A DNA stretch of 60,599 nucleotides. Source: a virus. Positions 1-60,599 of the stretch are shown here, one piece after another (position 1 is the stretch's first letter; each line of letters starts with the position of its first letter). The position numbers were made by a program, and so were the translations under genes. Below the pieces are notes generated by a model. The model ran no database searches and was not told where the DNA came from. It saw nothing but the letters and a program-made list of their open reading frames with translations. Location: IMG/VR virus record IMGVR_UViG_3300045988_079978; one strand, written 5' to 3'.

Positions 1-18
1 ATTTTTTTTATTTAACTC
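1..18 (-). repeat. Crossover site S1 (sense GAGTTAAATAAAAAAAAT) inside the expressed tail-fibre gene; the same bases as 60501-60518
   Basis: It shares the invariant core TTAAATAAAAA (plus 5-15) with sites at 58095-58105, 58743-58753 and 59860-59870. The core encodes L-N-K in frame. Confidence 0.7.
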
Positions 19-99
19 ATTAATAACTAACGCATCACAGAAAAAGCCAGGTTCCGTAACGAGACTGGCTTCCTCCAGGCTAACAACCCTGTTTGCGTA
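1..99. repeat. Terminal overlap, identical to 60501-60599; the genome unit is 60,500 bp and assembled as a circle
   Basis: Base-by-base comparison of the first and last 99 nt shows identity. An ORF reads in frame across the junction. Confidence 0.95.
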
Positions 100-291
100 A
101 ATATCATTGATTGCCTTTCTTTCCTCAATAATATGCTTTGCTGTATATGAGCTTCCTTCTTGATCATAAGCGGTCATATCTTGCAATGATATAGTTCCAT
201 CTTTATTTACTGTTTGTTTATATTTTCGCTGAGTATTTACATCGGAAAGGATTTCATCATTGAAATCCAAGGATAAAGGATTGAACTCCAT
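1..291 (-). CDS. Tail fibre / receptor-binding protein, constant N-terminal part (97 aa, MEFNPLSLDF...VINELNKKN); the ORF continues across the junction into 60500-60177
   Basis: ATG at 291-289. 291 nt is exactly 97 codons with no stop. Codons 60500-60486 (DYDPT) join in frame to the listed ORF 60177-60485. The gene is last in the tail module. Confidence 0.75.
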   Translation of the reverse strand, partial: MEFNPLSLDFNDEILSDVNTQRKYKQTVNKDGTISLQDMTAYDQEGSSYTAKHIIEERKAINDIYANRVVSLEEASLVTEPGFFCDALVINELNKKN

Positions 292-303
292 GTTGTATTC
301 CTC

Positions 304-708
304 CTAACATTTTATAGCTGATTGATTTACTCCAAAAGTTATAGGTAATTTCTGCTGTGTAAGTTTCTGCCGGTTATATCCTTTATAGAAAGCAAGACAA
401 GCACTTTCTATTCGATTCAAATCATCATACGTGGGTGTTGGGCCATTATCTATCCAGTACCCACGCTCATAATTTGCAAAAGGAAATGTATTATCGCTTA
501 ATGCATTCAAAAAACTTTCGATGGCATTAAATTCCCATGCATACGGATAATCACTTACCGTCTTTTCTGCTAATTCCGTATATGGAACAGGTTTATATAA
601 CTCTTGCTGTAAATCATGCAGATAAGCAATGTTCCCGATAATACGATTGTAATCAGCGACATTTATGTAATCATCAGCTGACCAATCGGTTTTTGGTTCT
701 TGCCACAT
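304..708 (-). CDS. Tail-tip or fibre-associated protein (134 aa)
   Basis: N-terminal W-x-DY-x-N-x-DYNRI-x-N pattern typical of Firmicute phage fibre proteins. It lies between the large tail protein and the fibre gene. Confidence 0.45.
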   Translation of the reverse strand: MWQEPKTDWSADDYINVADYNRIIGNIAYLHDLQQELYKPVPYTELAEKTVSDYPYAWEFNAIESFLNALSDNTFPFANYERGYWIDNGPTPTYDDLNRIESACLAFYKGYNRQKLTQQKLPITFGVNQSAIKC

Positions 709-2920
709 ACTCTTTCCTCCTAGTTCTTAGTCCACCACCAAGCACACCAGATTTGAATGTAATCTGCGATTGTTCTACGATTGTTTTTAAATCTGGATCG
801 TATTTATTTTCTTGCCCGATAACATCACCACAATCAATAGCTGGTTCACCGCGGTAATCAAGCTCATATTCAATGCCGGATGCAAAATAATCAGCAAGCC
901 ATTTAGCAACCTCTTGGCAGTGATCATCAAAAGATATTAGCGGATTCTTCCACTCTTTTTCTGTTCCACGGTTGTGAACTGGTTGACTGTAATAAGACGT
1001 GGCCACATTGTACTTATATCCTGTTATGGCCACCTCTATATTTTCCCCTGTTTTTACACCAGAAAAAGCAACTTCAACATAATAAGCACCGGACGATACT
1101 ATCTTTGCGCTCTGGCCACTTTCCGCATTGCTTATAGCTACGGAATATCCATAACACGGGTCATTCAGATAATATATCTGGTTCTCGCCGGAATAAGTGA
1201 TAGTCTCAGATGTCAAATCTTCCTTTGTCGCAGATTTTGAATATAGTGATCGTGAAACCTTTACATTCTTGATTTTTTCAAGCTGAGTTCCAACAGGGGT
1301 AGAATATAGATCATCGTATTCCAACGAATAACTTGTTTCAGCACCGAGCGATAAATAATCAATATGGATTCTGCTATTTGGTTCGGTTTCAGGGAATTCA
1401 ATTTCCAAACGATCATATTCCGGAAAATCATAGTCAATTTCTGTAGCCTGTTCGATTCCGGATGTGATAGTTAATGTATTGTTTAACACATCATCCGCAT
1501 ATGTACGGATTACTATTTTCTTTGGAAGATTTCCGGAGAAATTAATCATGATCCCATATGCTTTGTATTTTGCTTCTAGCGTCCTTGTAAGCATAGGATT
1601 TGCATCGAACTTCCCGTTTTCATCTGATATTGAAGTGCTTATATATCCGGTGTCTTGATGATGATCGGTTGGCACGAACAGTTTTCCCCCGTCCGCTTTC
1701 CAGAAGTTCTGTTCGAACGTTGCATACTGATTTTTCTCAGTTAAGTTGTCAATTGTTGGTGCATTTGAAAAATAAGTTTCTCCGTTTGATGTCGTATCGT
1801 ATGTTGGCTTGAATGCTACGCGAATCCTTATCTTTCCATTTCTGTCATAATCCATAATGCAGCGACCGGCATTTGCTATAATCTGCAATGCTTCTTTGTG
1901 TGTCACATTTGGCAGTGGGTTATGAACATATACCTTTTTCATGTATGAATCAATATAATATTCGTCTTCGTTTAATCCGGCATCTGTGAGAACTAATACG
2001 GCCAAATCGTACAGTGATATGCCATCCTCATAGTAGATACCTTTATAATATTTTTCATCTAAATATTTCAAGATATCTACAGCTGTAATGGTAGCGGATG
2101 AATCATCAGCACTCCATTCTGATACATACAGCGAATGCATTTTTATCCATTCAATATTCCCATCGTCCAGTATATATCCCATCATGACATTAACTTTTTG
2201 ACCACTTTCCAAGAAATTAATATCAGATGATGGATTGTCTACGTTGAATAATTGGTTGTCATTGCACAGTGTTACCTTAAATTCGGATTCCGGCAAATCT
2301 TCGTTGATTGCTGATAGAGTTGTATTGCTACTTGCTTCTGATATCCATTCATCGTCATATTCCAAGCCGAGTCCAAATATAATGTAATCAATTCGCACTC
2401 TCGCATTCGGTACATTCATTTCCGTAATAACTAATTCGATTGATTCCGTATTCTCAAACACATCATCGGACTTGAAAAGCTCTTCTGTATTCTCATATTC
2501 AAAAGACGTAGCATTATCAGTAACGATCGTAAATTTTGTAGGATAATTTCTACCAAATTTAATAGTCAGTCCTTTGATGTCGGATTTTCCGCAACCGAAT
2601 ACAAACTTCACATGAAAACTTTCTTCAAACAAATTCGTTGAAGTAATCCCGTCTTTTCGATAATCTGATTTCTTCTCTGGCAAGAAAAAGCTAATGCCAT
2701 TTGCTTTCCAGAAATTGCTCTCATAAGTTGCGTACCGTCTTACCGTGTGTTGATTGAATATGGATTCAGCATCTGAGAAGTCATTATATTTATTGGTATC
2801 AGAAAGTCCCGCTGTCTGCTGAGCCTCCTGATTAATCAATCCAAGCTGAATTTTCATGTAGGACTGATTGCGGACTGGTCGTTTCATGGATTCTTTATAT
2901 TCTTGTGATGTCTGATACAT
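674..2920 (-). CDS. Large tail-tip / baseplate hub protein (Tal-like, 748 aa)
   Basis: Second ORF after the tape measure, with a size typical of siphovirus Tal or baseplate proteins. No catalytic motif was recognised. Confidence 0.5.
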   Translation of the reverse strand: MYQTSQEYKESMKRPVRNQSYMKIQLGLINQEAQQTAGLSDTNKYNDFSDAESIFNQHTVRRYATYESNFWKANGISFFLPEKKSDYRKDGITSTNLFEESFHVKFVFGCGKSDIKGLTIKFGRNYPTKFTIVTDNATSFEYENTEELFKSDDVFENTESIELVITEMNVPNARVRIDYIIFGLGLEYDDEWISEASSNTTLSAINEDLPESEFKVTLCNDNQLFNVDNPSSDINFLESGQKVNVMMGYILDDGNIEWIKMHSLYVSEWSADDSSATITAVDILKYLDEKYYKGIYYEDGISLYDLAVLVLTDAGLNEDEYYIDSYMKKVYVHNPLPNVTHKEALQIIANAGRCIMDYDRNGKIRIRVAFKPTYDTTSNGETYFSNAPTIDNLTEKNQYATFEQNFWKADGGKLFVPTDHHQDTGYISTSISDENGKFDANPMLTRTLEAKYKAYGIMINFSGNLPKKIVIRTYADDVLNNTLTITSGIEQATEIDYDFPEYDRLEIEFPETEPNSRIHIDYLSLGAETSYSLEYDDLYSTPVGTQLEKIKNVKVSRSLYSKSATKEDLTSETITYSGENQIYYLNDPCYGYSVAISNAESGQSAKIVSSGAYYVEVAFSGVKTGENIEVAITGYKYNVATSYYSQPVHNRGTEKEWKNPLISFDDHCQEVAKWLADYFASGIEYELDYRGEPAIDCGDVIGQENKYDPDLKTIVEQSQITFKSGVLGGGLRTRRKEYVARTKNRLVS

Positions 2921-2923
2921 TAA

Positions 2924-3313
2924 CTACCACCCCGCATCAATAATGTTGACTTTGCAATTTATGTACGCCACTGGTCTTCCAGTTTTGTCATATTTGAATA
3001 CGTCTGCTGTTCTATCTCCCGGATACATGGTTAAGGTGATCCAGTTATTTTCGACCATATCCCAAAATCTTACAGTCACAAAATATTTTTTGAATTCTTT
3101 TAGCATACTTGACCATGTTTCCGCATCCAGATATGGCCATTCCAAGTTGGCAATCTTATAATTGTCTCTACCAATTTTCTGACCGACGATTTTGTTATTG
3201 GCATTTCTGGCAGCATTTACCGCCGTTGTCACTACCATATTTGGGTAGCGTTTCGGTGCCGGAAATGGCTTGCCATTTACCATTATGAAATTGGATATAT
3301 GCCTTGCTGCCAT
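2924..3313 (-). CDS. Small distal-tail-like protein (129 aa)
   Basis: Immediately downstream of the tape measure, which is the Dit position, but it is shorter than a canonical Dit. Confidence 0.4.
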   Translation of the reverse strand: MAARHISNFIMVNGKPFPAPKRYPNMVVTTAVNAARNANNKIVGQKIGRDNYKIANLEWPYLDAETWSSMLKEFKKYFVTVRFWDMVENNWITLTMYPGDRTADVFKYDKTGRPVAYINCKVNIIDAGW

Positions 3314-3325
3314 TTCCTACACCTC

Positions 3326-6300
3326 CTACGTTGGCGAAAAAGAAAAGCCCGTATTCCTACGCGCTTTTGATATCTGCTTATCCATTCTTTTTCCATCCAT
3401 ATTTACGCTTGTTTCTTTCTTAAGAAGTAACTCCTGGTATTCAATGATTGTTCTTAAGAGTGAATTGGTTTCATCATTCGCTCTTGAAACTCCGTTACTT
3501 ACCGAATCGACAATCTGCTGATTATTAACTACCGCAGAACGGTTCCCAATCTTTCCAACAAGCTCCGGACCACTCTCTCTTGCATAGAACATTTCTCCGA
3601 CTTTCGGGAAACCGCCGTTTGCATATCCATGACCTTTCCATCCTCTTTCGAGACTGCCATATTGAGCCAGCGTATATCTGATAGCTGCTAAAATATTGGA
3701 CATCGGGTCATAGATGTTTTTGTCGAACCCTTTCATAGCGTAAGCACGGAATGTAGGGTCAATAACTTGCATTAAGCCTTTGGACGGAATACCCATCTTT
3801 GCATTAATGTCCCAGTTATTTATTGCATTTGGATTTCCACCTGATTCAGATTTCATTTGCATAAGCAATCTGTTTAAGTTTGCTTCTGTGTATTGCCCTG
3901 TTAATTCCAGAGCTTTCTTTGCAGTAGCACGCCACTGCTCCACACCGGCAGATGCCTTGTAATTTACACTACCGCCAAAGTCTTTCAGTTTGTCTTTGAT
4001 GAATTTCGTAGCAATATCTACGGTACCACCAACCGCATTTTTCGCCATTGACAATCCCGGTTCCAGATAGTTTGAAAAGTCTGTGAACTTATCAATCGCC
4101 ATCTGAACCAATTTCTTAGGATCACTGATATAATCAGCAATATTCCCCGTGAAGTCTTTGAATTTCGCCCACGCACCTCCAAAAAAATCTCCGATTCCTT
4201 TTTTGAAATGTGGCATATTCATCAATGAAGCGGTCTGATCTGCTGGAAGAACTTTCGTACCTTTTGGCATTGGCAACATGACATTACGTCCCTTTGGAAT
4301 GATTGTCTTTCCGTTCGGGAACTGTACCATCTCACGATATGTGCTACCAGCTTGATCGTTCACGATACCTACAGTATCATGTGATACACCATTTGTACCG
4401 TTAGCATACTTGTCCAGCTGTGCAACATTGAAGTGGTTCTTTCCGCCACCAAGCTTTTCATACACCCAGTTCACACCGTTGAGGATAGCTTTCATTGCCC
4501 CGATGATAGGTTTTTTGATTTCCTTTCCAATACCCTTGAAGAAATTTCCAATCTTTCCGAATGAATCTGTTACGCCTTTGTAAGCAGTCTGGAATGTACT
4601 CTTAAACCATCCAGATACAGATTTCATGTTGTTCTGAATATCAGATTTGCGTCCACCGAACCATTTGCCAATGTCAGAGAATTTATCAGTTACGGCTTTT
4701 CTTGCTGCCCCAAATTTATCACCAAACCATTCCCCTACATCGGAGAATTTGTCAACAATCTGGTCTTTTAATTCTCCAAAGAATTTAAGTACTTTTGCGA
4801 GATTAGAAACAACTCCATTATATAGTCCGGCCATAATATAGCCACCCTGTTCAGCCATGATAGTTGACGGGGAATGAATACCAAACGCTTCTTTGAAGCC
4901 TGTAATAAATGGTGTGAATATATGATCTATTATCCATGTACCTATATTGCTTAATGCATCGGCAATTCCTTTGAAGATTCCAGCAACGATATTCCCTCCG
5001 CACTCTTCAATCTTGCCTTGGAAATATTTTTTAGCCGCTTCTACAGCATTTACTATGGCTCCACCAATTAGCGATCCGATATCGAATAATGCTTTTACAG
5101 CAGCGCCAATTAATTCACCAACGCTTTTAAACCATCCGTTCCAATCGAAATTAATCAAAAAGTCTGAAATACCCGTTGCAATATCGGTTATAAGCTTTTT
5201 CCAATCTGTACCTTCTAATGCTCCAGAAACTAAATCAAATAAAATCTTAGGAAGTGTAAACAAAACCTCGAAAGACTTTGTAATGATTCCTTTCCAATCA
5301 ATATTAGAAATAAATTGTCCGAAAGATGATCCTAATTGATTCCAGTCAGTGTTCTGCATAAATGCTAATAATGCATCAAGAAGTCCTTTTGCGAGGTCGC
5401 CAAGCCTTGCTCCATTACCAGACCAATCGAAATCGGAAATAAATTGATTTACACTATCTGATAAGCTCTTGCCAAAATTACTCCAATCAAAAGTCCTGGC
5501 TGCTTCGCCTATTGTTGCAAAAATAGCGTTCCAATTTTGCGCTATAAAGTGTCCTATTCCAGGCCAATCAACTGTGTTCACAGCGCCATTTGCCCCATCA
5601 CCAATAAACTTGCCAACTTCATCCCATTTTGTACTGTCTAAAAACGAATTTGCCAAATCCAGTCCGGTATTGAAAGCTTCGCCGATAGTATTTCCAATCG
5701 ACTCCCCAAGTCCATCAACTTCAACGAATCCGTTTATGAATGTTCCAAAAGATTTTCCGATTTTTTCTGCAGTTTCTTGTATGGGGTTCCAATCAATTCC
5801 ATCCAAAGAGTTTTTTAATTTTGTTCCAACAATTGATCCGATTTCTGTAAAGTCAGCCTTTTTCCATGCATCCTTTACTTTCTTTGCAAAATCAGACACA
5901 TTTTTATCAATAGATGATGTTTCGAACATTTCTGATGGGGACGGGCCTGTATACTTTTCCGATCCAGAATCTTGATTTGCAGAATCACTACTTGGTTGGA
6001 TAACGTGTAATTCATCTATTCCAAGAGTATAATTGGTTAAATCCTTAGCATCTTTTTTTGCTTTTTTAAGTTTATCTCCTGTTTTTGAAGCACTATTCCC
6101 TGTTGATTCTAAGCTTTTCCCATAATCAAACCATGCTTTTTTAGCTTGTACGACTTTTGACTTTCCAGTCAATGAGCCCATGAACTGTCCAACTGCATTT
6201 AATGCCCCGGCAAGCATATCAAGAAATTTCGATATATACGGTGCAACTACATTGACAATTGGTGCGAAAGCAGCGGCCCACGCATTTTTTAGATATAACA

Positions 6301-7813
6301 AAGAAGTAACCATACCAGATATGCTCTTGTTGTATGCAGAGCTATACTGCACCAGATTGTCAGAACCGGCTTTAATTGCTTCTTTTATTTGGCTGATCGC
6401 TCCGAAAACAGTGGAAAATAAAATGGAAGAGCCAATCATTTTTTTCCACGACATTCCTTTATTGGAATCTTTTTGCAATAATCCGAGCTTGTCCTTTGCC
6501 TTAGAAATCACAGATCCTAATACTTTAAAAGGATTTACAGACGCTTTAGCAATCTGCGGAAGTTTCGAAAGCCCCTTGATCGACAATTTCGCAAATGACA
6601 GTCCCAATTTCCCGGCATTTTTAATAAGTGCTTTTAACGCAGTTCCAGCTATCTGCAACTTCGAGATTTCTTCTTTTGCTATAATGCTTTTTGCTTTTTC
6701 TCTCATTGAACGGTTGTATTCTTTCCGCCGTTCTATTACTACAGTAAGTTTCTGCGCTACTGCATCATATTCTTCGTCACCCTCACCAAGTCCTTGCCTT
6801 TTTAAACCTTCAAGTTCCTTTTTTAAGGCTTTTATTTGATCTGAAAAATTATTTGCCGCAGCATTTGCCTTTCCAAAAGAGTCAACGTATTCTTGAATGG
6901 CTTCTGTGTCGTAATCTCCATTTTCTTTCATAGGTGGAATATCATTGAATTTCCCCCCTTGAGTTGAAGTTCCCGTTTCTGGCAACTTTAACATTTCCAT
7001 GAAATTTTTTGTATAATTTCCGAATCCACCCTTTGTAAGACCGCTCTTTATTTCGCCAACTTTATTTTTCAAATAATCAAATTTACTAGAAATTTTTGAT
7101 ATATTCCCACCTTTATCTATGTTAGATATTTCATTAGAAACATCTTCGATAGAATCGGAAACTTTCTCTGCATTTTCACCGAGAGATTCCATACTAAGTT
7201 TTTCTTGATTTAATTCGCTGACAACATTCCCATCTCTTTCAATCGTAAACGATGGCTGCTCTACTGATAACCCATCAATTGCTTTTTTATATACATTCGC
7301 TTCATTGGTAGCTTTTTGGATATCGTAAATTATGCTTTCAAAGGTCTTCCCTAGGTGATCAGTTCCTTCAATTGCAATTTTTTTGTTTAATCTATCCTTT
7401 AATCTCGCTGCAGTAGCTTCTGAGTTTTTCAATCCTTTTTCAAGCTCCGATACATCCATACCGGAAACATCAAGATTCAATCCCGCATTGCTGTATTTTT
7501 TATAGATAGAATCCAATGATTTTTCTGTGTATTTCAAGTCTGAACGATTCGTCCGAACTTTGATTTCTTTTTTGTCTAAGTCGTTCTTCTTTTTAATTGC
7601 ATTGTCAATAGCACTTGTGAATTTATCAAACCCACTTAAATCAAACTCTCCAATTTCTCCGATGCCGGATGCAAGAGCAACAACTTTTTCAAGACTATCT
7701 GCGATTCGATTTAATCTTCTTTCCATTCCTGAAAGTGATCTGTTTGCTCGATTTGATTCTGTTTCAATTGCTATCTCAAGTCTGTCAATTTCATCTGGCA
7801 TTATTGCTCTCAC
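3326..7813 (-). CDS. Tail tape measure protein with a C-terminal lytic transglycosylase domain
   Basis: 1495 aa and directly after the G/GT chaperone pair. It has periodic DW/W repeats (TDWNQ, IDWKG, FDWNG). SLT-like motif: MKSESGGNPNAINNWDINAKMGIPSKGLMQV...AAIRY. Confidence 0.9.
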   Translation of the reverse strand: MRAIMPDEIDRLEIAIETESNRANRSLSGMERRLNRIADSLEKVVALASGIGEIGEFDLSGFDKFTSAIDNAIKKKNDLDKKEIKVRTNRSDLKYTEKSLDSIYKKYSNAGLNLDVSGMDVSELEKGLKNSEATAARLKDRLNKKIAIEGTDHLGKTFESIIYDIQKATNEANVYKKAIDGLSVEQPSFTIERDGNVVSELNQEKLSMESLGENAEKVSDSIEDVSNEISNIDKGGNISKISSKFDYLKNKVGEIKSGLTKGGFGNYTKNFMEMLKLPETGTSTQGGKFNDIPPMKENGDYDTEAIQEYVDSFGKANAAANNFSDQIKALKKELEGLKRQGLGEGDEEYDAVAQKLTVVIERRKEYNRSMREKAKSIIAKEEISKLQIAGTALKALIKNAGKLGLSFAKLSIKGLSKLPQIAKASVNPFKVLGSVISKAKDKLGLLQKDSNKGMSWKKMIGSSILFSTVFGAISQIKEAIKAGSDNLVQYSSAYNKSISGMVTSLLYLKNAWAAAFAPIVNVVAPYISKFLDMLAGALNAVGQFMGSLTGKSKVVQAKKAWFDYGKSLESTGNSASKTGDKLKKAKKDAKDLTNYTLGIDELHVIQPSSDSANQDSGSEKYTGPSPSEMFETSSIDKNVSDFAKKVKDAWKKADFTEIGSIVGTKLKNSLDGIDWNPIQETAEKIGKSFGTFINGFVEVDGLGESIGNTIGEAFNTGLDLANSFLDSTKWDEVGKFIGDGANGAVNTVDWPGIGHFIAQNWNAIFATIGEAARTFDWSNFGKSLSDSVNQFISDFDWSGNGARLGDLAKGLLDALLAFMQNTDWNQLGSSFGQFISNIDWKGIITKSFEVLFTLPKILFDLVSGALEGTDWKKLITDIATGISDFLINFDWNGWFKSVGELIGAAVKALFDIGSLIGGAIVNAVEAAKKYFQGKIEECGGNIVAGIFKGIADALSNIGTWIIDHIFTPFITGFKEAFGIHSPSTIMAEQGGYIMAGLYNGVVSNLAKVLKFFGELKDQIVDKFSDVGEWFGDKFGAARKAVTDKFSDIGKWFGGRKSDIQNNMKSVSGWFKSTFQTAYKGVTDSFGKIGNFFKGIGKEIKKPIIGAMKAILNGVNWVYEKLGGGKNHFNVAQLDKYANGTNGVSHDTVGIVNDQAGSTYREMVQFPNGKTIIPKGRNVMLPMPKGTKVLPADQTASLMNMPHFKKGIGDFFGGAWAKFKDFTGNIADYISDPKKLVQMAIDKFTDFSNYLEPGLSMAKNAVGGTVDIATKFIKDKLKDFGGSVNYKASAGVEQWRATAKKALELTGQYTEANLNRLLMQMKSESGGNPNAINNWDINAKMGIPSKGLMQVIDPTFRAYAMKGFDKNIYDPMSNILAAIRYTLAQYGSLERGWKGHGYANGGFPKVGEMFYARESGPELVGKIGNRSAVVNNQQIVDSVSNGVSRANDETNSLLRTIIEYQELLLKKETSVNMDGKRMDKQISKARRNTGFSFSPT

Positions 7814-8271
7814 CTACCTTTGGATTCATTTGCCACCTTTGCCCATTCTGAAAAATTTGCTGCCGCAATTTGCGTGTTTTCCGAAATAATTTCTTCGATA
7901 TCATCGTCTGTAAGTTCGAATTGGTCAGCATTAAAAAACACATTCTTTTCTGGATATGTTTCATCATTACTAAGGAAGCAGCTAATTGCTTTTGAAATAT
8001 AAGCACCAGTCATCCATGCAGATACATCTGTCAACTCGGTTTCCCGTGCCTCTTCTAACTCTTTTTGGTGTTTATAAATTAAAAGAGTTTTGGGTGTCAT
8101 ATCCCAAAACTCTCTATAACTTATTCTGCATCTTGCCGCTATTGGCAACCAGTAATCATACGTAAATTGTGTAAAACTGATAGGAATAATTACTCCTCCG
8201 GCGAAGTTTCTTTTTCTGCCTTTGTTTTCTTCTCCTGAGCTACTCCCAGCATCTTCTGGAAAAAATCCGAT
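7810..8271 (-). CDS. Tail assembly chaperone T-part, in the -1 frame relative to 8190-8528 and expressed as a GT fusion
   Basis: The frame is open from 8271 (just after a TGA at 8274-8272) down to 7810. It overlaps the end of the G ORF by about 80 nt. The stand-alone ORF only has a TTG at 8148. Confidence 0.7.
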   Translation of the reverse strand: MGFFPEDAGSSSGEENKGRKRNFAGGVIIPISFTQFTYDYWLPIAARCRISYREFWDMTPKTLLIYKHQKELEEARETELTDVSAWMTGAYISKAISCFLSNDETYPEKNVFFNADQFELTDDDIEEIISENTQIAAANFSEWAKVANESKGR

Positions 8272-8528
8272 TCAGAAATTGCCTTTCCGAATGCATCTGT
8301 AATATCAATGATGTTTCCACCGCCGAGGATATGCTGCGTCACAAGATTTTCCGCTTCATCACGATCGCAGTCAACTACAGCACATACAAACCCCATAGCG
8401 ATAAGTGTTAACTGTTTTTTTCTAAAAGCTTCAATAATAGAAAATCCCTGTTCTTCCATTTTTGTGTATTCTTTAAATGTCATTTCCTTTACGTTGTATG
8501 TCTTACCATTAATTTTTACTTTTACCAT
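8190..8528 (-). CDS. Tail assembly chaperone G-like (112 aa)
   Basis: Located between the tail tube region and the tape measure. It has an acidic C-terminus and a slippery site near its 3' end. Confidence 0.7.
   Translation of the reverse strand: MVKVKINGKTYNVKEMTFKEYTKMEEQGFSIIEAFRKKQLTLIAMGFVCAVVDCDRDEAENLVTQHILGGGNIIDITDAFGKAISESDFFQKMLGVAQEKKTKAEKETSPEE
8259..8265 (-). promoter_or_regulatory. -1 programmed frameshift slippery heptamer T_TTT_TTC
   Basis: The zero frame reads GAT TTT TTC (D F F). The heptamer lies 2 codons after the -1 frame opens. Confidence 0.7.
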
Positions 8529-8550
8529 TTTATTAATCTCCTTTTTTCAA

Positions 8551-8581
8551 GAAAAAAAGAGCCATGTGAATTTCACATAGC
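8551..8581 (-). terminator. Intrinsic terminator downstream of the Mrr-like moron
   Basis: Minus-strand stem GCTATGTG/CACATGGC with one mismatch, followed by TCTTTTTTTC. Confidence 0.6.
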
Positions 8582-8603
8582 CCTAATTTTCTATTTCTGT
8601 TTT

Positions 8604-9473
8604 TTATTTTACAGTTATTGATATACAATTGTTTGACAATTCAACAAAGCATTGCTGTGTATGCAACTTTTCAGATAAGAAAGTTTCTTGAGAAACCAAA
8701 TACTTTGCTTGCTCACTTGTATCACATTTATAGATTAATTCTACATCGCCGTTCTCTTTAAAACGCGATTCAATCAATGCTACATTAACATGCATATTAT
8801 TTTGAAATAAAGATGAATATATTTCTGCGGTTTCTTTTAATATTTCTTTTCCTTCAATGTCAACATTCTTTTCTCGTGTCTGATTCGTATCATTTATGTA
8901 CTTAGATAAAAAATTTCTATCCCATAAAATGATTCCTGTTTTATCAGCTAATTCTTTTGCCGATTTGGTGAAATAACTATTCGTCATTACAATTCCAACC
9001 GGGCAACCATAATACTGCATACCGGCTATCACTTCTTGGACAGCCTTGTTTCCAACACTATTTGAATACCTTTTGCATTGGATGGCATAACGAACTCCAT
9101 CTTTAAAAGCAATGATATCAACTCCTTGGTCTCCACTTGCTTTAGTCATGTTAACGTTTTCAAAACCATTATCTTGAAGAACTTTAGCACAAAAACTTTC
9201 GAACTCTTCCCCACTCATAATATCTATATCAATATTCTTACCTTTTTTCTTTTTTACTAGTAACAAATTGAATATAAACACTATCGCAAGGATAATAAAT
9301 ATGATGGGCGCTACAACCGCAAACGCAGAAAAAGCAATTGCTATAACTCCAATTAAGATTGCCATATACAAAGCTATTTTTACTATTCCCTTTGTAATCG
9401 CTCCGGTGGATTTAAAAATTAATTTAATCGGTGTATACCACCATCCAATAAAAATCCAATAAAACAAGCGCAT
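8604..9473 (-). CDS. Membrane-anchored Mrr-type (Mrr_cat) restriction-endonuclease-domain protein; a moron inside the tail module
   Basis: Two or three N-terminal TM helices. Core motif FESFCAKVLQDNGF...GDQGVDIIA...YAIQCKRY...VGNKAVQEV. The C-terminal ~100 aa are of unknown function. RBS GGAGGAGGG lies before ATG 9473. Confidence 0.7.
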   Translation of the reverse strand: MRLFYWIFIGWWYTPIKLIFKSTGAITKGIVKIALYMAILIGVIAIAFSAFAVVAPIIFIILAIVFIFNLLLVKKKKGKNIDIDIMSGEEFESFCAKVLQDNGFENVNMTKASGDQGVDIIAFKDGVRYAIQCKRYSNSVGNKAVQEVIAGMQYYGCPVGIVMTNSYFTKSAKELADKTGIILWDRNFLSKYINDTNQTREKNVDIEGKEILKETAEIYSSLFQNNMHVNVALIESRFKENGDVELIYKCDTSEQAKYLVSQETFLSEKLHTQQCFVELSNNCISITVK

Positions 9474-9502
9474 ATCTTTATCCCTCCTCCCATTATGCAT
9501 TT

Positions 9503-9511
9503 ATTATATCA
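9503..9511 (-). promoter_or_regulatory. Extended -10 promoter element (TGATATAAT) for the Mrr-like moron
   Basis: The minus strand reads GTTTGATATAATAAATGCATAATGGGAGGAGGG directly upstream of the ORF. Confidence 0.45.
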
Positions 9512-9610
9512 AACGCTAATGGAAGAAGGAAGCTATCGTTAATAATTCGTCAAGAAGTTTTTCCATCCTCCGAGTCCAAGATGTAATCTCAATCTACATC
9601 AAGCAACTCA

Positions 9611-10048
9611 CTACACTCCAGGGAACGCTGTCGCTGCATCACTGTCTTTGATTTCTGAATCACGTACTATAGTCATAGTCATTTCTCTCGCTGCATTTGC
9701 TTCTGCACCATTAACTGTCACTGATAAAACACCGGACCATGAAAACTGCCCGTCTGCTCCGTCTGCTCCAAAATCCAGCTGAAAAATCTGCTGTTTGCCA
9801 GCCACTTTTTTTACTGCTGCATAATTTTCCTTTGTGTAGTTCGCTTTGAACTGCATGTCGTCAGCAGATCTTACTCCCGGTACAGATGTTTCGTCCGTGT
9901 CTTCAAGATCGGTCACGGAAATTTTTTCCGGTGTCCCTCCGAGGTCTGGATACGATTTTATTTTACAAATTTTTGCTACTGTAGAACCTTTATCGCCGGC
10001 CTTAAGAACAGTATTAATAGTACTAAGTGCCTTTGCTGCGTTAGCCAT
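9611..10048 (-). CDS. Major tail (tube) protein, 145 aa
   Basis: Position after the neck genes, small size, and the absence of any sheath gene, which indicates a siphovirus. Confidence 0.6.
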   Translation of the reverse strand: MANAAKALSTINTVLKAGDKGSTVAKICKIKSYPDLGGTPEKISVTDLEDTDETSVPGVRSADDMQFKANYTKENYAAVKKVAGKQQIFQLDFGADGADGQFSWSGVLSVTVNGAEANAAREMTMTIVRDSEIKDSDAATAFPGV

Positions 10049-10138
10049 AATATACCTACCTTTCTACCGCTTAACTAATGCGGTCAGCGAATGCCTCCTA
10101 ATGGCATCCGGTAAAATTACATATTAAAACAGGGAGAT

Positions 10139-10561
10139 TTACGCTCCCTTAGTTTCAAATTTCTCTATTTCATCTACCGCTGAGACAAGTCTTGTAAACC
10201 TTGCCACTGTACGATAGATACTTGTGTCTGATGCATTTGTGACAGGCTTCGGACCGTATGTACGGCGATATCCCATCATTCGCATTGCATCACAACATTT
10301 ATTTATGATATTCCTTGCTTCCGTGTTGCTTTTATTGGAATAACACTGAATCTCAATTACAGAAGTTACGGCGTTTTCGTTATTCTCCAAATCCATACAT
10401 GCATCTGGATTATCAATTTGAACAACCGACACTGCCGGGAATTCTGGCGGTGCTTTACTGGAATAATTAGATACATTTTTACAAGTTGCTGCAACATAGG
10501 TTTTTATGTTGGTCAAAACTCTATTTGATGCGTCAATCACTTCCGAACACCTCCCTTGCAA
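10139..10561 (-). CDS. Tail terminator / tail completion protein (DUF3168-like)
   Basis: Synteny only: it is the last neck gene before the tube. Confidence 0.4.
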   Translation of the reverse strand: MQGRCSEVIDASNRVLTNIKTYVAATCKNVSNYSSKAPPEFPAVSVVQIDNPDACMDLENNENAVTSVIEIQCYSNKSNTEARNIINKCCDAMRMMGYRRTYGPKPVTNASDTSIYRTVARFTRLVSAVDEIEKFETKGA

Positions 10562-11048
10562 TTTCCAATATCTTATCTCTCATTTCTACGCTGGCATTAT
10601 ACATTGGCATACAAGCTTTAGTGCCATATGTGTGATACCATTCTCCGCCCTCTTCTTTCTGATACCACCAACCATTAGGGTCGTCCCAATGTCCCTTATT
10701 GGACGGATACGTACCGGGACCATAGCCAAGTTCATCTGCCTTTGGATTTTTAGTGCCAGAATATTTTACACCAGCTCCAAATTCAAGAAAAAGAATGGCG
10801 TTACTTTCAACAACAACTGCCATCTTTGTAACTTTTCCATCCGAGTTATTCTCAACCCGTAAACTTCCAATGGTCTGTCCAGTATCTACATGTTCGATTA
10901 GTATTGATTCTGCCTTTTGTAGACCTATTTCCGAAAGTCTGTAAGCGAATTCCTCACATTTTTCTTGCAGATCCATTCGATAATCATGTATCTGATCTGC
11001 CAACTCACGAAATTCTCTAGCGGATAATCCCACTTTATACCTAGGCAT
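10533..11048 (-). CDS. HK97 gp10-like neck / tail-completion protein
   Basis: Synteny and size (171 aa). Confidence 0.4.
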   Translation of the reverse strand: MPRYKVGLSAREFRELADQIHDYRMDLQEKCEEFAYRLSEIGLQKAESILIEHVDTGQTIGSLRVENNSDGKVTKMAVVVESNAILFLEFGAGVKYSGTKNPKADELGYGPGTYPSNKGHWDDPNGWWYQKEEGGEWYHTYGTKACMPMYNASVEMRDKILEIAREVFGSD

Positions 11049-11421
11049 TTTTCTTCCTCGCTTTCAGGGCAACTACCAATTCGTTTAATCCATCTGCTAT
11101 ACCGGCTACAGTATAGTCGGCTGATTCTTTATCGACCGTACCATCTGCATTCAGAATCGGCTCAGACTTCCAAATAAGAGATTCTTCTGTTATAGGAAGT
11201 TTCTGAACTGTTGATAGCGTTCTGGTGTAGTCCAAATTCGTTCCAAATACATCGGCATAGGCATTTCCTTTGTTTGCCGATAAAGTAGCGAAAAAAGAAA
11301 CAGGAGAACCATAACCACTGTCATAATCTCCCGTCTCATCACCGTTTTCATCCAGTATCGGATTCCCTTTTCCGTAATTCGAATACCATAATTTTGTTTC
11401 ATTTTTCTTTAAGTTTCTCAA
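11041..11421 (-). CDS. Head closure / head-tail adaptor protein
   Basis: Synteny. TTG start with GGAGGG 8 nt upstream. Confidence 0.35.
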   Translation of the reverse strand: MRNLKKNETKLWYSNYGKGNPILDENGDETGDYDSGYGSPVSFFATLSANKGNAYADVFGTNLDYTRTLSTVQKLPITEESLIWKSEPILNADGTVDKESADYTVAGIADGLNELVVALKARKKNA

Positions 11422-11546
11422 TGTGCTATCCCTCCACCATCATTGCACATATTTCCCTGCGACCATTCCGGCAGAATCACCGCTTTGGTCACGCACAATC
11501 TTCTTACAACTTTACCCTGTTGCCGGGAGATAATTGGATCACCGCC

Positions 11547-11891
11547 TTACTGAGCCGATAACACTGTTGCAAAAGGAATTACCTGACTCAAGATATCATC
11601 TCTGCTTACGAAAGTTCTTGAAATACCACTATCGGAATAGCTCGAATGTCCTTCTGCTCCAATGGTATTCCAATCATATAAAGCGAGACGCTTAATTATT
11701 GGTTTCATTTTTTTCAGATCCTTTTCTTTGAATTCATCTGTGTGATGACCTTGATAATTTCTTGCACATTCAACGTCATCCACAGCATTTCTCACCTTAA
11801 CCAACAGAAGAGCTTGATCGTTTTCTCCTGTCAGCTCTGAATTCAATTCAGTTTTCAAGTCGGAAAATATACTATCTATAAGCTCTTCCAT
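11547..11891 (-). CDS. Head-tail connector (gp6-like)
   Basis: First ORF after the capsid gene, 114 aa. Confidence 0.45.
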   Translation of the reverse strand: MEELIDSIFSDLKTELNSELTGENDQALLLVKVRNAVDDVECARNYQGHHTDEFKEKDLKKMKPIIKRLALYDWNTIGAEGHSSYSDSGISRTFVSRDDILSQVIPFATVLSAQ

Positions 11892-11905
11892 CGATCATTT
11901 ACTCC

Positions 11906-13192
11906 TTAACCTTCGGCTTTTGCAGTTACCGTTGTACTTCCGGCCTTTAAAACCTCATAGTTCTTGTCGCATTCAGCAACGATGATATGTTTTCCACTCT
12001 CTGCTACGATATCTGACTTACCGTCCCAAGACTTCCAAACACGAACATTCTGTCCAGCTTCAACTGTGGTCTCTTCATCGGAAACTTTATATTTATAAGA
12101 ATTTCCGGAAGTGAGTGCAGGCGTTACAGTCAGTTTTGTTGCTCCCACAGCTGTTCCAGCAGCTGACTGTACTGTGAGCGTTCCAAGTTCAGCCGGCGCA
12201 CTGGCACTTACCTGTACATAGCGTCTTGCCATATCTTCATCGTGTGGTGTTCTCATGCTCAGATTAGTAATCTTTGCTGAATACCATTCTGGGCCGTGAT
12301 CAAGACCAATCTGTCCGAAGATCTGTTTCTTTGTTCCTGCACCGACTTTTGCAAGTTCTTCAAGGAAGAAGTTTCCTTTTTCCGGTACAATCTGTTCAAC
12401 CGGTGCCATGATAGATGGGTCAAACAATGCAACTGTTCCCGTTGGAAGATATTTCAGAGTCTTAAGATATACAGTTCCAAGCGGTGTAAGTACCTGATCT
12501 ACTGCAATACCATTGATATCTCTTCCAGCACTCACGATTGTCAATCCGTTAGCTGCTGCATCCGCGTTAAGCTGTAATCTTCCGGTAGAATCAAGCCCTA
12601 CTACAAGGTTTGTTGTATCTCCGTTAGAATCATCAATGCACTTCATAGCTTCGCACAGCAGCATAAACGAAAGCATCTTTCCATCTGCATCAACGATATT
12701 TGATTTAATTGCATTAAGGAGACCTCTTGATTTATTCGGAACATTGTCACCTGTTGACTTCTGATATTTTCCGTTAAGGAATGTGTACTCAATGTCCTGC
12801 CCGATTTTAGCCATTTTAGCAGCAATCTGGAAATCTTCTTCACTAACTGGATTAGCCTGCTGTCCTGCAACATTAATTCCTGAAAGAGTTCCCATGTTAG
12901 ACATCTTTCCGTAAGAAATTCCAACGCTTTCCTGGAAAATCTGAGTAACATTTGTCTTCTGCTCTCTTTTCAGAACAGATGCATCCGGTGCTGTCAATGA
13001 TTCAGCTTCCGAAATATTTGGCTGAGATCCTTCCGCTGTCTCATATTCCTGTCCTGTTACGAATTCTGTGTGATTTGTAAATTTTCTGTGCGCACCAATC
13101 ATTGTCGAAAATGGTGTCTTGGTATTACCTTTGTTAAAAAGCATACCGCTAAAATTAGGAGTGTTTCCACTCATTGCAAATGTGTCTGCCAT
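11906..13192 (-). CDS. Major capsid protein with a C-terminal Ig-like extension
   Basis: 428 aa and directly after the scaffold gene. The C-terminal ~90 aa are beta-rich (TLTVQSAAGTAVGATKLTVTPALTSGNSYKYKV). Confidence 0.75.
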   Translation of the reverse strand: MADTFAMSGNTPNFSGMLFNKGNTKTPFSTMIGAHRKFTNHTEFVTGQEYETAEGSQPNISEAESLTAPDASVLKREQKTNVTQIFQESVGISYGKMSNMGTLSGINVAGQQANPVSEEDFQIAAKMAKIGQDIEYTFLNGKYQKSTGDNVPNKSRGLLNAIKSNIVDADGKMLSFMLLCEAMKCIDDSNGDTTNLVVGLDSTGRLQLNADAAANGLTIVSAGRDINGIAVDQVLTPLGTVYLKTLKYLPTGTVALFDPSIMAPVEQIVPEKGNFFLEELAKVGAGTKKQIFGQIGLDHGPEWYSAKITNLSMRTPHDEDMARRYVQVSASAPAELGTLTVQSAAGTAVGATKLTVTPALTSGNSYKYKVSDEETTVEAGQNVRVWKSWDGKSDIVAESGKHIIVAECDKNYEVLKAGSTTVTAKAEG

Positions 13193-13209
13193 TTTTTAAA
13201 TCTCCTTTT

Positions 13210-13782
13210 CTATTTTGCGTTAGCTTCTGCCTGCTGACGAATGAGAGATGCTACCATGACCATATCTCCTCTTTCCTGAGCTTCCGCAATTTGTTTACTG
13301 TAATCTACTGTTTTCTGGTTGCCTGACGGAGGTGCTGGCATATCCTTCATGATTTCTGCTTTAATGCTTTTGCGCACTTCATCATCATGCTTCTGCTGGA
13401 TTTTGAATACTGTATCCATATCTCCATCGTAAAGAGCTTCGGCAATGTCGAATGCGTCCTTAGGATCGTATTTCTGAGCAAGATACTGTTTCTCGTACTT
13501 CGAAACTTTGTTTTCACGGCGAAGGCTTTTTAACTCCTCTTCTGCCTGAGCTTTCTGCTCAGCTTCTTCAATAGCCTTTCGCTCCTGTTCGGAACTTGCT
13601 GCTTTCCACTTTTTCTTGTAATCAGCTGCTTCGGAATTTGCTTTTTCCAGAAGTGATTTAGGGACAAATCCTTCAAACTGACTTTTGTCAACTAAGTCTT
13701 TTTCGGCTAACACCGCATTAACTTCATCAAAAGTCATATCTTCTTTATAAGCATCGCCGAGCAAATCTTTTAAGTCTGCCAT
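13210..13782 (-). CDS. Scaffolding protein
   Basis: 190 aa, strongly charged and coiled-coil, located between the portal and capsid genes. Confidence 0.7.
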   Translation of the reverse strand: MADLKDLLGDAYKEDMTFDEVNAVLAEKDLVDKSQFEGFVPKSLLEKANSEAADYKKKWKAASSEQERKAIEEAEQKAQAEEELKSLRRENKVSKYEKQYLAQKYDPKDAFDIAEALYDGDMDTVFKIQQKHDDEVRKSIKAEIMKDMPAPPSGNQKTVDYSKQIAEAQERGDMVMVASLIRQQAEANAK

Positions 13783-13932
13783 TTTCTTACCTCCTGCGTT
13801 TTATACGAGTTCCCTCTCGATTAAATTTCTTAATGTTCCGTTTTTAAGACTTGTCTTGTCTCTTGCGTTTTTGAATAGCTTCCCTGCTATGTATATAAAA
13901 AGCACCCCACCATAAGGTGAGATGCTAATTTA

Positions 13933-15459
13933 TCAATCTGAAACTGATTTTTGAGACGGCTGATCTGTTATATCTGGCTGTCTCTTTTTGTACGGATCAT
14001 CATTTTTATCATCCGTCTTGTCTTCCGGAGTATCATTCGGGAACAGAACTTTATCAATTCTCTCCGCAGAATCAAGTGCTACCTGTTGTGGATCCGTGAA
14101 TAATCCGACCGTCTCAATCGCCCTTAACGGGTCAATTCCAATATGAATTAATGTTGCAAGCGAATTACATTTCGTAGCCAAGTCGTATGTACGTGACCTT
14201 GAAAACTTAATATCTAAATCAGCTAAGCTGAGTTCGGAAATATCATCATCAACTTCATCACTATTTTTGATAATGCTTAAAATGACGGCCGTTTCTCTTC
14301 TTTCAGATGCGGTCCAAATCTGTTCCTTTGCTTTCGCATCTGTTTCTGCTGCCATCCAACCAGTTGACATATTCGTGGCACTTCCTGTACTACCACCAGA
14401 CAATTCCGAACGACTTGGAACACTGCATATATCAAGAATTTGCTGTTTGATGTAATCAACTAATAACTGATTACCGGATTGGTCAAGCGCGCACTCTAAA
14501 TATTTCAATGTTGCCGTTCTTCCGGTCGGTGATTTAGTAACAATCATTCCATCCTGACGCATCTGTTTGTACTGCTCATCGTCAATTTCAATGTTGTCAC
14601 CCCATAACAGGTTTTGAACGTGTTGTGCAATGTCATTTACTCTATCCGAATCTGTAGTATTCAATGCATCCATCAATGGGATTGCCTTTTCAAAGCACCC
14701 CATACGGTCAAAATCATTGATATATTCTATAATCGGGACTTGCCCTAAAACATTCGGCAATACTTTAAAGTCCTGATAATAAGAACTGGAGGAGACACCT
14801 CTTTCAATTTCAAAATACTGATTTTTCGCATAGCATCCAAAAAGAATAGAGCCATCACTTCTCGGGAAATAGGTTACTCCAAGAACCGGCTCCCTATAGG
14901 CATCATTGCTATATACAACGAATGTATTCATAGGATTCAGAACCAATAAATCGAATACCGAACTTCCAGTTTTGAAACGTTTCGGCAATATCAACCTGTA
15001 TCCGACACCGCAAGTCTTTACATCTTTTGCCAATTGCAGATCCTTTGATGATTTGCTCTCTTCTGTCAGCATTTCATTGATTGCAGCAATCCTCATATCT
15101 TCAATCTGTGATTCTTTACTGCCGAATATCTTCTGGATAGCTCTTTTGAAAAATCCGGCACTCTTCATATCTTTTCTTGCACGTTGTACATATGTAATTG
15201 GCGAGCCGAATTCATATCCCAATTTGAATTCAAGAATTTCAGATGCCATGTTATCAACGATTCGCTCATTGATTTCTGGCCGGACTTCCTTTTCTCTTTT
15301 CAGAATTGGCTGTTTGCCTCTTGCGTATTCAAAAAGATACTGAATTTCGCTCCTGTTCATTTCATGGATTGTATAAGCTTCACTAAGTACAGGAAGTATA
15401 TTTGTCGCATCTATATTCAGTTCGTCTGTAAAAATCTGTTTTCTTCCAAATAACTCCAC
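13933..15459 (-). CDS. Portal protein (SPP1 gp6-like)
   Basis: 508 aa. N-terminal pattern NILPVLSEAY...NRSEIQYLFEYARGKQPIL. Position downstream of the terminase gene. Confidence 0.8.
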   Translation of the reverse strand: MELFGRKQIFTDELNIDATNILPVLSEAYTIHEMNRSEIQYLFEYARGKQPILKREKEVRPEINERIVDNMASEILEFKLGYEFGSPITYVQRARKDMKSAGFFKRAIQKIFGSKESQIEDMRIAAINEMLTEESKSSKDLQLAKDVKTCGVGYRLILPKRFKTGSSVFDLLVLNPMNTFVVYSNDAYREPVLGVTYFPRSDGSILFGCYAKNQYFEIERGVSSSSYYQDFKVLPNVLGQVPIIEYINDFDRMGCFEKAIPLMDALNTTDSDRVNDIAQHVQNLLWGDNIEIDDEQYKQMRQDGMIVTKSPTGRTATLKYLECALDQSGNQLLVDYIKQQILDICSVPSRSELSGGSTGSATNMSTGWMAAETDAKAKEQIWTASERRETAVILSIIKNSDEVDDDISELSLADLDIKFSRSRTYDLATKCNSLATLIHIGIDPLRAIETVGLFTDPQQVALDSAERIDKVLFPNDTPEDKTDDKNDDPYKKRQPDITDQPSQKSVSD

Positions 15460-15593
15460 TTAGTTCCACCTCTGCATAAAAAAAGAACCTCACGTGACGG
15501 TACCGCGCAAAGCTCTTTTTCTCTTAATAATGAACGAATTACAATTTCTTCGATTATAATTTTACTACTGTAAAATGTGCATTTTGTGCAAAT

Positions 15594-16037
15594 TTAGGCA
15601 GAAACGTATTTTTTTATCCTTTTTGACACAACTGATCTATCTAATCCAACTTTCATGGCTATCTGTTGCTGAGACATTCCGTCTTTCGTGTATTCCAAAA
15701 TCATCTTGTCTTCAATATCTTTCGCATTCGCAATCACTGTATCAATCGCTGCTTCCAATTCATTCAGTCTACGAATATCATCTTGAATCTTAACTTCCAT
15801 CTCACGGCATTTCTGGTCCCATTCTTGTCGTTGACGAATCTCAGCATCTGTACAACCACCGACCGTGAATCCACGTGGCTCATATGGAAAATTTGGATTG
15901 GATCCGTATACCTTGCCGGAATATGTAGATGGCTGTTTTGCAATATACCGGTCAAGTTTTCTCTGGTCCCTTTCAAGGAGGATCTTTAATAATTTATAGT
16001 TTGCAATATCTTTTCTTGTAAGCTTCATCTCAATCAT
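15594..16037 (-). CDS. Sigma-70 region-4-like HTH protein (ArpU/DUF1492-like putative late regulator)
   Basis: C-terminal ILEYTKDGMSQQQIAMKVGLDRSVVSKRIKK resembles a region-4 HTH. It also has a coiled-coil middle section. Confidence 0.5.
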   Translation of the reverse strand: MIEMKLTRKDIANYKLLKILLERDQRKLDRYIAKQPSTYSGKVYGSNPNFPYEPRGFTVGGCTDAEIRQRQEWDQKCREMEVKIQDDIRRLNELEAAIDTVIANAKDIEDKMILEYTKDGMSQQQIAMKVGLDRSVVSKRIKKYVSA

Positions 16038-16042
16038 CCTCC

Positions 16043-17701
16043 TTAAATTCCAAGTGCTGCTCTGCTATATGTTGTTACTGTTGCGCCGATTAGATTCTGT
16101 ACAAATAATGCAAAGCTGGCCAATCCATCCGGTACATCATCATGTGGGTTCTTTCCACGAACTGAATAACTCAGCAAGAATCCCATCATCTTTCCGTAAT
16201 CACTCTTTGGCTGATACTCTGTTCTTGCCTTAAACAGGACGTGTTTCTTAACCCAATCAGCATTTACTATGATCTTCGTTTCCTTGTTCGATTCCGTATA
16301 TTTCGATGTGATATTGCACACACCACCTTTTGCTTCTACAAGTTTACTTACTTCCAACGCAACACGATCACCACCGTTATTGCTTTCGAATTGGCACTGT
16401 TGCATCTTGTTGTCTACTATTAAATCTGAGGTCCGTTCGTATTGAACGCCGTAATCTGTATTATCATCACAGACACAAGCCGTAAGATAATAGTCATTGC
16501 CATACTTCAACAGGCACGGTAAGAACATGGAGTCTGTACCGGTATTCTTCGTATCGCATATTCCAAGAATTGCATCCGGTTCTCCAAGTGGCAGCGTAAT
16601 GAATCTTCTAAGCTCTTCATCCGTATACAGAAGTCCTTCACGTTCGATAGGTTCATTCTTGTACAGGCACTTATAAGAGATTTCATCCATTGTAAGTTCC
16701 TGATCGTGGAAGAAATCAACACTGAATCCGTTGTATTTATAGTCGAAATTCGATTCTCCGGTAACAGGATCTATGTCTGGAATAGCAATAAATCGAGCCT
16801 TATCATTTCCCTCGTAGATATCAATCAATCGTCCAATCACATCATGCACGGACCATCTGGTAGCAATATGGATTTCTTTACAGCCGTCCATTTTTCGCTG
16901 TTTAGCATCGGTACCGTAGATTCTCCATAACTTGTCCAGAATATTTTTATTCAGTGCTTCTTCGATACCACCAATCAAATCATCACAATACAGGTATCTA
17001 TTGGCGCGGACTTTACCGGCATTCTTACTTCCAACAGATGTACACTGGATATTTGAGAACGGTTTGTATTTGTTGAAGTTGATGGTTTCTCTCTTGGCAT
17101 TTGTGCTATGAAATTTCACGTCTGGGAAAATCTCTTGCCAGCAATATTCATCTGAGTTCGTTGTGATATCCATTACCCCGTCATAGAACATTCTGGTAAT
17201 ATCTCCACTGTGTGAGAAAAACAAACTGAAATCATCCGGGTGTCTTCCAATTATCCATGAACAGAAAAACTTTTCAAGAGTGGTCTTCTGTGTACCAGGT
17301 GGCATGGAAATTGAAAGAATATCCAATTTATCATCTTCCATGTCCTGTAGGGATTGAATCAATCCATGCTTATTCAGTTGCTTTCTTTTTGGAGAATAAA
17401 AACGATCCTGTTCTAATCGCTTTCGCTCAAGATAGAGCAGATAGCTGTCAAATAAATGTGGTGCTTCGAATTTCACCGCTTGCCAGTAGAGGTCCTCGAA
17501 CCGAACATCCCGGTTCTGCAGAAGTAGTCTCTGAGCAGATAATTTCACAGCTTTTGAAAGCTTCAAGCAATATTTGAGATAGTCTTGATTGTCTTCATAC
17601 ATATTCAAGCATAACTGCATGATATTATCCCATGTGCTGTATTTATTTGATGGTTGCATCTTCAATGCATTGGCTATTCGCTTGTATTCCGTAAAATTCA
17701 T
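16043..17701 (-). CDS. terL: Terminase large subunit
   Basis: Walker A-like SMPPGTQKTT and Walker B-like YLYCDDLIGG. RBS AAGGAGG lies before ATG 17701. Confidence 0.85.
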   Translation of the reverse strand: MNFTEYKRIANALKMQPSNKYSTWDNIMQLCLNMYEDNQDYLKYCLKLSKAVKLSAQRLLLQNRDVRFEDLYWQAVKFEAPHLFDSYLLYLERKRLEQDRFYSPKRKQLNKHGLIQSLQDMEDDKLDILSISMPPGTQKTTLEKFFCSWIIGRHPDDFSLFFSHSGDITRMFYDGVMDITTNSDEYCWQEIFPDVKFHSTNAKRETINFNKYKPFSNIQCTSVGSKNAGKVRANRYLYCDDLIGGIEEALNKNILDKLWRIYGTDAKQRKMDGCKEIHIATRWSVHDVIGRLIDIYEGNDKARFIAIPDIDPVTGESNFDYKYNGFSVDFFHDQELTMDEISYKCLYKNEPIEREGLLYTDEELRRFITLPLGEPDAILGICDTKNTGTDSMFLPCLLKYGNDYYLTACVCDDNTDYGVQYERTSDLIVDNKMQQCQFESNNGGDRVALEVSKLVEAKGGVCNITSKYTESNKETKIIVNADWVKKHVLFKARTEYQPKSDYGKMMGFLLSYSVRGKNPHDDVPDGLASFALFVQNLIGATVTTYSRAALGI

Positions 17702-17787
17702 CTGCTCACCTCCTTGTAAATCAAAAAAGAGCCAATATCTGCGATTTCTCACAAATATCAGCTCTGGCTCTTAGGCTCTGGCACTAA

Positions 17788-18192
17788 TTATTTTTCATCA
17801 ATAGCAACCGTTCCAGTCGTGTAGTACACCACATGGCGTTTACCATTTTCATCATCAAATAAGATCCGATCATCGTCATACTCAACATCAAATTTACCTT
17901 CATATTGCTTTATGACTTTCCCGTTAACATCATAAATCGTCACAGTTCTCTCAATTCCTGAATTAAAATTTGATTCTTGAGACTTTAATGCTCTCTTCCC
18001 GCTTTCAGTATTGTTGTAATATGCATTCATACCTACAAATAAACCAATGCATAATACAACAGCGATTCCGATTGAAGTTATCCACGGAACGGGTCCGCCA
18101 CTTTCATCAAACCAATACCATGCAATAAATAGCGCAATCATTAAAATACAAATTGCAATTATCCCGAACAAAAACCAACCACCTATTGTCAT
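17788..18192 (-). CDS. Membrane protein (2 TM) with a C-terminal beta-rich domain
   Basis: Hydrophobic N-terminal half. Confidence 0.5.
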   Translation of the reverse strand: MTIGGWFLFGIIAICILMIALFIAWYWFDESGGPVPWITSIGIAVVLCIGLFVGMNAYYNNTESGKRALKSQESNFNSGIERTVTIYDVNGKVIKQYEGKFDVEYDDDRILFDDENGKRHVVYYTTGTVAIDEK

Positions 18193-18204
18193 TTCGTGAT
18201 TCCC

Positions 18205-18402
18205 TTACCTTTCCATCTTTGATTGCCGAACAATGTGTTCATACATTTTTCTACATCTGTCCGCATTTTTACAACGAATATCTGTAAGATGCGATTTTTC
18301 TCCAAATGTGCTAACATCTAACTTTTCAACGTCGGCTTCAAAATCTCCGCATCCCTCGCAATACTCTTCTAGGTGCAGACTAAAAGTTTTACAAGTAATC
18401 AT
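18205..18402 (-). CDS. Small Cys-rich protein (65 aa)
   Basis: ATGA start/stop overlap with the upstream ORF. Confidence 0.45.
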   Translation of the reverse strand: MITCKTFSLHLEEYCEGCGDFEADVEKLDVSTFGEKSHLTDIRCKNADRCRKMYEHIVRQSKMER

Positions 18403-18551
18403 CGTTTTATCTTCCCATCCTTAATCACTGGATAATACGCTTTTTTGCAGTGCTTACACCATATCGGCGTATTTTCAATATTGGAATTTTTCCCTATCCG
18501 CTGTCCAGTCTTGTGACCGGTCGGGCAGTAATACCAACCATTAACAATCAT
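18399..18551 (-). CDS. Small zinc-ribbon protein (50 aa, MIVNGWYYCPTGHKTGQRIG...WCKHCKK)
   Basis: Found by hand translation, as it is below the ORF-track length cutoff. Has CxxH...CxxC and an ATGA overlap with the next ORF. Confidence 0.4.
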   Translation of the reverse strand: MIVNGWYYCPTGHKTGQRIGKNSNIENTPIWCKHCKKAYYPVIKDGKIKR

Positions 18552-18556
18552 GGTAT

Positions 18557-18880
18557 TTATTCCTCATAAATAATATCCAACCCATAAGCAACCGCAGCAT
18601 CATGTTCAATTTTACATCCTCTTGCATTCTCCCAGCCTTTACAGAAATATGCTGCATGGCATAAACTCATGTTTTCCAGTGACTTAGCAAGAAAGCATAA
18701 TGGAATCTGAACTACTCCACGTTCTTTCATAGATTCATTGCTGTACCATTCATCTGTAAAGAGAGTATTTACAATCTCATATCCTTTTTCCTCAAGAACC
18801 TTGATTGCTTTCTCTCTTGTTGCTACGATTTCTTCATCAGTCTTTCCAGCCATTGGCTGGCTTAACATTGCTTTCTTCAT
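18557..18880 (-). CDS. DUF4406 / nucleoside 2-deoxyribosyltransferase-like protein
   Basis: MKKAMLSQPMAGKTDEEI... matches the family's N-terminal pattern. RBS CAGGAGG lies before ATG 18880. Confidence 0.5.
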   Translation of the reverse strand: MKKAMLSQPMAGKTDEEIVATREKAIKVLEEKGYEIVNTLFTDEWYSNESMKERGVVQIPLCFLAKSLENMSLCHAAYFCKGWENARGCKIEHDAAVAYGLDIIYEE

Positions 18881-18882
18881 GA

Positions 18883-19182
18883 TTAATCCTCCTGTTCGCC
18901 AGGGCGTTTGCTTATTGGCTCTACTCCAATCAAGCACCCATTTCCGGCATATGCTATAAATTCAAATTTATTATTCACAACAACCTTTGATGTTTCGCTG
19001 AAAGGCTCTATCAGTTGATATGTCTCAAATATTGGCAGATACAGTGCTTTTGGTGTTTGCCAGTACAGTTTCCTTTTACCATCAAGTTTCCATCCTGCAT
19101 CCGTAGTAATTGTTTCAAACCTTAAAATTCCAATAACTTCCTGCCCCGTTGTTTCAATATGTGCAATTGCTTTTTGTATCAT
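18883..19182 (-). CDS. Hypothetical protein (99 aa)
   Basis: The likely start is MIQKAIAHIE, which gives an ATGA overlap with the upstream ORF. Confidence 0.4.
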   Translation of the reverse strand: MIQKAIAHIETTGQEVIGILRFETITTDAGWKLDGKRKLYWQTPKALYLPIFETYQLIEPFSETSKVVVNNKFEFIAYAGNGCLIGVEPISKRPGEQED

Positions 19183-19694
19183 TCCGCAAATACCCAGTCT
19201 TCCGCAAGCATATCTGCCTGACTTGCGAGCCATCCTATCTGTACTCCTGATGTTCCGACAAATGCAATAGCCATGTTTCCGATAGCATCATGTTCGCAGT
19301 TTACAATTTTTCCATCCGCTGTCTTGTAAGAAATACCAGTAGCAAGCTGAATGTACTGCTTCTTACCATTCCAACCTTTACGAGCTACTTTAAGGCCTCT
19401 TTTCAGATAACGAATAGCATCATCAAAGCCAAATGTTGACTGACCACCGAGAACACCGCAATTCTCTTCATCAGCAATCATCCAATCGTCTCTCTGTGTG
19501 TGCATGAAAGTATATTCCACTCTCTGCGTTTCACGGATATCAAGAACATCTCCCTGTCCTTTGTCGGAATCCTTTGGTCTGCAATGAATCATAATCGTCT
19601 TTTTATCATCATCCCAACACCAGTAACCGTTCCAACCAGGAAGTTTCACTTTTGCTCCATGTTTCATTGCTTCAAATGCTTCTTTAAATGTTAT
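19179..19694 (-). CDS. Tandem DUF2829 (Tad2-like) protein; the ancestral start codon now reads ATA
   Basis: The C-terminal repeat ARKGWNGKKQYIQL...GWLASQADMLAEDW is the DUF2829 signature. The N-terminal repeat is KVKLPGWNGYWCW...DDWMIADE. AAAGGAG lies 9 nt before ATA ACA TTT (x-T-F-KEAFEAMKHG). The first ATG is at 19667. Confidence 0.65.
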   Translation of the reverse strand: MTFKEAFEAMKHGAKVKLPGWNGYWCWDDDKKTIMIHCRPKDSDKGQGDVLDIRETQRVEYTFMHTQRDDWMIADEENCGVLGGQSTFGFDDAIRYLKRGLKVARKGWNGKKQYIQLATGISYKTADGKIVNCEHDAIGNMAIAFVGTSGVQIGWLASQADMLAEDWVFAE

Positions 19695-19722
19695 CGCTCA
19701 TTTCTCCTTTCAATTAAAAAAA

Positions 19723-19794
19723 CTGACATAGCCGGACTTGAACCGGCAACCCTCCGGTTAACGGCCGGATGCTCTGCCATTGAGCTATACGTCA
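19723..19794 (-). tRNA. tRNA-Asn (GTT)
   Basis: Hand-folded cloverleaf: acceptor TGACGTA/TATGTCA, D arm GCTC-AATGGCA-GAGC, anticodon arm TCCGG-CCGTTAA-CCGGA, T arm GCCGG-TTCAAGT-CCGGC. Confidence 0.85.
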
Positions 19795-19799
19795 TTAAA

Positions 19800-19871
19800 T
19801 CGGAACGGGAGGTATCGAACCTCCGACACGCTGGATATAAGCCAGTTGCTCTACCACTGAGCTAAGTTCCG
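19800..19871 (-). tRNA. tRNA-Ile (TAT)
   Basis: Hand-folded cloverleaf with anticodon loop CTTATAT and T arm GGAGG-TTCGATA-CCTCC. There is one mismatch at the base of the acceptor stem. Confidence 0.75.
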
Positions 19872-20656
19872 TTAGCAGATGACTGCAATATATGGTGAGT
19901 ATTGGTGTTCCCATACAGTCATCTCTGTTACGGTTCTTTTGTCAAAAAAACAATATTTAATAATATCGAGTGCTATACTACAATATTTTATTGCTACATA
20001 CTTTTTTGAAGTGATACCGCAACTAAAACACTTCATTTACCGGAAGACGTTGCAAATTTCCGGCTTTTAATGATAAGAATAAGAAAAACATGATTAGAGT
20101 TTCCTCTTATTCACCACGGTAAAAGTCATATTCTGCCAGTGTGACGATAAGTCTGAGCGTTCGGGTGCGACCCTTGGCTTCTTACCGCTGTCAAAGCACA
20201 CACGGGATTGATACCCGTAAATTTCACGGTTCTTTCAGATTATGTTTTCGCCTATTTTGCACCCTTTTCATTGCTTATATCGAAATTGCTTATTCAAGAA
20301 CTTGCCATACCGCTACTTTAACGAATTTCTTGTGTTATACCCTAATTTCTTAGGTTCAAGGCAAATCAGCTTATTGAGATTTTCCATCGCTGTTGGTGGT
20401 CTCTCACACCACAAACCAAATGGATTATTCTTGCACTGCAAGCGTCTATTATTCGCCGACCACAAGGATTCTGCTATTGACTTCTCTATGATGATACACT
20501 GCAAGGCATTGTTGACGATGTTCGTCTTCGCCAACAGAATCGCTTCTGTTAGAAAGAATCAGCTGATCCAGTATCCCGAATGAGCCTATCTCGTTACCAT
20601 TGCATCTCAGCAAGACTGAAAAATCCATCTGCACTGAGTTAATCATGTTTTCTAAA
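19872..20656 (-). ncRNA. Candidate large structured ncRNA (ROOL/GOLLD-like)
   Basis: 785 nt with no credible ORF, flanked by tRNAs. Many perfect hairpins: 19878-85/19916-23, 20008-13/20029-34, 20040-45/20058-63, 20077-84/20105-12, and nested 20383-87/20420-24 around 20396-400/20408-12. Confidence 0.4.
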
Positions 20657-20803
20657 GCTACCGCCCGGAATCGAACCGGGAACCTGTTGCATGATATTGC
20701 CGGGTGGCGCATTCCCCGGATCTCTTTTAACCAATCTGGTGTGTGGTTGCACCTGTTTACCACCTCAATATCTGAACTGCTCTACCGATTGAGCTATGAT
20801 AGC
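20657..20803 (-). ncRNA. tRNA-like element A (147 nt) with a ~90-nt arm in place of the anticodon stem-loop
   Basis: Canonical acceptor, D arm (GCTC-AATCGGTA-GAGC) and T arm (CCCGG-TTCGATT-CCGGG). The anticodon position carries the long helix GTT..ATATTG.GGTGG / CCACC..CAATAT..AAC. Confidence 0.5.
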
Positions 20804-20892
20804 ATGGTGCTGTTTTTATACTGAAAAATAAGCTTGAGGAGTGCTACATAACAACAAAAGTTTTTATTCTGAGAACAGCAAAACTCAGAAAT

Positions 20893-20969
20893 TGCAGACA
20901 TAGGAGTCGAACCTATTATTTCATGGGCATGAACCATGCGTGATTTACTTATCCGTTTCACTCGTCTGC
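20893..20969 (-). tRNA. tRNA-Met/fMet/Ile2 (CAT), with an atypical large D loop
   Basis: Acceptor GCAGACG/TGTCTGC, anticodon arm CATGG-TTCATGC-CCATG, T arm ATAGG-TTCGACT-CCTAT. Confidence 0.65.
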
Positions 20970-20972
20970 CAA

Positions 20973-21055
20973 CGCCGTATGAAGGATTCGAACCTCCAAG
21001 TCGTTTCCGACTTACCGGTTAGCAACCGGCTACATTACCATTCTGTCAATACGGC
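20973..21055 (-). tRNA. tRNA-Ser (GCT), class II
   Basis: Acceptor GCCGTAT/ATACGGC, anticodon arm GCCGG-TTGCTAA-CCGGT, long variable arm AAGTCGGAAACGACTT, T loop TTCGAAT. Confidence 0.75.
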
Positions 21056-21140
21056 TGGGTGCTTCTCAATATACCGCCATATATCAAGAAGCGTATGTAT
21101 TTACTCAAGGAAGAAGTTCTCCAAGGCTACTGTTGGAGAA

Positions 21141-21224
21141 TTGGCAGAGTAGGATTCGAACCCACGAAGTCACATGGACGTCTGATTTACAGTCAGATTG
21201 CTTTATCCACTTGCATATCCACCA
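21141..21224 (-). tRNA. tRNA-Tyr (GTA), class II
   Basis: Acceptor TGGTGGA/TCTGCCA with G-U pairs, anticodon arm TCTGA-CTGTAAA-TCAGA, long variable arm, T arm GTGGG-TTCGAAT-CCTAC. Confidence 0.75.
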
Positions 21225-21372
21225 ACGCCGGAGGTGCGTTTTTGCTGAACTGTCATCTCCCATAAAACAGGTTCCGTGATTTTTCATGCGTATACTCATT
21301 ACTGTGCTCACGTTCGGCTACAGCTTATCACTGCCAGCATCTCCGAAAAGATACTGAGTTGAATCCCACCAC

Positions 21373-21480
21373 ATCGGATAGACGGGATTCGAACCCGCGA
21401 ACTCAGTCCCTCGCATTTCAGCGAGCACCATCCCTTGTTGCTGAGTTTTGCCACAACCTTTCCTCTCGGTCACTATCCGA
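21373..21480 (-). ncRNA. tRNA-like element B (108 nt) with an 8-bp acceptor stem and an expanded central arm
   Basis: TCGGATAG/CTATCCGA pair perfectly. D arm GACC-GAGAGGAAA-GGTT and T arm GCGGG-TTCGAAT-CCCGT are present. The centre is the helix AACTCAG...CTGAGTT enclosing CTCGC-TGAAAT-GCGAG. Confidence 0.45.
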
Positions 21481-21560
21481 AACCGCCGTCTGACGGTTAG
21501 CATCAATATTTATCGTGCCGTGCGCTGCACTAGATTTTATCGTCTTTACTGACACTTGCA

Positions 21561-21797
21561 TTATTCTTTATAGGCAATACCAAAACCAATAAATCCGGCA
21601 AATGCAATTAATCCGCCGACTACGCTTGCGAATACGCATTTAATGATTGTTTTACCTACTAAAACCGCTGTTAACGATCCGATATCAAATGCATGGCAAG
21701 CAATCAAAATCGCCTTTATAAACATCAGGTATCCACCAACATATAAACCGACGATAATTCCGGCTAACAAAATCAACCAAGCTAATACTTTTCTCAT
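21561..21797 (-). CDS. Small membrane protein (78 aa, 3 TM)
   Basis: Hydrophobic throughout. ATGA coupling with the upstream ORF. Confidence 0.5.
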   Translation of the reverse strand: MRKVLAWLILLAGIIVGLYVGGYLMFIKAILIACHAFDIGSLTAVLVGKTIIKCVFASVVGGLIAFAGFIGFGIAYKE

Positions 21798-21937
21798 TTC
21801 TTAATCTCCTTTCCGCATTTTCTGCATTTCCATTTATGTTCTGTCTTCCAAGAGCCATCATCCTGTTTTACAAGGATTGTTCCGGCCAGAAAGACTTTCT
21901 CATGATTGCAAAGCAATCTGTTCAATAGCTTAATCAT
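21794..21937 (-). CDS. Small protein (47 aa, MIKLLNRLLCNHEKVF...KCRKCGKEIKK)
   Basis: Found by hand translation. ATGA overlaps at both ends suggest translational coupling. Confidence 0.35.
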   Translation of the reverse strand: MIKLLNRLLCNHEKVFLAGTILVKQDDGSWKTEHKWKCRKCGKEIKK

Positions 21938-22296
21938 AGCGCACCAACTTCCTGAAAAGCTTTCATGATTTTTGGAAACTGAATTGCTATCCAGTCGACC
22001 ATTTCTTCATGTCTCGCCCATGCACCCATCGGAACACTGGAACAATGCTGCAAACCAGATTCATTCAAGAAAGCATGAACAATTTCATGTCTCAGCAAAC
22101 GCTTCTTGTATTCTGCTGCTTCATCTGCATTCATATCTGGGAATTGATCTTTGTCGAACGTGTCTGCAATTACGATGAATCTTCCATCTTCTGAGCAGTA
22201 CCCGTCAGCGGATTTATTTTTCATAAATTCGTCTTCGGCTCGTTTATGGACTTCAATCCTGTATTCAGTTCCAAGAATATTTACTGTCTTAACCAT
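21934..22296 (-). CDS. Small HExxH metallopeptidase-like protein
   Basis: Motif LLRHEIVHAFLNE. Confidence 0.5.
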   Translation of the reverse strand: MVKTVNILGTEYRIEVHKRAEDEFMKNKSADGYCSEDGRFIVIADTFDKDQFPDMNADEAAEYKKRLLRHEIVHAFLNESGLQHCSSVPMGAWARHEEMVDWIAIQFPKIMKAFQEVGAL

Positions 22297-22457
22297 TTTC
22301 TTCTCCTCATTGGCAACCCGTGAAGCTTTCGCCAGTTGTTCGGCTTGTTTATTATTTTCACATAGCCATCTGCTATTGCTGCTGCGATTCTTTCAATCAA
22401 ATCATCTACAAACAAGTAATCTGATTCATTCATAAAACACTCTCCCAATATTTCATC

Positions 22458-22697
22458 CTACAAGAATTTGAAAATCATCCAGAATGCTGTTGCAATTACT
22501 GACAGAAAAGTCGAAAAGTAAATGGCAGCCACGATGAAGAGAAATATTTGTTCGCCTTTTGTAAAATGACCGATGTCAAACAATAATTTGTGAGTATCAT
22601 CCAGTGATTTGCAATATGCTTTCCCGATTACTGTGAATGCTATTGTCAAAACAATGAACATTGCTGTGATTTTGATTAACATATCCTCTTCCTCCAT
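22458..22697 (-). CDS. Small membrane protein (79 aa)
   Basis: Two hydrophobic helices. Confidence 0.45.
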   Translation of the reverse strand: MEEEDMLIKITAMFIVLTIAFTVIGKAYCKSLDDTHKLLFDIGHFTKGEQIFLFIVAAIYFSTFLSVIATAFWMIFKFL

Positions 22698-22891
22698 CAG
22701 ATGATTTTATAAAAAGTTTTTACATCATCCACCCGAAACATAGCCTGTACAGATCCTTTATCGTAAAAGCAAATGATTTTCAAATCAGTATCTATTGAAC
22801 AGGTACTGGCCTGTATGTGATATACATCCTTGTCTGTTTTGACTAAATATGTTGGTTTCGCAAACCTGAGTGTATCAAAAATATTGCTCAT
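22697..22891 (-). CDS. Hypothetical protein (64 aa)
   Basis: ORF with RBS CAGGAGG upstream. Confidence 0.4.
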   Translation of the reverse strand: MSNIFDTLRFAKPTYLVKTDKDVYHIQASTCSIDTDLKIICFYDKGSVQAMFRVDDVKTFYKII

Positions 22892-23189
22892 TAAGAATTC
22901 CTCCTGATAGGTGTTGGTGATAAAGGGCCTTTTTGTTTTTGGTCGTTATTTTTGGGGGTTAGAAGCACCCCGGGTCCATTTCTCCGTAGACCCCCGCCCC
23001 GGGTATCATATAAACGCATCAAATCGCCTGTTATTCACTCGAACATATGTATCTATACAACAAATAACTGTTTGTTTAATAGATATATCTCTTTCAGTGT
23101 ATGATTTTATATCAATCAGTATTGATATTTTGATGCAATCATGTCATTCTGTACAATTTAATCAGTTATCTGATTATTTATCGAATTGT

Positions 23190-23789
23190 TTAGAAATCGA
23201 ATGCGTCTACATCGTCTTCCTGATCTCCAAAGTCTGGCAGTTCGTCCGCTCCGATGTCCTGTGCTATCTGCTCGACCGTCTTTCTAGCTCCGGTAATCTG
23301 CTCTTGCTCTACTGCTTTCGTTTCTGCCATGCCGTAAGCAGCTTTGGCAATGAATATCTTATTGGCATCCGTTCCTTTGCTGTTGCTCAAATTTGACGCC
23401 AATCTTCCAGCGCAATACTGCTTCCATTTTTTAGCTGTCTTGCAGTGTTCAGAGGTTAGCCCGCCCCTTGTTTCTCCATTCATCCATCTAGTTATAGTAC
23501 TAGGATCTATATTAATCATCATGCTAAAGTCATACAATGTTGGTAATACTCTATACTTACTGCATAATCTCTTGTATACATTAAATAGATTATCTAATAC
23601 CCTGATATCATTGTAGTTATTAAGAGGTGTCATATTGTCAGATATATATAACAATAAATCTGTAAATACTTCATAGGTATATATACTGTCTATATCTTCC
23701 AGATCAGCTATATATCTATCTGCTATCTCTGCTATTTGACTTGTATATACTTCTATTCCATCTACTGTAGTTACTGTATTATCTTTCAT
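23190..23789 (-). CDS. terS: Terminase small subunit-like protein
   Basis: HTH region PSTITRWMNGE. The ANKIFIAKAAYGMAE block resembles the TerS xIFxLKxxxGxxE motif. Acidic C-terminus. RBS GGAGGTG lies before ATG 23789. Confidence 0.55.
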   Translation of the reverse strand: MKDNTVTTVDGIEVYTSQIAEIADRYIADLEDIDSIYTYEVFTDLLLYISDNMTPLNNYNDIRVLDNLFNVYKRLCSKYRVLPTLYDFSMMINIDPSTITRWMNGETRGGLTSEHCKTAKKWKQYCAGRLASNLSNSKGTDANKIFIAKAAYGMAETKAVEQEQITGARKTVEQIAQDIGADELPDFGDQEDDVDAFDF

Positions 23790-24122
23790 TCTGATCACCT
23801 CCAACACTAAAATATAAATAAAAAAAGACCGCCACCAATTGCAAGTTACGTTTTGCAACGGGTCACGGTCTACTAAGACTACCAAGAGTTGTATATATTA
23901 TAATCTGGCTATATACTGCCTATTCGTTTTATCTGGTTAATATATTAACCTCTTTACACCAATATGTCAATAATAAATTTAAAAATATATTCTGCCCTTG
24001 TATATATTATATATAACTATAATTATTAAATATATACCACTACTATATAGGCTTATAATATACTTTACTGTTATAATATACATATCTATTAGAGTTCTTC
24101 TTCTGTATCTATCTGTATTTAC

Positions 24123-24157
24123 ATCTGGTATAGGTTTGACAATTTTGTCAAATGGAA
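24123..24157. repeat. Two-block repeat (ATCTGGTATAGGTT ... TTTTGTCAAATGGAA) containing the palindrome TTTGACAA-TT-TTGTCAAA; a second copy lies at 41436-41492
   Basis: A 14-nt and a 15-nt block are identical between the two loci. The spacer is 6 nt here and 27 nt in the other copy. Confidence 0.6.
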
Positions 24158-24354
24158 GTTCAAAGAATGTAAAATCGAATCTTACTATTTCGTCAATATG
24201 TTATGTTTTTCAATAACCAAAATATATTTATAGGCACAGAAAAAGACTGCCGTTATTGACTGCCTTTTATAAATCTGCTATAATAATTTTACTCGAGAGC
24301 GGTGGCAAGTTCCGCCCTCTCTTGTGTGTCTGAGCTGTTGTTATACGGCTCTTT

Positions 24355-24498
24355 TTATTTGTCTTCTTTTGGCTTATACTCTTCTGTTCCGCTTTCGATG
24401 TAAAGTAAGAAATCATTGATTTTCTTTTCTTCCCATCCGGCTGATCTAAGACCTTCGATCAGCCTTGCAATTTCTGTCATTGTCATGTCTTTACTCAT
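24355..24498 (-). CDS. Small protein (47 aa, MSKDMTMTEIARLIEGLRSAGWEEKK...)
   Basis: Internal Met of the listed ORF, with GGAGAAAGGAG upstream. Confidence 0.4.
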   Translation of the reverse strand: MSKDMTMTEIARLIEGLRSAGWEEKKINDFLLYIESGTEEYKPKEDK

Positions 24499-24567
24499 TT
24501 TTCTCCTTTCTCCAGCTTGCCACTGGCAACTTGTAAGTTTGTTCCTTACAAGTATTATTATAATTGT

Positions 24568-24984
24568 TTGTGCCTTATATGTCAATATGTTTTTGTGCCT
24601 TATTTTAAAATTTTTTCGTCATGTTCCAGCTTCTCGGCAACAGCTAACTTTATAAAGTCGTTTATGCTCTTATATCCAAGTGCCGTTATTCTTTCCTTTG
24701 TGCCTACCTGGAATCTACAATTTACGCGTTCAAATTTATCATCGTATTTATATATAGCTTTTCTTTGCGCTTCTGTTGTCTTTCTTTCTTTCGTTTCCAT
24801 TGCTTTTCCTCCGTTCTTTTTATATGTATATAATATACCATTGTGCCTTATACGTCAAATGTTTATTTGCCTTACTATTTATATAGTGTTTTCTTACTTT
24901 TTGTGCCTTATGTATTTTGAACAATATACACTGTTTTTGTGCCTTACGGTTTGGTTATTATGCCAATTGTTTTTTGTGCCTTAT
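24568..24984 (+). repeat. Iteron array: six direct copies of TTGTGCCTTA(T/C) at 24568, 24593, 24841, 24901, 24937 and 24974, plus a degenerate copy at 24866
   Basis: Counted directly. All copies are in the same orientation and they flank the RHH gene on both sides. Confidence 0.85.
24600..24800 (-). CDS. Ribbon-helix-helix (CopG/Arc/omega-like) DNA-binding protein
   Basis: 66 aa. The pattern KFERVNCRFQVGTKERITALGYKSINDFIKLAVAEKLE fits a beta-strand followed by two helices. Confidence 0.65.
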   Translation of the reverse strand: METKERKTTEAQRKAIYKYDDKFERVNCRFQVGTKERITALGYKSINDFIKLAVAEKLEHDEKILK

Positions 24985-25125
24985 ATCGCATATAATATAA
25001 CCATAGCAAACGAACAAAAGAAACAAACAACCGGACACCCAGAACCACTCAATCCAATGAGGACATACGGCAAGCGATCCGATTAATTGAAAAATTCTAG
25101 TTCGTAGATCAGGAGGTAAAACGAT

Positions 25126-25263
25126 ATGAAGAAAATTATTATCGCTGTATTAATTACAGCAGAGTTGACAAGTTGGGCGACAAGATCATATATGATTCAC
25201 TCAGCGAAACCAGATCGTCCATGCTCTATCACATGGGACGGAGAAACAGAAACATATAAATAA
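25126..25263 (+). CDS. Small protein (45 aa) with a hydrophobic N-terminus
   Basis: Found by hand translation. RBS AGGAGG lies 8 nt upstream. Confidence 0.4.
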   Translation: MKKIIIAVLITAELTSWATRSYMIHSAKPDRPCSITWDGETETYK

Positions 25264-25359
25264 AGCCGTTGACACTCTACCAAAGCAACCAACGGCACCA
25301 ATCAAAAAACAATATTAAGAAAGGCAGTTCCATTATAACAGGAACAAAGGTAAAAGAAA

Positions 25360-26385
25360 ATGACAAAATATTTCAAATCTGTAAAATCTTATGACGATCT
25401 TAAAAATCAGTATAAAAAATTATTAAAAGAAAATCACCCGGATAACGGCGGAGATCTTGAGGTTATGAAAGAAATTAACGTGCAATATGACGCACTCTTT
25501 CAGATCTGGAAGAACAAAAAAGAAGCCGAGACAGGCGAAGAAATCAAAGAGACAGCCGACAGCACACGGAGCCAGTTCTATACAATGTTTGGATGGGAAG
25601 GAAGTAACCACGATTGGGACCGATCATTGAAAGAAGTTGCTCAGATCGTCCGCGCATACGTGAAAGAAAAATATCCAACTTACAAATTCAGCGTCCGCAC
25701 ATCTTATGCTTCAATGTGTCAAGAATTGCACGTCACATTAAAAGAAAGCCCAATAGAGATTTACAAGACATTCGAAGAACTTAACAACGACGATTTTCAA
25801 GAGATTTCAAAGCGGTTATTTATGTGGGATTACAACACCGAAAACAGAATAAACTTTTTGAACGCATCAGCAGAAGAAAAAGAAAAAACTATTGAAGAGT
25901 CTAACAGCAAATACGCACACATTTTGAACGACGTAACAAAATCGGTCATTGAAGATGTTGACGCCTTCGTGAAATCTTATAATTATGAAGATTGCGACGG
26001 CATGATTGACTATTTCGACGTTGATTTTTATTACTTCGGATGTTGCCAAGATAATGGCGCAGAAGTTAAGATTGTACCGAAAACGGCAAGAATCAAGAAC
26101 AAGAAAGCCAGCGTTAAGGCATCCAGCAAGAAGAACAAACAGCAACAGCCGGAGCCGATCGAGACAAAGACGGACGGTATCAGCTACAAGATCACGCATG
26201 GAGAAGATACAAGAGACGGTTCGGAACTCTGGCTTGTAAGAATCAACGAGACACTCACAAGAGAGCAATATCTTGCAGAAAATAAAGCAATGAAGGATCG
26301 CGGCGGATATTACAGCAAGTTTAGACACGCTTTTATTTTCCGAGTTGACCCAACCGAAATCTTGAAAGGAGAAAAGACAGCATGA
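25360..26385 (+). CDS. J-domain (DnaJ-like) protein, 341 aa
   Basis: N-terminal YDDLKNQYKKLLKENHPDNGGDLEVMKEINVQYDALF contains the HPD tripeptide. The rest of the protein was not recognised. Confidence 0.75.
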   Translation: MTKYFKSVKSYDDLKNQYKKLLKENHPDNGGDLEVMKEINVQYDALFQIWKNKKEAETGEEIKETADSTRSQFYTMFGWEGSNHDWDRSLKEVAQIVRAYVKEKYPTYKFSVRTSYASMCQELHVTLKESPIEIYKTFEELNNDDFQEISKRLFMWDYNTENRINFLNASAEEKEKTIEESNSKYAHILNDVTKSVIEDVDAFVKSYNYEDCDGMIDYFDVDFYYFGCCQDNGAEVKIVPKTARIKNKKASVKASSKKNKQQQPEPIETKTDGISYKITHGEDTRDGSELWLVRINETLTREQYLAENKAMKDRGGYYSKFRHAFIFRVDPTEILKGEKTA

Positions 26386-26921
26386 AAGAAATTTGTGTAA
26401 AAAAAATACTGTGTTGCGGGTGTCCTGATATGGACACTTGCACACTTGAAAAGTCTGAAAATCTCTTAAAAGAATTGTTTACACGCTACGGAAGTTATAC
26501 CAAGGAAATGAGCGAGAAAACAATAAGGATTTACGAGCAGCACCCGGAGAAGCTACACACTGAAAAAGATATTTTGCATTATTTTGAACGGGCGCAAAAA
26601 GACATTGAGCAGTTAGAAAGAACTATTTTACAGTTAAAAGCATATGGAAATGAATTAACTGAACGGTATAACTTTATTAAAACTTCACCGACCAAGCAAA
26701 AAATAAAGCTGTATCGTGAAAAGAAATACCAGGACAAAGTTTATTATTATATTCTCTTCTATTCCGTGAATTTAGTTGATGGTTACGAAGAGTTGATAAA
26801 TACCATTAAATATCCGGGCAAGGAACGGCGGAAAGCTATAGAGCATTTTGAACAATTACAGGAAGAAAAGAAAGATACTATATTTGAAAAGGATATAAAA
26901 AAACGATCTTGGGAGAACTAA
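26382..26921 (+). CDS. Hypothetical coiled-coil protein (179 aa)
   Basis: ATGA overlap with the J-domain gene. Confidence 0.45.
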   Translation: MKEICVKKILCCGCPDMDTCTLEKSENLLKELFTRYGSYTKEMSEKTIRIYEQHPEKLHTEKDILHYFERAQKDIEQLERTILQLKAYGNELTERYNFIKTSPTKQKIKLYREKKYQDKVYYYILFYSVNLVDGYEELINTIKYPGKERRKAIEHFEQLQEEKKDTIFEKDIKKRSWEN

Positions 26922-27139
26922 CATCAAGAAAGGATAAGAAAAAAATGGGAAAAGATATGGCAATGACGAACCGTGAAAAATTTAATATTTGCGAAAAAAA
27001 TTTTTTAGAAGTTCGCGAAAAATTATATGAAATGGGCGAAGATTTCGCAGTCGCAAGAGCTTGCAAAAAACCATTGAAATGGTACATGGAACACACTATT
27101 GACGAAGCTATAACAATTCTAATTCAAGAAGCAAATTAA
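26909..27139 (+). CDS. Hypothetical protein (76 aa)
   Basis: ORF only. Confidence 0.35.
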   Translation: MGELTSRKDKKKMGKDMAMTNREKFNICEKNFLEVREKLYEMGEDFAVARACKKPLKWYMEHTIDEAITILIQEAN

Positions 27140-27214
27140 AATCACCGCTGTCAGCGTACCGGGGAGCATTGCCCCGGAGCGGTTTTGTAAAAATTAAAGA
27201 AAGGGGTTTTAAAG

Positions 27215-27427
27215 ATGATTAATATTGATATGTGGTATGAAGACAAGAAGGAACAGGCTACAAGATTAGATATTTATTATAATGATCTTGGATGCTTTTA
27301 CACTGGAAATATTTATATTTTCGGGAAAATAGTCGGCGATTATTACGCCGATAGCATTCAAGAAATCACAGAAGCATTCCCACATTTAGCGAAAAGAAAA
27401 GAGGATGAGAACGATGAATGCAAATAA
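27215..27427 (+). CDS. Hypothetical protein (70 aa)
   Basis: RBS AAAGGGG upstream. Confidence 0.4.
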   Translation: MINIDMWYEDKKEQATRLDIYYNDLGCFYTGNIYIFGKIVGDYYADSIQEITEAFPHLAKRKEDENDECK

Positions 27428-28283
27428 AAAGAATAGAATGAGTTTTACAGAATTTTGCGATCGGTTAATTGCGGATGGTGCGTACCAATCGGAGAAAGAT
27501 GGACACATCTATAGAGCAAGCGGAAATATATTAAGTCGTCAATGCAGAAATGGATATTATTTACTGAGGAAGCAGTATGATGGGATTACTTATCATTTTA
27601 TGGAACATAGAGTTGTATATTATATGCATAATGGGAAATTTGATGAAGATCTCCAGATTAACCATAAGGACTTCGACAGAACAAATAATAGAATAGAAAA
27701 TTTGGAGCTTATGACTTCAAAAGAAAATATAAATTACACAATTAACGCAGGGAGAAAAGTAGTCCGTAAGGGACCAGATAATGCGAGAGCAGCATTTACC
27801 AAAAAAGAAGTGCAGTTAATAAGATACTTAAAGAAAAACGGTTGGATATCAAAAGATATTAGAAAAATGTTTGATAACAGGACAACGGAAGCTACTATTA
27901 ATCGTGTTGTTGAAAGGACAAGATATGGCGAAGTGGTAGATGCATCAGGAGTTATGGCGATATATCCAACAATAGTTGAGAAGACACGTAGGAAAGACTT
28001 AAACAACGAAGAAGCGTTGAAAAATGCATGTATGGGATTAGCTGGTGAGTGCGGTGAATTAATAGATTTAGTAAAAAAGTATTTTTATCAAGGATCCGAT
28101 TTGGACTTGATTCATGCTCAACTGGAACTTGGTGATATAATCTACTATATTTACTGGATTAGTATGATGCTTGGGATTGATATGTCAGATATTATGTTTG
28201 CAAATATGGAAAAGCTTTCATCCAGGTATCCAGATGGATTCGATGTGGAAAGAGCAAATAATAGAGCGGAAGGAGATGTGTAA
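27414..28283 (+). CDS. HNH endonuclease fused to a MazG-like NTP pyrophosphohydrolase
   Basis: N-terminal HRVVYYMHNG...INHKDFDRTNNRIENLELMTSKEN (HNH_3-like). Middle HTH region. C-terminal GLAGECGELIDLVKK...ELGDIIYYI...NMEKLSSRYPDGF (MazG-like). Confidence 0.7.
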   Translation: MNANKKNRMSFTEFCDRLIADGAYQSEKDGHIYRASGNILSRQCRNGYYLLRKQYDGITYHFMEHRVVYYMHNGKFDEDLQINHKDFDRTNNRIENLELMTSKENINYTINAGRKVVRKGPDNARAAFTKKEVQLIRYLKKNGWISKDIRKMFDNRTTEATINRVVERTRYGEVVDASGVMAIYPTIVEKTRRKDLNNEEALKNACMGLAGECGELIDLVKKYFYQGSDLDLIHAQLELGDIIYYIYWISMMLGIDMSDIMFANMEKLSSRYPDGFDVERANNRAEGDV

Positions 28284-28284
28284 A

Positions 28285-28584
28285 GTGAGCGATATCAGAC
28301 CAGAACATTACAAAAACTGTAGCCTTGAATGCTGGGACGCCATGAAGTTAGTTCTTGGAACAGATGGGTTCATTTCATTCTGTCTTGGAAATGCATTTAA
28401 GTATCTTTGGAGGCATGAGTATAAAAACGGAAAAGAAGATATCCTAAAAGCCGGTATTTATCTTGGACGTGCCCGGAAATATATCAACGATGACAGTTAT
28501 CTCGATACAAAGGACCAGTTGAAACAGCTTACTGAATTGTATCAAGAGAAATTGAAAGAATACGAAATTTCTACAGAATCTTAA
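28285..28584 (+). CDS. DUF3310 family protein
   Basis: RPEHYKN...ECWDAM...GNAFKYLWRHEYKNGKEDILKAGIYL matches the family pattern. GTG start 9 nt after AAGGAG. Confidence 0.6.
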   Translation: MSDIRPEHYKNCSLECWDAMKLVLGTDGFISFCLGNAFKYLWRHEYKNGKEDILKAGIYLGRARKYINDDSYLDTKDQLKQLTELYQEKLKEYEISTES

Positions 28585-28726
28585 AAGTTCGCGTTTTTAG
28601 AGGAAATTTTCAGCTCCGAAAAATTCGCCAAAAAAAGATCACACCCCAAAAATAAAATAGGACAAAAATCTGGACGCCGGAATTTCATTCAATTCTGACG
28701 TCCTTTTTCTGATAATTGATATATGG

Positions 28727-28736
28727 TTGTGCCTTG
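28727..28736 (+). repeat. Seventh TTGTGCCTT copy, upstream of the 28929 gene
   Basis: The sequence reads TTGTGCCTTG. Confidence 0.5.
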
Positions 28737-28928
28737 CTGCTATATGCCTGTAAACGTCTGTGGTGCGATTTGAGACGTTATAATCTATTATCTTGGCAAC
28801 TTATAGACTAACGATTAAAATGCTTTAAAACGGCTATAATTGACTCCATGATAACACGCTTGTGCGTGCCTGTAAATAGGTTGCGTGGATATTCCCGGCA
28901 TGGTATCATATTCACGGAGGTAAAGCAC

Positions 28929-29360
28929 ATGAAAAAGAAACCATTATGCAAGCAGTTTGCAAAAGATGTCTGTGACATACTACATATAGATGCGCCCAAA
29001 ATTGAATTCGTATCATCTGACCAGATGCGCACCGATACGCAAATAGTAGCATTGATTCCGGGTGCAATTCTGATCAAAAACGATGTTAATATTTCGCCGG
29101 ATCTTTTTCTTGCCCTGGCGCACGAACTCCGGCACGCTTACCAGATCGCAAACGGTGCAAACCTGGAAGAGTACCAGACAAGCGACAAAATGACCGTAGA
29201 AGAATACAACTTGCAACCATTGGAAGTAGACGCAAATGCTTTTGCTTTGCTTGCCATGTCGTCAATGTTCGGGATTATGCCACAATTTCAAAATCTGTCG
29301 GATTCGGTACGGGAAGCCATAAAAACCCGTGCGGACCAGATAAAAGCAGAACTTGAATAA
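28929..29360 (+). CDS. HExxH metallopeptidase-like protein (143 aa)
   Basis: Motif LALAHELRHAYQ. RBS GGAGG lies before ATG 28929. Confidence 0.55.
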   Translation: MKKKPLCKQFAKDVCDILHIDAPKIEFVSSDQMRTDTQIVALIPGAILIKNDVNISPDLFLALAHELRHAYQIANGANLEEYQTSDKMTVEEYNLQPLEVDANAFALLAMSSMFGIMPQFQNLSDSVREAIKTRADQIKAELE

Positions 29361-29368
29361 ACACTAAT

Positions 29369-29400
29369 AGCCCACGACCTTTAGCGGTGTGGGCTTGTTT
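29369..29400. terminator. Bidirectional intrinsic terminator between convergent operons
   Basis: Stem AGCCCAC/GTGGGCT (29369-75 / 29389-95) with T-rich flanks. Confidence 0.55.
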
Positions 29401-29404
29401 GATA

Positions 29405-29725
29405 TCAACATACTATTTCATTTACAATTCTGTTAATCCGGCTTTCCATTTCGTCAAATGTGCAAATTTCATTTTCTGAAAACGGCGGGCAAATGGTGGA
29501 ATCATCAAATTCTTTTCTTTCAGAGTCCCATTCTCCGCCAGTTCCGAAATATAAATCCCCGTTGGAAGCTATTAACAGGTTATCAATTTTCATTTGCGAT
29601 TCAACCAGTTTTTTCACGTAGATGGTTAATTTTTCGCCATTCGGAAGTGTATAGTTGCCCTTTCTACGGTCAATTTTCCAGATGCTCCGCAATTTAATTA
29701 TTTTTTTGAAGTCGTCCCTTTTCAT
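29405..29725 (-). CDS. Hypothetical protein (106 aa)
   Basis: ORF only. Confidence 0.4.
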   Translation of the reverse strand: MKRDDFKKIIKLRSIWKIDRRKGNYTLPNGEKLTIYVKKLVESQMKIDNLLIASNGDLYFGTGGEWDSERKEFDDSTICPPFSENEICTFDEMESRINRIVNEIVC

Positions 29726-29751
29726 ATGGCTTTTCCCTTTCTCTTTTTATA

Positions 29752-29946
29752 TTATTTTAACTGATTTCTTAGCTTTTCGACTGCTTGTGCCGTATCTTTC
29801 CAGAAAGAAATATTCTTTTTATCGTTCGGTGTCTTGCCTTCCATGCTTTCCCATAACTTTAATTCTTCGGAGATCCGGCCAGAAGTCAGTTCTAAATATG
29901 TGTTTATCTGGCTGGCTTCCCGATCTGTTAATACAATTGTTTTCAT
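29752..29946 (-). CDS. Hypothetical protein (64 aa)
   Basis: ORF only. Confidence 0.35.
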   Translation of the reverse strand: MKTIVLTDREASQINTYLELTSGRISEELKLWESMEGKTPNDKKNISFWKDTAQAVEKLRNQLK

Positions 29947-29961
29947 GTTGCACCGTCCTTT

Positions 29962-30249
29962 CTAGTTCAATGTCTTGTTGATTGCTTCCCTTAAGCATTC
30001 TTCCAGTATTTTATTTTTCGCTCTAAGAATTGAAATTTCTCTGGTAGTCTTATAAATGTACTCATGCATAGCTTTGTCATAAGCTTCTTCATCTATCGCA
30101 CATCCGCATAATGTCATGAAAATAGTTGCACCCATTAATGAAAATATGCCGATAACATCAGTTGCCATATTATGAGATGGTAAGCATATCATATTCGCAT
30201 TCAAAGCCCCACAAACAACCGCAATCACAGGGTATATGTATTTCTTCAT
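29962..30249 (-). CDS. Small membrane protein (95 aa)
   Basis: Two N-terminal TM helices. Confidence 0.4.
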   Translation of the reverse strand: MKKYIYPVIAVVCGALNANMICLPSHNMATDVIGIFSLMGATIFMTLCGCAIDEEAYDKAMHEYIYKTTREISILRAKNKILEECLREAINKTLN

Positions 30250-30252
30250 CGT

Positions 30253-30708
30253 TTAGTCCTCCACTAATTCAAATCTGTATTTCTGCTTTACGTTTGGATA
30301 TTTTTCATGGTCAACCTCGCTCACAAACATTCCATAAGGTCGGCTCCAAATAGCTCCATCCTCGCATTCGTATACTACACAGAATTGTCCAGGTGCTTCG
30401 GTGTCCTGGCTGATTGCAATTACCTTAACAGTATGTCCCTTGAAATGCCTGTAAGTCTTCCCGATTTCTACTTTTCTATCGTTATCTACCGGAACTTTTC
30501 TCTTGAAGTATTTCTCACAATCTGCAAGGTCGCAGTTGTCGTAATTCAAAGGGCTTTCATCGTCCCATTCTCCAATGTCAGCTTCTTCCACATGAAGATG
30601 ATGCGAAAATAAATCTTCAAGCGATTCCAATTTACCCTCAAATTTTTCTTTATCAACCACGCCATTTGCATCCACAAAATACCCACTTACCTTAAATATC
30701 TTCGCCAT
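30253..30708 (-). CDS. DUF1653-domain protein
   Basis: The C-terminal YRHFKGHTVKVIAI...VVYECEDGAIWSRPYGMF pattern. Confidence 0.55.
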   Translation of the reverse strand: MAKIFKVSGYFVDANGVVDKEKFEGKLESLEDLFSHHLHVEEADIGEWDDESPLNYDNCDLADCEKYFKRKVPVDNDRKVEIGKTYRHFKGHTVKVIAISQDTEAPGQFCVVYECEDGAIWSRPYGMFVSEVDHEKYPNVKQKYRFELVED

Positions 30709-31126
30709 GTTTATTCTCCTTATCTTCTAACAGTTTTGGACTGTCGTAAATATTGCCAATGACTACAACTTTATTTTCCCAATAACCAAGCTCTTTTCTG
30801 AGCAAATATTCTTTCGGAAATGTAACAAAGAATCCTTGATTATACTTACCAATCTGCCAATTGCTTTCATACAATCCGAACTTTACTTCTCCGCAAATCT
30901 CGCCATATCTTACAATATCTCCCTCAAAGATTTTCTTTCCGTTCTTGTCGGTTAGTCCTGTGTACTAGCAAATGGTATCTTCATCAACCAGAAATTCTCC
31001 CTCGAGGCTTTTATCGTAGATATAATCCTTATCACTAAGATAGCCATGCACCCATGTTCCATTAAGATGCTCGTTACTATCCATTGCATGAATATGTTTC
31101 CCTCTAAAAAGTATTTCTCTATTCAT
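30692..31126 (-). pseudogene. YopX-family gene interrupted by an in-frame TAG (30965-30967)
   Basis: The translation reads MNREILFRGK...VDEDTIC*YTGLTDKNGKKIFEGDIV...VIGNIYDSPKLL. The stop replaces the conserved Q of the xQYTGLKDKNG motif. Confidence 0.7.
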
Positions 31127-31147
31127 GTTCCTATACTACCTCCATCT

Positions 31148-31426
31148 TTAAAGCCAAAATTCCATGTGTAGATATTTCCCTGGATACTCCGTTTCCCAGT
31201 AATAATGACCATGATAATCATCTTCGCAATATCCAGTCCATTGTTTGCACCACTCTCTACCACTGTCTGTTGGTTGCTCATCACCAGTGTGATGGTCTGT
31301 AATATCCGCACAGTCCGAACACATTCCATCCATATCAAGATTTTCTTTGCACCATGCTTCTATTTCTTCGCTAAGCTTATTTCTCTGCTCAATCTTGTCT
31401 ACTATTTCTTTTGGAATTTTACTCAT
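31148..31426 (-). CDS. Hypothetical acidic Cys/His-rich protein
   Basis: RBS GGAGG lies before MSKIPKEIV. Confidence 0.4.
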   Translation of the reverse strand: MSKIPKEIVDKIEQRNKLSEEIEAWCKENLDMDGMCSDCADITDHHTGDEQPTDSGREWCKQWTGYCEDDYHGHYYWETEYPGKYLHMEFWL

Positions 31427-31746
31427 AGCTGTCAACTACCTCCAACTTTTTCAGATCCTCAATAAGCCAAGGTTTATCATCTTCCCATTTGACCATTGGG
31501 AAATCCAACTTAAAGAATTTTAAGCTTTTGTCTGATTCGCACCCACTACTTTCCCAACAGTCAATAAGTTTATGTGGTTTGCTGATATAAATGAACAAAC
31601 TCACTTACTGGAATCCACTTTGGTTTCGCTAACTCTCCAATCTCTTCTGCCAGCTCATCCAGTTTTGCATGAATGAATTCCGATGGTACTCTTGTCAGCG
31701 TTCTAATGTCTTCTTGTATTTCTTCTAATGATCTGTTTCTGCTCAT
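31419..31746 (-). CDS. Two overlapping small ORFs (31570-31746 and 31419-31604), possibly one frameshifted gene
   Basis: ORF1 starts with an ATGA overlap at 31746. ORF2 has only a GTG start with no RBS, directly after a stop in its own frame. Confidence 0.3.
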
Positions 31747-32090
31747 ACTTCCACCTCTTCATCTGCCGGAAATTGAAAAATATTTTCCTCCGCAAACGTT
31801 TTTAAAAGTTGTTCTATTTCATCTGTTCTCCGAAAACTCATAGCCATAGTGAGTGAGTTCATCCCGTGATCTCTTATTTTGCACCATGCATACTGTTCTC
31901 TACACATTTCCATAGCCTTAATAGCTTTTTCCTCGGTGGAATATTCAGCTAAAATATAAACTCTATCTCCTTTGCCGAGGTCATTTCCTGGAAAAGTTCC
32001 AATGATTGTTGCCATATTCCCTGAATACGGGGAAATTGCAATCAATTCATAAGGCACATCCAGTAATCCGCTCTGACTAATGATTCTCAT
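31743..32090 (-). CDS. Hypothetical protein (115 aa)
   Basis: RBS AGGAGGAGG lies before ATG 32090. Confidence 0.45.
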   Translation of the reverse strand: MRIISQSGLLDVPYELIAISPYSGNMATIIGTFPGNDLGKGDRVYILAEYSTEEKAIKAMEMCREQYAWCKIRDHGMNSLTMAMSFRRTDEIEQLLKTFAEENIFQFPADEEVEV

Positions 32091-32256
32091 GTTCTTCCTC
32101 CTCCTTTGCATAATCCGGGCATTCTTCCATGTATTCATGAAAATGTATTCTATCGCACACACTATTGCGATTATTGCAGTATTTGTAATGCTCGCATTCT
32201 ATGCAACATTTGAATCTCTTTGTTCCGTACTTTTTGCATTCATATCTGCATCCCAT
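32077..32256 (-). CDS. Cys-rich small protein (59 aa, MGCRYECKKYGTKRFKCCIECEHYKYC...)
   Basis: Found by hand translation, as it is below the track cutoff. Confidence 0.35.
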   Translation of the reverse strand: MGCRYECKKYGTKRFKCCIECEHYKYCNNRNSVCDRIHFHEYMEECPDYAKEEEEHENH

Positions 32257-32258
32257 TA

Positions 32259-32951
32259 CTATTCTCCGAACTTGAATTCACACTTAATCTGTCTAGCTGA
32301 AACAATCATGTTCACGAAATCATCTGCATGGTTAATCTCGATGTTTCCCGGAATACCGTATTCATCAAACATCTTAATTTCATAATGCTCGTCTACTAAT
32401 TCCAGCACATCAGCAAAATTGTTCTCCTCATCTGGGAAACCATCCAAAATATCTCTGATTTCATCTTCGATGTTCGACAGCAATGAAATCATCGGAACAT
32501 TGACTGTTCTCTGTGGAATTACAAGTCTTCTGGTTGCCTCTCCGCAAGTCAGAAGTAACTCGTATTCACACTCATAATAACCTTCTGCCAGATAGCCACT
32601 CTCCGGAAATTCATCAGTCACTGTCGGTCTATTCTTACTGCTCTCCTGGATATCATACGGAACATAATAGTCAATCACATTCTTCTCTTCTCGCGTTTCT
32701 CGACTAAAGACGATATGCTCTTTTTCCAGTAATGTTACGTTCTCCCGGAATCTATCAAATTCCACTGTATTGTCTTTCTCATCATCAACCTTGAAGAATG
32801 ATTCGAATTTTCCGGTTTCAACATTCTTTCTGCCGATTCTTTCTGCATAAATGTCTGGGATTTCCGTTCCTCTGTATTCAAGTTCAAGTTTATTTGGTAA
32901 CACCAAACCTTTCGCTTCTAAATCTTCTCTTGCTATTCCTGTTAATTTCAT
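32259..32951 (-). CDS. Hypothetical protein (~230 aa)
   Basis: ORF only. Confidence 0.45.
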   Translation of the reverse strand: MKLTGIAREDLEAKGLVLPNKLELEYRGTEIPDIYAERIGRKNVETGKFESFFKVDDEKDNTVEFDRFRENVTLLEKEHIVFSRETREEKNVIDYYVPYDIQESSKNRPTVTDEFPESGYLAEGYYECEYELLLTCGEATRRLVIPQRTVNVPMISLLSNIEDEIRDILDGFPDEENNFADVLELVDEHYEIKMFDEYGIPGNIEINHADDFVNMIVSARQIKCEFKFGE

Positions 32952-32965
32952 AATTCGTTCCTTTC

Positions 32966-33424
32966 TTAATACCATTCAATTCCCATTTCTGTATCCGCAC
33001 CATCTTTTATCAACTGTTTAAAATCTTTGAACATTGCGCAGTCCGAGCGTCCACAATACCCGTAGCAAATATCATCATCGTAATCTTTTATGATTTCATA
33101 TACGGATTTGCAATGATCTGCATCTGCTTCTCCGTCACAATCACTTGTATATAAGAAATCGAGAACCTCAGAATATTTTCCATCGTACTTTTTATCCAGT
33201 TCTTCAATTTTTCTGTCATACCATGCGAAAAAATATTCATTTCCTTTAATTTTTATTAATGCATAGCTCCCATCGTTAAGCATTTTATAATGCTCATAGA
33301 TGTCCGGCTTAGTTAACTCCGCTACTTTTTTTCGAAGACGATAGAATCCAGAATAACTCAAGTCAATACTGTGATTTTTACTGTTTATTGTCACCCCATA
33401 TTTTCTTCCTTTCTCCCTATTCAA
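32966..33424 (-). CDS. Hypothetical protein (152 aa)
   Basis: ORF only. Confidence 0.45.
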   Translation of the reverse strand: MNREKGRKYGVTINSKNHSIDLSYSGFYRLRKKVAELTKPDIYEHYKMLNDGSYALIKIKGNEYFFAWYDRKIEELDKKYDGKYSEVLDFLYTSDCDGEADADHCKSVYEIIKDYDDDICYGYCGRSDCAMFKDFKQLIKDGADTEMGIEWY

Positions 33425-33806
33425 TTCCAGATATATATCGGTCTACCAGTTTTCCGTTAACATATTTTTCTGTTACTTCTACAGTCACAGAATCTCCTTT
33501 TTGACTGTCAGCGAAACTTGGCCCATTCATCATTCCGCTTGCATAATCGTCTTCCTCATAAGTCAGTCCGTCATATTCGACCTTTATTTCCCACTGCCAT
33601 CTTGGAACATATGCGAACCACTTTCTCATATCTATGTAAGCAATAACCGCATCTGCATTTTCATAAGAGTATCTAATTTCGTCCCTGGTTTCTGTCGAAT
33701 TACTATCAGCGCACCCAGTTAAGCAGATGCACAGCAGAATCAAACATATTATTTTCTTCAATTTATCCCTCTTCTCCCTAAAAATGAGTAAAAAAATACC
33801 AACCAC
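33417..33806 (-). CDS. Putative lipoprotein
   Basis: Signal peptide with lipobox LLCICLTGCADS. Confidence 0.5.
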   Translation of the reverse strand: MVGIFLLIFREKRDKLKKIICLILLCICLTGCADSNSTETRDEIRYSYENADAVIAYIDMRKWFAYVPRWQWEIKVEYDGLTYEEDDYASGMMNGPSFADSQKGDSVTVEVTEKYVNGKLVDRYISGIE

Positions 33807-33834
33807 CGAATACTGATGGTTGGTAAAAGAATAT

Positions 33835-34092
33835 TTATTTTATTTTTGAACTTATTTCCACTCCAAGAATCTCCTCATTACTTGGTTTTCCTTCTTGGAT
33901 TTTGTTTAGCAAATCAGTAATCATGTTTTCAAGTTGATCTACGTTATGTGCTAAGCTTCCATCCATTTGAGCTCCGTTTATTCCGATAACACGACCACTT
34001 CTAATTTGTTCAAGTTTGGTGCTTATTTCAAGTAGCTCTGATGAATATTTTTCACTGATTTTATACTCCAATTTCTTTTCACTCATTGGCAT
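33835..34092 (-). CDS. Hypothetical protein (85 aa)
   Basis: ORF only. Confidence 0.4.
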   Translation of the reverse strand: MPMSEKKLEYKISEKYSSELLEISTKLEQIRSGRVIGINGAQMDGSLAHNVDQLENMITDLLNKIQEGKPSNEEILGVEISSKIK

Positions 34093-34319
34093 TTCCTCCC
34101 GTATATTTTATACGGAAATTATACCATTCCAACCATCAATATTCAATTGTCAAGGTGCTTTCATGATTTTTCTCCACGTTTACAAATATCTAAAGCACAA
34201 TGCATACATCTTTTGCTCCCAGTCACACCGAGATAAAAGCTCGTCAAAATCCTTTTCCGGCATGAACTTTATCCCGTAATGCAATCTGAATATGAATTTA
34301 TATAATTCTTCAAACATTG

Positions 34320-34712
34320 CTACTCCTTGTATTTCTTCAAAATCTCTGTAATTGCTTTCATGTGATATGCCATGTTTATGATATCTTCATCTTTAATCGA
34401 ACCAAGACCGTATTTCCTATCAAAGTCCTCAAACGCACGTCTTCTATCTTTAAATTGTTTAAACATGATAGCTAATTCATTTTCTTTTTCCGCATTTTCA
34501 TCATACTCATAAAAAATCTCATTCTTATCATGTTCTCCGAATTGATCTGTCTCAATCTTTGTCCGTTTCGGAGTAATTCTTGTAATTTTTGCCGAAGTAA
34601 TTAACTGGTGTCGGAATGATGATTTCCATCCGCAGCTCACCTTTCTTGCAACTCCTACCACATCCCCGACTTTCAATGTGTCTTTATCTATCTTTTTCAA
34701 TTCAATGTGCAT
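34320..34712 (-). CDS. Hypothetical protein (130 aa)
   Basis: RBS GGAGAG lies 7 nt before ATG 34712. Confidence 0.45.
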   Translation of the reverse strand: MHIELKKIDKDTLKVGDVVGVARKVSCGWKSSFRHQLITSAKITRITPKRTKIETDQFGEHDKNEIFYEYDENAEKENELAIMFKQFKDRRRAFEDFDRKYGLGSIKDEDIINMAYHMKAITEILKKYKE

Positions 34713-34714
34713 AA

Positions 34715-34960
34715 TTAATCTCTCCAATCAAATGCTTTTCCACATTTAGGGCAATAATATATATCTGTCCCATCAAGTACTCCCGGTTTATGTGTTGTTG
34801 TAAATCTTCTTTTGCACTGCGGGCATTCCCACAGCGAACAAGTATCGCTCCTGTTATGTAGAAATATCGGTTTTTCTGAAATTTGTTTACGGAGTGCCAT
34901 GTCTACCTCGCTTGAATCGAATTCAATTTTATTTACTACTACATCTGGTCTTTTAGCCAT
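34715..34960 (-). CDS. Zinc-ribbon protein (81 aa)
   Basis: Motifs CPQCKRRF...YYCPKCGKAF. Confidence 0.45.
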   Translation of the reverse strand: MAKRPDVVVNKIEFDSSEVDMALRKQISEKPIFLHNRSDTCSLWECPQCKRRFTTTHKPGVLDGTDIYYCPKCGKAFDWRD

Positions 34961-34973
34961 ATTTTTTACCTTT

Positions 34974-36539
34974 CTACGCAAATCTTAATTTTTCTGCAAT
35001 CGCTTCAATCACATTTACAGTGACTCCATTTCCGGCTTGCTTGTATAACTGGCTATCCGAATTTACGAACTGTGCTTTTTCAAAATAATCGTCCGTCCAA
35101 CCTTGTAGCCGAAAGCATTCTTTTGGTGTTAGTCTTCGAATCGCTATGTAGCACTGATATTTTTCATACCAGACAGCATATACAGTCAATTCTTCGGATA
35201 CCTGTACAAAAATTCCTTGATTGCAACTGGTATCAAGCGTATTCGCAAGGTCATGTCCTACTCTTCCTCTTCTGGTTTTGCTCCCCGGAACAGATAAATT
35301 TACGTTATCTACACCTACTCTGCACTCTGAATAACCCTGTTTTGTTGCTTCGGCTACCTTAACTGCAAGTTGGTTATCTTTTTGCACTGTTGATAATGTG
35401 TTCACTACTCCATCATCTCTGACTTCACTTTCAAGGAATTCATGTCTGGAGATTTTGATGTTTCCAGTTTCATAATCTTTGCAGATTTCTTTTCCGTAAT
35501 CACTACGAACATTCCGTAGCACTCCGAGCGGATCTATTCCTACTCCATGTCTATCCTGTCCAGTAAGTGTAAACATCGGCTCACCATCTTCTTTGAATCT
35601 CCGTCCATTCTGTCTTTTTTCTGCTCGATCAGGCGTAAGGATCGGAATTGCAATGCCGCTATTTTCATGGATGTTTGAGCATCCTTTATAGTATCTTGCG
35701 AGAATCGTTCTGCTCACATCCGTTGTCACTGGCTTTCCCTGATACGCTAAATCTATAAAGCACGGTAATGCTACATGATGTCCTCTTCCGCCTCCCTGTG
35801 CCGTATCCAGCGTTTCTGTAATGCCGTTCTGGTCAAATACCTGTGTGTTTCTTCTATATCCATCTTTATGGTCAATTATTTGAACACGATTTTCTCCGTC
35901 TGCTCTTTCGACAGGAAATACTTTTGCTGTACTTCTCCCTCTAAGATGTCCGATAATGAAACACCTTTCTCTGTTTTGTGGCACTCCGAAATCTTTGGAG
36001 TTGAGCACCTGCCATTCTGCATCATACCCCCCCTGTTCCATTTCAATGAGCAATCTGGCGAAATCCCATCCTCCATTAACACTAAGCAAATTCTTAACGT
36101 TCTCAATGAAAAGGTAAGTGGGTTTATCTTCTTCTTTGAGCTGTCCGATAAGGTACATAACTCTGAAAAACAAGCTCGAACGGTTTCCTTGAAATCCAAG
36201 TTGCTTTCCTGCGACTGAGATGTCTTGGCATGGGAATCCGAAACACCAACAGTCTGCTTTTGGAATATCATCGGCACACACTCTTCTAACGTCATTTGCG
36301 TACCATTCTCCATTTCTGTATTCATCGTTTAAAATCTCCTTCTGTCTTTTCTTCTGTGGTAATTCATCCAGCCTCTTTCTTTGTTCGTCCGTCAGAAGAT
36401 GCATGGAAATATAACTCGCTGTAGCAAATTTATCAAATTCGCAAAAACCAACGCATTCATGTCCGGCAAGTTCCATTCCTCTTCGGAAACCACCTATTCC
36501 GGCGAACCAGTCTATAAATTTCACTCTCACATCCCCCAA
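34974..36539 (-). CDS. DNA (cytosine-5) methyltransferase with a long target-recognition region
   Basis: Motif I FAGIGGF, IV GFPCQDIS, VI ENVKNL, VIII QNRERCF, X GNGVTV. About 270 aa separate motifs VIII and IX/X. Confidence 0.9.
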   Translation of the reverse strand: MGDVRVKFIDWFAGIGGFRRGMELAGHECVGFCEFDKFATASYISMHLLTDEQRKRLDELPQKKRQKEILNDEYRNGEWYANDVRRVCADDIPKADCWCFGFPCQDISVAGKQLGFQGNRSSLFFRVMYLIGQLKEEDKPTYLFIENVKNLLSVNGGWDFARLLIEMEQGGYDAEWQVLNSKDFGVPQNRERCFIIGHLRGRSTAKVFPVERADGENRVQIIDHKDGYRRNTQVFDQNGITETLDTAQGGGRGHHVALPCFIDLAYQGKPVTTDVSRTILARYYKGCSNIHENSGIAIPILTPDRAEKRQNGRRFKEDGEPMFTLTGQDRHGVGIDPLGVLRNVRSDYGKEICKDYETGNIKISRHEFLESEVRDDGVVNTLSTVQKDNQLAVKVAEATKQGYSECRVGVDNVNLSVPGSKTRRGRVGHDLANTLDTSCNQGIFVQVSEELTVYAVWYEKYQCYIAIRRLTPKECFRLQGWTDDYFEKAQFVNSDSQLYKQAGNGVTVNVIEAIAEKLRFA

Positions 36540-36877
36540 TCCTGTCTCGTACTGTCATTTCCAGCTACTCCATTCCTCTTAGCCGTAGTTCTTCCGTTAA
36601 TCCCGTACATTTCATACAATCCTTTCGTAGCACGTATGCCGTTCCAGTGCATAGAATCTATTGGTTCATGGTAGAGTTTTATAAAATCATCCACGCTATA
36701 ATGCATTTTAGGATTTCGCTCTGTATAATCTCTTGCCCGGTCTTCACTGCCATATCCGCATTTCGGTGCAAGTTTTATGAATTCTTCTTTTTTCATTCTT
36801 CTCGAAAGGAGCCGATATATCTTTGCCCGGCCGGAGCTCCGTACTCCTTTCTGTAAATTACATATTGTTTCTAACAA
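36527..36877 (-). CDS. Hypothetical protein; the start is uncertain and may be MKKEEFIK at 36796
   Basis: ORF only. Confidence 0.35.
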   Translation of the reverse strand: MLETICNLQKGVRSSGRAKIYRLLSRRMKKEEFIKLAPKCGYGSEDRARDYTERNPKMHYSVDDFIKLYHEPIDSMHWNGIRATKGLYEMYGINGRTTAKRNGVAGNDSTRQDWGM

Positions 36878-37265
36878 TTACGTCTATATATCCAGTTTGC
36901 AGTTCATATGCCGGCATTACATCTTTTACCCATATAATCGCACCATTTGGATGTTCGTACTTCCATTCTTCTTCCGTCAGTTTCACATTTCTCAGTACCC
37001 ACGCATGAGGTCTTTTATACCTTTTCTTCAACTCTGAATAAGATATGTCAACACAGTGTTTTTCTCTTTCCTCAGACCAATCAGAACAGGATATTGGATA
37101 TGTAGAGTCTATAATACATGTGCCTTTTACAAGGTTTGTCCCACTTTCCAGTAAATAGATCGGCTGTCCTATTTTCTTGGTATTACTACCTCTTATTTCA
37201 ATAGTTTTCTTCCCACTAAGGATAAGATTTAACCATCTCTTTTTTACAATTAGTCCATCCATCAT
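36858..37265 (-). CDS. ASCH (PUA-like) domain protein
   Basis: The N-terminal pattern KKRWLNLILSGKKTIEIRG. Confidence 0.55.
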   Translation of the reverse strand: MMDGLIVKKRWLNLILSGKKTIEIRGSNTKKIGQPIYLLESGTNLVKGTCIIDSTYPISCSDWSEEREKHCVDISYSELKKRYKRPHAWVLRNVKLTEEEWKYEHPNGAIIWVKDVMPAYELQTGYIDVIVRNNM

Positions 37266-37293
37266 TTCACCTCATTTGCTACTATATTCACGG

Positions 37294-37872
37294 TTACTCC
37301 TTTACTACGCATCTGCGCTCAGTTGTTACATAATATTTTCCATCGTGTTCAGAGCACCATTCTCTAAGAAGTTCTTCTTTTTGTTCATCCGTTGTTCTTT
37401 CACGTTCAATCTTTAATGGTTTTTCATACTTCACGATATGTGTTTTTTCTTCTACTACCAACAGATACCATATAAATTCCATCTCAATCGGCTTTTTCTC
37501 ACGGTCTTTCTTCCACTGTTTGAGGATTTCAATGACTTCTTCTGCTTTATCTCTTCGGAAGTTTTGACACGGCATTTTCCCTTTTGCTTTACTAATAGGA
37601 CATCCATCAAAGCATTCGTTTCCACAACAAATTTCACCTAAAACCTTAATTGCTTCTTCCGCACTCATTTCTTCTACTGGTTCAAGCATTTCATTTGCGA
37701 AACTATATGGTGTTTCAAGTACTTTATAATATCCACCATTATTAACTCTTGCGATTGTAAATTCCATTCCTTTAAATCTATTCATTTCAGAAGTGAATGG
37801 AACACCGCCATAATACTCCTCGCATTTCAAGTCACTTCTTACTTTTACCTTATCTCCAACCTTATATTTCAC
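37294..37872 (-). CDS. Hypothetical protein (192 aa)
   Basis: ORF only. Confidence 0.45.
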   Translation of the reverse strand: MKYKVGDKVKVRSDLKCEEYYGGVPFTSEMNRFKGMEFTIARVNNGGYYKVLETPYSFANEMLEPVEEMSAEEAIKVLGEICCGNECFDGCPISKAKGKMPCQNFRRDKAEEVIEILKQWKKDREKKPIEMEFIWYLLVVEEKTHIVKYEKPLKIERERTTDEQKEELLREWCSEHDGKYYVTTERRCVVKE

Positions 37873-38041
37873 TTTCTATTCCTCCTAAGTCGAAACTTTC
37901 GTTTCTTCTTTTCTCGTTTCTCTTTCTGCTTTTTAGACCACTCTGCAAGATATTGTTCCTGTTCCTGATCCTCCTGTTCCTGTCGTGTCACTTCATTACC
38001 TCTTTCATTAATTTTTCTATATAAATCCACGCTGGTCACTT

Positions 38042-38611
38042 TTAATGTTCAAAAATCGAAGAGGAAAAGATACAAACCGGGCGCACCCCGCAACTGTTGC
38101 TGCAGCTAAGGCTGCAGATGCTACCGGACGGAGGAACAGCCAGAACATATGTGTCATCATCATTACAAGCCGTGCTGTCTGGTGTAAGTGTCCACCACCA
38201 TTTCCCCGTATTCGGCAGGAGCTTTCTATACTTCCGGTATTCATCCACGGAAATAAGTGAAACATAATCTCTGCAAGTTCCATATTCCGTCTGACCATCT
38301 AACGAAAGTAAATTGCGTTCAAACTCGACCAGTGAATCTGTCCCTAATTCGCTTTCAATCTTTTTGCGGAGATCAGTGTTTAACTCATTTCTCAAATCAC
38401 TGCTTTTCCAGTCGTTGCAATTATCATCAAACTCTCTGTCTCTTCCGTAAAAATCTTCCGAAATTGCAAAATATCCTTTTTCAAGTTTGTCCAGCACCAA
38501 CCAGTTAATACCGGCAACTTCAATTGTCTTTCCGATTTCCGGCTTCTGTTCTTCTTTCTCGATAGCTGCTACGAATTTCTTTGCTAATTCCAATACACTA
38601 CTTTTACTCAT
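38042..38611 (-). CDS. DUF6273-like protein (189 aa)
   Basis: Motifs INWLVLDK...LISVDEYRKY...WWWTLTPDS...GVRPVCIF. RBS AGGAG lies before ATG 38611. Confidence 0.45.
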   Translation of the reverse strand: MSKSSVLELAKKFVAAIEKEEQKPEIGKTIEVAGINWLVLDKLEKGYFAISEDFYGRDREFDDNCNDWKSSDLRNELNTDLRKKIESELGTDSLVEFERNLLSLDGQTEYGTCRDYVSLISVDEYRKYRKLLPNTGKWWWTLTPDSTACNDDDTYVLAVPPSGSICSLSCSNSCGVRPVCIFSSSIFEH

Positions 38612-38789
38612 TTTTACTTTTCTCCTGTTTCTTTCTCCAATATTCATACGGATCCGCATAATGTGGTTTCCGTTTAAAATCCTCAATAGCCTGTTCCGAC
38701 GGCTTGTCTTTTTCCAGAGTCGCATAATGGCTCTCGAGCATATTGTCAATTTCATCCGGTGCACGCCGTAATTCAGATCTTCTTTTCAT
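38604..38789 (-). CDS. Hypothetical protein (61 aa)
   Basis: ORF only. Confidence 0.35.
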   Translation of the reverse strand: MKRRSELRRAPDEIDNMLESHYATLEKDKPSEQAIEDFKRKPHYADPYEYWRKKQEKSKNE

Positions 38790-39018
38790 TCTTCTTGTTC
38801 TCCATCATGATTCTGTCAATTTCTTCACCGGCAGCAAAAACTATCCGCTTTGCGAATTCAGTTTTGCCAGATTTTTCAAATATCTGTTGCAACTTTTCCA
38901 ATAATACATCCGCTTCTTTATCAGTACCGGTGCATTCACGATATATTCTAATCAGCTTCCAACATTCAGCTATCGGATAATAGATCTTTTTCAATTCTTC
39001 ATCTGTCATGTTGCCCAC
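38773..39018 (-). CDS. Hypothetical protein (81 aa)
   Basis: ORF only. Confidence 0.4.
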   Translation of the reverse strand: MGNMTDEELKKIYYPIAECWKLIRIYRECTGTDKEADVLLEKLQQIFEKSGKTEFAKRIVFAAGEEIDRIMMENKKNEKKI

Positions 39019-39020
39019 CT

Positions 39021-41045
39021 CTACATATCGAATGGAATTTCCATCTGATCAATAGACTTGAATCCATCATTCTGTTTGTTCCAACTGTAGATTTTGTTCT
39101 CAGTAAAACTGTTTTTTAATCGCTTACTTTCCTTTTCGTAGTACAATGGGATAAAGTAGTCTTGCAGTCCACCGTCACGGTCCTTTGCTATTTCAATCAC
39201 GTTGTCAGCACTATATAACGGATCATCATCTTTCCATCCGAACATCTGCTTTGTAAGTCGGACAAAATCGTTATTCACACGATGGATAATAAAAGCATTG
39301 TCCACTGCATTCCCGATATCTGCTGTTCCCGATATATCATCCAGTCTTAGGAATCCCATTGCCTTTCTCGGATGCGCTACGAATATGATGTGTATGTCAT
39401 ATTCCTGAGCCATCTCATGCAAGGACCACGTAAATGCCGTCTGAGCTTCAAATTTGTTCTCTGAAAGGCTTCTAATATCGAAAGCCATTAAATTATCAAG
39501 TATCAGTAAATTTGGCTTATCTGCTTCGATTTTCCGCTCCAACTGTTCTTTCACAGCCAAGAAGTTATTCCCATACTTATTGTTGTACAATGTAAAATTT
39601 TTGGCTAACCATTCGGCAATCTTCTCTTGGTTCTCTTCAGCCACATTGTAGTAACCCTCAAACTGTGTTGGCTCTGCATAAGCTTTTCCTGCTGCCTGCA
39701 AATCCATCCATCGCATGAAGTTCTGTGGCGATAACTCTCCGGAGTAAACCGTTACTTTGCTCTCAGATTCAACGCAATCCAGGCAGATTTCCGAAATTAT
39801 GCTCGATTTTCCAGAAGCTCTTAAGCCAGACAGAACAGATGTATATCCTGTTTTCAGTCCTCTCATTCTCTGATCAATATCCCTAATTCCAGTTTTTACG
39901 AATCTCTCCGGTGGTCGTGGCATATTCAGAATGTCTTTCGCTGTCAGAAATACCGGTTCGCCCTCTTTTTCTTGTATTGGCTTATATTCTGGTTTCTTCT
40001 TCGGCTTAGCGTAAATCCTATCGCTGTATTCCTGTTGCTTCTTTTCGTAAGCGTCCGGCTCATACTTAAGTCTTACATCTCTCCAAGTCTTATCGGCGCA
40101 TGAATTGTGAAAACAATGAAATCCAATAGCTCCACTCGTTGTCCGAAATATACATGCATCCTTTCCTTTATGGTTGCTATCAAACGGGCATTCATCCAAT
40201 ATATATTTAACTCCACCAGAATAAGATGATTTCCGATATCTCAATCCATGTTTATCTAACCATTCATCCAAGTCAAAATGTGTCGGCTGATAACTGTTAT
40301 ACCTCTGTGGTTTTTCTTCTTTTGGCAACATTCCGGCCAGCTTTTCTATGTACTGAATGTCATTTATTCTCACTTCATCTGGTGCACTGATTATCCGGCT
40401 CATTCGGTGTGGACGTTCTTTGGTGTCAGATCCTTTCTGTGCTTGCGTCCCGTAGAGCTTGCACACTCTTGCTGGATTAAAATTTTTCAAGTCAATTTGT
40501 ACATCATCTGTCGAAAAGAACATGTCCAATACTTTTAAGCAGTTATCAATCAACTTTACGTTCTCTTCCGAATTTTTAATTTTTACTCGATATAGCAAGT
40601 GAACGCCATTTCCGCTGAACCCACATATCGGATCATAGAATCCAAGGTTTTTCATAAATGCATATACCTTATTTCCAATAACTTTAGCTTTTTCGACCTG
40701 ATCATCACTGGAAGATACCGCCGTAGTCCGGTGCGGATCCACATCAATGAATATCCATTCATACCCCAGGACATCCTTATCACTGGTTGTAGCCAATCCT
40801 TTCGACATAAATCTGTTCCGTTGGCTTCTGGAATAGCATTCATCATTCAAATAATTCAGTGTGATGTAAATATTGCAGTTGGCATACTCTCGGATATCTC
40901 TGTTCAATGCTGCCATCAGATCGTCTGCAGATTTGAAATATCCGCTATACACGGCTTTAGAATTATATATAACCCGCACTTCGAACAAATGGCCGTCCGG
41001 CTTTAATAGCGATAATGTCTTTCTGATCTCGTTTTCATTAATCAT
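39021..41045 (-). CDS. Bifunctional primase-polymerase / DnaB-like helicase
   Basis: N-terminal prim-pol-like region. Zn motif CPFDSNHKGKDACIF...FHCFHNSC. Walker A GLRASGKSS and Walker B LLILDNL. Confidence 0.75.
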   Translation of the reverse strand: MINENEIRKTLSLLKPDGHLFEVRVIYNSKAVYSGYFKSADDLMAALNRDIREYANCNIYITLNYLNDECYSRSQRNRFMSKGLATTSDKDVLGYEWIFIDVDPHRTTAVSSSDDQVEKAKVIGNKVYAFMKNLGFYDPICGFSGNGVHLLYRVKIKNSEENVKLIDNCLKVLDMFFSTDDVQIDLKNFNPARVCKLYGTQAQKGSDTKERPHRMSRIISAPDEVRINDIQYIEKLAGMLPKEEKPQRYNSYQPTHFDLDEWLDKHGLRYRKSSYSGGVKYILDECPFDSNHKGKDACIFRTTSGAIGFHCFHNSCADKTWRDVRLKYEPDAYEKKQQEYSDRIYAKPKKKPEYKPIQEKEGEPVFLTAKDILNMPRPPERFVKTGIRDIDQRMRGLKTGYTSVLSGLRASGKSSIISEICLDCVESESKVTVYSGELSPQNFMRWMDLQAAGKAYAEPTQFEGYYNVAEENQEKIAEWLAKNFTLYNNKYGNNFLAVKEQLERKIEADKPNLLILDNLMAFDIRSLSENKFEAQTAFTWSLHEMAQEYDIHIIFVAHPRKAMGFLRLDDISGTADIGNAVDNAFIIHRVNNDFVRLTKQMFGWKDDDPLYSADNVIEIAKDRDGGLQDYFIPLYYEKESKRLKNSFTENKIYSWNKQNDGFKSIDQMEIPFDM

Positions 41046-41813
41046 TTACTGCCACCCGTCTCCTTCCAGCGTTTTTGTCTCATGTGGTCCGTCACTCTTC
41101 ACATCGTCGTAATTTCCATCCAATACCTTTGGAAAATTATTCGGCAGCACAAACCAATCAAAAGTAACGACCCACGCTCGTCTACTATTCGATTTTCCCT
41201 GCAGAAAACTGCTGTCTTTAATTTTCTCTATTGCTTTTAAGACATCCTCTATGCCATATTCCTTGATTCTTGCCACTAATCGTTGATACCGTTGAGATGT
41301 GTTGCTTACTTTAGACACTGCTTTTATGCCGTATTCTTCCAATGCGTTCCATGCATCTAAGCATCGTCTGACATCTGTCTGACAATTAGATTCTTTAGAA
41401 TCTAATATATTATCTGTATTTATATATGTGTTTATATCTGGTATAGGTTCGCCGTTAGCGTCTTTTCCATTTGCCGTTTTTGTCAAATGGAAATTTCCTT
41501 TTTGTAAAATCGAATAAGCCAAATCCGTCAGTGCATACCACTTGGTTCTATCGTACTGAGACTTGTTATAATTGCCGACCACAATCAATCCCTGTTCTTC
41601 CATTTTCTCCAAAGTGTATCTGACTTTTCTTTCAGTCATATACGGGAACAATACCGAAAAGGTTTTCACGCTGTTGTATGTCCAGTATCTTCCGTCAAAG
41701 AAATTTTCATCATTCGCTTCATTTTTCTTAATCCAAAAATAAAGATGATTAAGTAAAATTGCACATTCGATGCCATATTCTGCTGCTATATCTATATCAA
41801 AAGAATGTTCCAT
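41046..41813 (-). CDS. Replication initiator / replisome organizer (N-terminal winged HTH)
   Basis: The pattern AILLNHLYFWIKKNE...WTYNSVKTFSVLFPYMTERKVRYTLEKMEEQGLI. It lies upstream of the primase-helicase and contains an internal repeat at 41436-41492. Confidence 0.55.
   Translation of the reverse strand: MEHSFDIDIAAEYGIECAILLNHLYFWIKKNEANDENFFDGRYWTYNSVKTFSVLFPYMTERKVRYTLEKMEEQGLIVVGNYNKSQYDRTKWYALTDLAYSILQKGNFHLTKTANGKDANGEPIPDINTYINTDNILDSKESNCQTDVRRCLDAWNALEEYGIKAVSKVSNTSQRYQRLVARIKEYGIEDVLKAIEKIKDSSFLQGKSNSRRAWVVTFDWFVLPNNFPKVLDGNYDDVKSDGPHETKTLEGDGWQ
41436..41492. repeat. Second copy of the two-block repeat seen at 24123-24157
   Basis: ATCTGGTATAGGTT at 41436-49 and TTTTGTCAAATGGAA at 41477-92. 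It also contains the inverted repeat CCATTTG...CAAATGG. Confidence 0.6.
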
Positions 41814-42458
41814 CTACCTAACCTCCTGTTGAAGCAGTTCAATAACTTTCGTTCCCTGTTCAGAGTTACTGCAAAAAATGAACTCAACTCCATATTTCTT
41901 CTGCATAGTCTTGCAAGCTTTCATGAGCGTTTCGCCCCTGGTTGCTGCCGGATACCTTTGTGTGCGTCTGTATATTGGTTTTCCGCTCTTGTAATGACCA
42001 ATCACATCACTTGTACGCTTCATCACAAAAAGTCTCGGATTTTTCCATTTATGAAGCTCATTCAGTGTTCGGATTGTCGGATTATATATATCTTTTGTTC
42101 CTTTAATCAATCCACCGGCATTCTGTACCAACACATACAACTTAATGCTGTTATTCTGAGCCAATATGCATTCATCGCGGAACCTTGCGTGTTGCTTTCC
42201 ACAAATATCACCGACAAGTTCCTGAATGTCTTTCTTAGTGTCAACAGTCGCATTGTATGTTCCAAGAAAATCCATCTTCTTTACTGGAATTCCACGTTCA
42301 TTCTTTCGGTTGATTACATCCATAACTCGTTCATTCGCAATTATGTAATCCCCACAAGGGAGTGGCATGGTTAATACTTCTATTCCCTGATCCTTCCAGT
42401 AATTTTCCTTAGCGGTATGCTTGCCTTTCTGCTGTCCCTTATCACTAATTAGTATCAT
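41814..42458 (-). CDS. ERCC4-type nuclease-like protein
   Basis: GDYII...TVDTKKDIQELVGDI resembles the GDY...ERK..DL motif. Confidence 0.45.
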   Translation of the reverse strand: MILISDKGQQKGKHTAKENYWKDQGIEVLTMPLPCGDYIIANERVMDVINRKNERGIPVKKMDFLGTYNATVDTKKDIQELVGDICGKQHARFRDECILAQNNSIKLYVLVQNAGGLIKGTKDIYNPTIRTLNELHKWKNPRLFVMKRTSDVIGHYKSGKPIYRRTQRYPAATRGETLMKACKTMQKKYGVEFIFCSNSEQGTKVIELLQQEVR

Positions 42459-42834
42459 TGGCTATCTCACCCCTCCTGTTATAATGGCGTTCGCTAAGTA
42501 CATACTGTTCAGCTCTTTCCTGTTGCTCCAATAGGCTTTTAAGCCTGTCAATGAACTGCTTATTCTGCCTGTCCGCACAGAATTTAGCTACTTTTTCGAC
42601 AAATTCAACTCTATCTTTCATCGCTCGCCTGTCATTTCTCTGTTTGTGTATCTGTGTGGCCAACTTGCATCGTTCATCATAGTCATGAGCAAATTCAATA
42701 TCATGCAGATAATCCTGATTCATTTTGTCATACTTATATACCTGCGTTACGCAATCTTTATACTCTTTATCGCAGTATTTTAAGAACTCAAGAAATTCTT
42801 GTATGATTTCAGACGGCTTCTTTTCTTTCTGCAC
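42445..42834 (-). CDS. Hypothetical protein (129 aa)
   Basis: ORF only. Confidence 0.4.
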   Translation of the reverse strand: MQKEKKPSEIIQEFLEFLKYCDKEYKDCVTQVYKYDKMNQDYLHDIEFAHDYDERCKLATQIHKQRNDRRAMKDRVEFVEKVAKFCADRQNKQFIDRLKSLLEQQERAEQYVLSERHYNRRGEIANDTN

Positions 42835-43192
42835 TTTGCTTCGCCTCCTTTCTTTTTAGATATCGTTGGCGATCATATTCTCTTCGCTTTTCTTTTAAAA
42901 TCCGCAATTTTTCATTGCGTTTGCTTTTCTTCGCATCAAGAATCTTTTCCCTATTTCTTGCATAATATTTCCTACACATTTCTGCATTCTTTCCGGATTC
43001 AATTCTTTTCTTTGCTCTTCGTTTATCACGTTCTTTACCTTTTTCGGATTTGTTATATCGCTCTTGCGCCGCTTTCCCAGCTTCTGAATGTATATATGCG
43101 TACTGTGATGGGTTTGCACAATCCCATCGGCAATCCACATACGGGCAATTAAAACAATCTGGATAGCAACACTTCTTCGGTTTCGTTTTCAA
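42809..43192 (-). CDS. Basic protein with an N-terminal Cys cluster (127 aa)
   Basis: CCYPDCFNCPYVDCRWDC followed by a K/R-rich region. Confidence 0.4.
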   Translation of the reverse strand: MKTKPKKCCYPDCFNCPYVDCRWDCANPSQYAYIHSEAGKAAQERYNKSEKGKERDKRRAKKRIESGKNAEMCRKYYARNREKILDAKKSKRNEKLRILKEKRREYDRQRYLKRKEAKQSAERKEAV

Positions 43193-43205
43193 TCACATTC
43201 ACCTC

Positions 43206-43628
43206 TTAAGAAAATGGCATCTCCTCGTCAATGCCATCCGGGATATTCATGAATCCATCGCTGTCTGTTGCTGGGGTACTGTTATTCTGCTGATTCTGCT
43301 GGCTCGTTGCTTTGCTCTCAGCAAATTCCTGATCTTCTACCACAACGTCTGTCGTGTAAACTTTCTGACCGTCCTTATTGGTATAGCTTCCAGTCTGAAT
43401 ACGTCCGGTTACGATAACCTTAATTCCCTGACGGAAATACTTCTCAGCAAATTCCGCACTCTTTCCGAAAGCAACGCATCCGATAAAGTCTGCGTTCTGC
43501 TCGTTGTCTCTCTTGAATCGTCTGTCTACAGCCAGTGTGTATCTGGCAATCGTTGTAGATTTTTCTCCTTGTGAACTTTTGATTTCAGGATCTCTTGTCA
43601 AGCGTCCCATCAAAATTACTTTATTCAT
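43206..43628 (-). CDS. ssb: Single-stranded DNA-binding protein
   Basis: OB-fold N-terminus MNKVILMGRLTRDPE and acidic tail DGIDEEMPFS. Confidence 0.9.
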   Translation of the reverse strand: MNKVILMGRLTRDPEIKSSQGEKSTTIARYTLAVDRRFKRDNEQNADFIGCVAFGKSAEFAEKYFRQGIKVIVTGRIQTGSYTNKDGQKVYTTDVVVEDQEFAESKATSQQNQQNNSTPATDSDGFMNIPDGIDEEMPFS

Positions 43629-43631
43629 CCT

Positions 43632-43826
43632 TTATATCTCCTTATCCGGCAATCTCTTTGATTCAAATCGCCATTTTCTTGCATCGTCTCCGATTTTCTG
43701 CCACAGCCTTGCTTCTGCGAGCATTGGAGTATCTTCACATATTCCAAACTGGAATTTCTTAGCCTGTTTGTTGTAGATTCCATATTTTGCACCAGGTTTA
43801 CCATGCATCTTCTCAAATCTGTTCAT
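43632..43826 (-). CDS. Hypothetical protein (64 aa)
   Basis: ORF only. Confidence 0.4.
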   Translation of the reverse strand: MNRFEKMHGKPGAKYGIYNKQAKKFQFGICEDTPMLAEARLWQKIGDDARKWRFESKRLPDKEI

Positions 43827-43834
43827 TTATTCTC

Positions 43835-44569
43835 CTAAAACGGCATCAGCCGAAATTCTTTCTCAGTTCCTTTTTCTGCAACCCACACACCAACATCACA
43901 ATCAACTATCTCCTGTATTTCTTCCGTGAACCGCACTGGATTGCCATTGTAGGCACTTAAATGTATCAAGCCTATACTTCTTAGACTTACACTGTTAATC
44001 TTCTGTATAAGCCGTTTACACGTTTCAAGTTCCATGTGACCGGTTAATACATGGTTGTATTTAGGATCACTATCTTCAATTCTGATATAGTCCTCTGCAT
44101 AATTACATTCGATCAAGCCGTAGTTGATATGCATTTTTGAAAAATCATACGGGCAATACTCAGCATCTGTGATGAAGAGAATCCGTCCATCTGGTGTATC
44201 AATCAGCCATCCGTCACATTCTGTTTCACCATGTGGGACATGAAACGGGATTACCGAAAACACACCTATCTGCTGACGTTTCATCCTCTGTAAGCCTATG
44301 GTTTTCTCTCCCATTACCGCTTCAACATCTGTTTCGACTTCATCCGATGTGTACACCATGATTCCGTATTGCATATACTGTTTAATATATCCAGCGTGAT
44401 CGCCATGGATATGTGACAGTATGCAACCATTCACCATGGAAGTCCGATAATCAATAGCTTTCAGCATTTCTTTTGCCGGTACTCCGCATTCCAGGAGAAG
44501 AATATCTTCCCCTGAAATCAGAGCATAACCATTGCCAGAGCTTCCAGAACCAATCGTTTTAACTATCAT
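43835..44569 (-). CDS. Metallo-beta-lactamase-fold hydrolase
   Basis: Motif SHIHGDHAG (HxHxDH) and the N-terminal GSGSSGNGY. Confidence 0.75.
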   Translation of the reverse strand: MIVKTIGSGSSGNGYALISGEDILLLECGVPAKEMLKAIDYRTSMVNGCILSHIHGDHAGYIKQYMQYGIMVYTSDEVETDVEAVMGEKTIGLQRMKRQQIGVFSVIPFHVPHGETECDGWLIDTPDGRILFITDAEYCPYDFSKMHINYGLIECNYAEDYIRIEDSDPKYNHVLTGHMELETCKRLIQKINSVSLRSIGLIHLSAYNGNPVRFTEEIQEIVDCDVGVWVAEKGTEKEFRLMPF

Positions 44570-44894
44570 CTCTCGCAATCTCCACTTCATATCCAAGCTC
44601 TTTACAGATTTCAGAAACGGTCATTCTTCGTACTTCTTCACGTTTCCAAATACAGTTACGTTCATCTGAAAGCATGCTGCTAAATTTTCTTAATTCTGGA
44701 TTGAAAACTTTCATAATATCAAGGGAAGAATCATTCGGTCATGTCATATTACTTTTATGTGGATATCTTCCATCAAGCGTCATATAGCAGTTCATTCCAA
44801 TACCGCATAATTCTCCATCCCGATTGACAACCAAGTATTTTGTACCATTTCTTGTTTCAACAACCATTCCTGTTTTTAAATCTTTTAATTCCAT
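44559..44894 (-). pseudogene. Small gene interrupted by an in-frame TGA (44739-44741)
   Basis: The translation reads MELKDLKTGMVVETRNGTKYLVV...HKSNMT*PNDSSLDIMKVFNPE...IWKREEVRRMTV. Both halves are in the same frame. Confidence 0.5.
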
Positions 44895-44898
44895 ATCT

Positions 44899-45927
44899 TT
44901 ACTCCTTTGCAAACTCCGGCGTTTCTATCTCATCTGCTTCTGATTCAGCTACTACAGATTCATCTTCAACTACAAATTCCTGTGAGTTTTCGTTCTGCGC
45001 AATCTCTTCCTGTGATGCTTTGTATGTTTCATCCAGCTGTAATAATGAGTTTGAAGCCATGTTGTTCAGATTCTTAGGGAACTTCTTAATCGCATTGTTA
45101 CGCATCTTACGGACAATCATTGCTTCCGGCGTATCAAGCCATGCAGCACTGATATATGGTTTTGCAACTTCACACTTTAAGATATCTTCCAAAGTTTCAC
45201 ATTCACGAACAGCAGACAAAATTTCCTCTTTTTTTGCTTTGATCTGCTCTTTCTGTTTTGGGGTGGCCTTGTAACGATTTTCGCAAATACCAAACGTTTC
45301 ATTCAGAAGATTATTTCTGATATGAGCAATCAAATTTGTTCTTACTGGCTCTCTTTCCGCAATCAAATAATCCACTGTTCCATCTTTCAGTTTTACCGGA
45401 TATACGACACGCACTGTCTTATCGGACAATCCTTTCTGAGTCCATTCTGCCGGTTCTACTTCAATTCCACGTCTGCGAGGGTATGTAAAATCATCGCCCT
45501 CTTTTACAAGCCATACTGGATACACAGTGTCTACATTGTTTCCGAACTGCCTTAAAAGCGCATCGTTTCCATCACCCTCAATACCCATTTCGACAAGCTT
45601 AATCCACTGACCATTGATCTGCTTACTGCGAAGCTGAAAATACACTTCTCTTGGCATTGAACTAGCATTCAGCTTAAGGCTTGCACACTGTGCCACAACT
45701 TCTCTAAGATTAGAGGTGTTGAGGCTTTTCATATCTGCCTTGTCGGTGTTCTGTACCAACTGGAATATTGCAGACATTGCGTTCATAGCACACTGTTTGG
45801 AATATTCATCATACTGCACACCACACAACTCAAAATCTCTTGAAACAAGACCAGTAACAAGGTTTGTCCACTCGCTCAGATTTGTCGTAAACTCCTGTTT
45901 CTGAGCCACTTCTTTTTTCTCTGCCAT
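44899..45927 (-). CDS. recT: RecT-like single-strand annealing protein
   Basis: 342 aa with an acidic C-terminal tail. Its context is SSB, an MBL hydrolase and an SbcC-like ATPase. Confidence 0.5.
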   Translation of the reverse strand: MAEKKEVAQKQEFTTNLSEWTNLVTGLVSRDFELCGVQYDEYSKQCAMNAMSAIFQLVQNTDKADMKSLNTSNLREVVAQCASLKLNASSMPREVYFQLRSKQINGQWIKLVEMGIEGDGNDALLRQFGNNVDTVYPVWLVKEGDDFTYPRRRGIEVEPAEWTQKGLSDKTVRVVYPVKLKDGTVDYLIAEREPVRTNLIAHIRNNLLNETFGICENRYKATPKQKEQIKAKKEEILSAVRECETLEDILKCEVAKPYISAAWLDTPEAMIVRKMRNNAIKKFPKNLNNMASNSLLQLDETYKASQEEIAQNENSQEFVVEDESVVAESEADEIETPEFAKE

Positions 45928-45945
45928 TATTCTTCCTCCATATTT

Positions 45946-46431
45946 TTACTGAGTTGCTACCATTTTAAGAACAATTCCGATTGCTTCCGTTCTTGTAAAT
46001 CCCTCTTCTATTAATGCTCCAACAGACGCACGAAAAGCTTTTGCCATAGGCTTTGCGTTTTCCTCAAATGAATCTGTATCTGTTTCGGCTGGCTCACTTC
46101 CAGTGAGTCTCTGAAATGCCAGTTTTGCACCGACCGTAAAATCGAAATCATCATATGGATTGCATTTCGCAACAGCTTTGGAACCGTCAATTTTATTCAA
46201 TGCAATAACTTCATTACCTCTACGGTAAATCACAATGCATTCACTTACTGGTTTTAAACTTTTGGAAAAAGGTGATCCATTGTAGAAATTGTTAACCAGG
46301 CATTCTTTAATTTCATTAATTGTTTCATATGTATACTTGTCTGCAAAAGCATCATGGTTTACAATCCTAATAATATTTCCTTTTTCTTCACCATTTTTAA
46401 CCCTGTAAAGTCTACCAATTTTAAATTCCAT
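45946..46431 (-). CDS. Hypothetical protein (161 aa)
   Basis: ORF only. Confidence 0.45.
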   Translation of the reverse strand: MEFKIGRLYRVKNGEEKGNIIRIVNHDAFADKYTYETINEIKECLVNNFYNGSPFSKSLKPVSECIVIYRRGNEVIALNKIDGSKAVAKCNPYDDFDFTVGAKLAFQRLTGSEPAETDTDSFEENAKPMAKAFRASVGALIEEGFTRTEAIGIVLKMVATQ

Positions 46432-46635
46432 CTATTCTTCCTCCACTTTCTGCACTTTCTTGATCTTATCCTTATATCCGAGAACTTCCTCTTCCGGCAC
46501 ATTCACAACTTCTACGACTGCCTGTGCTTTACCGACAGAAATCTTGTCCCCGATTTTTACAGGGACATCGGCTTCAAAGGTATAAGCTTTGCCGACCGGG
46601 ATATCGTTCTTGAGATACTTTGCTTTTACGTACAT
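46432..46635 (-). CDS. Hypothetical protein (67 aa)
   Basis: ORF tightly packed against its neighbours. Confidence 0.4.
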   Translation of the reverse strand: MYVKAKYLKNDIPVGKAYTFEADVPVKIGDKISVGKAQAVVEVVNVPEEEVLGYKDKIKKVQKVEEE

Positions 46636-46967
46636 TACTTAGCACCTCCACCGAACACAGCCGTCAATATTGCATCTAACATTGGGTTGCCTGTTGTCGG
46701 TTCTTTTTCATCAGATTTCTCTTCATCCGGCTTTTTCTTGATATGTTCTAAAATTGCTTTTGAAGTTCTTAAACTTGCTTCATCTAAATCATCAACAAGT
46801 AATGCATCGAATATTTCTTTCCCTTGATCTTCTCCGAATTCTTCGACAAAAGTCTTTCTCAAAGCTCTACAAATAACTCTAAAATCTGCCATTATCTCAA
46901 CACTCAGTCCTTCGATATGTACTAATCCTTTGTCTGTTTTAATCATCTTATTTATCCTCACTTTCAA
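46635..46967 (-). CDS. Hypothetical protein (110 aa)
   Basis: ORF only. Confidence 0.4.
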   Translation of the reverse strand: MKVRINKMIKTDKGLVHIEGLSVEIMADFRVICRALRKTFVEEFGEDQGKEIFDALLVDDLDEASLRTSKAILEHIKKKPDEEKSDEKEPTTGNPMLDAILTAVFGGGAK

Positions 46968-48966
46968 TTTTTAATTCTTTGTCCTTAGTTACCGCCAGAT
47001 GAATCATCTGAGCGTTCATTTCTGGAAAATTAACCTCATTTACCGCTTCGCTGTTGTCAATAAAAACCGGACAACTAACCTCATACAGGTTTGACAGCGA
47101 CTGAATAATATCCAATCCGGCAATAATCCTGTGCCCGTTATTCAAACTTGACAGCGGTACGCCGTTTACAGTACATTCGCAAGTTTCTTTCAGACCGCCA
47201 TTGATCTGATCTTCAAACAGCTTAAATGAAACAACATTGAATTTCTTGTTAACATCAGCAGCGACCATAGCACTTTTTGATCTGATAAAATCATCTGTAA
47301 GGTTAATCATCTTCTCTTGGTTAGCAATCTTCTGACCGACTTCTTTCTGTTCAGCCTCAAGTTCCGCAATACGTTTCTTAGTCTTCGTATTGTCTGCTGC
47401 CAGAATCTTTCCGGCAATCTCCGTAATTTCGTCTTTCAGAACTGCTTTTTTTGCTTCAAGCTCTGTTCTTCCAGATGTATCAGAACTCATAGATTCAATC
47501 TCTTTTTCAAGTACCGAGATTTTCTCGATAGTTGCCAGATATTCAGCTTTTTCAGAAATGTCCGCTGTCTTTGGATAACGATCAAGTTCTTCCTGTGCTG
47601 AATCATAGTTTTTCTGAGCTTCCACCAGCTTAGAATCCAATTTGACCATGCTTTTGCGGAGTTCTTCTTCACGGCTCTTATATTTATCCCTATCCGTAGC
47701 AGCTTCTGTTCCGGCAGTTTCGATTTCAGAGATTTTATTTTTCTTCCGCTCTTTGAACTGGATAAAATCATTCGTATATTTAGCTTCATATGCCTGTTTT
47801 TTCTTCTCATAGTTCTCAATATTTTTCTGAATCACATCTTCCGGCAAATCCTGTCCGCAAGTCGGGCAAACCGAAGCACTGTCTGGAATTGGCTCCATTG
47901 GAACCATTTCAGGGAATGTCTTTGCTTTTTCCGCTTTCCATTCTTCCTGTAACCGCTTAACTTCCTTAACAGACCACTCATATTTAGAGTGAACCGAATG
48001 AATTTCAGAATTCGTATCAGCGATCTCACGTTTAATGCTTCTCAGAGTATCTTCTTTCGCTACCAGATCATCTCTAAGAGCCTTTGATTTATCGAATAAC
48101 TTCTGGTTCTCTTCGTTCTGAATTTCGGAAATGCGAAATTTGAGATTCATTATCTCCTGACGTTTGGAATTAATTTCTCCTAACTTTCCATTACCACCAG
48201 ACAATTCATCTTCAACTTTCTGCAGAGCCACTTCTTTAGCCGATTTTTCAATCTCCAACGCTCCAACATCAGCAATAACAAGACTCTTGGATGCTTCATC
48301 AATACGAGGAGGGATCTCTTTTTCGTCTTTCTTAAGTTCAATCCTGGCTTTTTTGTACTTTTTTAATATGTCGTCTGTACTGGCTATTTTTAATTCCGGT
48401 ATTAGTAGCGCATATTTTTCACCGAATGTTTTGGCAATTTCAACATTTGAAGGACAACCAACGATTTTCATAAGAATTTCGCGTTGCTCTTCCCAATGAA
48501 GTGCGTTAAATGCAGATGGATTTGTAATGAGATTGAATACATCTTCTTTTACGATTCCAGAAATGAACTCTTTAAATTCTTTCTGAGACTTTGGATATCC
48601 ATTGATGTCAAACTCATTCACATTTCCCTGGAGCTCTCTTGTATCAGTCCCACGTTTCTTTACCCAATTCTGTTTCTGAACTTTTTTCAGATCATATTCG
48701 TCACCATCAACTGATATCTTTGCTTCAACGGAAATTTCAATGTTGTTAATCATATTCCCGTCTATATCCAATGGCCTGATATCAAAATCAGAACTTCCAA
48801 GGCTATCTTTTCCAAACAATAGCCACGTAAACGCATCAAAGATTGTTGTCTTTCCAGTGGCATTCGCACCGGAGATTCTTGTTTTTTCACCAAACTCAAT
48901 AGTTCTGTCCTTACATCCTTTAAAATTTTGGATATGCATGGACAGCAATTTAATCTGCTTCACCAA
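46948..48966 (-). CDS. SbcC/Rad50-like AAA ATPase with a coiled coil and zinc hook
   Basis: Walker A GANATGKTT, a ~400-aa coiled coil, and a central CPTCGQ hook. Confidence 0.7.
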   Translation of the reverse strand: MVKQIKLLSMHIQNFKGCKDRTIEFGEKTRISGANATGKTTIFDAFTWLLFGKDSLGSSDFDIRPLDIDGNMINNIEISVEAKISVDGDEYDLKKVQKQNWVKKRGTDTRELQGNVNEFDINGYPKSQKEFKEFISGIVKEDVFNLITNPSAFNALHWEEQREILMKIVGCPSNVEIAKTFGEKYALLIPELKIASTDDILKKYKKARIELKKDEKEIPPRIDEASKSLVIADVGALEIEKSAKEVALQKVEDELSGGNGKLGEINSKRQEIMNLKFRISEIQNEENQKLFDKSKALRDDLVAKEDTLRSIKREIADTNSEIHSVHSKYEWSVKEVKRLQEEWKAEKAKTFPEMVPMEPIPDSASVCPTCGQDLPEDVIQKNIENYEKKKQAYEAKYTNDFIQFKERKKNKISEIETAGTEAATDRDKYKSREEELRKSMVKLDSKLVEAQKNYDSAQEELDRYPKTADISEKAEYLATIEKISVLEKEIESMSSDTSGRTELEAKKAVLKDEITEIAGKILAADNTKTKKRIAELEAEQKEVGQKIANQEKMINLTDDFIRSKSAMVAADVNKKFNVVSFKLFEDQINGGLKETCECTVNGVPLSSLNNGHRIIAGLDIIQSLSNLYEVSCPVFIDNSEAVNEVNFPEMNAQMIHLAVTKDKELKIESEDK

Positions 48967-49132
48967 CTATCACCCTTTCTTCCTTATCTATAATTTTTCT
49001 ATCTGAACTATCCTTTTTGACGATATGTAAGTACAAATCATCTTCGAACAGGTTCATCCATTCTTTCGGGGACAACCCGAGATCCGCCAGAAGCTTTTTC
49101 TGGCTCAATGTTAACTTTTTAGGTTGTTTCAT
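48950..49132 (-). CDS. Hypothetical protein (60 aa)
   Basis: ORF only. Confidence 0.35.
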   Translation of the reverse strand: MKQPKKLTLSQKKLLADLGLSPKEWMNLFEDDLYLHIVKKDSSDRKIIDKEERVIVGEAD

Positions 49133-49545
49133 GACGCCTCCTATGCTATTATTTAATTGTCATTTATTTTTACATTTGCACCTGTATGAGAGATGCCACT
49201 CTCTATGGGTGCGATTTTTATTTCCATACAATATCTAGTGGTCCGCCCATTCGGCAGTAGATCAGCAGAATTGCGATCCATACTATCTCGAACAATATTG
49301 CAATCGCCACCCAAAACAGGATTTTTTTGAAGATTTCTTTCATATGATCTCCTAACATGTTGCTGCCTTTTTATTTGGAATCGGCGCAACCATTAATGTG
49401 ACACCCAGTTTCTCTTTTTTGATGGCTTCGTTGAGTTCATCAATCGTATTGATTCCAAGTTTTTTAAGCTCTTCTTCGATTAATTTTCTCTTTTCGTCCA
49501 TATAGCTCATCCTTTCTGTGATATAATCACCGTGGAGGTGATATT

Positions 49546-49725
49546 ATGGGTCTTTTACCCGATATCGGTTATCCGCAAACTGGCGACAAGAGTGAGTCCG
49601 GTACATATATCTGCATGAATTGCCCTCATGAAGATTCTGATGATAAATCCGTTGTCATTCTTGACAAATTCGGCATCCTTCCGGAATGTCCTGTTTGTGG
49701 TTATACCTACTGGATGAAGATTTAA
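49546..49725 (+). CDS. Small zinc-ribbon protein (59 aa, ...YICMNCPHED...ECPVCGYTYW)
   Basis: Found by hand translation. RBS GGAGGTG and an extended -10 (TGATATAAT at 49521-49529) lie upstream. Confidence 0.45.
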   Translation: MGLLPDIGYPQTGDKSESGTYICMNCPHEDSDDKSVVILDKFGILPECPVCGYTYWMKI

Positions 49726-49907
49726 TACTTCTCCGCATCTGCTGGGTGGACTAAGTTCTGCCCAGTTTTTGCATATGCATTACTCAGTGCATTCAACGCC
49801 ATAATCTCGACTCCAAGTCTCTTCTCTACATCGTAATTACCAGATTTTCTAAGATTCTGAATGTCCTCATAAATCTGATCGCATAATGTATTGATTTTCT
49901 CGACCAT
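49722..49907 (-). CDS. Hypothetical protein (61 aa)
   Basis: ORF only. Confidence 0.35.
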   Translation of the reverse strand: MVEKINTLCDQIYEDIQNLRKSGNYDVEKRLGVEIMALNALSNAYAKTGQNLVHPADAEKY

Positions 49908-49952
49908 GCTTTCTCCTTTCTACTCTTCCAGGAAATACTCAATCGGAACATC

Positions 49953-50663
49953 TTATATTCTCAACTGTGAATTGCAGTCCTGAATCATAATCCTTGTGTT
50001 TGTACATGGTTGCCAGTTCTTCACGTAATCCACTGCTTCATCGAATTTCTTCTTAGGAACATTGTTGCGAGCATTTACATTGAAGTAATGTTTCAAATCC
50101 CTATTGCATTCAGCAAATACTTTTCTACCGATTTCGTGATATGCATTACTGTCTTTACCACCAAGAGCATCAATCACAACTCTATTGACGATATCTCCAA
50201 GTGACATCTGCTGTCCGTAATCAATCGTCATATTCTGCTCAAGGTCTGCGATACGTCCTTCATGGTCATCAATCATGCCTAACTGAATACGCATCATTTC
50301 TACTGGACTCATTGGCTTTTTCTTATTAAAGTAGGTTTTTACAAGTTCACGTTGAACTTCCCAAGCTAAATCATCAGTAAATGATTTTACTAGCATCAGA
50401 TAACCTGATTCAGTAAGAAGCGTTACATCCTCTCTTGCCATCTCCGAAATCTCCATGATTTTGTGCGTCCGAATTTCGGACGGGCAAATTTTATAGAAAT
50501 CTTCACCCTCAATAAACCTACTTCTGTTGTCATTGAATCTCTTCCTTGCCGTTCCGTCCGGTCTTTCATGCACGCTGTCTACATCCTTGAATGTAACAAC
50601 TCTCTGACCGTTAAACTCTTTGATGGATAAATCACTGTTTCCAATTTTTACTAGGTTATTCAT
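49953..50663 (-). CDS. Antirepressor-like protein (ORF6N / Bro-N-like plus a C-terminal domain)
   Basis: The pattern FNGQRVVTFKDVDSVHERPDGTARKRFNDNRSRFIEGEDFYK. Confidence 0.65.
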   Translation of the reverse strand: MNNLVKIGNSDLSIKEFNGQRVVTFKDVDSVHERPDGTARKRFNDNRSRFIEGEDFYKICPSEIRTHKIMEISEMAREDVTLLTESGYLMLVKSFTDDLAWEVQRELVKTYFNKKKPMSPVEMMRIQLGMIDDHEGRIADLEQNMTIDYGQQMSLGDIVNRVVIDALGGKDSNAYHEIGRKVFAECNRDLKHYFNVNARNNVPKKKFDEAVDYVKNWQPCTNTRIMIQDCNSQLRI

Positions 50664-50674
50664 CTTTCTCCTTT

Positions 50675-50863
50675 CTAACTTTTGTCATTTGCCGGAATTG
50701 TTTTTCGTTCATTCTCAAATTGAATAAGGTCGTCCTCTGATATTCTGTACTCTCTTCCGAGCTTAATTGCATTCAATTTACGCTGACGAATCCAATCCCA
50801 TACTGTGATTACTTTTACCTTGTATCGCTCTGCTACTTCATCACAGGTGTACATTTTAGCCAA
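50675..50863 (-). CDS. Excisionase-family / Cro-like HTH protein
   Basis: YTCDEVAERYKVKVITVWDWIRQRKLNAIKLGREYRI is an MerR/Xis-type HTH. It is the first gene of the leftward early operon. Confidence 0.6.
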   Translation of the reverse strand: MAKMYTCDEVAERYKVKVITVWDWIRQRKLNAIKLGREYRISEDDLIQFENERKTIPANDKS

Positions 50864-50951
50864 AAATATCCCTCCCTTTTTATTGTTATTTATACTTGTG
50901 TTTTCTTCTGTTCATTCAAGTATGTCCATACTATAGCACTTTGTTCTTCGG

Positions 50952-50993
50952 TTGTCAATAAGTATTACTAGGTTTTTGACAAAGTATTTAGTT
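50952..50993. promoter_or_regulatory. Divergent switch region with operator-like repeats
   Basis: TTGTCAA (50952-58) and TTGACAA (50976-82) are inverted. Each is followed by AAGTATT-(N)-TAG. Confidence 0.45.
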
Positions 50994-51014
50994 TTAGTGA
51001 AAGGTGGACAAAAA

Positions 51015-51389
51015 ATGTATGAAATTTTTGAACAATTACTACAATCCCGTGGGATAAGTGCTTATAAGTTTTGCAAAGAAACTGGCGTATCTCAATCAAC
51101 AATCAGTACATGGAAGAAAAAGAATTCAAAGTGTGGAATGGATTTAGCAGAAATCATTGCTAATTACTTTGGTATTGCAATAGATTATCTAATGAACGGA
51201 GATGATGCAAAAGCGGAGATAACTAACAAAGGTTACTACATTGATGAAGAGACAGCTCGTACAGCACAGGAAATCTACAACAACGACAAGATTCTCTTTG
51301 ATGTATACAACACCGTTGATAAAGAAAGACTGGTTGATTTTGCCAAGAAGCTCGCTGAATTGCGCAAAATTGAGGAAGGTGAGGAATGA
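51015..51389 (+). CDS. XRE-family repressor (CI-like)
   Basis: HTH ISAYKFCKETGVSQSTISTWKK. It is divergent from the early operon. Confidence 0.75.
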   Translation: MYEIFEQLLQSRGISAYKFCKETGVSQSTISTWKKKNSKCGMDLAEIIANYFGIAIDYLMNGDDAKAEITNKGYYIDEETARTAQEIYNNDKILFDVYNTVDKERLVDFAKKLAELRKIEEGEE

Positions 51390-51683
51390 TTGTACTACAA
51401 AGGATATTATATAAACGTGGTAATGCTAGATAAGTCATATGGCATTCCAGGATGCGTCAAACACAACGCTGATGATTCTTATACAATATTCATAGATGCA
51501 TCATTGAACTACGAAAAACAGCATGAAGTGTTCTTGCATGAAATGAGACATATTCTCGGAAATGATTTTGATGAAGAAGATGTTCAGAAAATAGAAATGA
51601 GAAATCATATGAACGACTATCTTGAAATAGCAAGTGAATTATTTCCAGATTTAAACAAACTGCGAATTGCAAAAGCTATATAG
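51390..51683 (+). CDS. ImmA/IrrE-like metallopeptidase
   Basis: HExxH motif VFLHEMRHILGNDF, directly after the XRE gene. Confidence 0.65.
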   Translation: MYYKGYYINVVMLDKSYGIPGCVKHNADDSYTIFIDASLNYEKQHEVFLHEMRHILGNDFDEEDVQKIEMRNHMNDYLEIASELFPDLNKLRIAKAI

Positions 51684-51702
51684 CGTACAAGAGGTTTTAT
51701 CT

Positions 51703-52029
51703 ATGATTACATCATTTATAATTATGGGACTTGTAGTTCTAGCATTTCCTCCTGCTATAATTATTTTCATTATTTACAAAATATGCGATTTTATATCCGA
51801 TGTTAACCGCTTGAATAAAGAGAAGAAAAGACGATTAATTGAACAAGAGGAAGCAAAGAAAAGAGCCAAGCAAATGGCTGAGCAAAAACAAATTTTGCGT
51901 GAAAAGAAAATTAGCGAAAGAAAAAAGTGGGAAGAAATTGAACGTAATGCTTTGAAAAGAAATGCAGAATTGCGTGAGCAAGATGAGCAAGATAACTATG
52001 AGCAATATAAAGAACTATCTAAATGGTGA
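51703..52029 (+). CDS. Membrane-anchored coiled-coil protein
   Basis: N-terminal TM helix followed by a K/E-rich helix. Confidence 0.45.
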   Translation: MITSFIIMGLVVLAFPPAIIIFIIYKICDFISDVNRLNKEKKRRLIEQEEAKKRAKQMAEQKQILREKKISERKKWEEIERNALKRNAELREQDEQDNYEQYKELSKW

Positions 52030-52058
52030 TTTTATTGTAAAAAATTGAGGAGGAAATT

Positions 52059-52712
52059 ATGAAAAAGAAATTTGTTGTAGCACTGTTAGCGTGCATATTA
52101 TCCATTTCAACCGTTGCGTGTGGAAATACTTCTCAAAAGAAAGAATCCAGCACCAAGCAAACAGCGCAATCCAGTTCAAAAAAGAAATCAGGCAAAAAAG
52201 ACGTTGCCAATGCTAAGAAAGATGCATCTTCCGATGATGATGAAAATTTGTCTCAAGCTGAGTGGGTTCAAAAATATGCATCCGAAGACGGAACTGAGGA
52301 CGGATACAAAATTGTAAATAAAATTAATATGACATACAATGATATAAACATATCTTTTGACCATACAGAAAAATATACTAAAAAAGATGGTTCGCAAATC
52401 ATTCTTGTATACTTTAAGTTTACCAATAATTCAAACCAAGAAGCATCTCCTGCAACTTATTTCAATACATTGGCATTTCAAAATGGCCAATCCATCGGGT
52501 TAGCTTCATATTCATTGGATGATGAAAGTAAGGATGTATACATAAACAATGAACTCAAAGAAGTTTCATCTGGAGAATCAATTTTATTCGCTCAAGAGAT
52601 AGATATTGAGGATTGGGTATCACCAGTAAAAATAAGGGTCAACGATGCCAATGTGTATAATCAGGATATGAGCAAACAACAACTGCAACAGCAAGAAATA
52701 AACTTACAATAA
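52059..52712 (+). CDS. Lipoprotein (DUF4352/DUF5067-like)
   Basis: Signal peptide plus lipobox LSISTVACGNTS. Confidence 0.6.
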   Translation: MKKKFVVALLACILSISTVACGNTSQKKESSTKQTAQSSSKKKSGKKDVANAKKDASSDDDENLSQAEWVQKYASEDGTEDGYKIVNKINMTYNDINISFDHTEKYTKKDGSQIILVYFKFTNNSNQEASPATYFNTLAFQNGQSIGLASYSLDDESKDVYINNELKEVSSGESILFAQEIDIEDWVSPVKIRVNDANVYNQDMSKQQLQQQEINLQ

Positions 52713-52885
52713 GAATAAAAAATCCCGGTGTGTATCACGGCACCGGGATTCTGACATCACCTTATGGGGGATAATGTCAAGATGTTTCAATGAAAGTATA
52801 TCATCCCTCGTACAGTTACGCAAGCGGAACGTTTGTTCCTTGCTGGCTGTTATTTTTATACTTAATTTTAAGGAGGATGAATAAA

Positions 52886-54595
52886 ATGACAAATCAAAAA
52901 GAAAAAATAGTAGCATTATACGTCCGTGTATCTACCGGTTATCAAATAGACAAGGACTCTCTTCCATTCCAGAAGAAAGAACTGAAAGCATATTGCGAAC
53001 ACGTGCTGCACGTTGATAAAAAGCGAATTGAGGTATTTGAGGACGCGGGTAAATCTGGTAAGAACACGAAACGACCTGCGTTTGAACGTATGATGGAAAA
53101 AGTAAAAGCGGGCCTTGTTTCTCATGTAATCGTGTATAAGATTGACCGCATTACCAGAAACCTTGTGGACTTCTCTCTTATGTATGATGATTTCAAATAC
53201 AACAATGTTACGTTCATATCTCTGAACGAGCAATTTGACACCTCTAGTGCCATCGGAGAAGCTATCCTTAAGATTATACTGGTGTTCGCCGAATTAGAGC
53301 GCAAATTGACATCTGAGCGTGTCACAGACGTAATGATAGGTAGGGCACAGAGCGGGCAATGGAATGGCGCAAGGGTTCCCTACGGATGGGACTGGGATGC
53401 AGAAAACAAATGCCCTGTACATTCCAAGAAAGAAGCACCTTATGCTAAAGCCATGTACCAGATGTATCTGGACGGTGGTTCTTCTGTAACCATCCGGGAT
53501 TATAACAACTCTCACAATATTCCTACTAAGCGTGGTGGTGAATGGACATCTAAGACTGTTGCTGATTTTCTGCGGAATCCGATCAATAAAGGTGCCTATC
53601 GCTACAACTACAGGGAAAGTGCCAGGGGGAAAAGAAAAGCTGATGAAGAAGTTATCTATATGGAGGGCGTATTTCCACCATTGATAGCCCCGGAAATATG
53701 GAATGAAGTAAATAGACGCATGGATGCAAATCATACACGAAAGAATACTTCTGCCATGCATCCGATTAGAAAGAACTGTAATGTATTTGCCGGACTGATC
53801 GTGTGTGGTAAGTGTGGATCGAATTATCAAGTAACTGCCAAGGATAGGCGTAGAGGAAATGGATTCAGACCATCCTCTTATGCTTGTACCGGAAAGTACC
53901 AGAAAAAACATTGCGATAACTTGAATGTCAGCGACGTCAAGATTGGTCCGTTCATGATAAATTATATAGCAGCTATTATTGATGCATCTAAAAGTAGGAG
54001 ATTCATCAAAGATACTGAATCATTGGAAAGAGTTATACTCTCTCATATTGATTTCACAGACGTGGCCGGAATATCTGAATCAAGCTTACAGGATACAATT
54101 GATTTGCTATATGGTCGTTCCGGTACAGAAACTTTATCTGGTAAACCAGTTAGTAAAGATGGTAAAAATACTGATACAGCGGAAAAGAAAAAAGAGTTGC
54201 AAGAAAAACTCCAAAAAACAGATCGTGCTTTGGAACGATTGAAAAAGGCATACCTCTTCGATGATGATGCAATGGACGAAAAAGAATTTCTTGAAATGAA
54301 AACAAAATTAGAGGTTGATAAGGTGAAATTGGAAAATAGCATTAAGAGCCTAGACTCATCTTCTATCTCAGAAAATGTTGATCAGGCAGCATTCATTAAG
54401 TCCGCATCTCAATTCCTTATCTCGCACAAAATTAACAGTGGCGGGAATATAGAGTATTCCGAACTCGCAATGATGGATGAAGAAGCAATGAAAACACTTA
54501 TGAACTCCATTATTGACCATATCACAGTTATGGACAGGCATATTACAGAGATTGTTTTCAAGAATGGATTAACCCACACATTATTATACAGATAG
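52886..54595 (+). CDS. int: Large serine recombinase (integrase)
   Basis: Resolvase-type N-terminus VALYVRVSTGYQ, recombinase domain, zinc ribbon CGKCGSNY...YACTG, and a C-terminal coiled coil. Confidence 0.9.
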   Translation: MTNQKEKIVALYVRVSTGYQIDKDSLPFQKKELKAYCEHVLHVDKKRIEVFEDAGKSGKNTKRPAFERMMEKVKAGLVSHVIVYKIDRITRNLVDFSLMYDDFKYNNVTFISLNEQFDTSSAIGEAILKIILVFAELERKLTSERVTDVMIGRAQSGQWNGARVPYGWDWDAENKCPVHSKKEAPYAKAMYQMYLDGGSSVTIRDYNNSHNIPTKRGGEWTSKTVADFLRNPINKGAYRYNYRESARGKRKADEEVIYMEGVFPPLIAPEIWNEVNRRMDANHTRKNTSAMHPIRKNCNVFAGLIVCGKCGSNYQVTAKDRRRGNGFRPSSYACTGKYQKKHCDNLNVSDVKIGPFMINYIAAIIDASKSRRFIKDTESLERVILSHIDFTDVAGISESSLQDTIDLLYGRSGTETLSGKPVSKDGKNTDTAEKKKELQEKLQKTDRALERLKKAYLFDDDAMDEKEFLEMKTKLEVDKVKLENSIKSLDSSSISENVDQAAFIKSASQFLISHKINSGGNIEYSELAMMDEEAMKTLMNSIIDHITVMDRHITEIVFKNGLTHTLLYR

Positions 54596-54603
54596 CAAAA
54601 AAG

Positions 54604-54634
54604 CCCCGAAAAATCAATGCTTTCGGGGTTTTTT
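54604..54634 (+). terminator. Intrinsic terminator after the integrase gene
   Basis: Stem CCCCGAAA/TTTCGGGG followed by TTTTTT. Confidence 0.85.
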
Positions 54635-54653
54635 GTATGTTCAATATAAATGC

Positions 54654-54866
54654 TTAATAATTCTCTATTACCGGGTTCATCTGACAACCAAAGGTTACGG
54701 TAGCAAAGAAAAGGGGGCGTCCCAATTTTTCAGACTCTTCCTTTACATATTTTCTTGCTTTTTTGATAAAATAATACTGTCTTTCGGTATCATTAGTTGG
54801 TGGTTCTTTGCTTATGTCAATTTGTTCTAACTTTTTTTCGAATTCTTCATTTGAATTATTAAGCAT
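54654..54866 (-). pseudogene. 5' fragment of a miaB-like (radical-SAM methylthiotransferase) gene; marks attP
   Basis: It ends ...RQYYFIKKARKYV...LFFATVTFGCQMN and then diverges (PVIENY, stop). TxGCQMN is the MiaB/RimO N-terminal cysteine motif. Confidence 0.6.
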
Positions 54867-54935
54867 TTTTCAATGTCCTTTCACAACAATAATGTTATAA
54901 TATTATACTTTAGTATAGAACATTTTTCAATGCTT

Positions 54936-55013
54936 TTATTCTCTACCTACCAATTCATCCAAGGTTGTATCAAATATATCTGCTATTCTGATAAGTAGAA
55001 ACACATCTGGCAT
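54936..55013 (-). pseudogene. Remnant of the C-terminal half of an XRE-type HTH
   Basis: MPDVFLLIRIADIFDTTLDELVGRE. The N-terminal half of the domain is absent. Confidence 0.4.
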
Positions 55014-55082
55014 ACGATCACATCCTTGTAATTATATTTTACAAGGATTATATAATAGACTAAAGTATTTTATTGTTAAATC

Positions 55083-56141
55083 TTACAGCCCGAGTAATGC
55101 TTTCCACGTCTTTCTATCGACGATTCCGTTCGCTGGAAGACCTTTTGCTTTCTGGAATGCTTTAATTCCTTTTTGAGTTTTCGGCCCGTTTTTGCCGTCT
55201 GCGGATCCGCAATTGTAGCCAAGTGCATTGAGACGTTCCTGTGCAAGCTTTGTGATAGAACCTTTTGAAGCAGTTCCTAATGTCGGGCAGCCAGCTAATG
55301 TATTCGGTCCGGCAATTCCATCAACTCTCTGATTTGAGAATCCCTGTGCATTGCAGGCAGCCTGCAATCTAGCAACCCATGAATTATTTGCTTTCGCAGC
55401 TGATCGTGTGTTGTAAGCATTGTTCAATTTTGCACGTGTTACTTCACCGGCCAGACCATCCTCTTTGATGTTTACATTATGCTGGAACTTCTTAACAGCC
55501 GTATAGGTTTCTTTTCCGTATTTCCCGTCTGCACCGGAAGGTAATGAATAACCTATAGCAATAAGCTTATTCTGTACATCCTTGACTTCTGCTCCGGCAT
55601 CTCCAATCTGTAACCATGTACGTTTAGTTTCCTCATGTGTCGGAACTGTCGCTACAGGTGCTTTTGTTGCTCCACCCCAGTTCGGAATGCCATATCCAAT
55701 AATCAATGGTGAATTTACGTTAATCTGACGGTCACAGAGCATATCATTTCGATTTCCCTCCCTAACTGTCAAAATATTTCCGTTTCGTGCAATAATGGTT
55801 CCAACATGGTCGGAAATCAGATCTTTATTCCAGTCATAATAAATGATGTATCCGACCTGTGGATTGTACGCATTAGTGTAACGTCCTACCCATTTGCCCC
55901 ACTTTTTCCATATATTAATACCTGTCGGACAATAACAGGTATTTGGTACCTTACCGGCATTCCCAGAAGCATAAGCTACTGCTGACACTGTTGCATGGCA
56001 CCAAGGGTCTGTATGTGTCATTTTGTAAGAACCGGCCGGACGCTGCTTGTTATAAATGTCGATGATAATATCATCCTGGTTTTTTGCTTCGCTATATCCG
56101 TACCATTCCTTTAATTTCTTCTCATATTCTGTCCATCCCAT
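55083..56141 (-). CDS. Endolysin: CHAP/NlpC-P60-like catalytic domain plus two PG_binding_1 repeats
   Basis: Cys DPWCHATV and His SDHVGTI. Two repeats of the G..V..LQ..L..GY...DG.FG..T..AVK.FQ type. Confidence 0.85.
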   Translation of the reverse strand: MGWTEYEKKLKEWYGYSEAKNQDDIIIDIYNKQRPAGSYKMTHTDPWCHATVSAVAYASGNAGKVPNTCYCPTGINIWKKWGKWVGRYTNAYNPQVGYIIYYDWNKDLISDHVGTIIARNGNILTVREGNRNDMLCDRQINVNSPLIIGYGIPNWGGATKAPVATVPTHEETKRTWLQIGDAGAEVKDVQNKLIAIGYSLPSGADGKYGKETYTAVKKFQHNVNIKEDGLAGEVTRAKLNNAYNTRSAAKANNSWVARLQAACNAQGFSNQRVDGIAGPNTLAGCPTLGTASKGSITKLAQERLNALGYNCGSADGKNGPKTQKGIKAFQKAKGLPANGIVDRKTWKALLGL

Positions 56142-56178
56142 AATGAGTTCTCCTTTCGTCTATTAAAAAAGAGGACGA

Positions 56179-56682
56179 TTATTCGCCCTCCGAATCTTTT
56201 TCTTCTATTTTTTCTGTATTAATCTGTTCCTCTACTTGTGATCGGATGTGCTTAACCAATGGCTGTAAGAACGCCGGAATCTTCACACCCATGTCCTGAA
56301 TGTTTTCCAAAATTGAAATAATCTCATTACAGATTAACCACATTGCTACTACACATGCAATCAGGAATGCTACCGGCGACTTCCATCCGATCGTTGTGGA
56401 CGCATACAATAACATTTCATCAATAATTGCTCCGACAACTACCAACAGCCACATAGAGACCTTCTTAAAGATTCCTCTGATACTCTTGTAGGAGTTGATG
56501 TCCTCTGCTCTGTACTTACTGGCCATAAGTCCGGTCATGTAGTCAATTAGATTACATGCCACCAGCAAGATTACCGGCACTGCCAGAACCCCCAGGAGTG
56601 CCGATAAAAAGGCGAATATCGCCGTGAAAATAGCTTTAATATAATTTGCCTGTCCCATTCTCATATACCTCATTTCTTTCAT
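56179..56682 (-). CDS. Holin (phage_holin_4_1 / TcdE-like)
   Basis: Three or four TM helices. Motif NLIDYMTGLMAS...RGIFKKV. Directly upstream of the endolysin. The start is probably an internal ATG (56658). Confidence 0.8.
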   Translation of the reverse strand: MKEMRYMRMGQANYIKAIFTAIFAFLSALLGVLAVPVILLVACNLIDYMTGLMASKYRAEDINSYKSIRGIFKKVSMWLLVVVGAIIDEMLLYASTTIGWKSPVAFLIACVVAMWLICNEIISILENIQDMGVKIPAFLQPLVKHIRSQVEEQINTEKIEEKDSEGE

Positions 56683-56733
56683 TTTTTCTGCATAAAAATA
56701 AGACCCGTTAAGGTCTTGCTCTAATCTCCATAT

Positions 56734-56949
56734 CTACACCTCTTCCCAGCCATACACACCCGGTTCCCAGACATTCCCATCTGCCGTGCTAATCCATGTC
56801 TTGCCGTTATGTGTAACCTTATCGCCCTTGCTGTATGGATTCGTACTGCCTGGTTGTTCCCACTCCGGAATTGTGTCAGTGTCCGGAATAAGCACCTTGG
56901 CGAACAAGGACGGTGCATCCGGGCATTTTTGAAATTTTCTGTTCATCAA
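56734..56949 (-). CDS. Small CBM5/12-like carbohydrate-binding protein (71 aa)
   Basis: The pattern YSKGDKVTHNGKTWISTADGNVWEPGVYGW. Confidence 0.5.
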   Translation of the reverse strand: MMNRKFQKCPDAPSLFAKVLIPDTDTIPEWEQPGSTNPYSKGDKVTHNGKTWISTADGNVWEPGVYGWEEV

Positions 56950-56974
56950 CGCAAAATTTTAATACTCTCATGCG

Positions 56975-57385
56975 CTACCTCCATTTGTAATGTGGTATAT
57001 CTTCGCCCCACAATATATGTCTTATCCAATCATCCAAGACAACCGCCACTGCCGATAAGAAAAACCATATTACGGTAAATGGTAAGCATATCTGACCAAG
57101 TAAATTGAACGGCATATTGCTGTAATCCCATACATTCCAACCAAGCAATAGATTCACGATGCAACCACATACAAATTCCAATGCAGTAATCACAATCGCA
57201 CCGATCAACATCTGCCTTACCAGTGGCATCTTCCGGCATTTTTCGTTGATACAGCCAATCAAAAAGAACGCCAATCCACCGACTATAAACATTGTCCAGT
57301 GGCTACGTCCTCTTGCGGTAAGCTCTATAAACACATAAATCAGACCGCCAATCACAAACAGAATCAGCGGTCTTAATTTCTTCAT
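56975..57385 (-). CDS. Polytopic membrane protein (CmpB / DUF1113-like)
   Basis: Four TM helices and the motif LLGWNVWDYSNMPFNLLGQICL. Confidence 0.5.
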   Translation of the reverse strand: MKKLRPLILFVIGGLIYVFIELTARGRSHWTMFIVGGLAFFLIGCINEKCRKMPLVRQMLIGAIVITALEFVCGCIVNLLLGWNVWDYSNMPFNLLGQICLPFTVIWFFLSAVAVVLDDWIRHILWGEDIPHYKWR

Positions 57386-58062
57386 GACTTCTGAGCCAAC
57401 ATTGCTTTCAGTGGCTCAGACTGATACACTTCTGGAATAGTCATGCCGTAAGTAACCTGTTCAACCTCTTCTTTGCTTTCCAGAGAACGAATATAAATGC
57501 GGAGATCACGGAAATAAGTTATATGCCATGTTACATAGGATAGTGCAGACGAAGTGATTTTTGCCATATCTGCATTGCTGTAGAATTTGCAGTGTTCATC
57601 TTCATCAGAAGTATGCCAAGGAATATTCTCAGCTCCGATTGCGACCTGAGCCTGTAATCCAACAAGGCTAGTCTGGTCGCGCTCAGTCAATGAGAAATGT
57701 TCTGTACTGCCATCAGACAGAGTAACATCAACTCCCTTTGCTATGAGCTTCTGCTGTATGTCGTTCATCTCTGAAACCTTAGATTCTTTTACTTCATCAA
57801 GACTGATTTCCGGTTCTGGTGTCGGTCCCGGTTCAATCGGTTCAACATATACGCTTCCATCGTCAGACAAGATAAACCCATCTTCCAGTTCACGGTATAA
57901 TGTTGTGAACCCATCATATTTTCCAAATACATTACCAGCATTATTCAGTAGGTGAAAACCGGATGTATTTGGTTCTGTACCGGTTATCTCGATAAGATGT
58001 ACACTTAATTTCTTTACAGTTGCTGCAACCGTTTCTGATTGATCTAAAAAAAGTATGTTCAT
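57382..58062 (-). CDS. DUF4376-like protein (tail-fibre assembly / chaperone-like)
   Basis: The C-terminal half (DVTLSDGSTEHFSLTERDQTSLVGL...ITSSALSYVTWHITYFRDL) resembles DUF4376. It lies directly downstream of the fibre cassettes. Confidence 0.45.
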   Translation of the reverse strand: MNILFLDQSETVAATVKKLSVHLIEITGTEPNTSGFHLLNNAGNVFGKYDGFTTLYRELEDGFILSDDGSVYVEPIEPGPTPEPEISLDEVKESKVSEMNDIQQKLIAKGVDVTLSDGSTEHFSLTERDQTSLVGLQAQVAIGAENIPWHTSDEDEHCKFYSNADMAKITSSALSYVTWHITYFRDLRIYIRSLESKEEVEQVTYGMTIPEVYQSEPLKAMLAQKS

Positions 58063-58076
58063 TTTTCAACCTTTCC

Positions 58077-58109
58077 AAAGAGGATTTTATTCAGTTAAAT
58101 AAAAATATA
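58077..58109 (+). repeat. Crossover site S4: a 33-bp perfect inverted repeat of 58739-58771
   Basis: AAAGAGGATTTTATTCAGTTAAATAAAAATATA. Internally it has the arms ATTTTAT / ATAAAAT around the 8-bp spacer TCAGTTAA. Confidence 0.9.
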
Positions 58110-58415
58110 GCCTGCTCACCCTCTGTTAAAAGGCAAGAAACTCTTATATCTTTTCAGAAAAATGCAAAGTATAAGATAGAGCATACTGGACAAATCCAGT
58201 TTGCAGCTGCTTTTTCGTCAACCGCCGGATATTGCAGAATTTATGTATATAATAGTTCCGGCGAAATCGTGTACAGAGAACAACTTAATCCAGCACCTGT
58301 CCCGGCTAACGAGGTAACTACTGGTCAGCTCCAAGTTTACGATGGTTGGGAATTTTCTGCAGAATCTTATAATGCTTTAGTAGCAAATACGCCGAAGTAT
58401 ACGCTTACTTATTAA
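58110..58415 (+). other. Silent tail-fibre C-terminal cassette D (ACSPSVKRQETLISF...TPKYTLTY)
   Basis: Open frame continuous with the L-N-K of S4. There is no RBS or start of its own. Its stop overlaps the stop of cassette C (TTAA). Confidence 0.65.
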
Positions 58416-58738
58416 GCGGATGGATATACATATTCCAACCTATAATTAACTCGCATTGGCCCCTCTCGATTTGCAGGATAAAAATACTGGTATATTGCAC
58501 CATTCCATACCTCCGGGGCATAAAAATGCACTTCTTGTGCCACAGAGTCTCCATTGTACGTTTTTATACTAAGCCGTGGTGCAACATAATCGTTTCCGAA
58601 CAAGCTTTTTAGCTGTTCGAGAGAAAATAGTGCTGCATACCCAGTGTTCATGGCAATGTCAACTACCATCGTGCCAGATACCACCTTTACCAGTCCGCCG
58701 TATAGAGTGTATATTTGCTGTTCGTCTGTATTTTTAAT
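58412..58738 (-). other. Silent tail-fibre C-terminal cassette C (IIKNTDEQQIYTLYGG...LEYVYPSA)
   Basis: Open frame continuous with S3. It converges on cassette D. Confidence 0.65.
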
Positions 58739-58771
58739 TATATTTTTATTTAACTGAATAAAATCCTCTTT
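58739..58771 (-). repeat. Crossover site S3, the inverted partner of S4
   Basis: Exact reverse complement of 58077-58109. Confidence 0.9.
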
Positions 58772-58844
58772 TTTAATATTATTTTTATACAACAAAAACA
58801 CCCGATCAGTAACCGGATGTTTCCGAAATTATATTATCGTGCGC

Positions 58845-59813
58845 TTATGCGCTTAGATATTTTTTGTGGTGGTGTTGTACACTTTCCTGGTCTACAAGGC
58901 AGTACATCATTGTTGTCTCTGTATTAGAATGTCCGGCCAACAACGATGCTTCTTGCAGTGGCATCCCTCTGTTAAGCGCATTGGTCAATGATGTTCCACG
59001 GAATCGGTGCGGAAAAGCCCGAATTCCAAATTGTCTGCCGGTTCGCCGAATCATATCTTCTATTCCAGACTTGGATAGTCGATCATTCGGTTTTCGCAAG
59101 CTGACAAACAATGCCGGATTGCTGTCGGTTCGGCTCTGCAAATATTCTTGTAAATACATATTCGTCCGCTCATTAATATATACCGTCCTTTCTTTTCTAC
59201 CTTTTCCATACACTATCAAATCCTTTGTAGACCATCGTATATCTTCTATATTAAGCCGTGCAAGTTCAGATACTCTGACCGCTGTTGAATAAAGGAATTC
59301 CATCATAGCCTTATCACGTAAGGTTTTACATCCTCTTAACAACTGCTCTCTTTCTGCGTCAGAAAACGGACGTTTCACACGCTTTTCAGTTTTTATCTTT
59401 TCAACGAGAACTATCGGGTTCTTTTGTATTCTGTTTCTGTTGCGAAGCCACCCGAAGAAACTACTGTATATTGCTCGAATGCCTTTCAAAGTGCTGTTTT
59501 TAATACTTCTCGTAATTTTATACGCTCTCATATAGTTGGATATGTCAGAACTATTAATATTCTGTACCGACTTATTTATGTACGACAATAGACGATTTAA
59601 TTCATACCGATATTGATGTATTGTATCTGGTGTTCGTCCCTCCAATGCTTTGGACATAAGAAAATCTTCCATATCGATACGCCAACTGTCATTTTGTATC
59701 ATCAATTCATTTTCGCACATTACTACATGTAGAACAGATCTTAATTCGCTCAGTTGATATTCATTCAAGACATCTTGCATCTTTCTTAATACTTCCATAA
59801 TTTTTCTTTCCAT
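58845..59813 (-). CDS. Tyrosine recombinase (XerC/D-Rci-like), putative tail-fibre invertase
   Basis: Motifs AVRVSEL (R), YGKGRKER (K), FPHRFRGT (HxxR) and LAGHSNTETTMMY (H...Y). It is embedded between the two cassette pairs. Confidence 0.85.
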   Translation of the reverse strand: MERKIMEVLRKMQDVLNEYQLSELRSVLHVVMCENELMIQNDSWRIDMEDFLMSKALEGRTPDTIHQYRYELNRLLSYINKSVQNINSSDISNYMRAYKITRSIKNSTLKGIRAIYSSFFGWLRNRNRIQKNPIVLVEKIKTEKRVKRPFSDAEREQLLRGCKTLRDKAMMEFLYSTAVRVSELARLNIEDIRWSTKDLIVYGKGRKERTVYINERTNMYLQEYLQSRTDSNPALFVSLRKPNDRLSKSGIEDMIRRTGRQFGIRAFPHRFRGTSLTNALNRGMPLQEASLLAGHSNTETTMMYCLVDQESVQHHHKKYLSA

Positions 59814-59856
59814 CTGCTACACTCCTTTTTTGTTTTAGTGTAGCAGATGGCTTTCT

Positions 59857-59874
59857 GAATTAAATAAAAATAGA
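59857..59874 (+). repeat. Crossover site S2 (GAATTAAATAAAAATAGA)
   Basis: It contains the invariant core at 59860-59870, encoding E-L-N-K-N in the cassette frame. Confidence 0.7.
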
Positions 59875-60180
59875 ACTTATAATTTTGATAGCGTCTCTTG
59901 GACGAACCCTACGTATTCGATAACGGAAAAATCCGGAGTAATTTATATTGATTATTATTGCGATCCAGGTGGCGGTGTGGGAGGACATAGCTATCTTGTT
60001 GCTACATTACCTAAAAATATTGCCCCAAATCACCTCATTAGAGCATCAGCGTGGGCGGCAGACGAAGCCGGTGTACGTAACGCTGCATCCGTATCTATTG
60101 ATACAGACGGTAGTATAAAAATTGTTTCAGAAAACAGATTTTACGAAGCAGGTTTTGCTGCTTCATATTGCATTAATTAG
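59857..60180 (+). other. Silent tail-fibre C-terminal cassette B (ELNKNRTYNFDSVSWTNPTYSI...AASYCIN)
   Basis: The frame is open upstream of the listed GTG ORF (59977) back through S2. There is no RBS. Its stop overlaps the stop of cassette A (TTAG). Confidence 0.65.
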
Positions 60181-60500
60181 GATTTGATGGTTAATATTCC
60201 AAAGCCTACTAACGATACATCGTTCGAATAATTTGTACAAACTAAATATGCACCGTGATTAGTTTCCATTTTTATTCTTCCGTATCCAACAACTACATTG
60301 GCAACTTGCATACAAATTGAAAGCGTTTGACTAAATTCAAGGTTAAACGGAATTCCAGCCATAACGAGACCGCCATTAATGTTTATAACCCCACCTTTCA
60401 TTATATTTTCCATTTCAACATATATATGATTATGATCTATATGTCTGTACGTTAAGTTCCAACCATTATTATTGTAAGTTTGCATTGTTGGATCATAATC
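60177..60500 (-). CDS. Expressed tail-fibre C-terminal cassette A (DYDPTMQTYNNNGWN...GILTIKS), the 3' part of the wrap-around gene starting at 291
   Basis: In frame with 291-1 across the circular junction. Confidence 0.75.
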   Translation of the reverse strand, partial: DYDPTMQTYNNNGWNLTYRHIDHNHIYVEMENIMKGGVININGGLVMAGIPFNLEFSQTLSICMQVANVVVGYGRIKMETNHGAYLVCTNYSNDVSLVGFGILTIKS

Positions 60501-60599
60501 ATTTTTTTTATTTAACTCATTAATAACTAACGCATCACAGAAAAAGCCAGGTTCCGTAACGAGACTGGCTTCCTCCAGGCTAACAACCCTGTTTGCGTA
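60501..60599. repeat. Terminal overlap, a duplicate of 1-99
   Basis: Identical sequence. Confidence 0.95.

Follow-up and report, generated by a model that had tools for sequence, protein, structure and literature searches.

A predicted membrane-tethered Mrr-family nuclease gene occupies a cargo slot behind the tail tube gene of a temperate Dorea longicatena phage

The window, i.e., the whole stretch of 60,599 nucleotides that was analysed, carries on its minus strand a gene for a protein combining a predicted membrane anchor, an Mrr_cat nuclease domain and a C-terminal domain that we call X (8604..9473, stop codon included). The 289-residue ORF given in the initial annotation is real and reads from an ATG at 9473-9471 to a stop codon at 8606-8604; an alternative ATG upstream, at 9500, would give 298 residues but lacks a ribosome-binding site (RBS). 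On one side lies the gene of the tail tube, or major tail, protein (9611..10048, minus strand), which matches Pfam Phage_tail_3 (E 5e-7) and phrog_158 (E 1.8e-14). On the other side are two minus-strand ORFs of 112 amino acids each (8190-8528 and 7810-8148), followed downstream by the tape measure gene (3326-7813, minus strand, 1495 aa). The second of these ORFs uses the -1 frame, which stays open through the final ~28 codons of the first, and both are kept in all relatives. The pair has no match in Pfam or among the PHROGs, and there is no canonical XXXYYYZ slippery site in frame near the end of G. By synteny only, from their place ahead of the tape measure gene, they would be the G/GT tail assembly chaperones.

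Comparison with related phages bears out the proposed insertion of the ORF between the tail tube gene and these chaperones, whose identity is by synteny only, at a junction that is normally contiguous. The slot is empty in seven relatives (L009-L014 and L016), where the junction measures 125-145 bp. In a near-identical phage (L015), with a tail tube protein 98% identical and chaperone proteins 100% identical to those of the window, the same slot holds another cargo, a TM2-domain membrane protein. Homology of the window with L015 and L009 ends at 9618 and restarts at ~8566. The left edge of the insert was placed via the junction sequences of relatives and is marked by the remnant of a short +1-frame ORF (9539..9610, minus strand), which is interrupted here but lengthens the tail tube protein of relatives. 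The inserted DNA (~8585..9538, minus strand) comprises the promoter, the RBS, the ORF and 20 nt more. At 32.0%, its GC content is below that of the window (38.6%) and of the tail tube gene (44%), and ranks among the lowest 1.4% of 950-bp windows. The junctions show no target-site duplication and no repeat, and a nucleotide search with positions 7000-12000 gave no match among GenBank phages. The gene is found at several differing positions across different phages, and a paralogous cassette has the RBS and the ORF alone in common with ours, its promoter being different. Extra DNA of a base composition unlike that of the surrounding genes thus separates what related phages keep contiguous, as morons do in the sense of Juhala and Hendrix. 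The gene is best explained as a horizontally acquired accessory gene (moron) of a temperate D. longicatena siphophage, lying upstream of a resident terminator, and the locus reveals a slot for exchangeable cargo, set between the tail tube gene and its terminator.

The signals around the ORF agree only in part with the self-contained promoter-gene-terminator unit that had been described. The strong RBS is there (GGGAGGAGGG, 9482..9491, minus strand, read from the sequence, 8 nt ahead of the ATG), and so is the extended -10 element (TGATATAAT, 9503..9511, minus strand), a perfect TGnTATAAT lying 29 nt upstream of the ATG. This element is promoter-like as a consensus match only: there is no -35 at 16-18 nt, and a promoter search of the region found no usable -35/-10 pair for the gene. 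The window contains 15 copies of the motif TGNTATAAT where 4.25 would be expected, and homologous cassettes in L003 and L004 likewise have TG-extended -10 promoters. The intrinsic terminator (8551..8584, minus strand) has a 12-bp stem, a loop and a run of seven T; the hairpin and T-run at 8584-8558 have a dG of -22.6 kcal/mol and a z-score of -7.4. The only Rfam match in the region, a sub-threshold one to the greA leader, lies over this terminator and was dismissed. The hairpin is real, yet the claim that it belongs to the inserted gene fails, since a homologous terminator is found in every empty-slot relative, at the same place (L009-L014 and L016), and its 3' arm and T-run (GGCTCTTTTTT) are common to the window, L015 and L009. 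The cargo has borrowed the terminator already resident behind the tail tube gene. Of the moron architecture, the extra DNA, the low GC content and the promoter-like extended -10 therefore stand, and the private terminator does not. No terminator separates the cargo from the stop codon of the tail tube gene; the single one is downstream of the cargo, so that late read-through should express the cargo as well. The gene would then also be a late gene, which counts against a purely lysogen-phase role.

The protein begins with an amphipathic, weakly hydrophobic helix (residues 2-22), followed by a hydrophobic block of 44 residues (residues 30-73; 9255..9386, minus strand). We read this block as a two-helix membrane hairpin. 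It has a conserved proline in its middle, also present in the homologues P0003 and P0016, and it is followed by a KKKKGK stretch, which would make the protein's C-terminal part cytoplasmic. The hairpin topology is our interpretation, because AlphaFold2 (AF2) draws residues 30-73 as a single long helix. The two or three N-terminal transmembrane helices previously proposed are better counted as two strongly hydrophobic ones, residues 2-22 being only weakly so. Among the closest homologues, 81 of 120 have hydrophobic segments. Sister architectures have Mrr_cat at the extreme N terminus and no signal peptide, with two hydrophobic segments between Mrr_cat and X in P0199 and four in P0201. Hydropathy, the positive-inside rule and these sister architectures predict a cytoplasmic nuclease tethered to the membrane.

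The nuclease domain itself (residues 84-191; 8901..9224, minus strand) is a clear Mrr_cat PD-(D/E)xK domain (Pfam PF04471; E 4.3e-33; a score of 114.3 bits where the cut-off is 21; aligned over profile positions 2-113 of 115), and the core motifs by which it had been recognized are all present. D119 and Q132-x-K134 align in sequence with the D and ExK of AF1548 (1y88). These residues and E92 are invariant in a 29-sequence alignment of homologues; the loss of catalytic residues in homologues, which the initial annotation had considered, is not seen in any of them. AF2 gives pLDDT values of at least 90 over most of the domain, in the restriction-endonuclease-like alpha/beta fold of the Mrr_cat family, and Foldseek retrieves AF1548 (1y88, E 4.5e-6), MspJI, AspBHI and Hjc. 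The intact catalytic motif and the predicted fold indicate that the nuclease is probably active. Identity with the "inactive" nuclease family NA-iREase1 was rejected, as its score is far below that of Mrr_cat and the catalytic residues are intact. An NCBIfam search of the protein found nothing above cut-off.

The C-terminal domain X (residues 205-289; 8607..8861, minus strand) is confidently folded by AF2 (pLDDT 93), as an acidic alpha-beta-beta-alpha-alpha-beta-beta unit. It had been described as an unassigned domain of ~100 aa: it does belong to no family, but it spans only ~85 aa, with a linker helix before it. Pfam holds no family for it, a sequence-profile search of the PDB yielded nothing, and the Foldseek search that had been suggested gave, against the PDB and BFVD, weak matches that are mostly designed proteins. 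The best natural fold likenesses are the FtsK motor (TM 0.64, E 0.025) and TcpA; descent from FtsK-alpha was considered and set aside as a lead only, the hhalign match of X to FtsK-alpha-like segments of homologues being not significant (E 0.044, probability 1%). The domain is rare, with 24 cluster representatives among 1.84 billion proteins, and its net charge ranges from -1 to -7 in 12 homologues. Sister proteins mostly lack X or have an FtsK-gamma DNA-binding domain instead. Domain X is a new small acidic domain that accompanies membrane-anchored nucleases and, once, an FtsK-like motor; it more likely serves regulation or protein recognition than DNA binding.

The gene fits none of the restriction or defence families to which its nuclease domain could assign it. 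Its neighbours are tail genes and, as previously noted, none of them encodes a methyltransferase; the sole C5 methylase of the phage (34974-36539, PF00145) lies at a distance of 26 kb. The 80 best loci of this methylase include none of the three IMG/VR genomes that carry the Mrr gene, so a restriction-modification pairing was rejected: the two genes are not co-inherited, and the adjacent or co-inherited methyltransferase of a Type II system is missing. Pfam gives only families of the Mrr_cat clan and thus no reader of modified DNA (Mrr_N winged helix or SRA-like); where E. coli Mrr-type enzymes have an N-terminal reader domain, the N terminus here is hydrophobic. PADLOC matches cover residues ~74-200 only and align with the nuclease end of much longer profiles. 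Because these matches are restricted to the domain, the protein was not assigned to Zorya (ZorD), Lamassu (LmuA) or PDC-S02, for which there is neither a full-length match nor, in the ORF's flanks, the partner genes ZorABC or LmuB/C. The GIY-YIG and DUF4041 families of SNIPE give no Pfam match at E <=0.01, and the N terminus matches no holin family in Pfam.

A protein identical or nearly identical to ours is deposited at NCBI as "Restriction endonuclease [Dorea longicatena]" (WP_055213748.1). More than 100 metagenomic contigs carry the exact protein, as does a cultured D. longicatena isolate (the source of CUM85901.1 and WP_055213748.1); it is found on contigs of 260-400 kb, which indicates integrated prophages. 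A scan of GTDB genomes found distant Mrr_cat relatives only and did not retrieve the host, which was identified from cluster names instead. All 10 relatives examined lie within phages or prophages, and 6 of them belong to the lysogeny module or directly adjoin the integrase. Paralogues P0006, P0010 and P0081 lie between a CI-like repressor and the integrase, P0013 and P0014 at the prophage end, close to or immediately upstream of the integrase, and the relative in the cultured Roseburia phage Jekyll in the lysogeny module. These paralogues share the strand of the integrase and, where present, that of the repressor. Other positions are upstream of the terminase gene (P0003) and downstream of a tape measure gene (P0039). 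That 6 of the 10 relatives are linked to the integrase or the lysogeny module argues indirectly for expression in the lysogen, and we infer from it that the cargo gene would be expressed in lysogens too.

The explanation that we tentatively favor, and to which we give slightly less than an even chance, is prophage defence by a single gene, with the membrane tether confining the nuclease to DNA arriving at the membrane. The extended -10 promoter would drive the gene in the lysogen, with read-through adding late lytic transcription. The two-helix hairpin and a linker of ~10 residues would hold the nuclease at the cytoplasmic face of the membrane, and so short a tether would keep an unspecific or weakly specific nuclease off the nucleoid. 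Held away from the nucleoid, the nuclease would mainly meet DNA coming through the membrane: superinfecting phage genomes, possibly also conjugative or transforming DNA. Cutting this incoming DNA would protect the lysogen. The N-terminal membrane module, freely swapped among homologues, could be an adapter. Nuclease activity, the defence role and cleavage at entry are thus what we infer from the architecture. A defence of this kind has precedents in Epona and in HK97 gp15, both described below, and may resemble that of SNIPE, whose membrane-bound nuclease attacks phage DNA as it is injected (10.1101/2025.11.03.685801; PMC13190303). Domain X is acidic, unlike the DUF4041 of SNIPE, which is basic and binds both DNA and the tape measure protein (10.1101/2025.11.03.685801; PMC13190303), and this counts against the explanation that we favor.

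The protection could be direct or abortive. An abortive or toxic effector, kept inactive at the membrane until an infection triggers it to kill or arrest the cell, seems unlikely to us. Its trigger could be domain X sensing a phage protein, and death could come from degradation of host and phage DNA or from a hairpin that permeabilises the membrane like a holin; this would resemble what the published description of Epona (see below) hints at. The Foldseek and PADLOC matches support Mrr_cat as the effector that follows sensing in Avs4, Lamassu and Cdn1-type systems, and the acidity of X looks like that of a sensor or regulator and not of a DNA-binding domain. However, the N terminus matches no holin family, the 10-residue tether would hinder access to the nucleoid unless proteolysis released the nuclease, and most sister proteins have no X or have the FtsK-gamma DNA-binding domain. 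Another alternative is a membrane-located Type IV restriction, which would cut only foreign-methylated or hypermodified DNA and for which the anchor would be secondary. Mrr itself has Mrr_cat as its catalytic domain, the best folds after AF1548 are those of the modification-dependent MspJI and AspBHI, and no cognate methylase is linked. We nevertheless consider it decidedly unlikely: an Mrr_N winged helix or SRA-like reader is missing, X is acidic, and the phage's own C5 cytosine methylase would make its own DNA a potential target.

The position of the gene raises the further question of a function in the lytic cycle. Transcribed with the abundant message of the tail tube gene, the protein could serve lytic growth by excluding competitors, by degrading membrane-proximal host or plasmid DNA, or in DNA traffic at the membrane. 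The lack of a terminator between the tail tube stop codon and the gene, with the only one downstream, is in line with this, as are the paralogues upstream of the terminase gene (P0003) and after a tape measure gene (P0039). Yet most paralogues examined neighbour the integrase or belong to the lysogeny module, on the integrase strand, and close relatives that lack the gene, or have an unrelated membrane protein in its stead, show that it is dispensable for the lytic cycle; we hold such a function to be improbable, slightly more so than Type IV restriction. A selfish or neutral passenger, either a homing-like mobile nuclease or a decaying gene without function, appears very improbable. PD-(D/E)xK homing endonucleases do exist, and the gene sits at several positions in different phages, both of which would suit mobility. 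But a membrane anchor is hard to square with homing, the junctions show neither target-site duplication nor repeat, and decay is at odds with invariant catalytic residues and an intact ORF that is 99-100% conserved on more than 240 contigs.

Returning to defence at the membrane, we put forward a broader and more speculative claim, which we find doubtful as it stands: that membrane-tethered PD-(D/E)xK nucleases of Clostridia prophages form a widespread family that is a non-homologous Gram-positive counterpart of SNIPE, destroying phage and perhaps conjugative DNA at entry. If so, location would decide between self and non-self. The swappable membrane modules (hairpin, TM2, zinc ribbon plus TM) would tune which entry machinery is watched, and the FtsK-derived or acidic X modules would do likewise. 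The recurrent placement by the tail tube, chaperone and tape measure genes may then reflect co-evolution with the injection apparatus. Membrane-guarding nucleases would have arisen independently at least twice, as the GIY-YIG of SNIPE and the PD-(D/E)xK found here, and would be a common cargo of prophages in the abundant Lachnospiraceae of the human gut. To our knowledge, there is almost no experimental work on phage resistance in gut Lachnospiraceae. Since the exact protein recurs in metagenomes (more than 100 contigs) and in a cultured isolate, it could shape phage-host dynamics in the gut.

Among known systems, E. coli Mrr and the enzymes MspJI and AspBHI share with the cargo the family of the catalytic domain, the D...QxK variant of the active site and the lack of a cognate methylase. 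These enzymes are soluble and have an N-terminal reader of modified DNA, whereas the N terminus of the cargo is a predicted membrane hairpin. Closer is the "putative restriction endonuclease" of phage Jekyll (VUE37434.1), which is of the same Mrr_cat subfamily (47% identity over the domain) and, like ours, a membrane-anchored prophage cargo in a Lachnospiraceae host; its anchor is a zinc ribbon with a TM2 domain, and it lacks domain X. Many unnamed proteins of Clostridia prophages belong to the same subfamily.

In its genomic setting, the cargo recalls gp15 of HK97, a moron of the tail operon whose membrane product excludes superinfecting phages (PMC3594210; Juhala 2000; Cumby et al. 2012). 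This inner-membrane protein is expressed from the prophage and blocks genome entry of superinfecting phages (PMC3594210). Both are extra tail-operon genes absent from relatives, and gp15 is independently transcribed. Its place is one gene farther downstream, with the chaperone gene on one side and the tape measure gene on the other, and it has its own terminator, whereas the cargo uses the resident one; gp15 is small, YebO-like and without enzymatic domains, in contrast to the nuclease domain of the cargo. In its domains, the cargo is more like Epona, a single gene encoding Mrr_cat fused to a 2-TM domain, which was shown in experiments to reduce phage infection in E. coli (10.1101/2024.07.02.601686). 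Epona comes from a chromosomal integron cassette of Vibrio cholerae, a proteobacterium, and the cargo from a Clostridia prophage. Both join Mrr_cat and a two-helix membrane module in one protein, a likeness of architecture, drawn from the published description, that falls short of showing membership. The membrane part of Epona has been called a holin domain, whereas that of the cargo matches no holin family, and no counterpart of domain X is reported for Epona.

SNIPE of E. coli unites in one polypeptide a membrane anchor at the N terminus and a nuclease in the cytoplasm, as is predicted for the cargo, and its tether has been proposed to prevent self-cleavage (Saxton et al.; 10.1101/2025.11.03.685801; PMC13190303). 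The anchor of SNIPE is a single pass and that of the cargo a two-helix hairpin; its nuclease is of the GIY-YIG type and not PD-(D/E)xK Mrr_cat; it has DUF4041 where the cargo has the acidic accessory domain X; and the cargo, unlike SNIPE, is borne by a prophage of a Gram-positive host. In the absence of sequence homology, the cargo would be an analogue of SNIPE and not a member of it. In both families the nuclease is conserved, and the N-terminal membrane "adapter" is hypervariable and swapped among homologues.

The 289-aa ORF (minus strand; ATG at 9473, stop at 8606-8604, as read from the sequence) lies between the tail tube gene (9611-10048) and a chaperone-like gene pair (7810-8528). The initial annotation regarded it as extra cargo at a normally contiguous junction, and comparative genomics strongly supports this view. 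Scanning IMG/VR with the tail tube protein yielded 11 loci. In the related loci L009-L014 and L016, whose tail tube proteins are 53-76% identical to the window's, the gap between tail tube and chaperone genes is just 125-145 bp, while the same ORF occurs at 99% identity in L006-L008 and in the metagenomic contigs L001 and L002. L015, with a tail tube protein 98% identical and a chaperone 100% identical to the window's, has a different cargo in this slot: a gene, with its own TGGTATAAT, whose product is a 102-aa membrane protein with a TM2 domain. The insert has a GC content of 32.0%, against 38.6% for the window, and falls within the lowest 1.4% of same-size windows. The TM2 protein of L015 (4503-4811; PF05154, E 8e-7) shares 39% identity across 98 aa with the TM2 module that anchors the Mrr_cat protein in Roseburia phage Jekyll, and TM2 is located ahead of X (the C-terminal domain of our ORF) and Mrr_cat in the homologues P0206 and P0212. 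This membrane module may be functional by itself.

The anatomy proposed for the cargo was essentially right, on the minus strand, except for its terminator. The extended -10 (TGATATAAT, 9511-9503) is a perfect match, and 8 nt lie between the RBS (GGGAGGAGGG, 9491-9482) and the ATG. The window contains 15 copies of the extended -10 motif TGNTATAAT, where shuffles predict 4.25. A two-hexamer promoter scan gave no match in this region, and the hexamer 17 nt 5' of the -10, TTCCTT, is a poor -35. Downstream of the ORF, a 12-bp hairpin followed by T7 (8584-8558; fold -22.6 kcal/mol, z -7.4) forms a terminator, so that 8551-9511 is the exact span from terminator to -10. Yet this terminator is not the cargo's own: an intrinsic terminator stands between the tail tube and chaperone genes in every empty-slot relative, and L015 and L009 have its 3' arm and T-run (GGCTCTTTTTT) in common with the window. 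Promoter, RBS, and ORF (about 9538-8585) make up the cargo, which was placed upstream of this resident terminator. Across the tail tube stop, the empty-slot relatives L009-L014 also share a conserved +1 frame of about 25 aa (..YSPW.D..G..ILD.EG..I.LKNY*; in L009, 4433-4510), which suggests a frameshift-extended tail tube protein. In the window (9539-9610, minus strand) and in L006 this stretch is still recognisable, but a TGA and a change of frame interrupt it.

The predicted Mrr_cat, PD-(D/E)xK core was borne out: Pfam places Mrr_cat at residues 84-191 (E 4.3e-33, 114 bits), with weaker matches to clan relatives, including the "inactive" NA-iREase1. E92, D115, D119, Q132, and K134 are invariant among the 29 aligned sequences, and the D and ExK of AF1548, the sole PDB sequence match, line up with D119 and Q132-x-K134. 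In the Mrr/MspJI group, Gln replacing Glu is a normal variant. The AlphaFold model resembles AF1548, MspJI, AspBHI, Cdn1, Avs4, EcoT38I, and Hjc. Given the invariant catalytic residues, the normal Gln variant, and the match of the model to these structures, the nuclease is probably active.

The 2-3 N-terminal TM helices first proposed become two. Residues 30-73 form a strongly hydrophobic 44-residue block, with a central Pro conserved in homologues and KKKKGK directly C-terminal to it, which we read as a two-helix hairpin with both ends cytoplasmic; residues 2-22 form a weakly hydrophobic, amphipathic helix. Only ~10 residues separate membrane and nuclease domain. A cytoplasmic nuclease is supported by sister architectures with Mrr_cat at the extreme N terminus and no signal peptide, where hydrophobic segments (two in P0199, four in P0201) lie between Mrr_cat and the C-terminal domain. 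Across the 120 closest homologues, a conserved nuclease domain is joined to a freely variable N-terminal part; 81 of these proteins have hydrophobic segments.

Domain X (residues 205-289) was noted as unassigned, and indeed matches no Pfam family. It has a predicted alpha-beta-beta-alpha-alpha-beta-beta fold (pLDDT 93 when modelled alone). The domain is rare: a set of 1.84 billion proteins contains 24 cluster representatives. Its partners are nearly always hydrophobic segments and Mrr_cat, in the orders TM-Mrr-X, Mrr-TM-X, and TM-X-Mrr; sometimes it accompanies TM segments alone, and once it is N-terminal in an FtsK-like motor protein. Among natural proteins, the fold comes closest to the FtsK motor (TM-score 0.64, E 0.025) and TcpA, and Pfam FtsK_alpha or FtsK_gamma modules are present in homologues. 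Profile-profile comparison of X with FtsK-alpha-like segments gave no significant match. All 12 homologues have an acidic X (net charge -1 to -7), and we interpret the domain as regulatory or protein-binding rather than DNA-binding.

The window is an apparently circularly permuted temperate siphophage genome with structural genes, holin (56179-56682), endolysin (55083-56141), and early genes for RecT, a DnaB-like helicase, and a C5 methylase. Its lysogeny module, on the plus strand, comprises a CI-like repressor (50952-51389), a DUF5067 protein with a lipoprotein-like N terminus (52059-52712), and a serine integrase (52790-54595). The DUF5067 gene is probably a second lysogen-expressed cargo; the related phages L023 and L026 have an Mrr_cat paralogue exactly in its place. 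A tyrosine recombinase (58845-59813, minus strand) lies among distal tail and lysis genes, an arrangement also seen in an unrelated prophage (L110, 5882-6880), and may act as an invertase that switches tail fibres or have an Xer-like function; it is present in addition to the serine integrase. Four tRNA genes (Asn-GTT, Ile-TAT, Ser-GCT, Tyr-GTA; 19723-21225, minus strand) lie 5' of the packaging genes. On the plus strand, opposite to the early region around it, a gene pair encodes a 341-aa LPD29-domain protein and a 179-aa ORF (25360-26921); it recurs in the phage carrying paralogue P0016 (L004, 12747-14308). A 292-aa ORF (27405-28283, plus strand) fuses an HNH_3 endonuclease to a MazG nucleotide pyrophosphohydrolase. 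The product of our ORF is named "Restriction endonuclease [Dorea longicatena]" at NCBI (WP_055213748.1). Its exact sequence is present on 129 contigs, the longest of 260 kb, and near-identical variants on contigs up to 400 kb; hence, integrated prophages exist.

What could the cargo do? All 10 contexts of relatives examined are phages or prophages. P0006, P0010, and P0081 lie between a CI-like repressor and an integrase, on the same strand as both; this interval is a classical site of lysogen-expressed genes. P0013 lies at a prophage end beside host genes, directly 5' of a serine integrase, P0014 at a prophage end close to the integrase, and the Jekyll homologue (zinc ribbon, TM2, and Mrr_cat) in the lysogeny module. 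Others are elsewhere: P0003 (59% identical over its full length), which has a terminator as well as a TG-extended promoter, 5' of the small terminase gene; P0016 in the early region, with a TG-extended promoter; P0039 directly 3' of a tape-measure-like gene; and our ORF between the tail tube gene and that gene's terminator. Similarity between the window and L003 cassettes at the nucleotide level is confined to the stretch from RBS through ORF. Since the stretch between the tail tube stop and the cargo has no terminator, late transcripts are expected to extend through the cargo, and its expression is predicted both from its own promoter and within the tail tube message. A product serving the lytic cycle would accommodate the latter and is improbable beside the lysogeny-module contexts; a selfish passenger, which would suit so mobile a gene, is the least probable of the readings considered. 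A second tail-module cargo site, L113 (5522-9231), directly 3' of a 1819-aa tape-measure-like gene, holds a zinc-ribbon ORF, P0039, an antirepressor-like gene, and an HNH gene, followed by distal tail genes. In the related prophage L023, a reverse transcriptase gene (RVT_1, 12414-13619) adjoins a BppU_N tail gene and is probably part of a diversity-generating retroelement.

Modification-dependent restriction would fit the likeness to MspJI and is rather unlikely. As the initial annotation held, no methyltransferase is adjacent, and the 521-aa C5 cytosine methylase (34974-36539, minus strand, early region) is not linked to the ORF. This methylase is very common among gut phages, with relatives in at least 499 IMG/VR stretches at 69-98% identity. 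Its 80 best loci include none of the IMG/VR genomes that carry the Mrr gene, so there is no restriction-modification pairing. Its relatives also occur on phages with other structural modules. An abortive effector is somewhat likelier, though still doubtful. A single-gene prophage defence has the best support: the nuclease would be tethered to the inner face of the membrane, where the tether would keep the nucleoid beyond its reach and incoming DNA within it. This reading is plausible, with indirect support from the paralogue contexts.

A prophage-encoded, membrane-associated defence nuclease is plausible also in the light of known systems. The tethered-nuclease concept is established for SNIPE, which combines a TM anchor, DUF4041, and a GIY-YIG nuclease, cuts lambda DNA at injection, and becomes toxic once freed from its tether; its N-terminal adapter is variable (10.1101/2025.11.03.685801; PMC13190303). 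SNIPE has no homology to our ORF, and X is unlike its DUF4041. The ORF could provide a testable Gram-positive analogue of SNIPE and is the carrier of an undescribed domain. Epona, compared by description only, likewise joins Mrr_cat and two TM helices in one protein, and this single gene protects (10.1101/2024.07.02.601686). Finally, HK97 gene 15, the first moron described, encodes a membrane protein blocking genome entry (PMC3594210); it occupies the same part of the tail operon as our ORF.

Follow-up and report, generated by a model that had tools for sequence, protein, structure and literature searches.

Shufflons in which a phage-encoded recombinase, in the earlier cases a tyrosine recombinase, rearranges a receptor-binding protein were published in 2018, 2022 and 2026. 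The Rin shufflon of Bifidobacterium prophages comprises an array of small variable genes that can yield five possible full-length alleles; the constant gene lies at one end of the array and rin at the other (Mavrich et al. 2018, PMC6109161). A Rin-type shufflon has also been reported in Eggerthella lenta prophages (2022, PMC8778435), and for the shufflon of a BV01-like Phocaeicola vulgatus phage, read data showed all configurations (2026 preprint, PMC13596623). The phage tyrosine-recombinase shufflon is as such already known, and the novelty suggested in an earlier note on the DNA described here therefore falls away. We found no published example in Firmicutes in the literature, so the present locus would widen the phylum range of these systems from Actinobacteria and Bacteroidota to Firmicutes.

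The analysed stretch (the window, 60,599 nucleotides) closes into a circle of 60,500 bp, as its ends repeat over 99 bp (positions 1-99 equal 60501-60599). It represents a temperate gut phage with a Dorea host. We consider it very likely that a locus in its tail module constitutes a shufflon with four sites and four cassettes.

Tail protein, cassettes and crossover sites

The tail-protein gene lies on the minus strand and reads through the contig joint (291 to 1, then 60500 to 60177), encoding 204 amino acids. Its constant 5' part (1..291, minus strand; bases 1-99 repeated at 60501-60599) spans codons 1-97 from the ATG at 291. The currently expressed tip, cassette A (60177..60500, minus strand), adds 107 amino acids and the stop codon. 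This read-through over the circular joint confirms the constant N-terminus of 97 residues and the tip of 107 residues first proposed from the sequence. The gene had also been taken for the last tail gene, which is wrong: a 226-aa gene (57382..58062, minus strand) with a DUF4376 domain and a match to PHROG 1348 'tail fiber protein' comes after it and forms the fixed right border of the shufflon. An AlphaFold2 model of the cassette C tip is a confident β-sandwich (pLDDT 72-93), and its best match among predicted viral structures is an annotated tail fibre (E 1.5e-7). As the 204-aa protein has no Pfam or PHROG family match and no significant match among solved structures, its putative receptor-binding role is based on gene position, this predicted-structure match and analogy. 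Receptor binding by the tips, and their control of host range, are postulated.

Three silent tips accompany cassette A. Cassette B (59871..60180, plus strand; 102 aa after LNKN) is placed tail-to-tail with A, the stop codons overlapping as TTAG at 60177-60180. Cassettes C (58412..58742, minus strand; 109 aa after LNKN) and D (58106..58415, plus strand; 102 aa) form an equivalent pair with stops overlapping as TTAA at 58412-58415. Both overlaps are as originally described, as is the mutual dissimilarity of the tips: pairwise BLASTP gave no significant similarity among the four (best E 0.096). The claim that B, C and D lack both start codons and ribosome-binding sites stands in part. Inspection by eye revealed no Shine-Dalgarno sequence before the silent frames, but C and D lie in GTG/TTG-start open reading frames of 129 and 131 aa, respectively. 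The GTG of the 129-aa frame is embedded in an intrinsic-terminator-like hairpin with a U run (58787..58834, minus strand; -18.7 kcal/mol, z -3.6) that follows the recombinase stop codon. B, C and D are promoterless, in-frame and intact silent cassettes, as expected of a maintained reservoir.

Every cassette is preceded by an exact copy of the 11-bp core TTAAATAAAAA. Site S1 (5..15, equal to 60505-60515, minus strand) lies within the fibre gene and defines the expressed slot 1; S2 (59860..59870, plus strand), S3 (58743..58753, minus strand) and S4 (58095..58105, plus strand) define slots 2 to 4. All four cores are read in the L-N-K frame and lead into open frames of 102-109 codons, and all are located within one 2.5-kb locus. 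The positions and frame of the four cores agree with the earlier note, and the circle holds no further exact copy, against 0.26 expected. In the linear window, where S1 is counted twice through the end overlap, five exact hits compare with the same expectation of 0.26, a number reached in 0/100 shuffles. With one mismatch allowed, 11 copies compare with 8.6 expected, which is not above chance; the signal thus resides in the exact, clustered copies. From S1 to S4 the cores are oriented -, +, -, + and delimit three segments, the mixed-orientation, multi-site organization of a shufflon.

The conserved stretch at the sites extends to about 17 bp (T[GC]A[GA]TTAAATAAAAA[AT]A), with left flanks that are specific to the slot and right flanks that are specific to the cassette. 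S1 and S2 share only 11-13 bp of sequence, and S3 and S4 have an extra 18 bp in common. The latter two lie in the arms of a perfect 33-bp inverted repeat (58077-58109 and 58739-58771). This repeat is real, as previously described, but the dyad within it is imperfect (ATTTTAT..ATAAAAA, 6/7) rather than perfect.

The recombinase and its possible control

A putative invertase, an Xer-like tyrosine recombinase of 322 aa (58845..59813, minus strand), sits between the two cassette pairs. It consists of a SAM-like domain and a catalytic domain (Pfam Phage_integrase, 2e-32), and the profile search returned no match to an arm-binding domain. Alignment to XerD identified the complete catalytic set (R180, K207, H269, R272, H295, Y304); together with the Pfam match, this upholds the description of a tyrosine recombinase with all catalytic residues between the pairs. 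The term 'Rci-type', which had been applied to the enzyme, was not borne out. In libraries that may contain no Rci-specific model, the enzyme matched best to recombinases of the XerA/XerC/XerD-like and hsdS-locus kinds (NCBIfam, PDB and plasmid records); the best XerA match scored 202.6 bits, below its 220-bit cutoff. None of the best 15 of more than 5000 matching plasmid records is annotated as Rci or shufflon. By sequence, the enzyme is Xer-like and groups with the hsdS-locus recombinases among the top plasmid hits. These nearest annotated relatives, from Firmicute hsdS inversion loci, are 35-40% identical, with the best hits covering 98-99% of the enzyme, and are annotated beside or overlapping genes for restriction subunit S.

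The only serine recombinase in the genome is a 601-aa enzyme (52790..54595, plus strand; Resolvase, Recombinase and Zn_ribbon domains), about 3.5 kb from the recombinase locus. We assign it as the phage integrase: the attP crossover and the prophage/host junction map near 54672, next to its gene, in agreement with the separate serine integrase proposed before. Since this integrase sits at the prophage junction, the tyrosine recombinase is not needed for integration. No small serine invertase lies beside the invertible segment, and the adjoining enzyme is the tyrosine recombinase, which presumably catalyses cassette inversion here.

Three hairpins may bear on expression of the locus. Besides the hairpin behind the recombinase gene, a terminator-like hairpin (60142..60167, minus strand; -12.7 kcal/mol, z -3.7) lies just 3' of the cassette A stop; the number of terminator-like hairpins in the region is not above chance. 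The third is a perfect 14-bp hairpin (59810..59850, minus strand; -23.7 kcal/mol, z -7.8) that encloses the recombinase start codon and is kept in two related loci (L062 and L063). It probably limits recombinase expression.

In the mechanism we propose, the fixed N-terminus of 97 residues and an exchangeable β-sandwich tip of about 105 residues would meet at an E-L-N-K linker, whose DNA, TTAAATAAAAA, would serve as the crossover core. Three further cores in alternating orientation stand ahead of promoterless tips, with the pairs A/B and C/D flanking the recombinase gene. The recombinase would synapse two inverted cores and exchange strands within them, thereby inverting the intervening DNA. 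S1xS2 or S3xS4 recombination would flip one pair, S1xS4 the whole block including the recombinase, and S2xS3 the recombinase segment alone. By enumeration, 16 arrangements are reachable and four proteins are possible (N::A, N::B, N::C and N::D). Expression would be limited to slot 1, the only slot with a start codon. The terminator hairpins 3' of the fibre and recombinase genes would probably silence the other slots, and the stable hairpin over the recombinase start codon would probably make switching rare. We infer that switching takes place within a lineage on short time scales.

Arrangements in related phages

Evidence for rearrangement comes from the comparison of public assemblies from different samples. 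Where the DNA of the recombinase segment is 99.6-100% identical, contigs carry the same modules in other arrangements; such near-identical genomes are distinguished solely by inverted or exchanged cassette modules, and every breakpoint falls inside the 11-bp cores. Among relatives with 99-100% identity we observed at least four arrangements, the alternative configurations at sites that characterize a shufflon. The arrangement of the window (N::A and <B, the recombinase, leader::C and <D) is found in L143 and L147 and partially in L151. A swapped arrangement (N::C and <D, the recombinase, leader::A and <B) is present in 10 distinct contigs among the matches listed and in about 13 similar places; all blocks of one such contig (L149) are 97.8-100% identical. 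The A/B module is inverted (leader::B and <A) in L152 and L153, which are 99.4-99.65% identical, and a slot 2::A junction occurs in L158. The far end of L158 is chimeric, being joined to the tape-measure gene. Across related contigs, slot 1 is joined to A, C, D and E, slot 2 to B, D, F and A, slot 3 to A, B, C and E, and slot 4 to A, B, D and A'. Each slot flank thus has three or four alternative cassettes, and cassette A is found behind all four slots.

Protein records contain corresponding fusions. The constant N-terminus recurs with other tips at 100% identity in P0016-P0018 and at 98% in P0020; with its sequence identical, it is joined to cassette C in P0017 and P0018. Related N-termini are joined to D in P0065 (N-terminus 76% identical), P0145 and P0182, and a 276-aa-type N-terminus is joined to a 100% identical D in P0141. 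Full-length fibres that start with other N-termini end in cassette B (P0143, 99%; P0178, P0179 and P0214), and in P0140 cassette B follows the slot-3 leader. Overall, several unrelated N-terminal families carry cassettes A, B and D, and the junction is invariably ELNK. A collection of 15 billion proteins contains none of the fusions N::B, N::C and N::D in the exact sequence of the window; for N::B on this N-terminus, the contigs and proteins compared yielded only the reciprocal junction, slot 2::A in L158.

More than 100 related loci were recovered from human-gut metagenomes. Relatives with a 61-74% identical recombinase keep the layout of forward cassette, reverse cassette, recombinase, forward cassette, reverse cassette, with the core CT[GT]AAT[TA]AAATAGCAA; core sequence and recombinase clade change in step. 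Of the 79 loci that have 276-aa-type fibres, 11 carry the recombinase in inverted orientation with respect to the fibre. L083, of the sister family, has the whole S1-S4 block inverted. L062 and L063 have four cassettes in common, in different slots and orientations. The A/B module (99.55% nucleotide identity) and the C/D module (92.8%) also reside in unrelated phages with 276-280-aa fibres, where homology stops at the cores. At the level of sequence, the breakpoints in the cores, the protein fusions and the covariation of core and enzyme support the earlier proposal that multi-site inversion swaps the C-terminal tip of one tail protein.

Two states dominate among close relatives, both with all modules in the same orientation, and conversion of one into the other takes four inversions, or one excision and one re-integration, so that a reaction other than inversion may also operate. 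A stronger reading, which we consider improbable, holds that the main reaction is cassette exchange between sites or phages, in which modules are excised and re-integrated or move through a double crossover at the cores, much as in RMCE or integrons, and that inversion is a side reaction. It would account for the orientation-preserving swap of A/B and C/D, the commonest difference among close relatives, in two steps (S1xS3 excision, then S2xS4 re-integration), and it fits the modules shared with unrelated phages and the joining of A, B and D to foreign N-termini. However, simple inversions are seen directly, in the A/B module of L152, L153 and L158 and in the whole block of L083, and the assemblies compared contain neither a circular intermediate nor a deletion product bounded by two cores. 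One contig (L154) is without the recombinase, but the end of the deletion falls within cassette C rather than at a core, and the sharing of modules between phages could have accumulated over long times.

The dominance of few arrangements in public assemblies could also reflect an evolutionary mosaic, formed by ordinary recombination at a conserved linker, in which the arrangement is fixed and the recombinase serves a different function, for example dimer resolution. Cultured Clostridia phages without obvious cassettes also have Xer-like recombinases at this tail/lysis position, and some phages have a two-site module and no such recombinase in the late region of about 20 kb that was examined. 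We nevertheless regard this mosaic as very unlikely. Breakpoints always fall at the 11-13 bp shared by S1 and S2 in genomes that are otherwise 99-100% identical, and sequences of this length are too short for RecA-type recombination. The silent cassettes remain in frame and intact without promoters, the core changes with the recombinase clade, and the recombinase always lies between sites, within the same sequence neighbourhood as the hsdS-locus enzymes. The probability that the arrangements are assembly artefacts caused by repeats is negligible in our judgement. Two Logan contigs (L157 and L158) end inside the 33-bp inverted repeat, and the latter carries the chimeric join; Logan assemblies presumably use k=31, so a contig break at a 33-bp repeat is expected and carries no weight for switching. 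The repeats at S1 and S2 are far shorter than any assembler word size, and junction-spanning words must therefore exist in the reads. Moreover, independent samples and assemblers yielded the same arrangements, on contigs of up to about 106 kb. Inversion among four cores in one phage is our preferred reading.

A further extension is more speculative, and we rate it as possible though rather doubtful: besides inverting their own cassettes, Xer-like recombinases might work in trans on two-site modules of co-resident prophages, orphans with no such recombinase in the late region examined, and swap tip modules between phages, with TTAAATAAAAA/E-L-N-K as a docking site shared across unrelated Dorea/Lachnospiraceae phage lineages. 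This idea derives from the 99.55% identical A/B module in an unrelated phage, the cassettes on several N-terminal families and the orientation-preserving swap. If true, gut phages would draw on a community-level pool of receptor-binding tips, somewhat like an integron.

Relation to known inversion systems

Little is understood about the Lachnospiraceae phages of the gut, including most of what determines their host range; the locus singles out a short tail protein, hitherto unannotated, that likely determines specificity and of which one phage genome can encode four versions. Its tip cassettes are common to unrelated phages. Switches of this kind make it harder to predict hosts and track strains from metagenomes, and for phage engineering the locus offers natural, compact recombinase/site pairs with 11-bp cores and swappable receptor-binding modules.

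The locus shares several traits with Rin. In both, the phage encodes an armless tyrosine recombinase of the Xer-like type besides its integrase; both have an asymmetric repeat of 11 bp before each promoterless variable C-terminal cassette, mutually dissimilar cassettes and one constant N-terminal receptor-binding-protein gene, and both belong to temperate gut siphophages. In Rin, the recombinase lies at the far end of a tandem array, whereas here it lies between two tail-to-tail pairs and, being flanked by them, in invertible DNA. The cores (TTCCCTAACCC in Rin, TTAAATAAAAA here) and the host phyla (Actinobacteria and Firmicutes, respectively) differ as well. With the BV01-like shufflon (PMC13596623), compared for cassettes, position and repeats, the locus shares several cassettes over the distal tail-fibre end, an adjacent recombinase and short directional repeats; that system differs in its Bacteroidota host, its 10-bp motif TGGGAGAACT and its three cassettes giving six variants.

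Among systems outside this group, Mu Gin, P1 Cin, e14 Pin and p15B Min likewise exchange the C-terminal part of a phage tail-fibre gene by inversion, and Min is also multi-site. Their enzymes are small serine invertases that act together with an enhancer and Fis, in contrast to the adjoining tyrosine recombinase here. The R64 shufflon (Rci, sfx, pilV) shares multi-site inversion by a tyrosine recombinase, exchange of the C-terminus of a surface adhesin with a constant N-terminus, and sites with a conserved core and variable flank. R64, however, is a conjugative plasmid with seven sites, compared with four here, and its recombinase lies beside the shufflon; the phage enzyme, of 322 aa, lies inside it and is Xer-like with no Rci-specific match in the libraries searched.

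Enzyme and architecture link the phage locus to recombinase-bearing hsdS loci of bacterial restriction systems. The XerA-like recombinases of hsdS loci on L. salivarius and Lactococcus cremoris plasmids are the closest annotated relatives of the phage enzyme, and the phase-variable ivr/CreX type of pneumococci is among the Firmicute loci of this sort. In both plasmid loci that were inspected, the recombinase gene is likewise flanked by half-genes in tail-to-tail pairs overlapping by 4 nt, and a constant 5' part is combined with exchangeable, specificity-determining 3' parts. The target there is the DNA-specificity subunit of a defence system rather than a virion protein, and the cassettes are unrelated to those of the phage.

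Layout of the fibre and recombinase locus

The window carries identical 99-bp ends (bases 1-99 equal 60501-60599), so it represents a circular assembly with a circle of 60,500 bp. The same phage occurs in human stool samples (SRS015065; SAMN00036283) as contigs of 60,502, 60,555 and 60,580 bp. The minus strand carries the late genes, ordered from the tape measure (3326-7813) through tail genes of 129, 748 and 134 aa to the 204-aa fibre gene, which extends from its start at 291 across the contig join to its stop at 60177; crossover site S1 spans the same join. The recombinase block follows, and then a 226-aa gene (DUF4376, PHROG 'tail fiber'), a membrane protein gene, and the holin and endolysin genes. 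The fibre gene is not the last tail gene, contrary to the earlier note.

The fibre consists of a constant 97-aa N-terminus (N) and one of four exchangeable C-terminal tips, cassettes A to D. Exact copies of the 11-bp core TTAAATAAAAA form the crossover sites S1 to S4 of the four slots, at 5-15 (-), 59860-70 (+), 58743-53 (-) and 58095-105 (+). By exact matching the core is absent from the rest of the genome; the window holds 5 matches against 0.26 expected, a number reached in 0 of 100 shuffles. Every copy reads L-N-K and continues into an open frame of 102-109 codons. Tip A is the expressed cassette, A/B and C/D form tail-to-tail pairs with stops overlapping as TTAG and TTAA, and BLASTP finds no relatedness among the four tips. 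S3 and S4 lie within a perfect 33-bp inverted repeat, and the gene for a 322-aa tyrosine recombinase, the putative invertase, sits between the two pairs. Two corrections aside, the earlier description of these cores, frames, tips, pairs, repeat and recombinase was accurate. Cassettes C and D, previously said to have no start codon, both fall within ORFs with GTG/TTG starts that gene callers report. The flanks of slots 3 and 4 (58077-58094, 58754-58771) form an extended inverted repeat with GAGGA/AGGAGG, as they do in a 72%-identity sister family whose cores differ (e.g. public contig L019:5102 and 5671); this repeat might have a regulatory role or act as a second arm for the recombinase. The sister family also carries two in-frame TAA codons directly 5' of the silent cassettes in slots 2-4.

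A 14-bp perfect hairpin surrounds the recombinase ATG (59810-59850, minus strand; -23.7 kcal/mol, z -7.8), with the Shine-Dalgarno sequence at its loop edge. Related loci keep it, L063 with a single G-U change and L062 with a single mismatch. It probably holds down recombinase synthesis, and might act either by slowing translation or by stopping read-through that comes from the fibre gene. Behind the recombinase stop codon, a second hairpin (-18.7 kcal/mol, z -3.6) with a U run should terminate transcription ahead of slot 3; the GTG of the cassette C ORF lies inside this terminator hairpin. A smaller hairpin is found downstream of the A stop codon, and a promoter scan of the locus gave nothing above chance.

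The recombinase combines a SAM-like N-domain with a complete catalytic set (R180, K207, H269, R272, H295, Y304). It is not the integrase of the phage: a large serine recombinase of 601 aa is encoded at 52790-54595, and integrated copies have their phage/host junction at ~54672, within a Dorea miaB gene, which bears out the earlier proposal of a separate serine integrase at attP. The junction falls roughly 195 nt into miaB (window ~54600-54870; L001:9933-10127), and the phage's own copy of the first ~65 miaB codons adjoins the serine integrase. Integration thus seems to leave miaB unbroken, exchanging its 5' end for the phage copy.

Rearranged variants in public assemblies

Support for switching comes from comparison between samples: contigs fetched from public assemblies were compared with the window block by block. 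A search with the fibre protein returned 122 relatives. In P0017 and P0018 a 98-100% identical N-terminus is fused at ELNK/EINK to tip C, and in P0016 and P0020 an equally similar N-terminus is fused at the same point to tips other than A or C. Tip D stands behind a 76%-identical N-terminus in P0065, and in P0004 a 100% identical A follows the short leader of slot 3, MFLLYKNNIKKEDFIQLNK. Exact look-up of the window-built fusions N::B, N::C, N::D, leader::B and leader::D found none in the protein collection, and N::B on the window's N-terminus was not seen among the relatives compared.

A swapped arrangement, reading N::C, reversed D, recombinase, leader::A and reversed B, occurs in 10 distinct contigs among the matches listed and in ~13 similar places. 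The recombinase segment of these contigs is 99.9-100% identical to the window, while the A/B and C/D modules are exchanged. The block boundaries, at 5-23, 59860-72, 58743-61 and 58095-107, lie in the cores, and in one such contig (L149) all blocks are 97.8-100% identical to the window. In L152 and L153 the A/B module (99.4-99.65% identical) lies in the inverted orientation, so that leader::B is followed by reversed A. L158 joins A to the slot-2 flank, which is the reciprocal junction expected from inversion between S1 and S2. Across the tabulated sites, three or four cassettes occur at each slot flank, and A turns up behind all four slots. The base immediately 5' of the core tracks the slot and the base immediately 3' tracks the cassette, which places the exchange within the 11 bp. 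L062 and L063, whose recombinases are 99% and 94% identical, have four cassettes in common in differing slots and orientations; the fibre N-terminus of L063 is of another kind. In seven loci (L002, L003, L004 and four others) the core before the silent D cassette at slot 2 has its A run lengthened by one base (TTAAATAAAAAA-TATAGCC; e.g. L002:4932). If this additional A moves with the cassette, D behind the fibre N-terminus would be out of frame.

In the proposed mechanism, the recombinase would pair two inverted cores and exchange strands inside them. S1xS2 or S3xS4 would flip one cassette pair, S1xS4 everything including the enzyme gene, and S2xS3 the enzyme segment alone. By enumeration, 16 arrangements would be reachable, yielding four proteins. 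The swapped state would arise from the window state through four inversions, or through excision (S1xS3) followed by re-integration (S2xS4).

Several contigs admit other readings. Two of them, L157 and L158, break off inside the 33-bp inverted repeat, at its position 29-30, which might be taken as a sign of a mixed population. We rejected this because an assembler with k=31, presumably the setting of these Logan assemblies, breaks at a 33-bp repeat anyway. Nor was L158 accepted as evidence for N::B: L158:1-268 is tape-measure sequence (window 6786-6519) that runs into the middle of cassette B over an 8-nt overlap, most likely an assembly chimera, and only the slot 2::A junction of this contig was used. 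L154:882-1721 has N::D, then a cassette C reduced to its 3' half, and then the 226-aa gene. It is not a site-specific deletion product, as the deletion ends within cassette C and not at a core; since it has one core only and lacks the recombinase, it appears to be a decayed derivative of the shufflon, locked in one state.

Sister loci, shared tip modules and tip structure

Scans of viral, genome and metagenome collections identified ~130 loci with recombinases 53-74% identical, and TTAAATAAAAA occurs in none of them. These sister loci repeat other cores, e.g. CT[GT]AAT[TA]AAATAGCAA, and keep both the layout (forward, reverse, recombinase, forward, reverse) and nearly the core spacing of the window. 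As judged from these sequences, enzyme and site go together. Among 79 loci whose fibres are of the 276-aa type, 11 have the recombinase inverted with respect to the fibre, and in L083 the entire S1-S4 block is flipped between fibre and holin, which is the large inversion predicted by the model.

Two-site invertible modules with the same core TTAAATAAAAA are present in unrelated smaller prophages (L159:5014-5682, L160:1398-2064, L161:10511-11301) with a 276-280-aa fibre, an SPP1-like portal and an r1t-type holin. The A/B module of L159 is 99.55% identical to that of the window, with homology stopping at the cores, and the C/D module in these prophages is 92.8% identical. Imperfect inverted repeats of ~40 bp surround their sites. 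In some phages with a two-site module, the ~20 kb of late sequence covered encodes no Xer-like recombinase; their invertase may be encoded outside this stretch, or an enzyme may work on the sites in trans.

The fibre protein has no Pfam or PHROG match. Modelling of tips fused to N, as the earlier note had suggested, succeeded for one tip and failed for another: AlphaFold predicts N::C (61 sequences) as a confident β-sandwich at residues ~112-205 (pLDDT 72-93), with a low-confidence N-terminus in the monomer, and the N::A model was rejected as too poor (pLDDT 46). Against solved structures, N::C gave nothing significant; tailspike C-terminal domains scored weakly (E 0.15-0.3). In a search of predicted viral structures, its top match (E 1.5e-7) carries the annotation 'L-shaped tail fiber protein', and further structural and tail proteins rank behind it. 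From the tail-module position, the modular tips and the analogy to Mu, P1 and Rin, the shufflon recombinase of Bifidobacterium prophages, we infer that the fibre tips act in host recognition.

Relationship to known recombinases and shufflons

The enzyme had been labelled Rci-type, after the R64 shufflon recombinase. By score it is Xer-like (NCBIfam XerA 8e-60, below cutoff; PDB 4a8e, XerC-like, 6e-31), and the NCBIfam and PDB searches gave no Rci-specific match. Its closest annotated plasmid relatives are 'xerA' genes (35-40% identity, 98-99% of length in the best matches), several of them annotated as adjoining or overlapping hsdS, the type I restriction specificity-subunit gene. The two type I restriction loci inspected, L164 (Ligilactobacillus salivarius plasmid, 2337-5524) and L165 (Lactococcus pJM2A, 2287-5614), encode a 37-39% identical recombinase among hsdS half-genes, arranged like the phage locus in tail-to-tail pairs with a 4-nt overlap beside the recombinase gene. 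In both architecture and type of enzyme the phage locus thus matches Firmicute hsdS loci, with a virion protein as its target.

The GenBank phage collection contains no relative of the locus by DNA search or of the fibre by protein search, and its best recombinase match is 39% identical. Two cultured Clostridia phages, Terrisporobacter phage TPELB_ph1 (L155, 17645-18640) and Clostridium phage phiCp-D (L156, 21639-22616), have a 30-33% identical Xer-like 'integrase' between tail genes and holin, as in the window; a second integrase is also present in TPELB_ph1. Neither phage showed convincing repeated sites or silent cassettes.

Tyrosine-recombinase shufflons on phage receptor-binding proteins have already been published, so the system is less unusual than initially thought. 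Rin acts on 11-bp rix sites in Bifidobacterium prophages and was presented as the first phage tyrosine invertase (PMC6109161), Rin-type loci are known from Eggerthella prophages (PMC8778435), and a BV01-like Phocaeicola phage has a shufflon with read-level proof (PMC13596623). We found no description of such a system for Lachnospiraceae phages in the literature. The traits that stand out here are a recombinase inside the invertible DNA, an architecture and enzyme of the hsdS-locus type, and tip modules common to unrelated phages.
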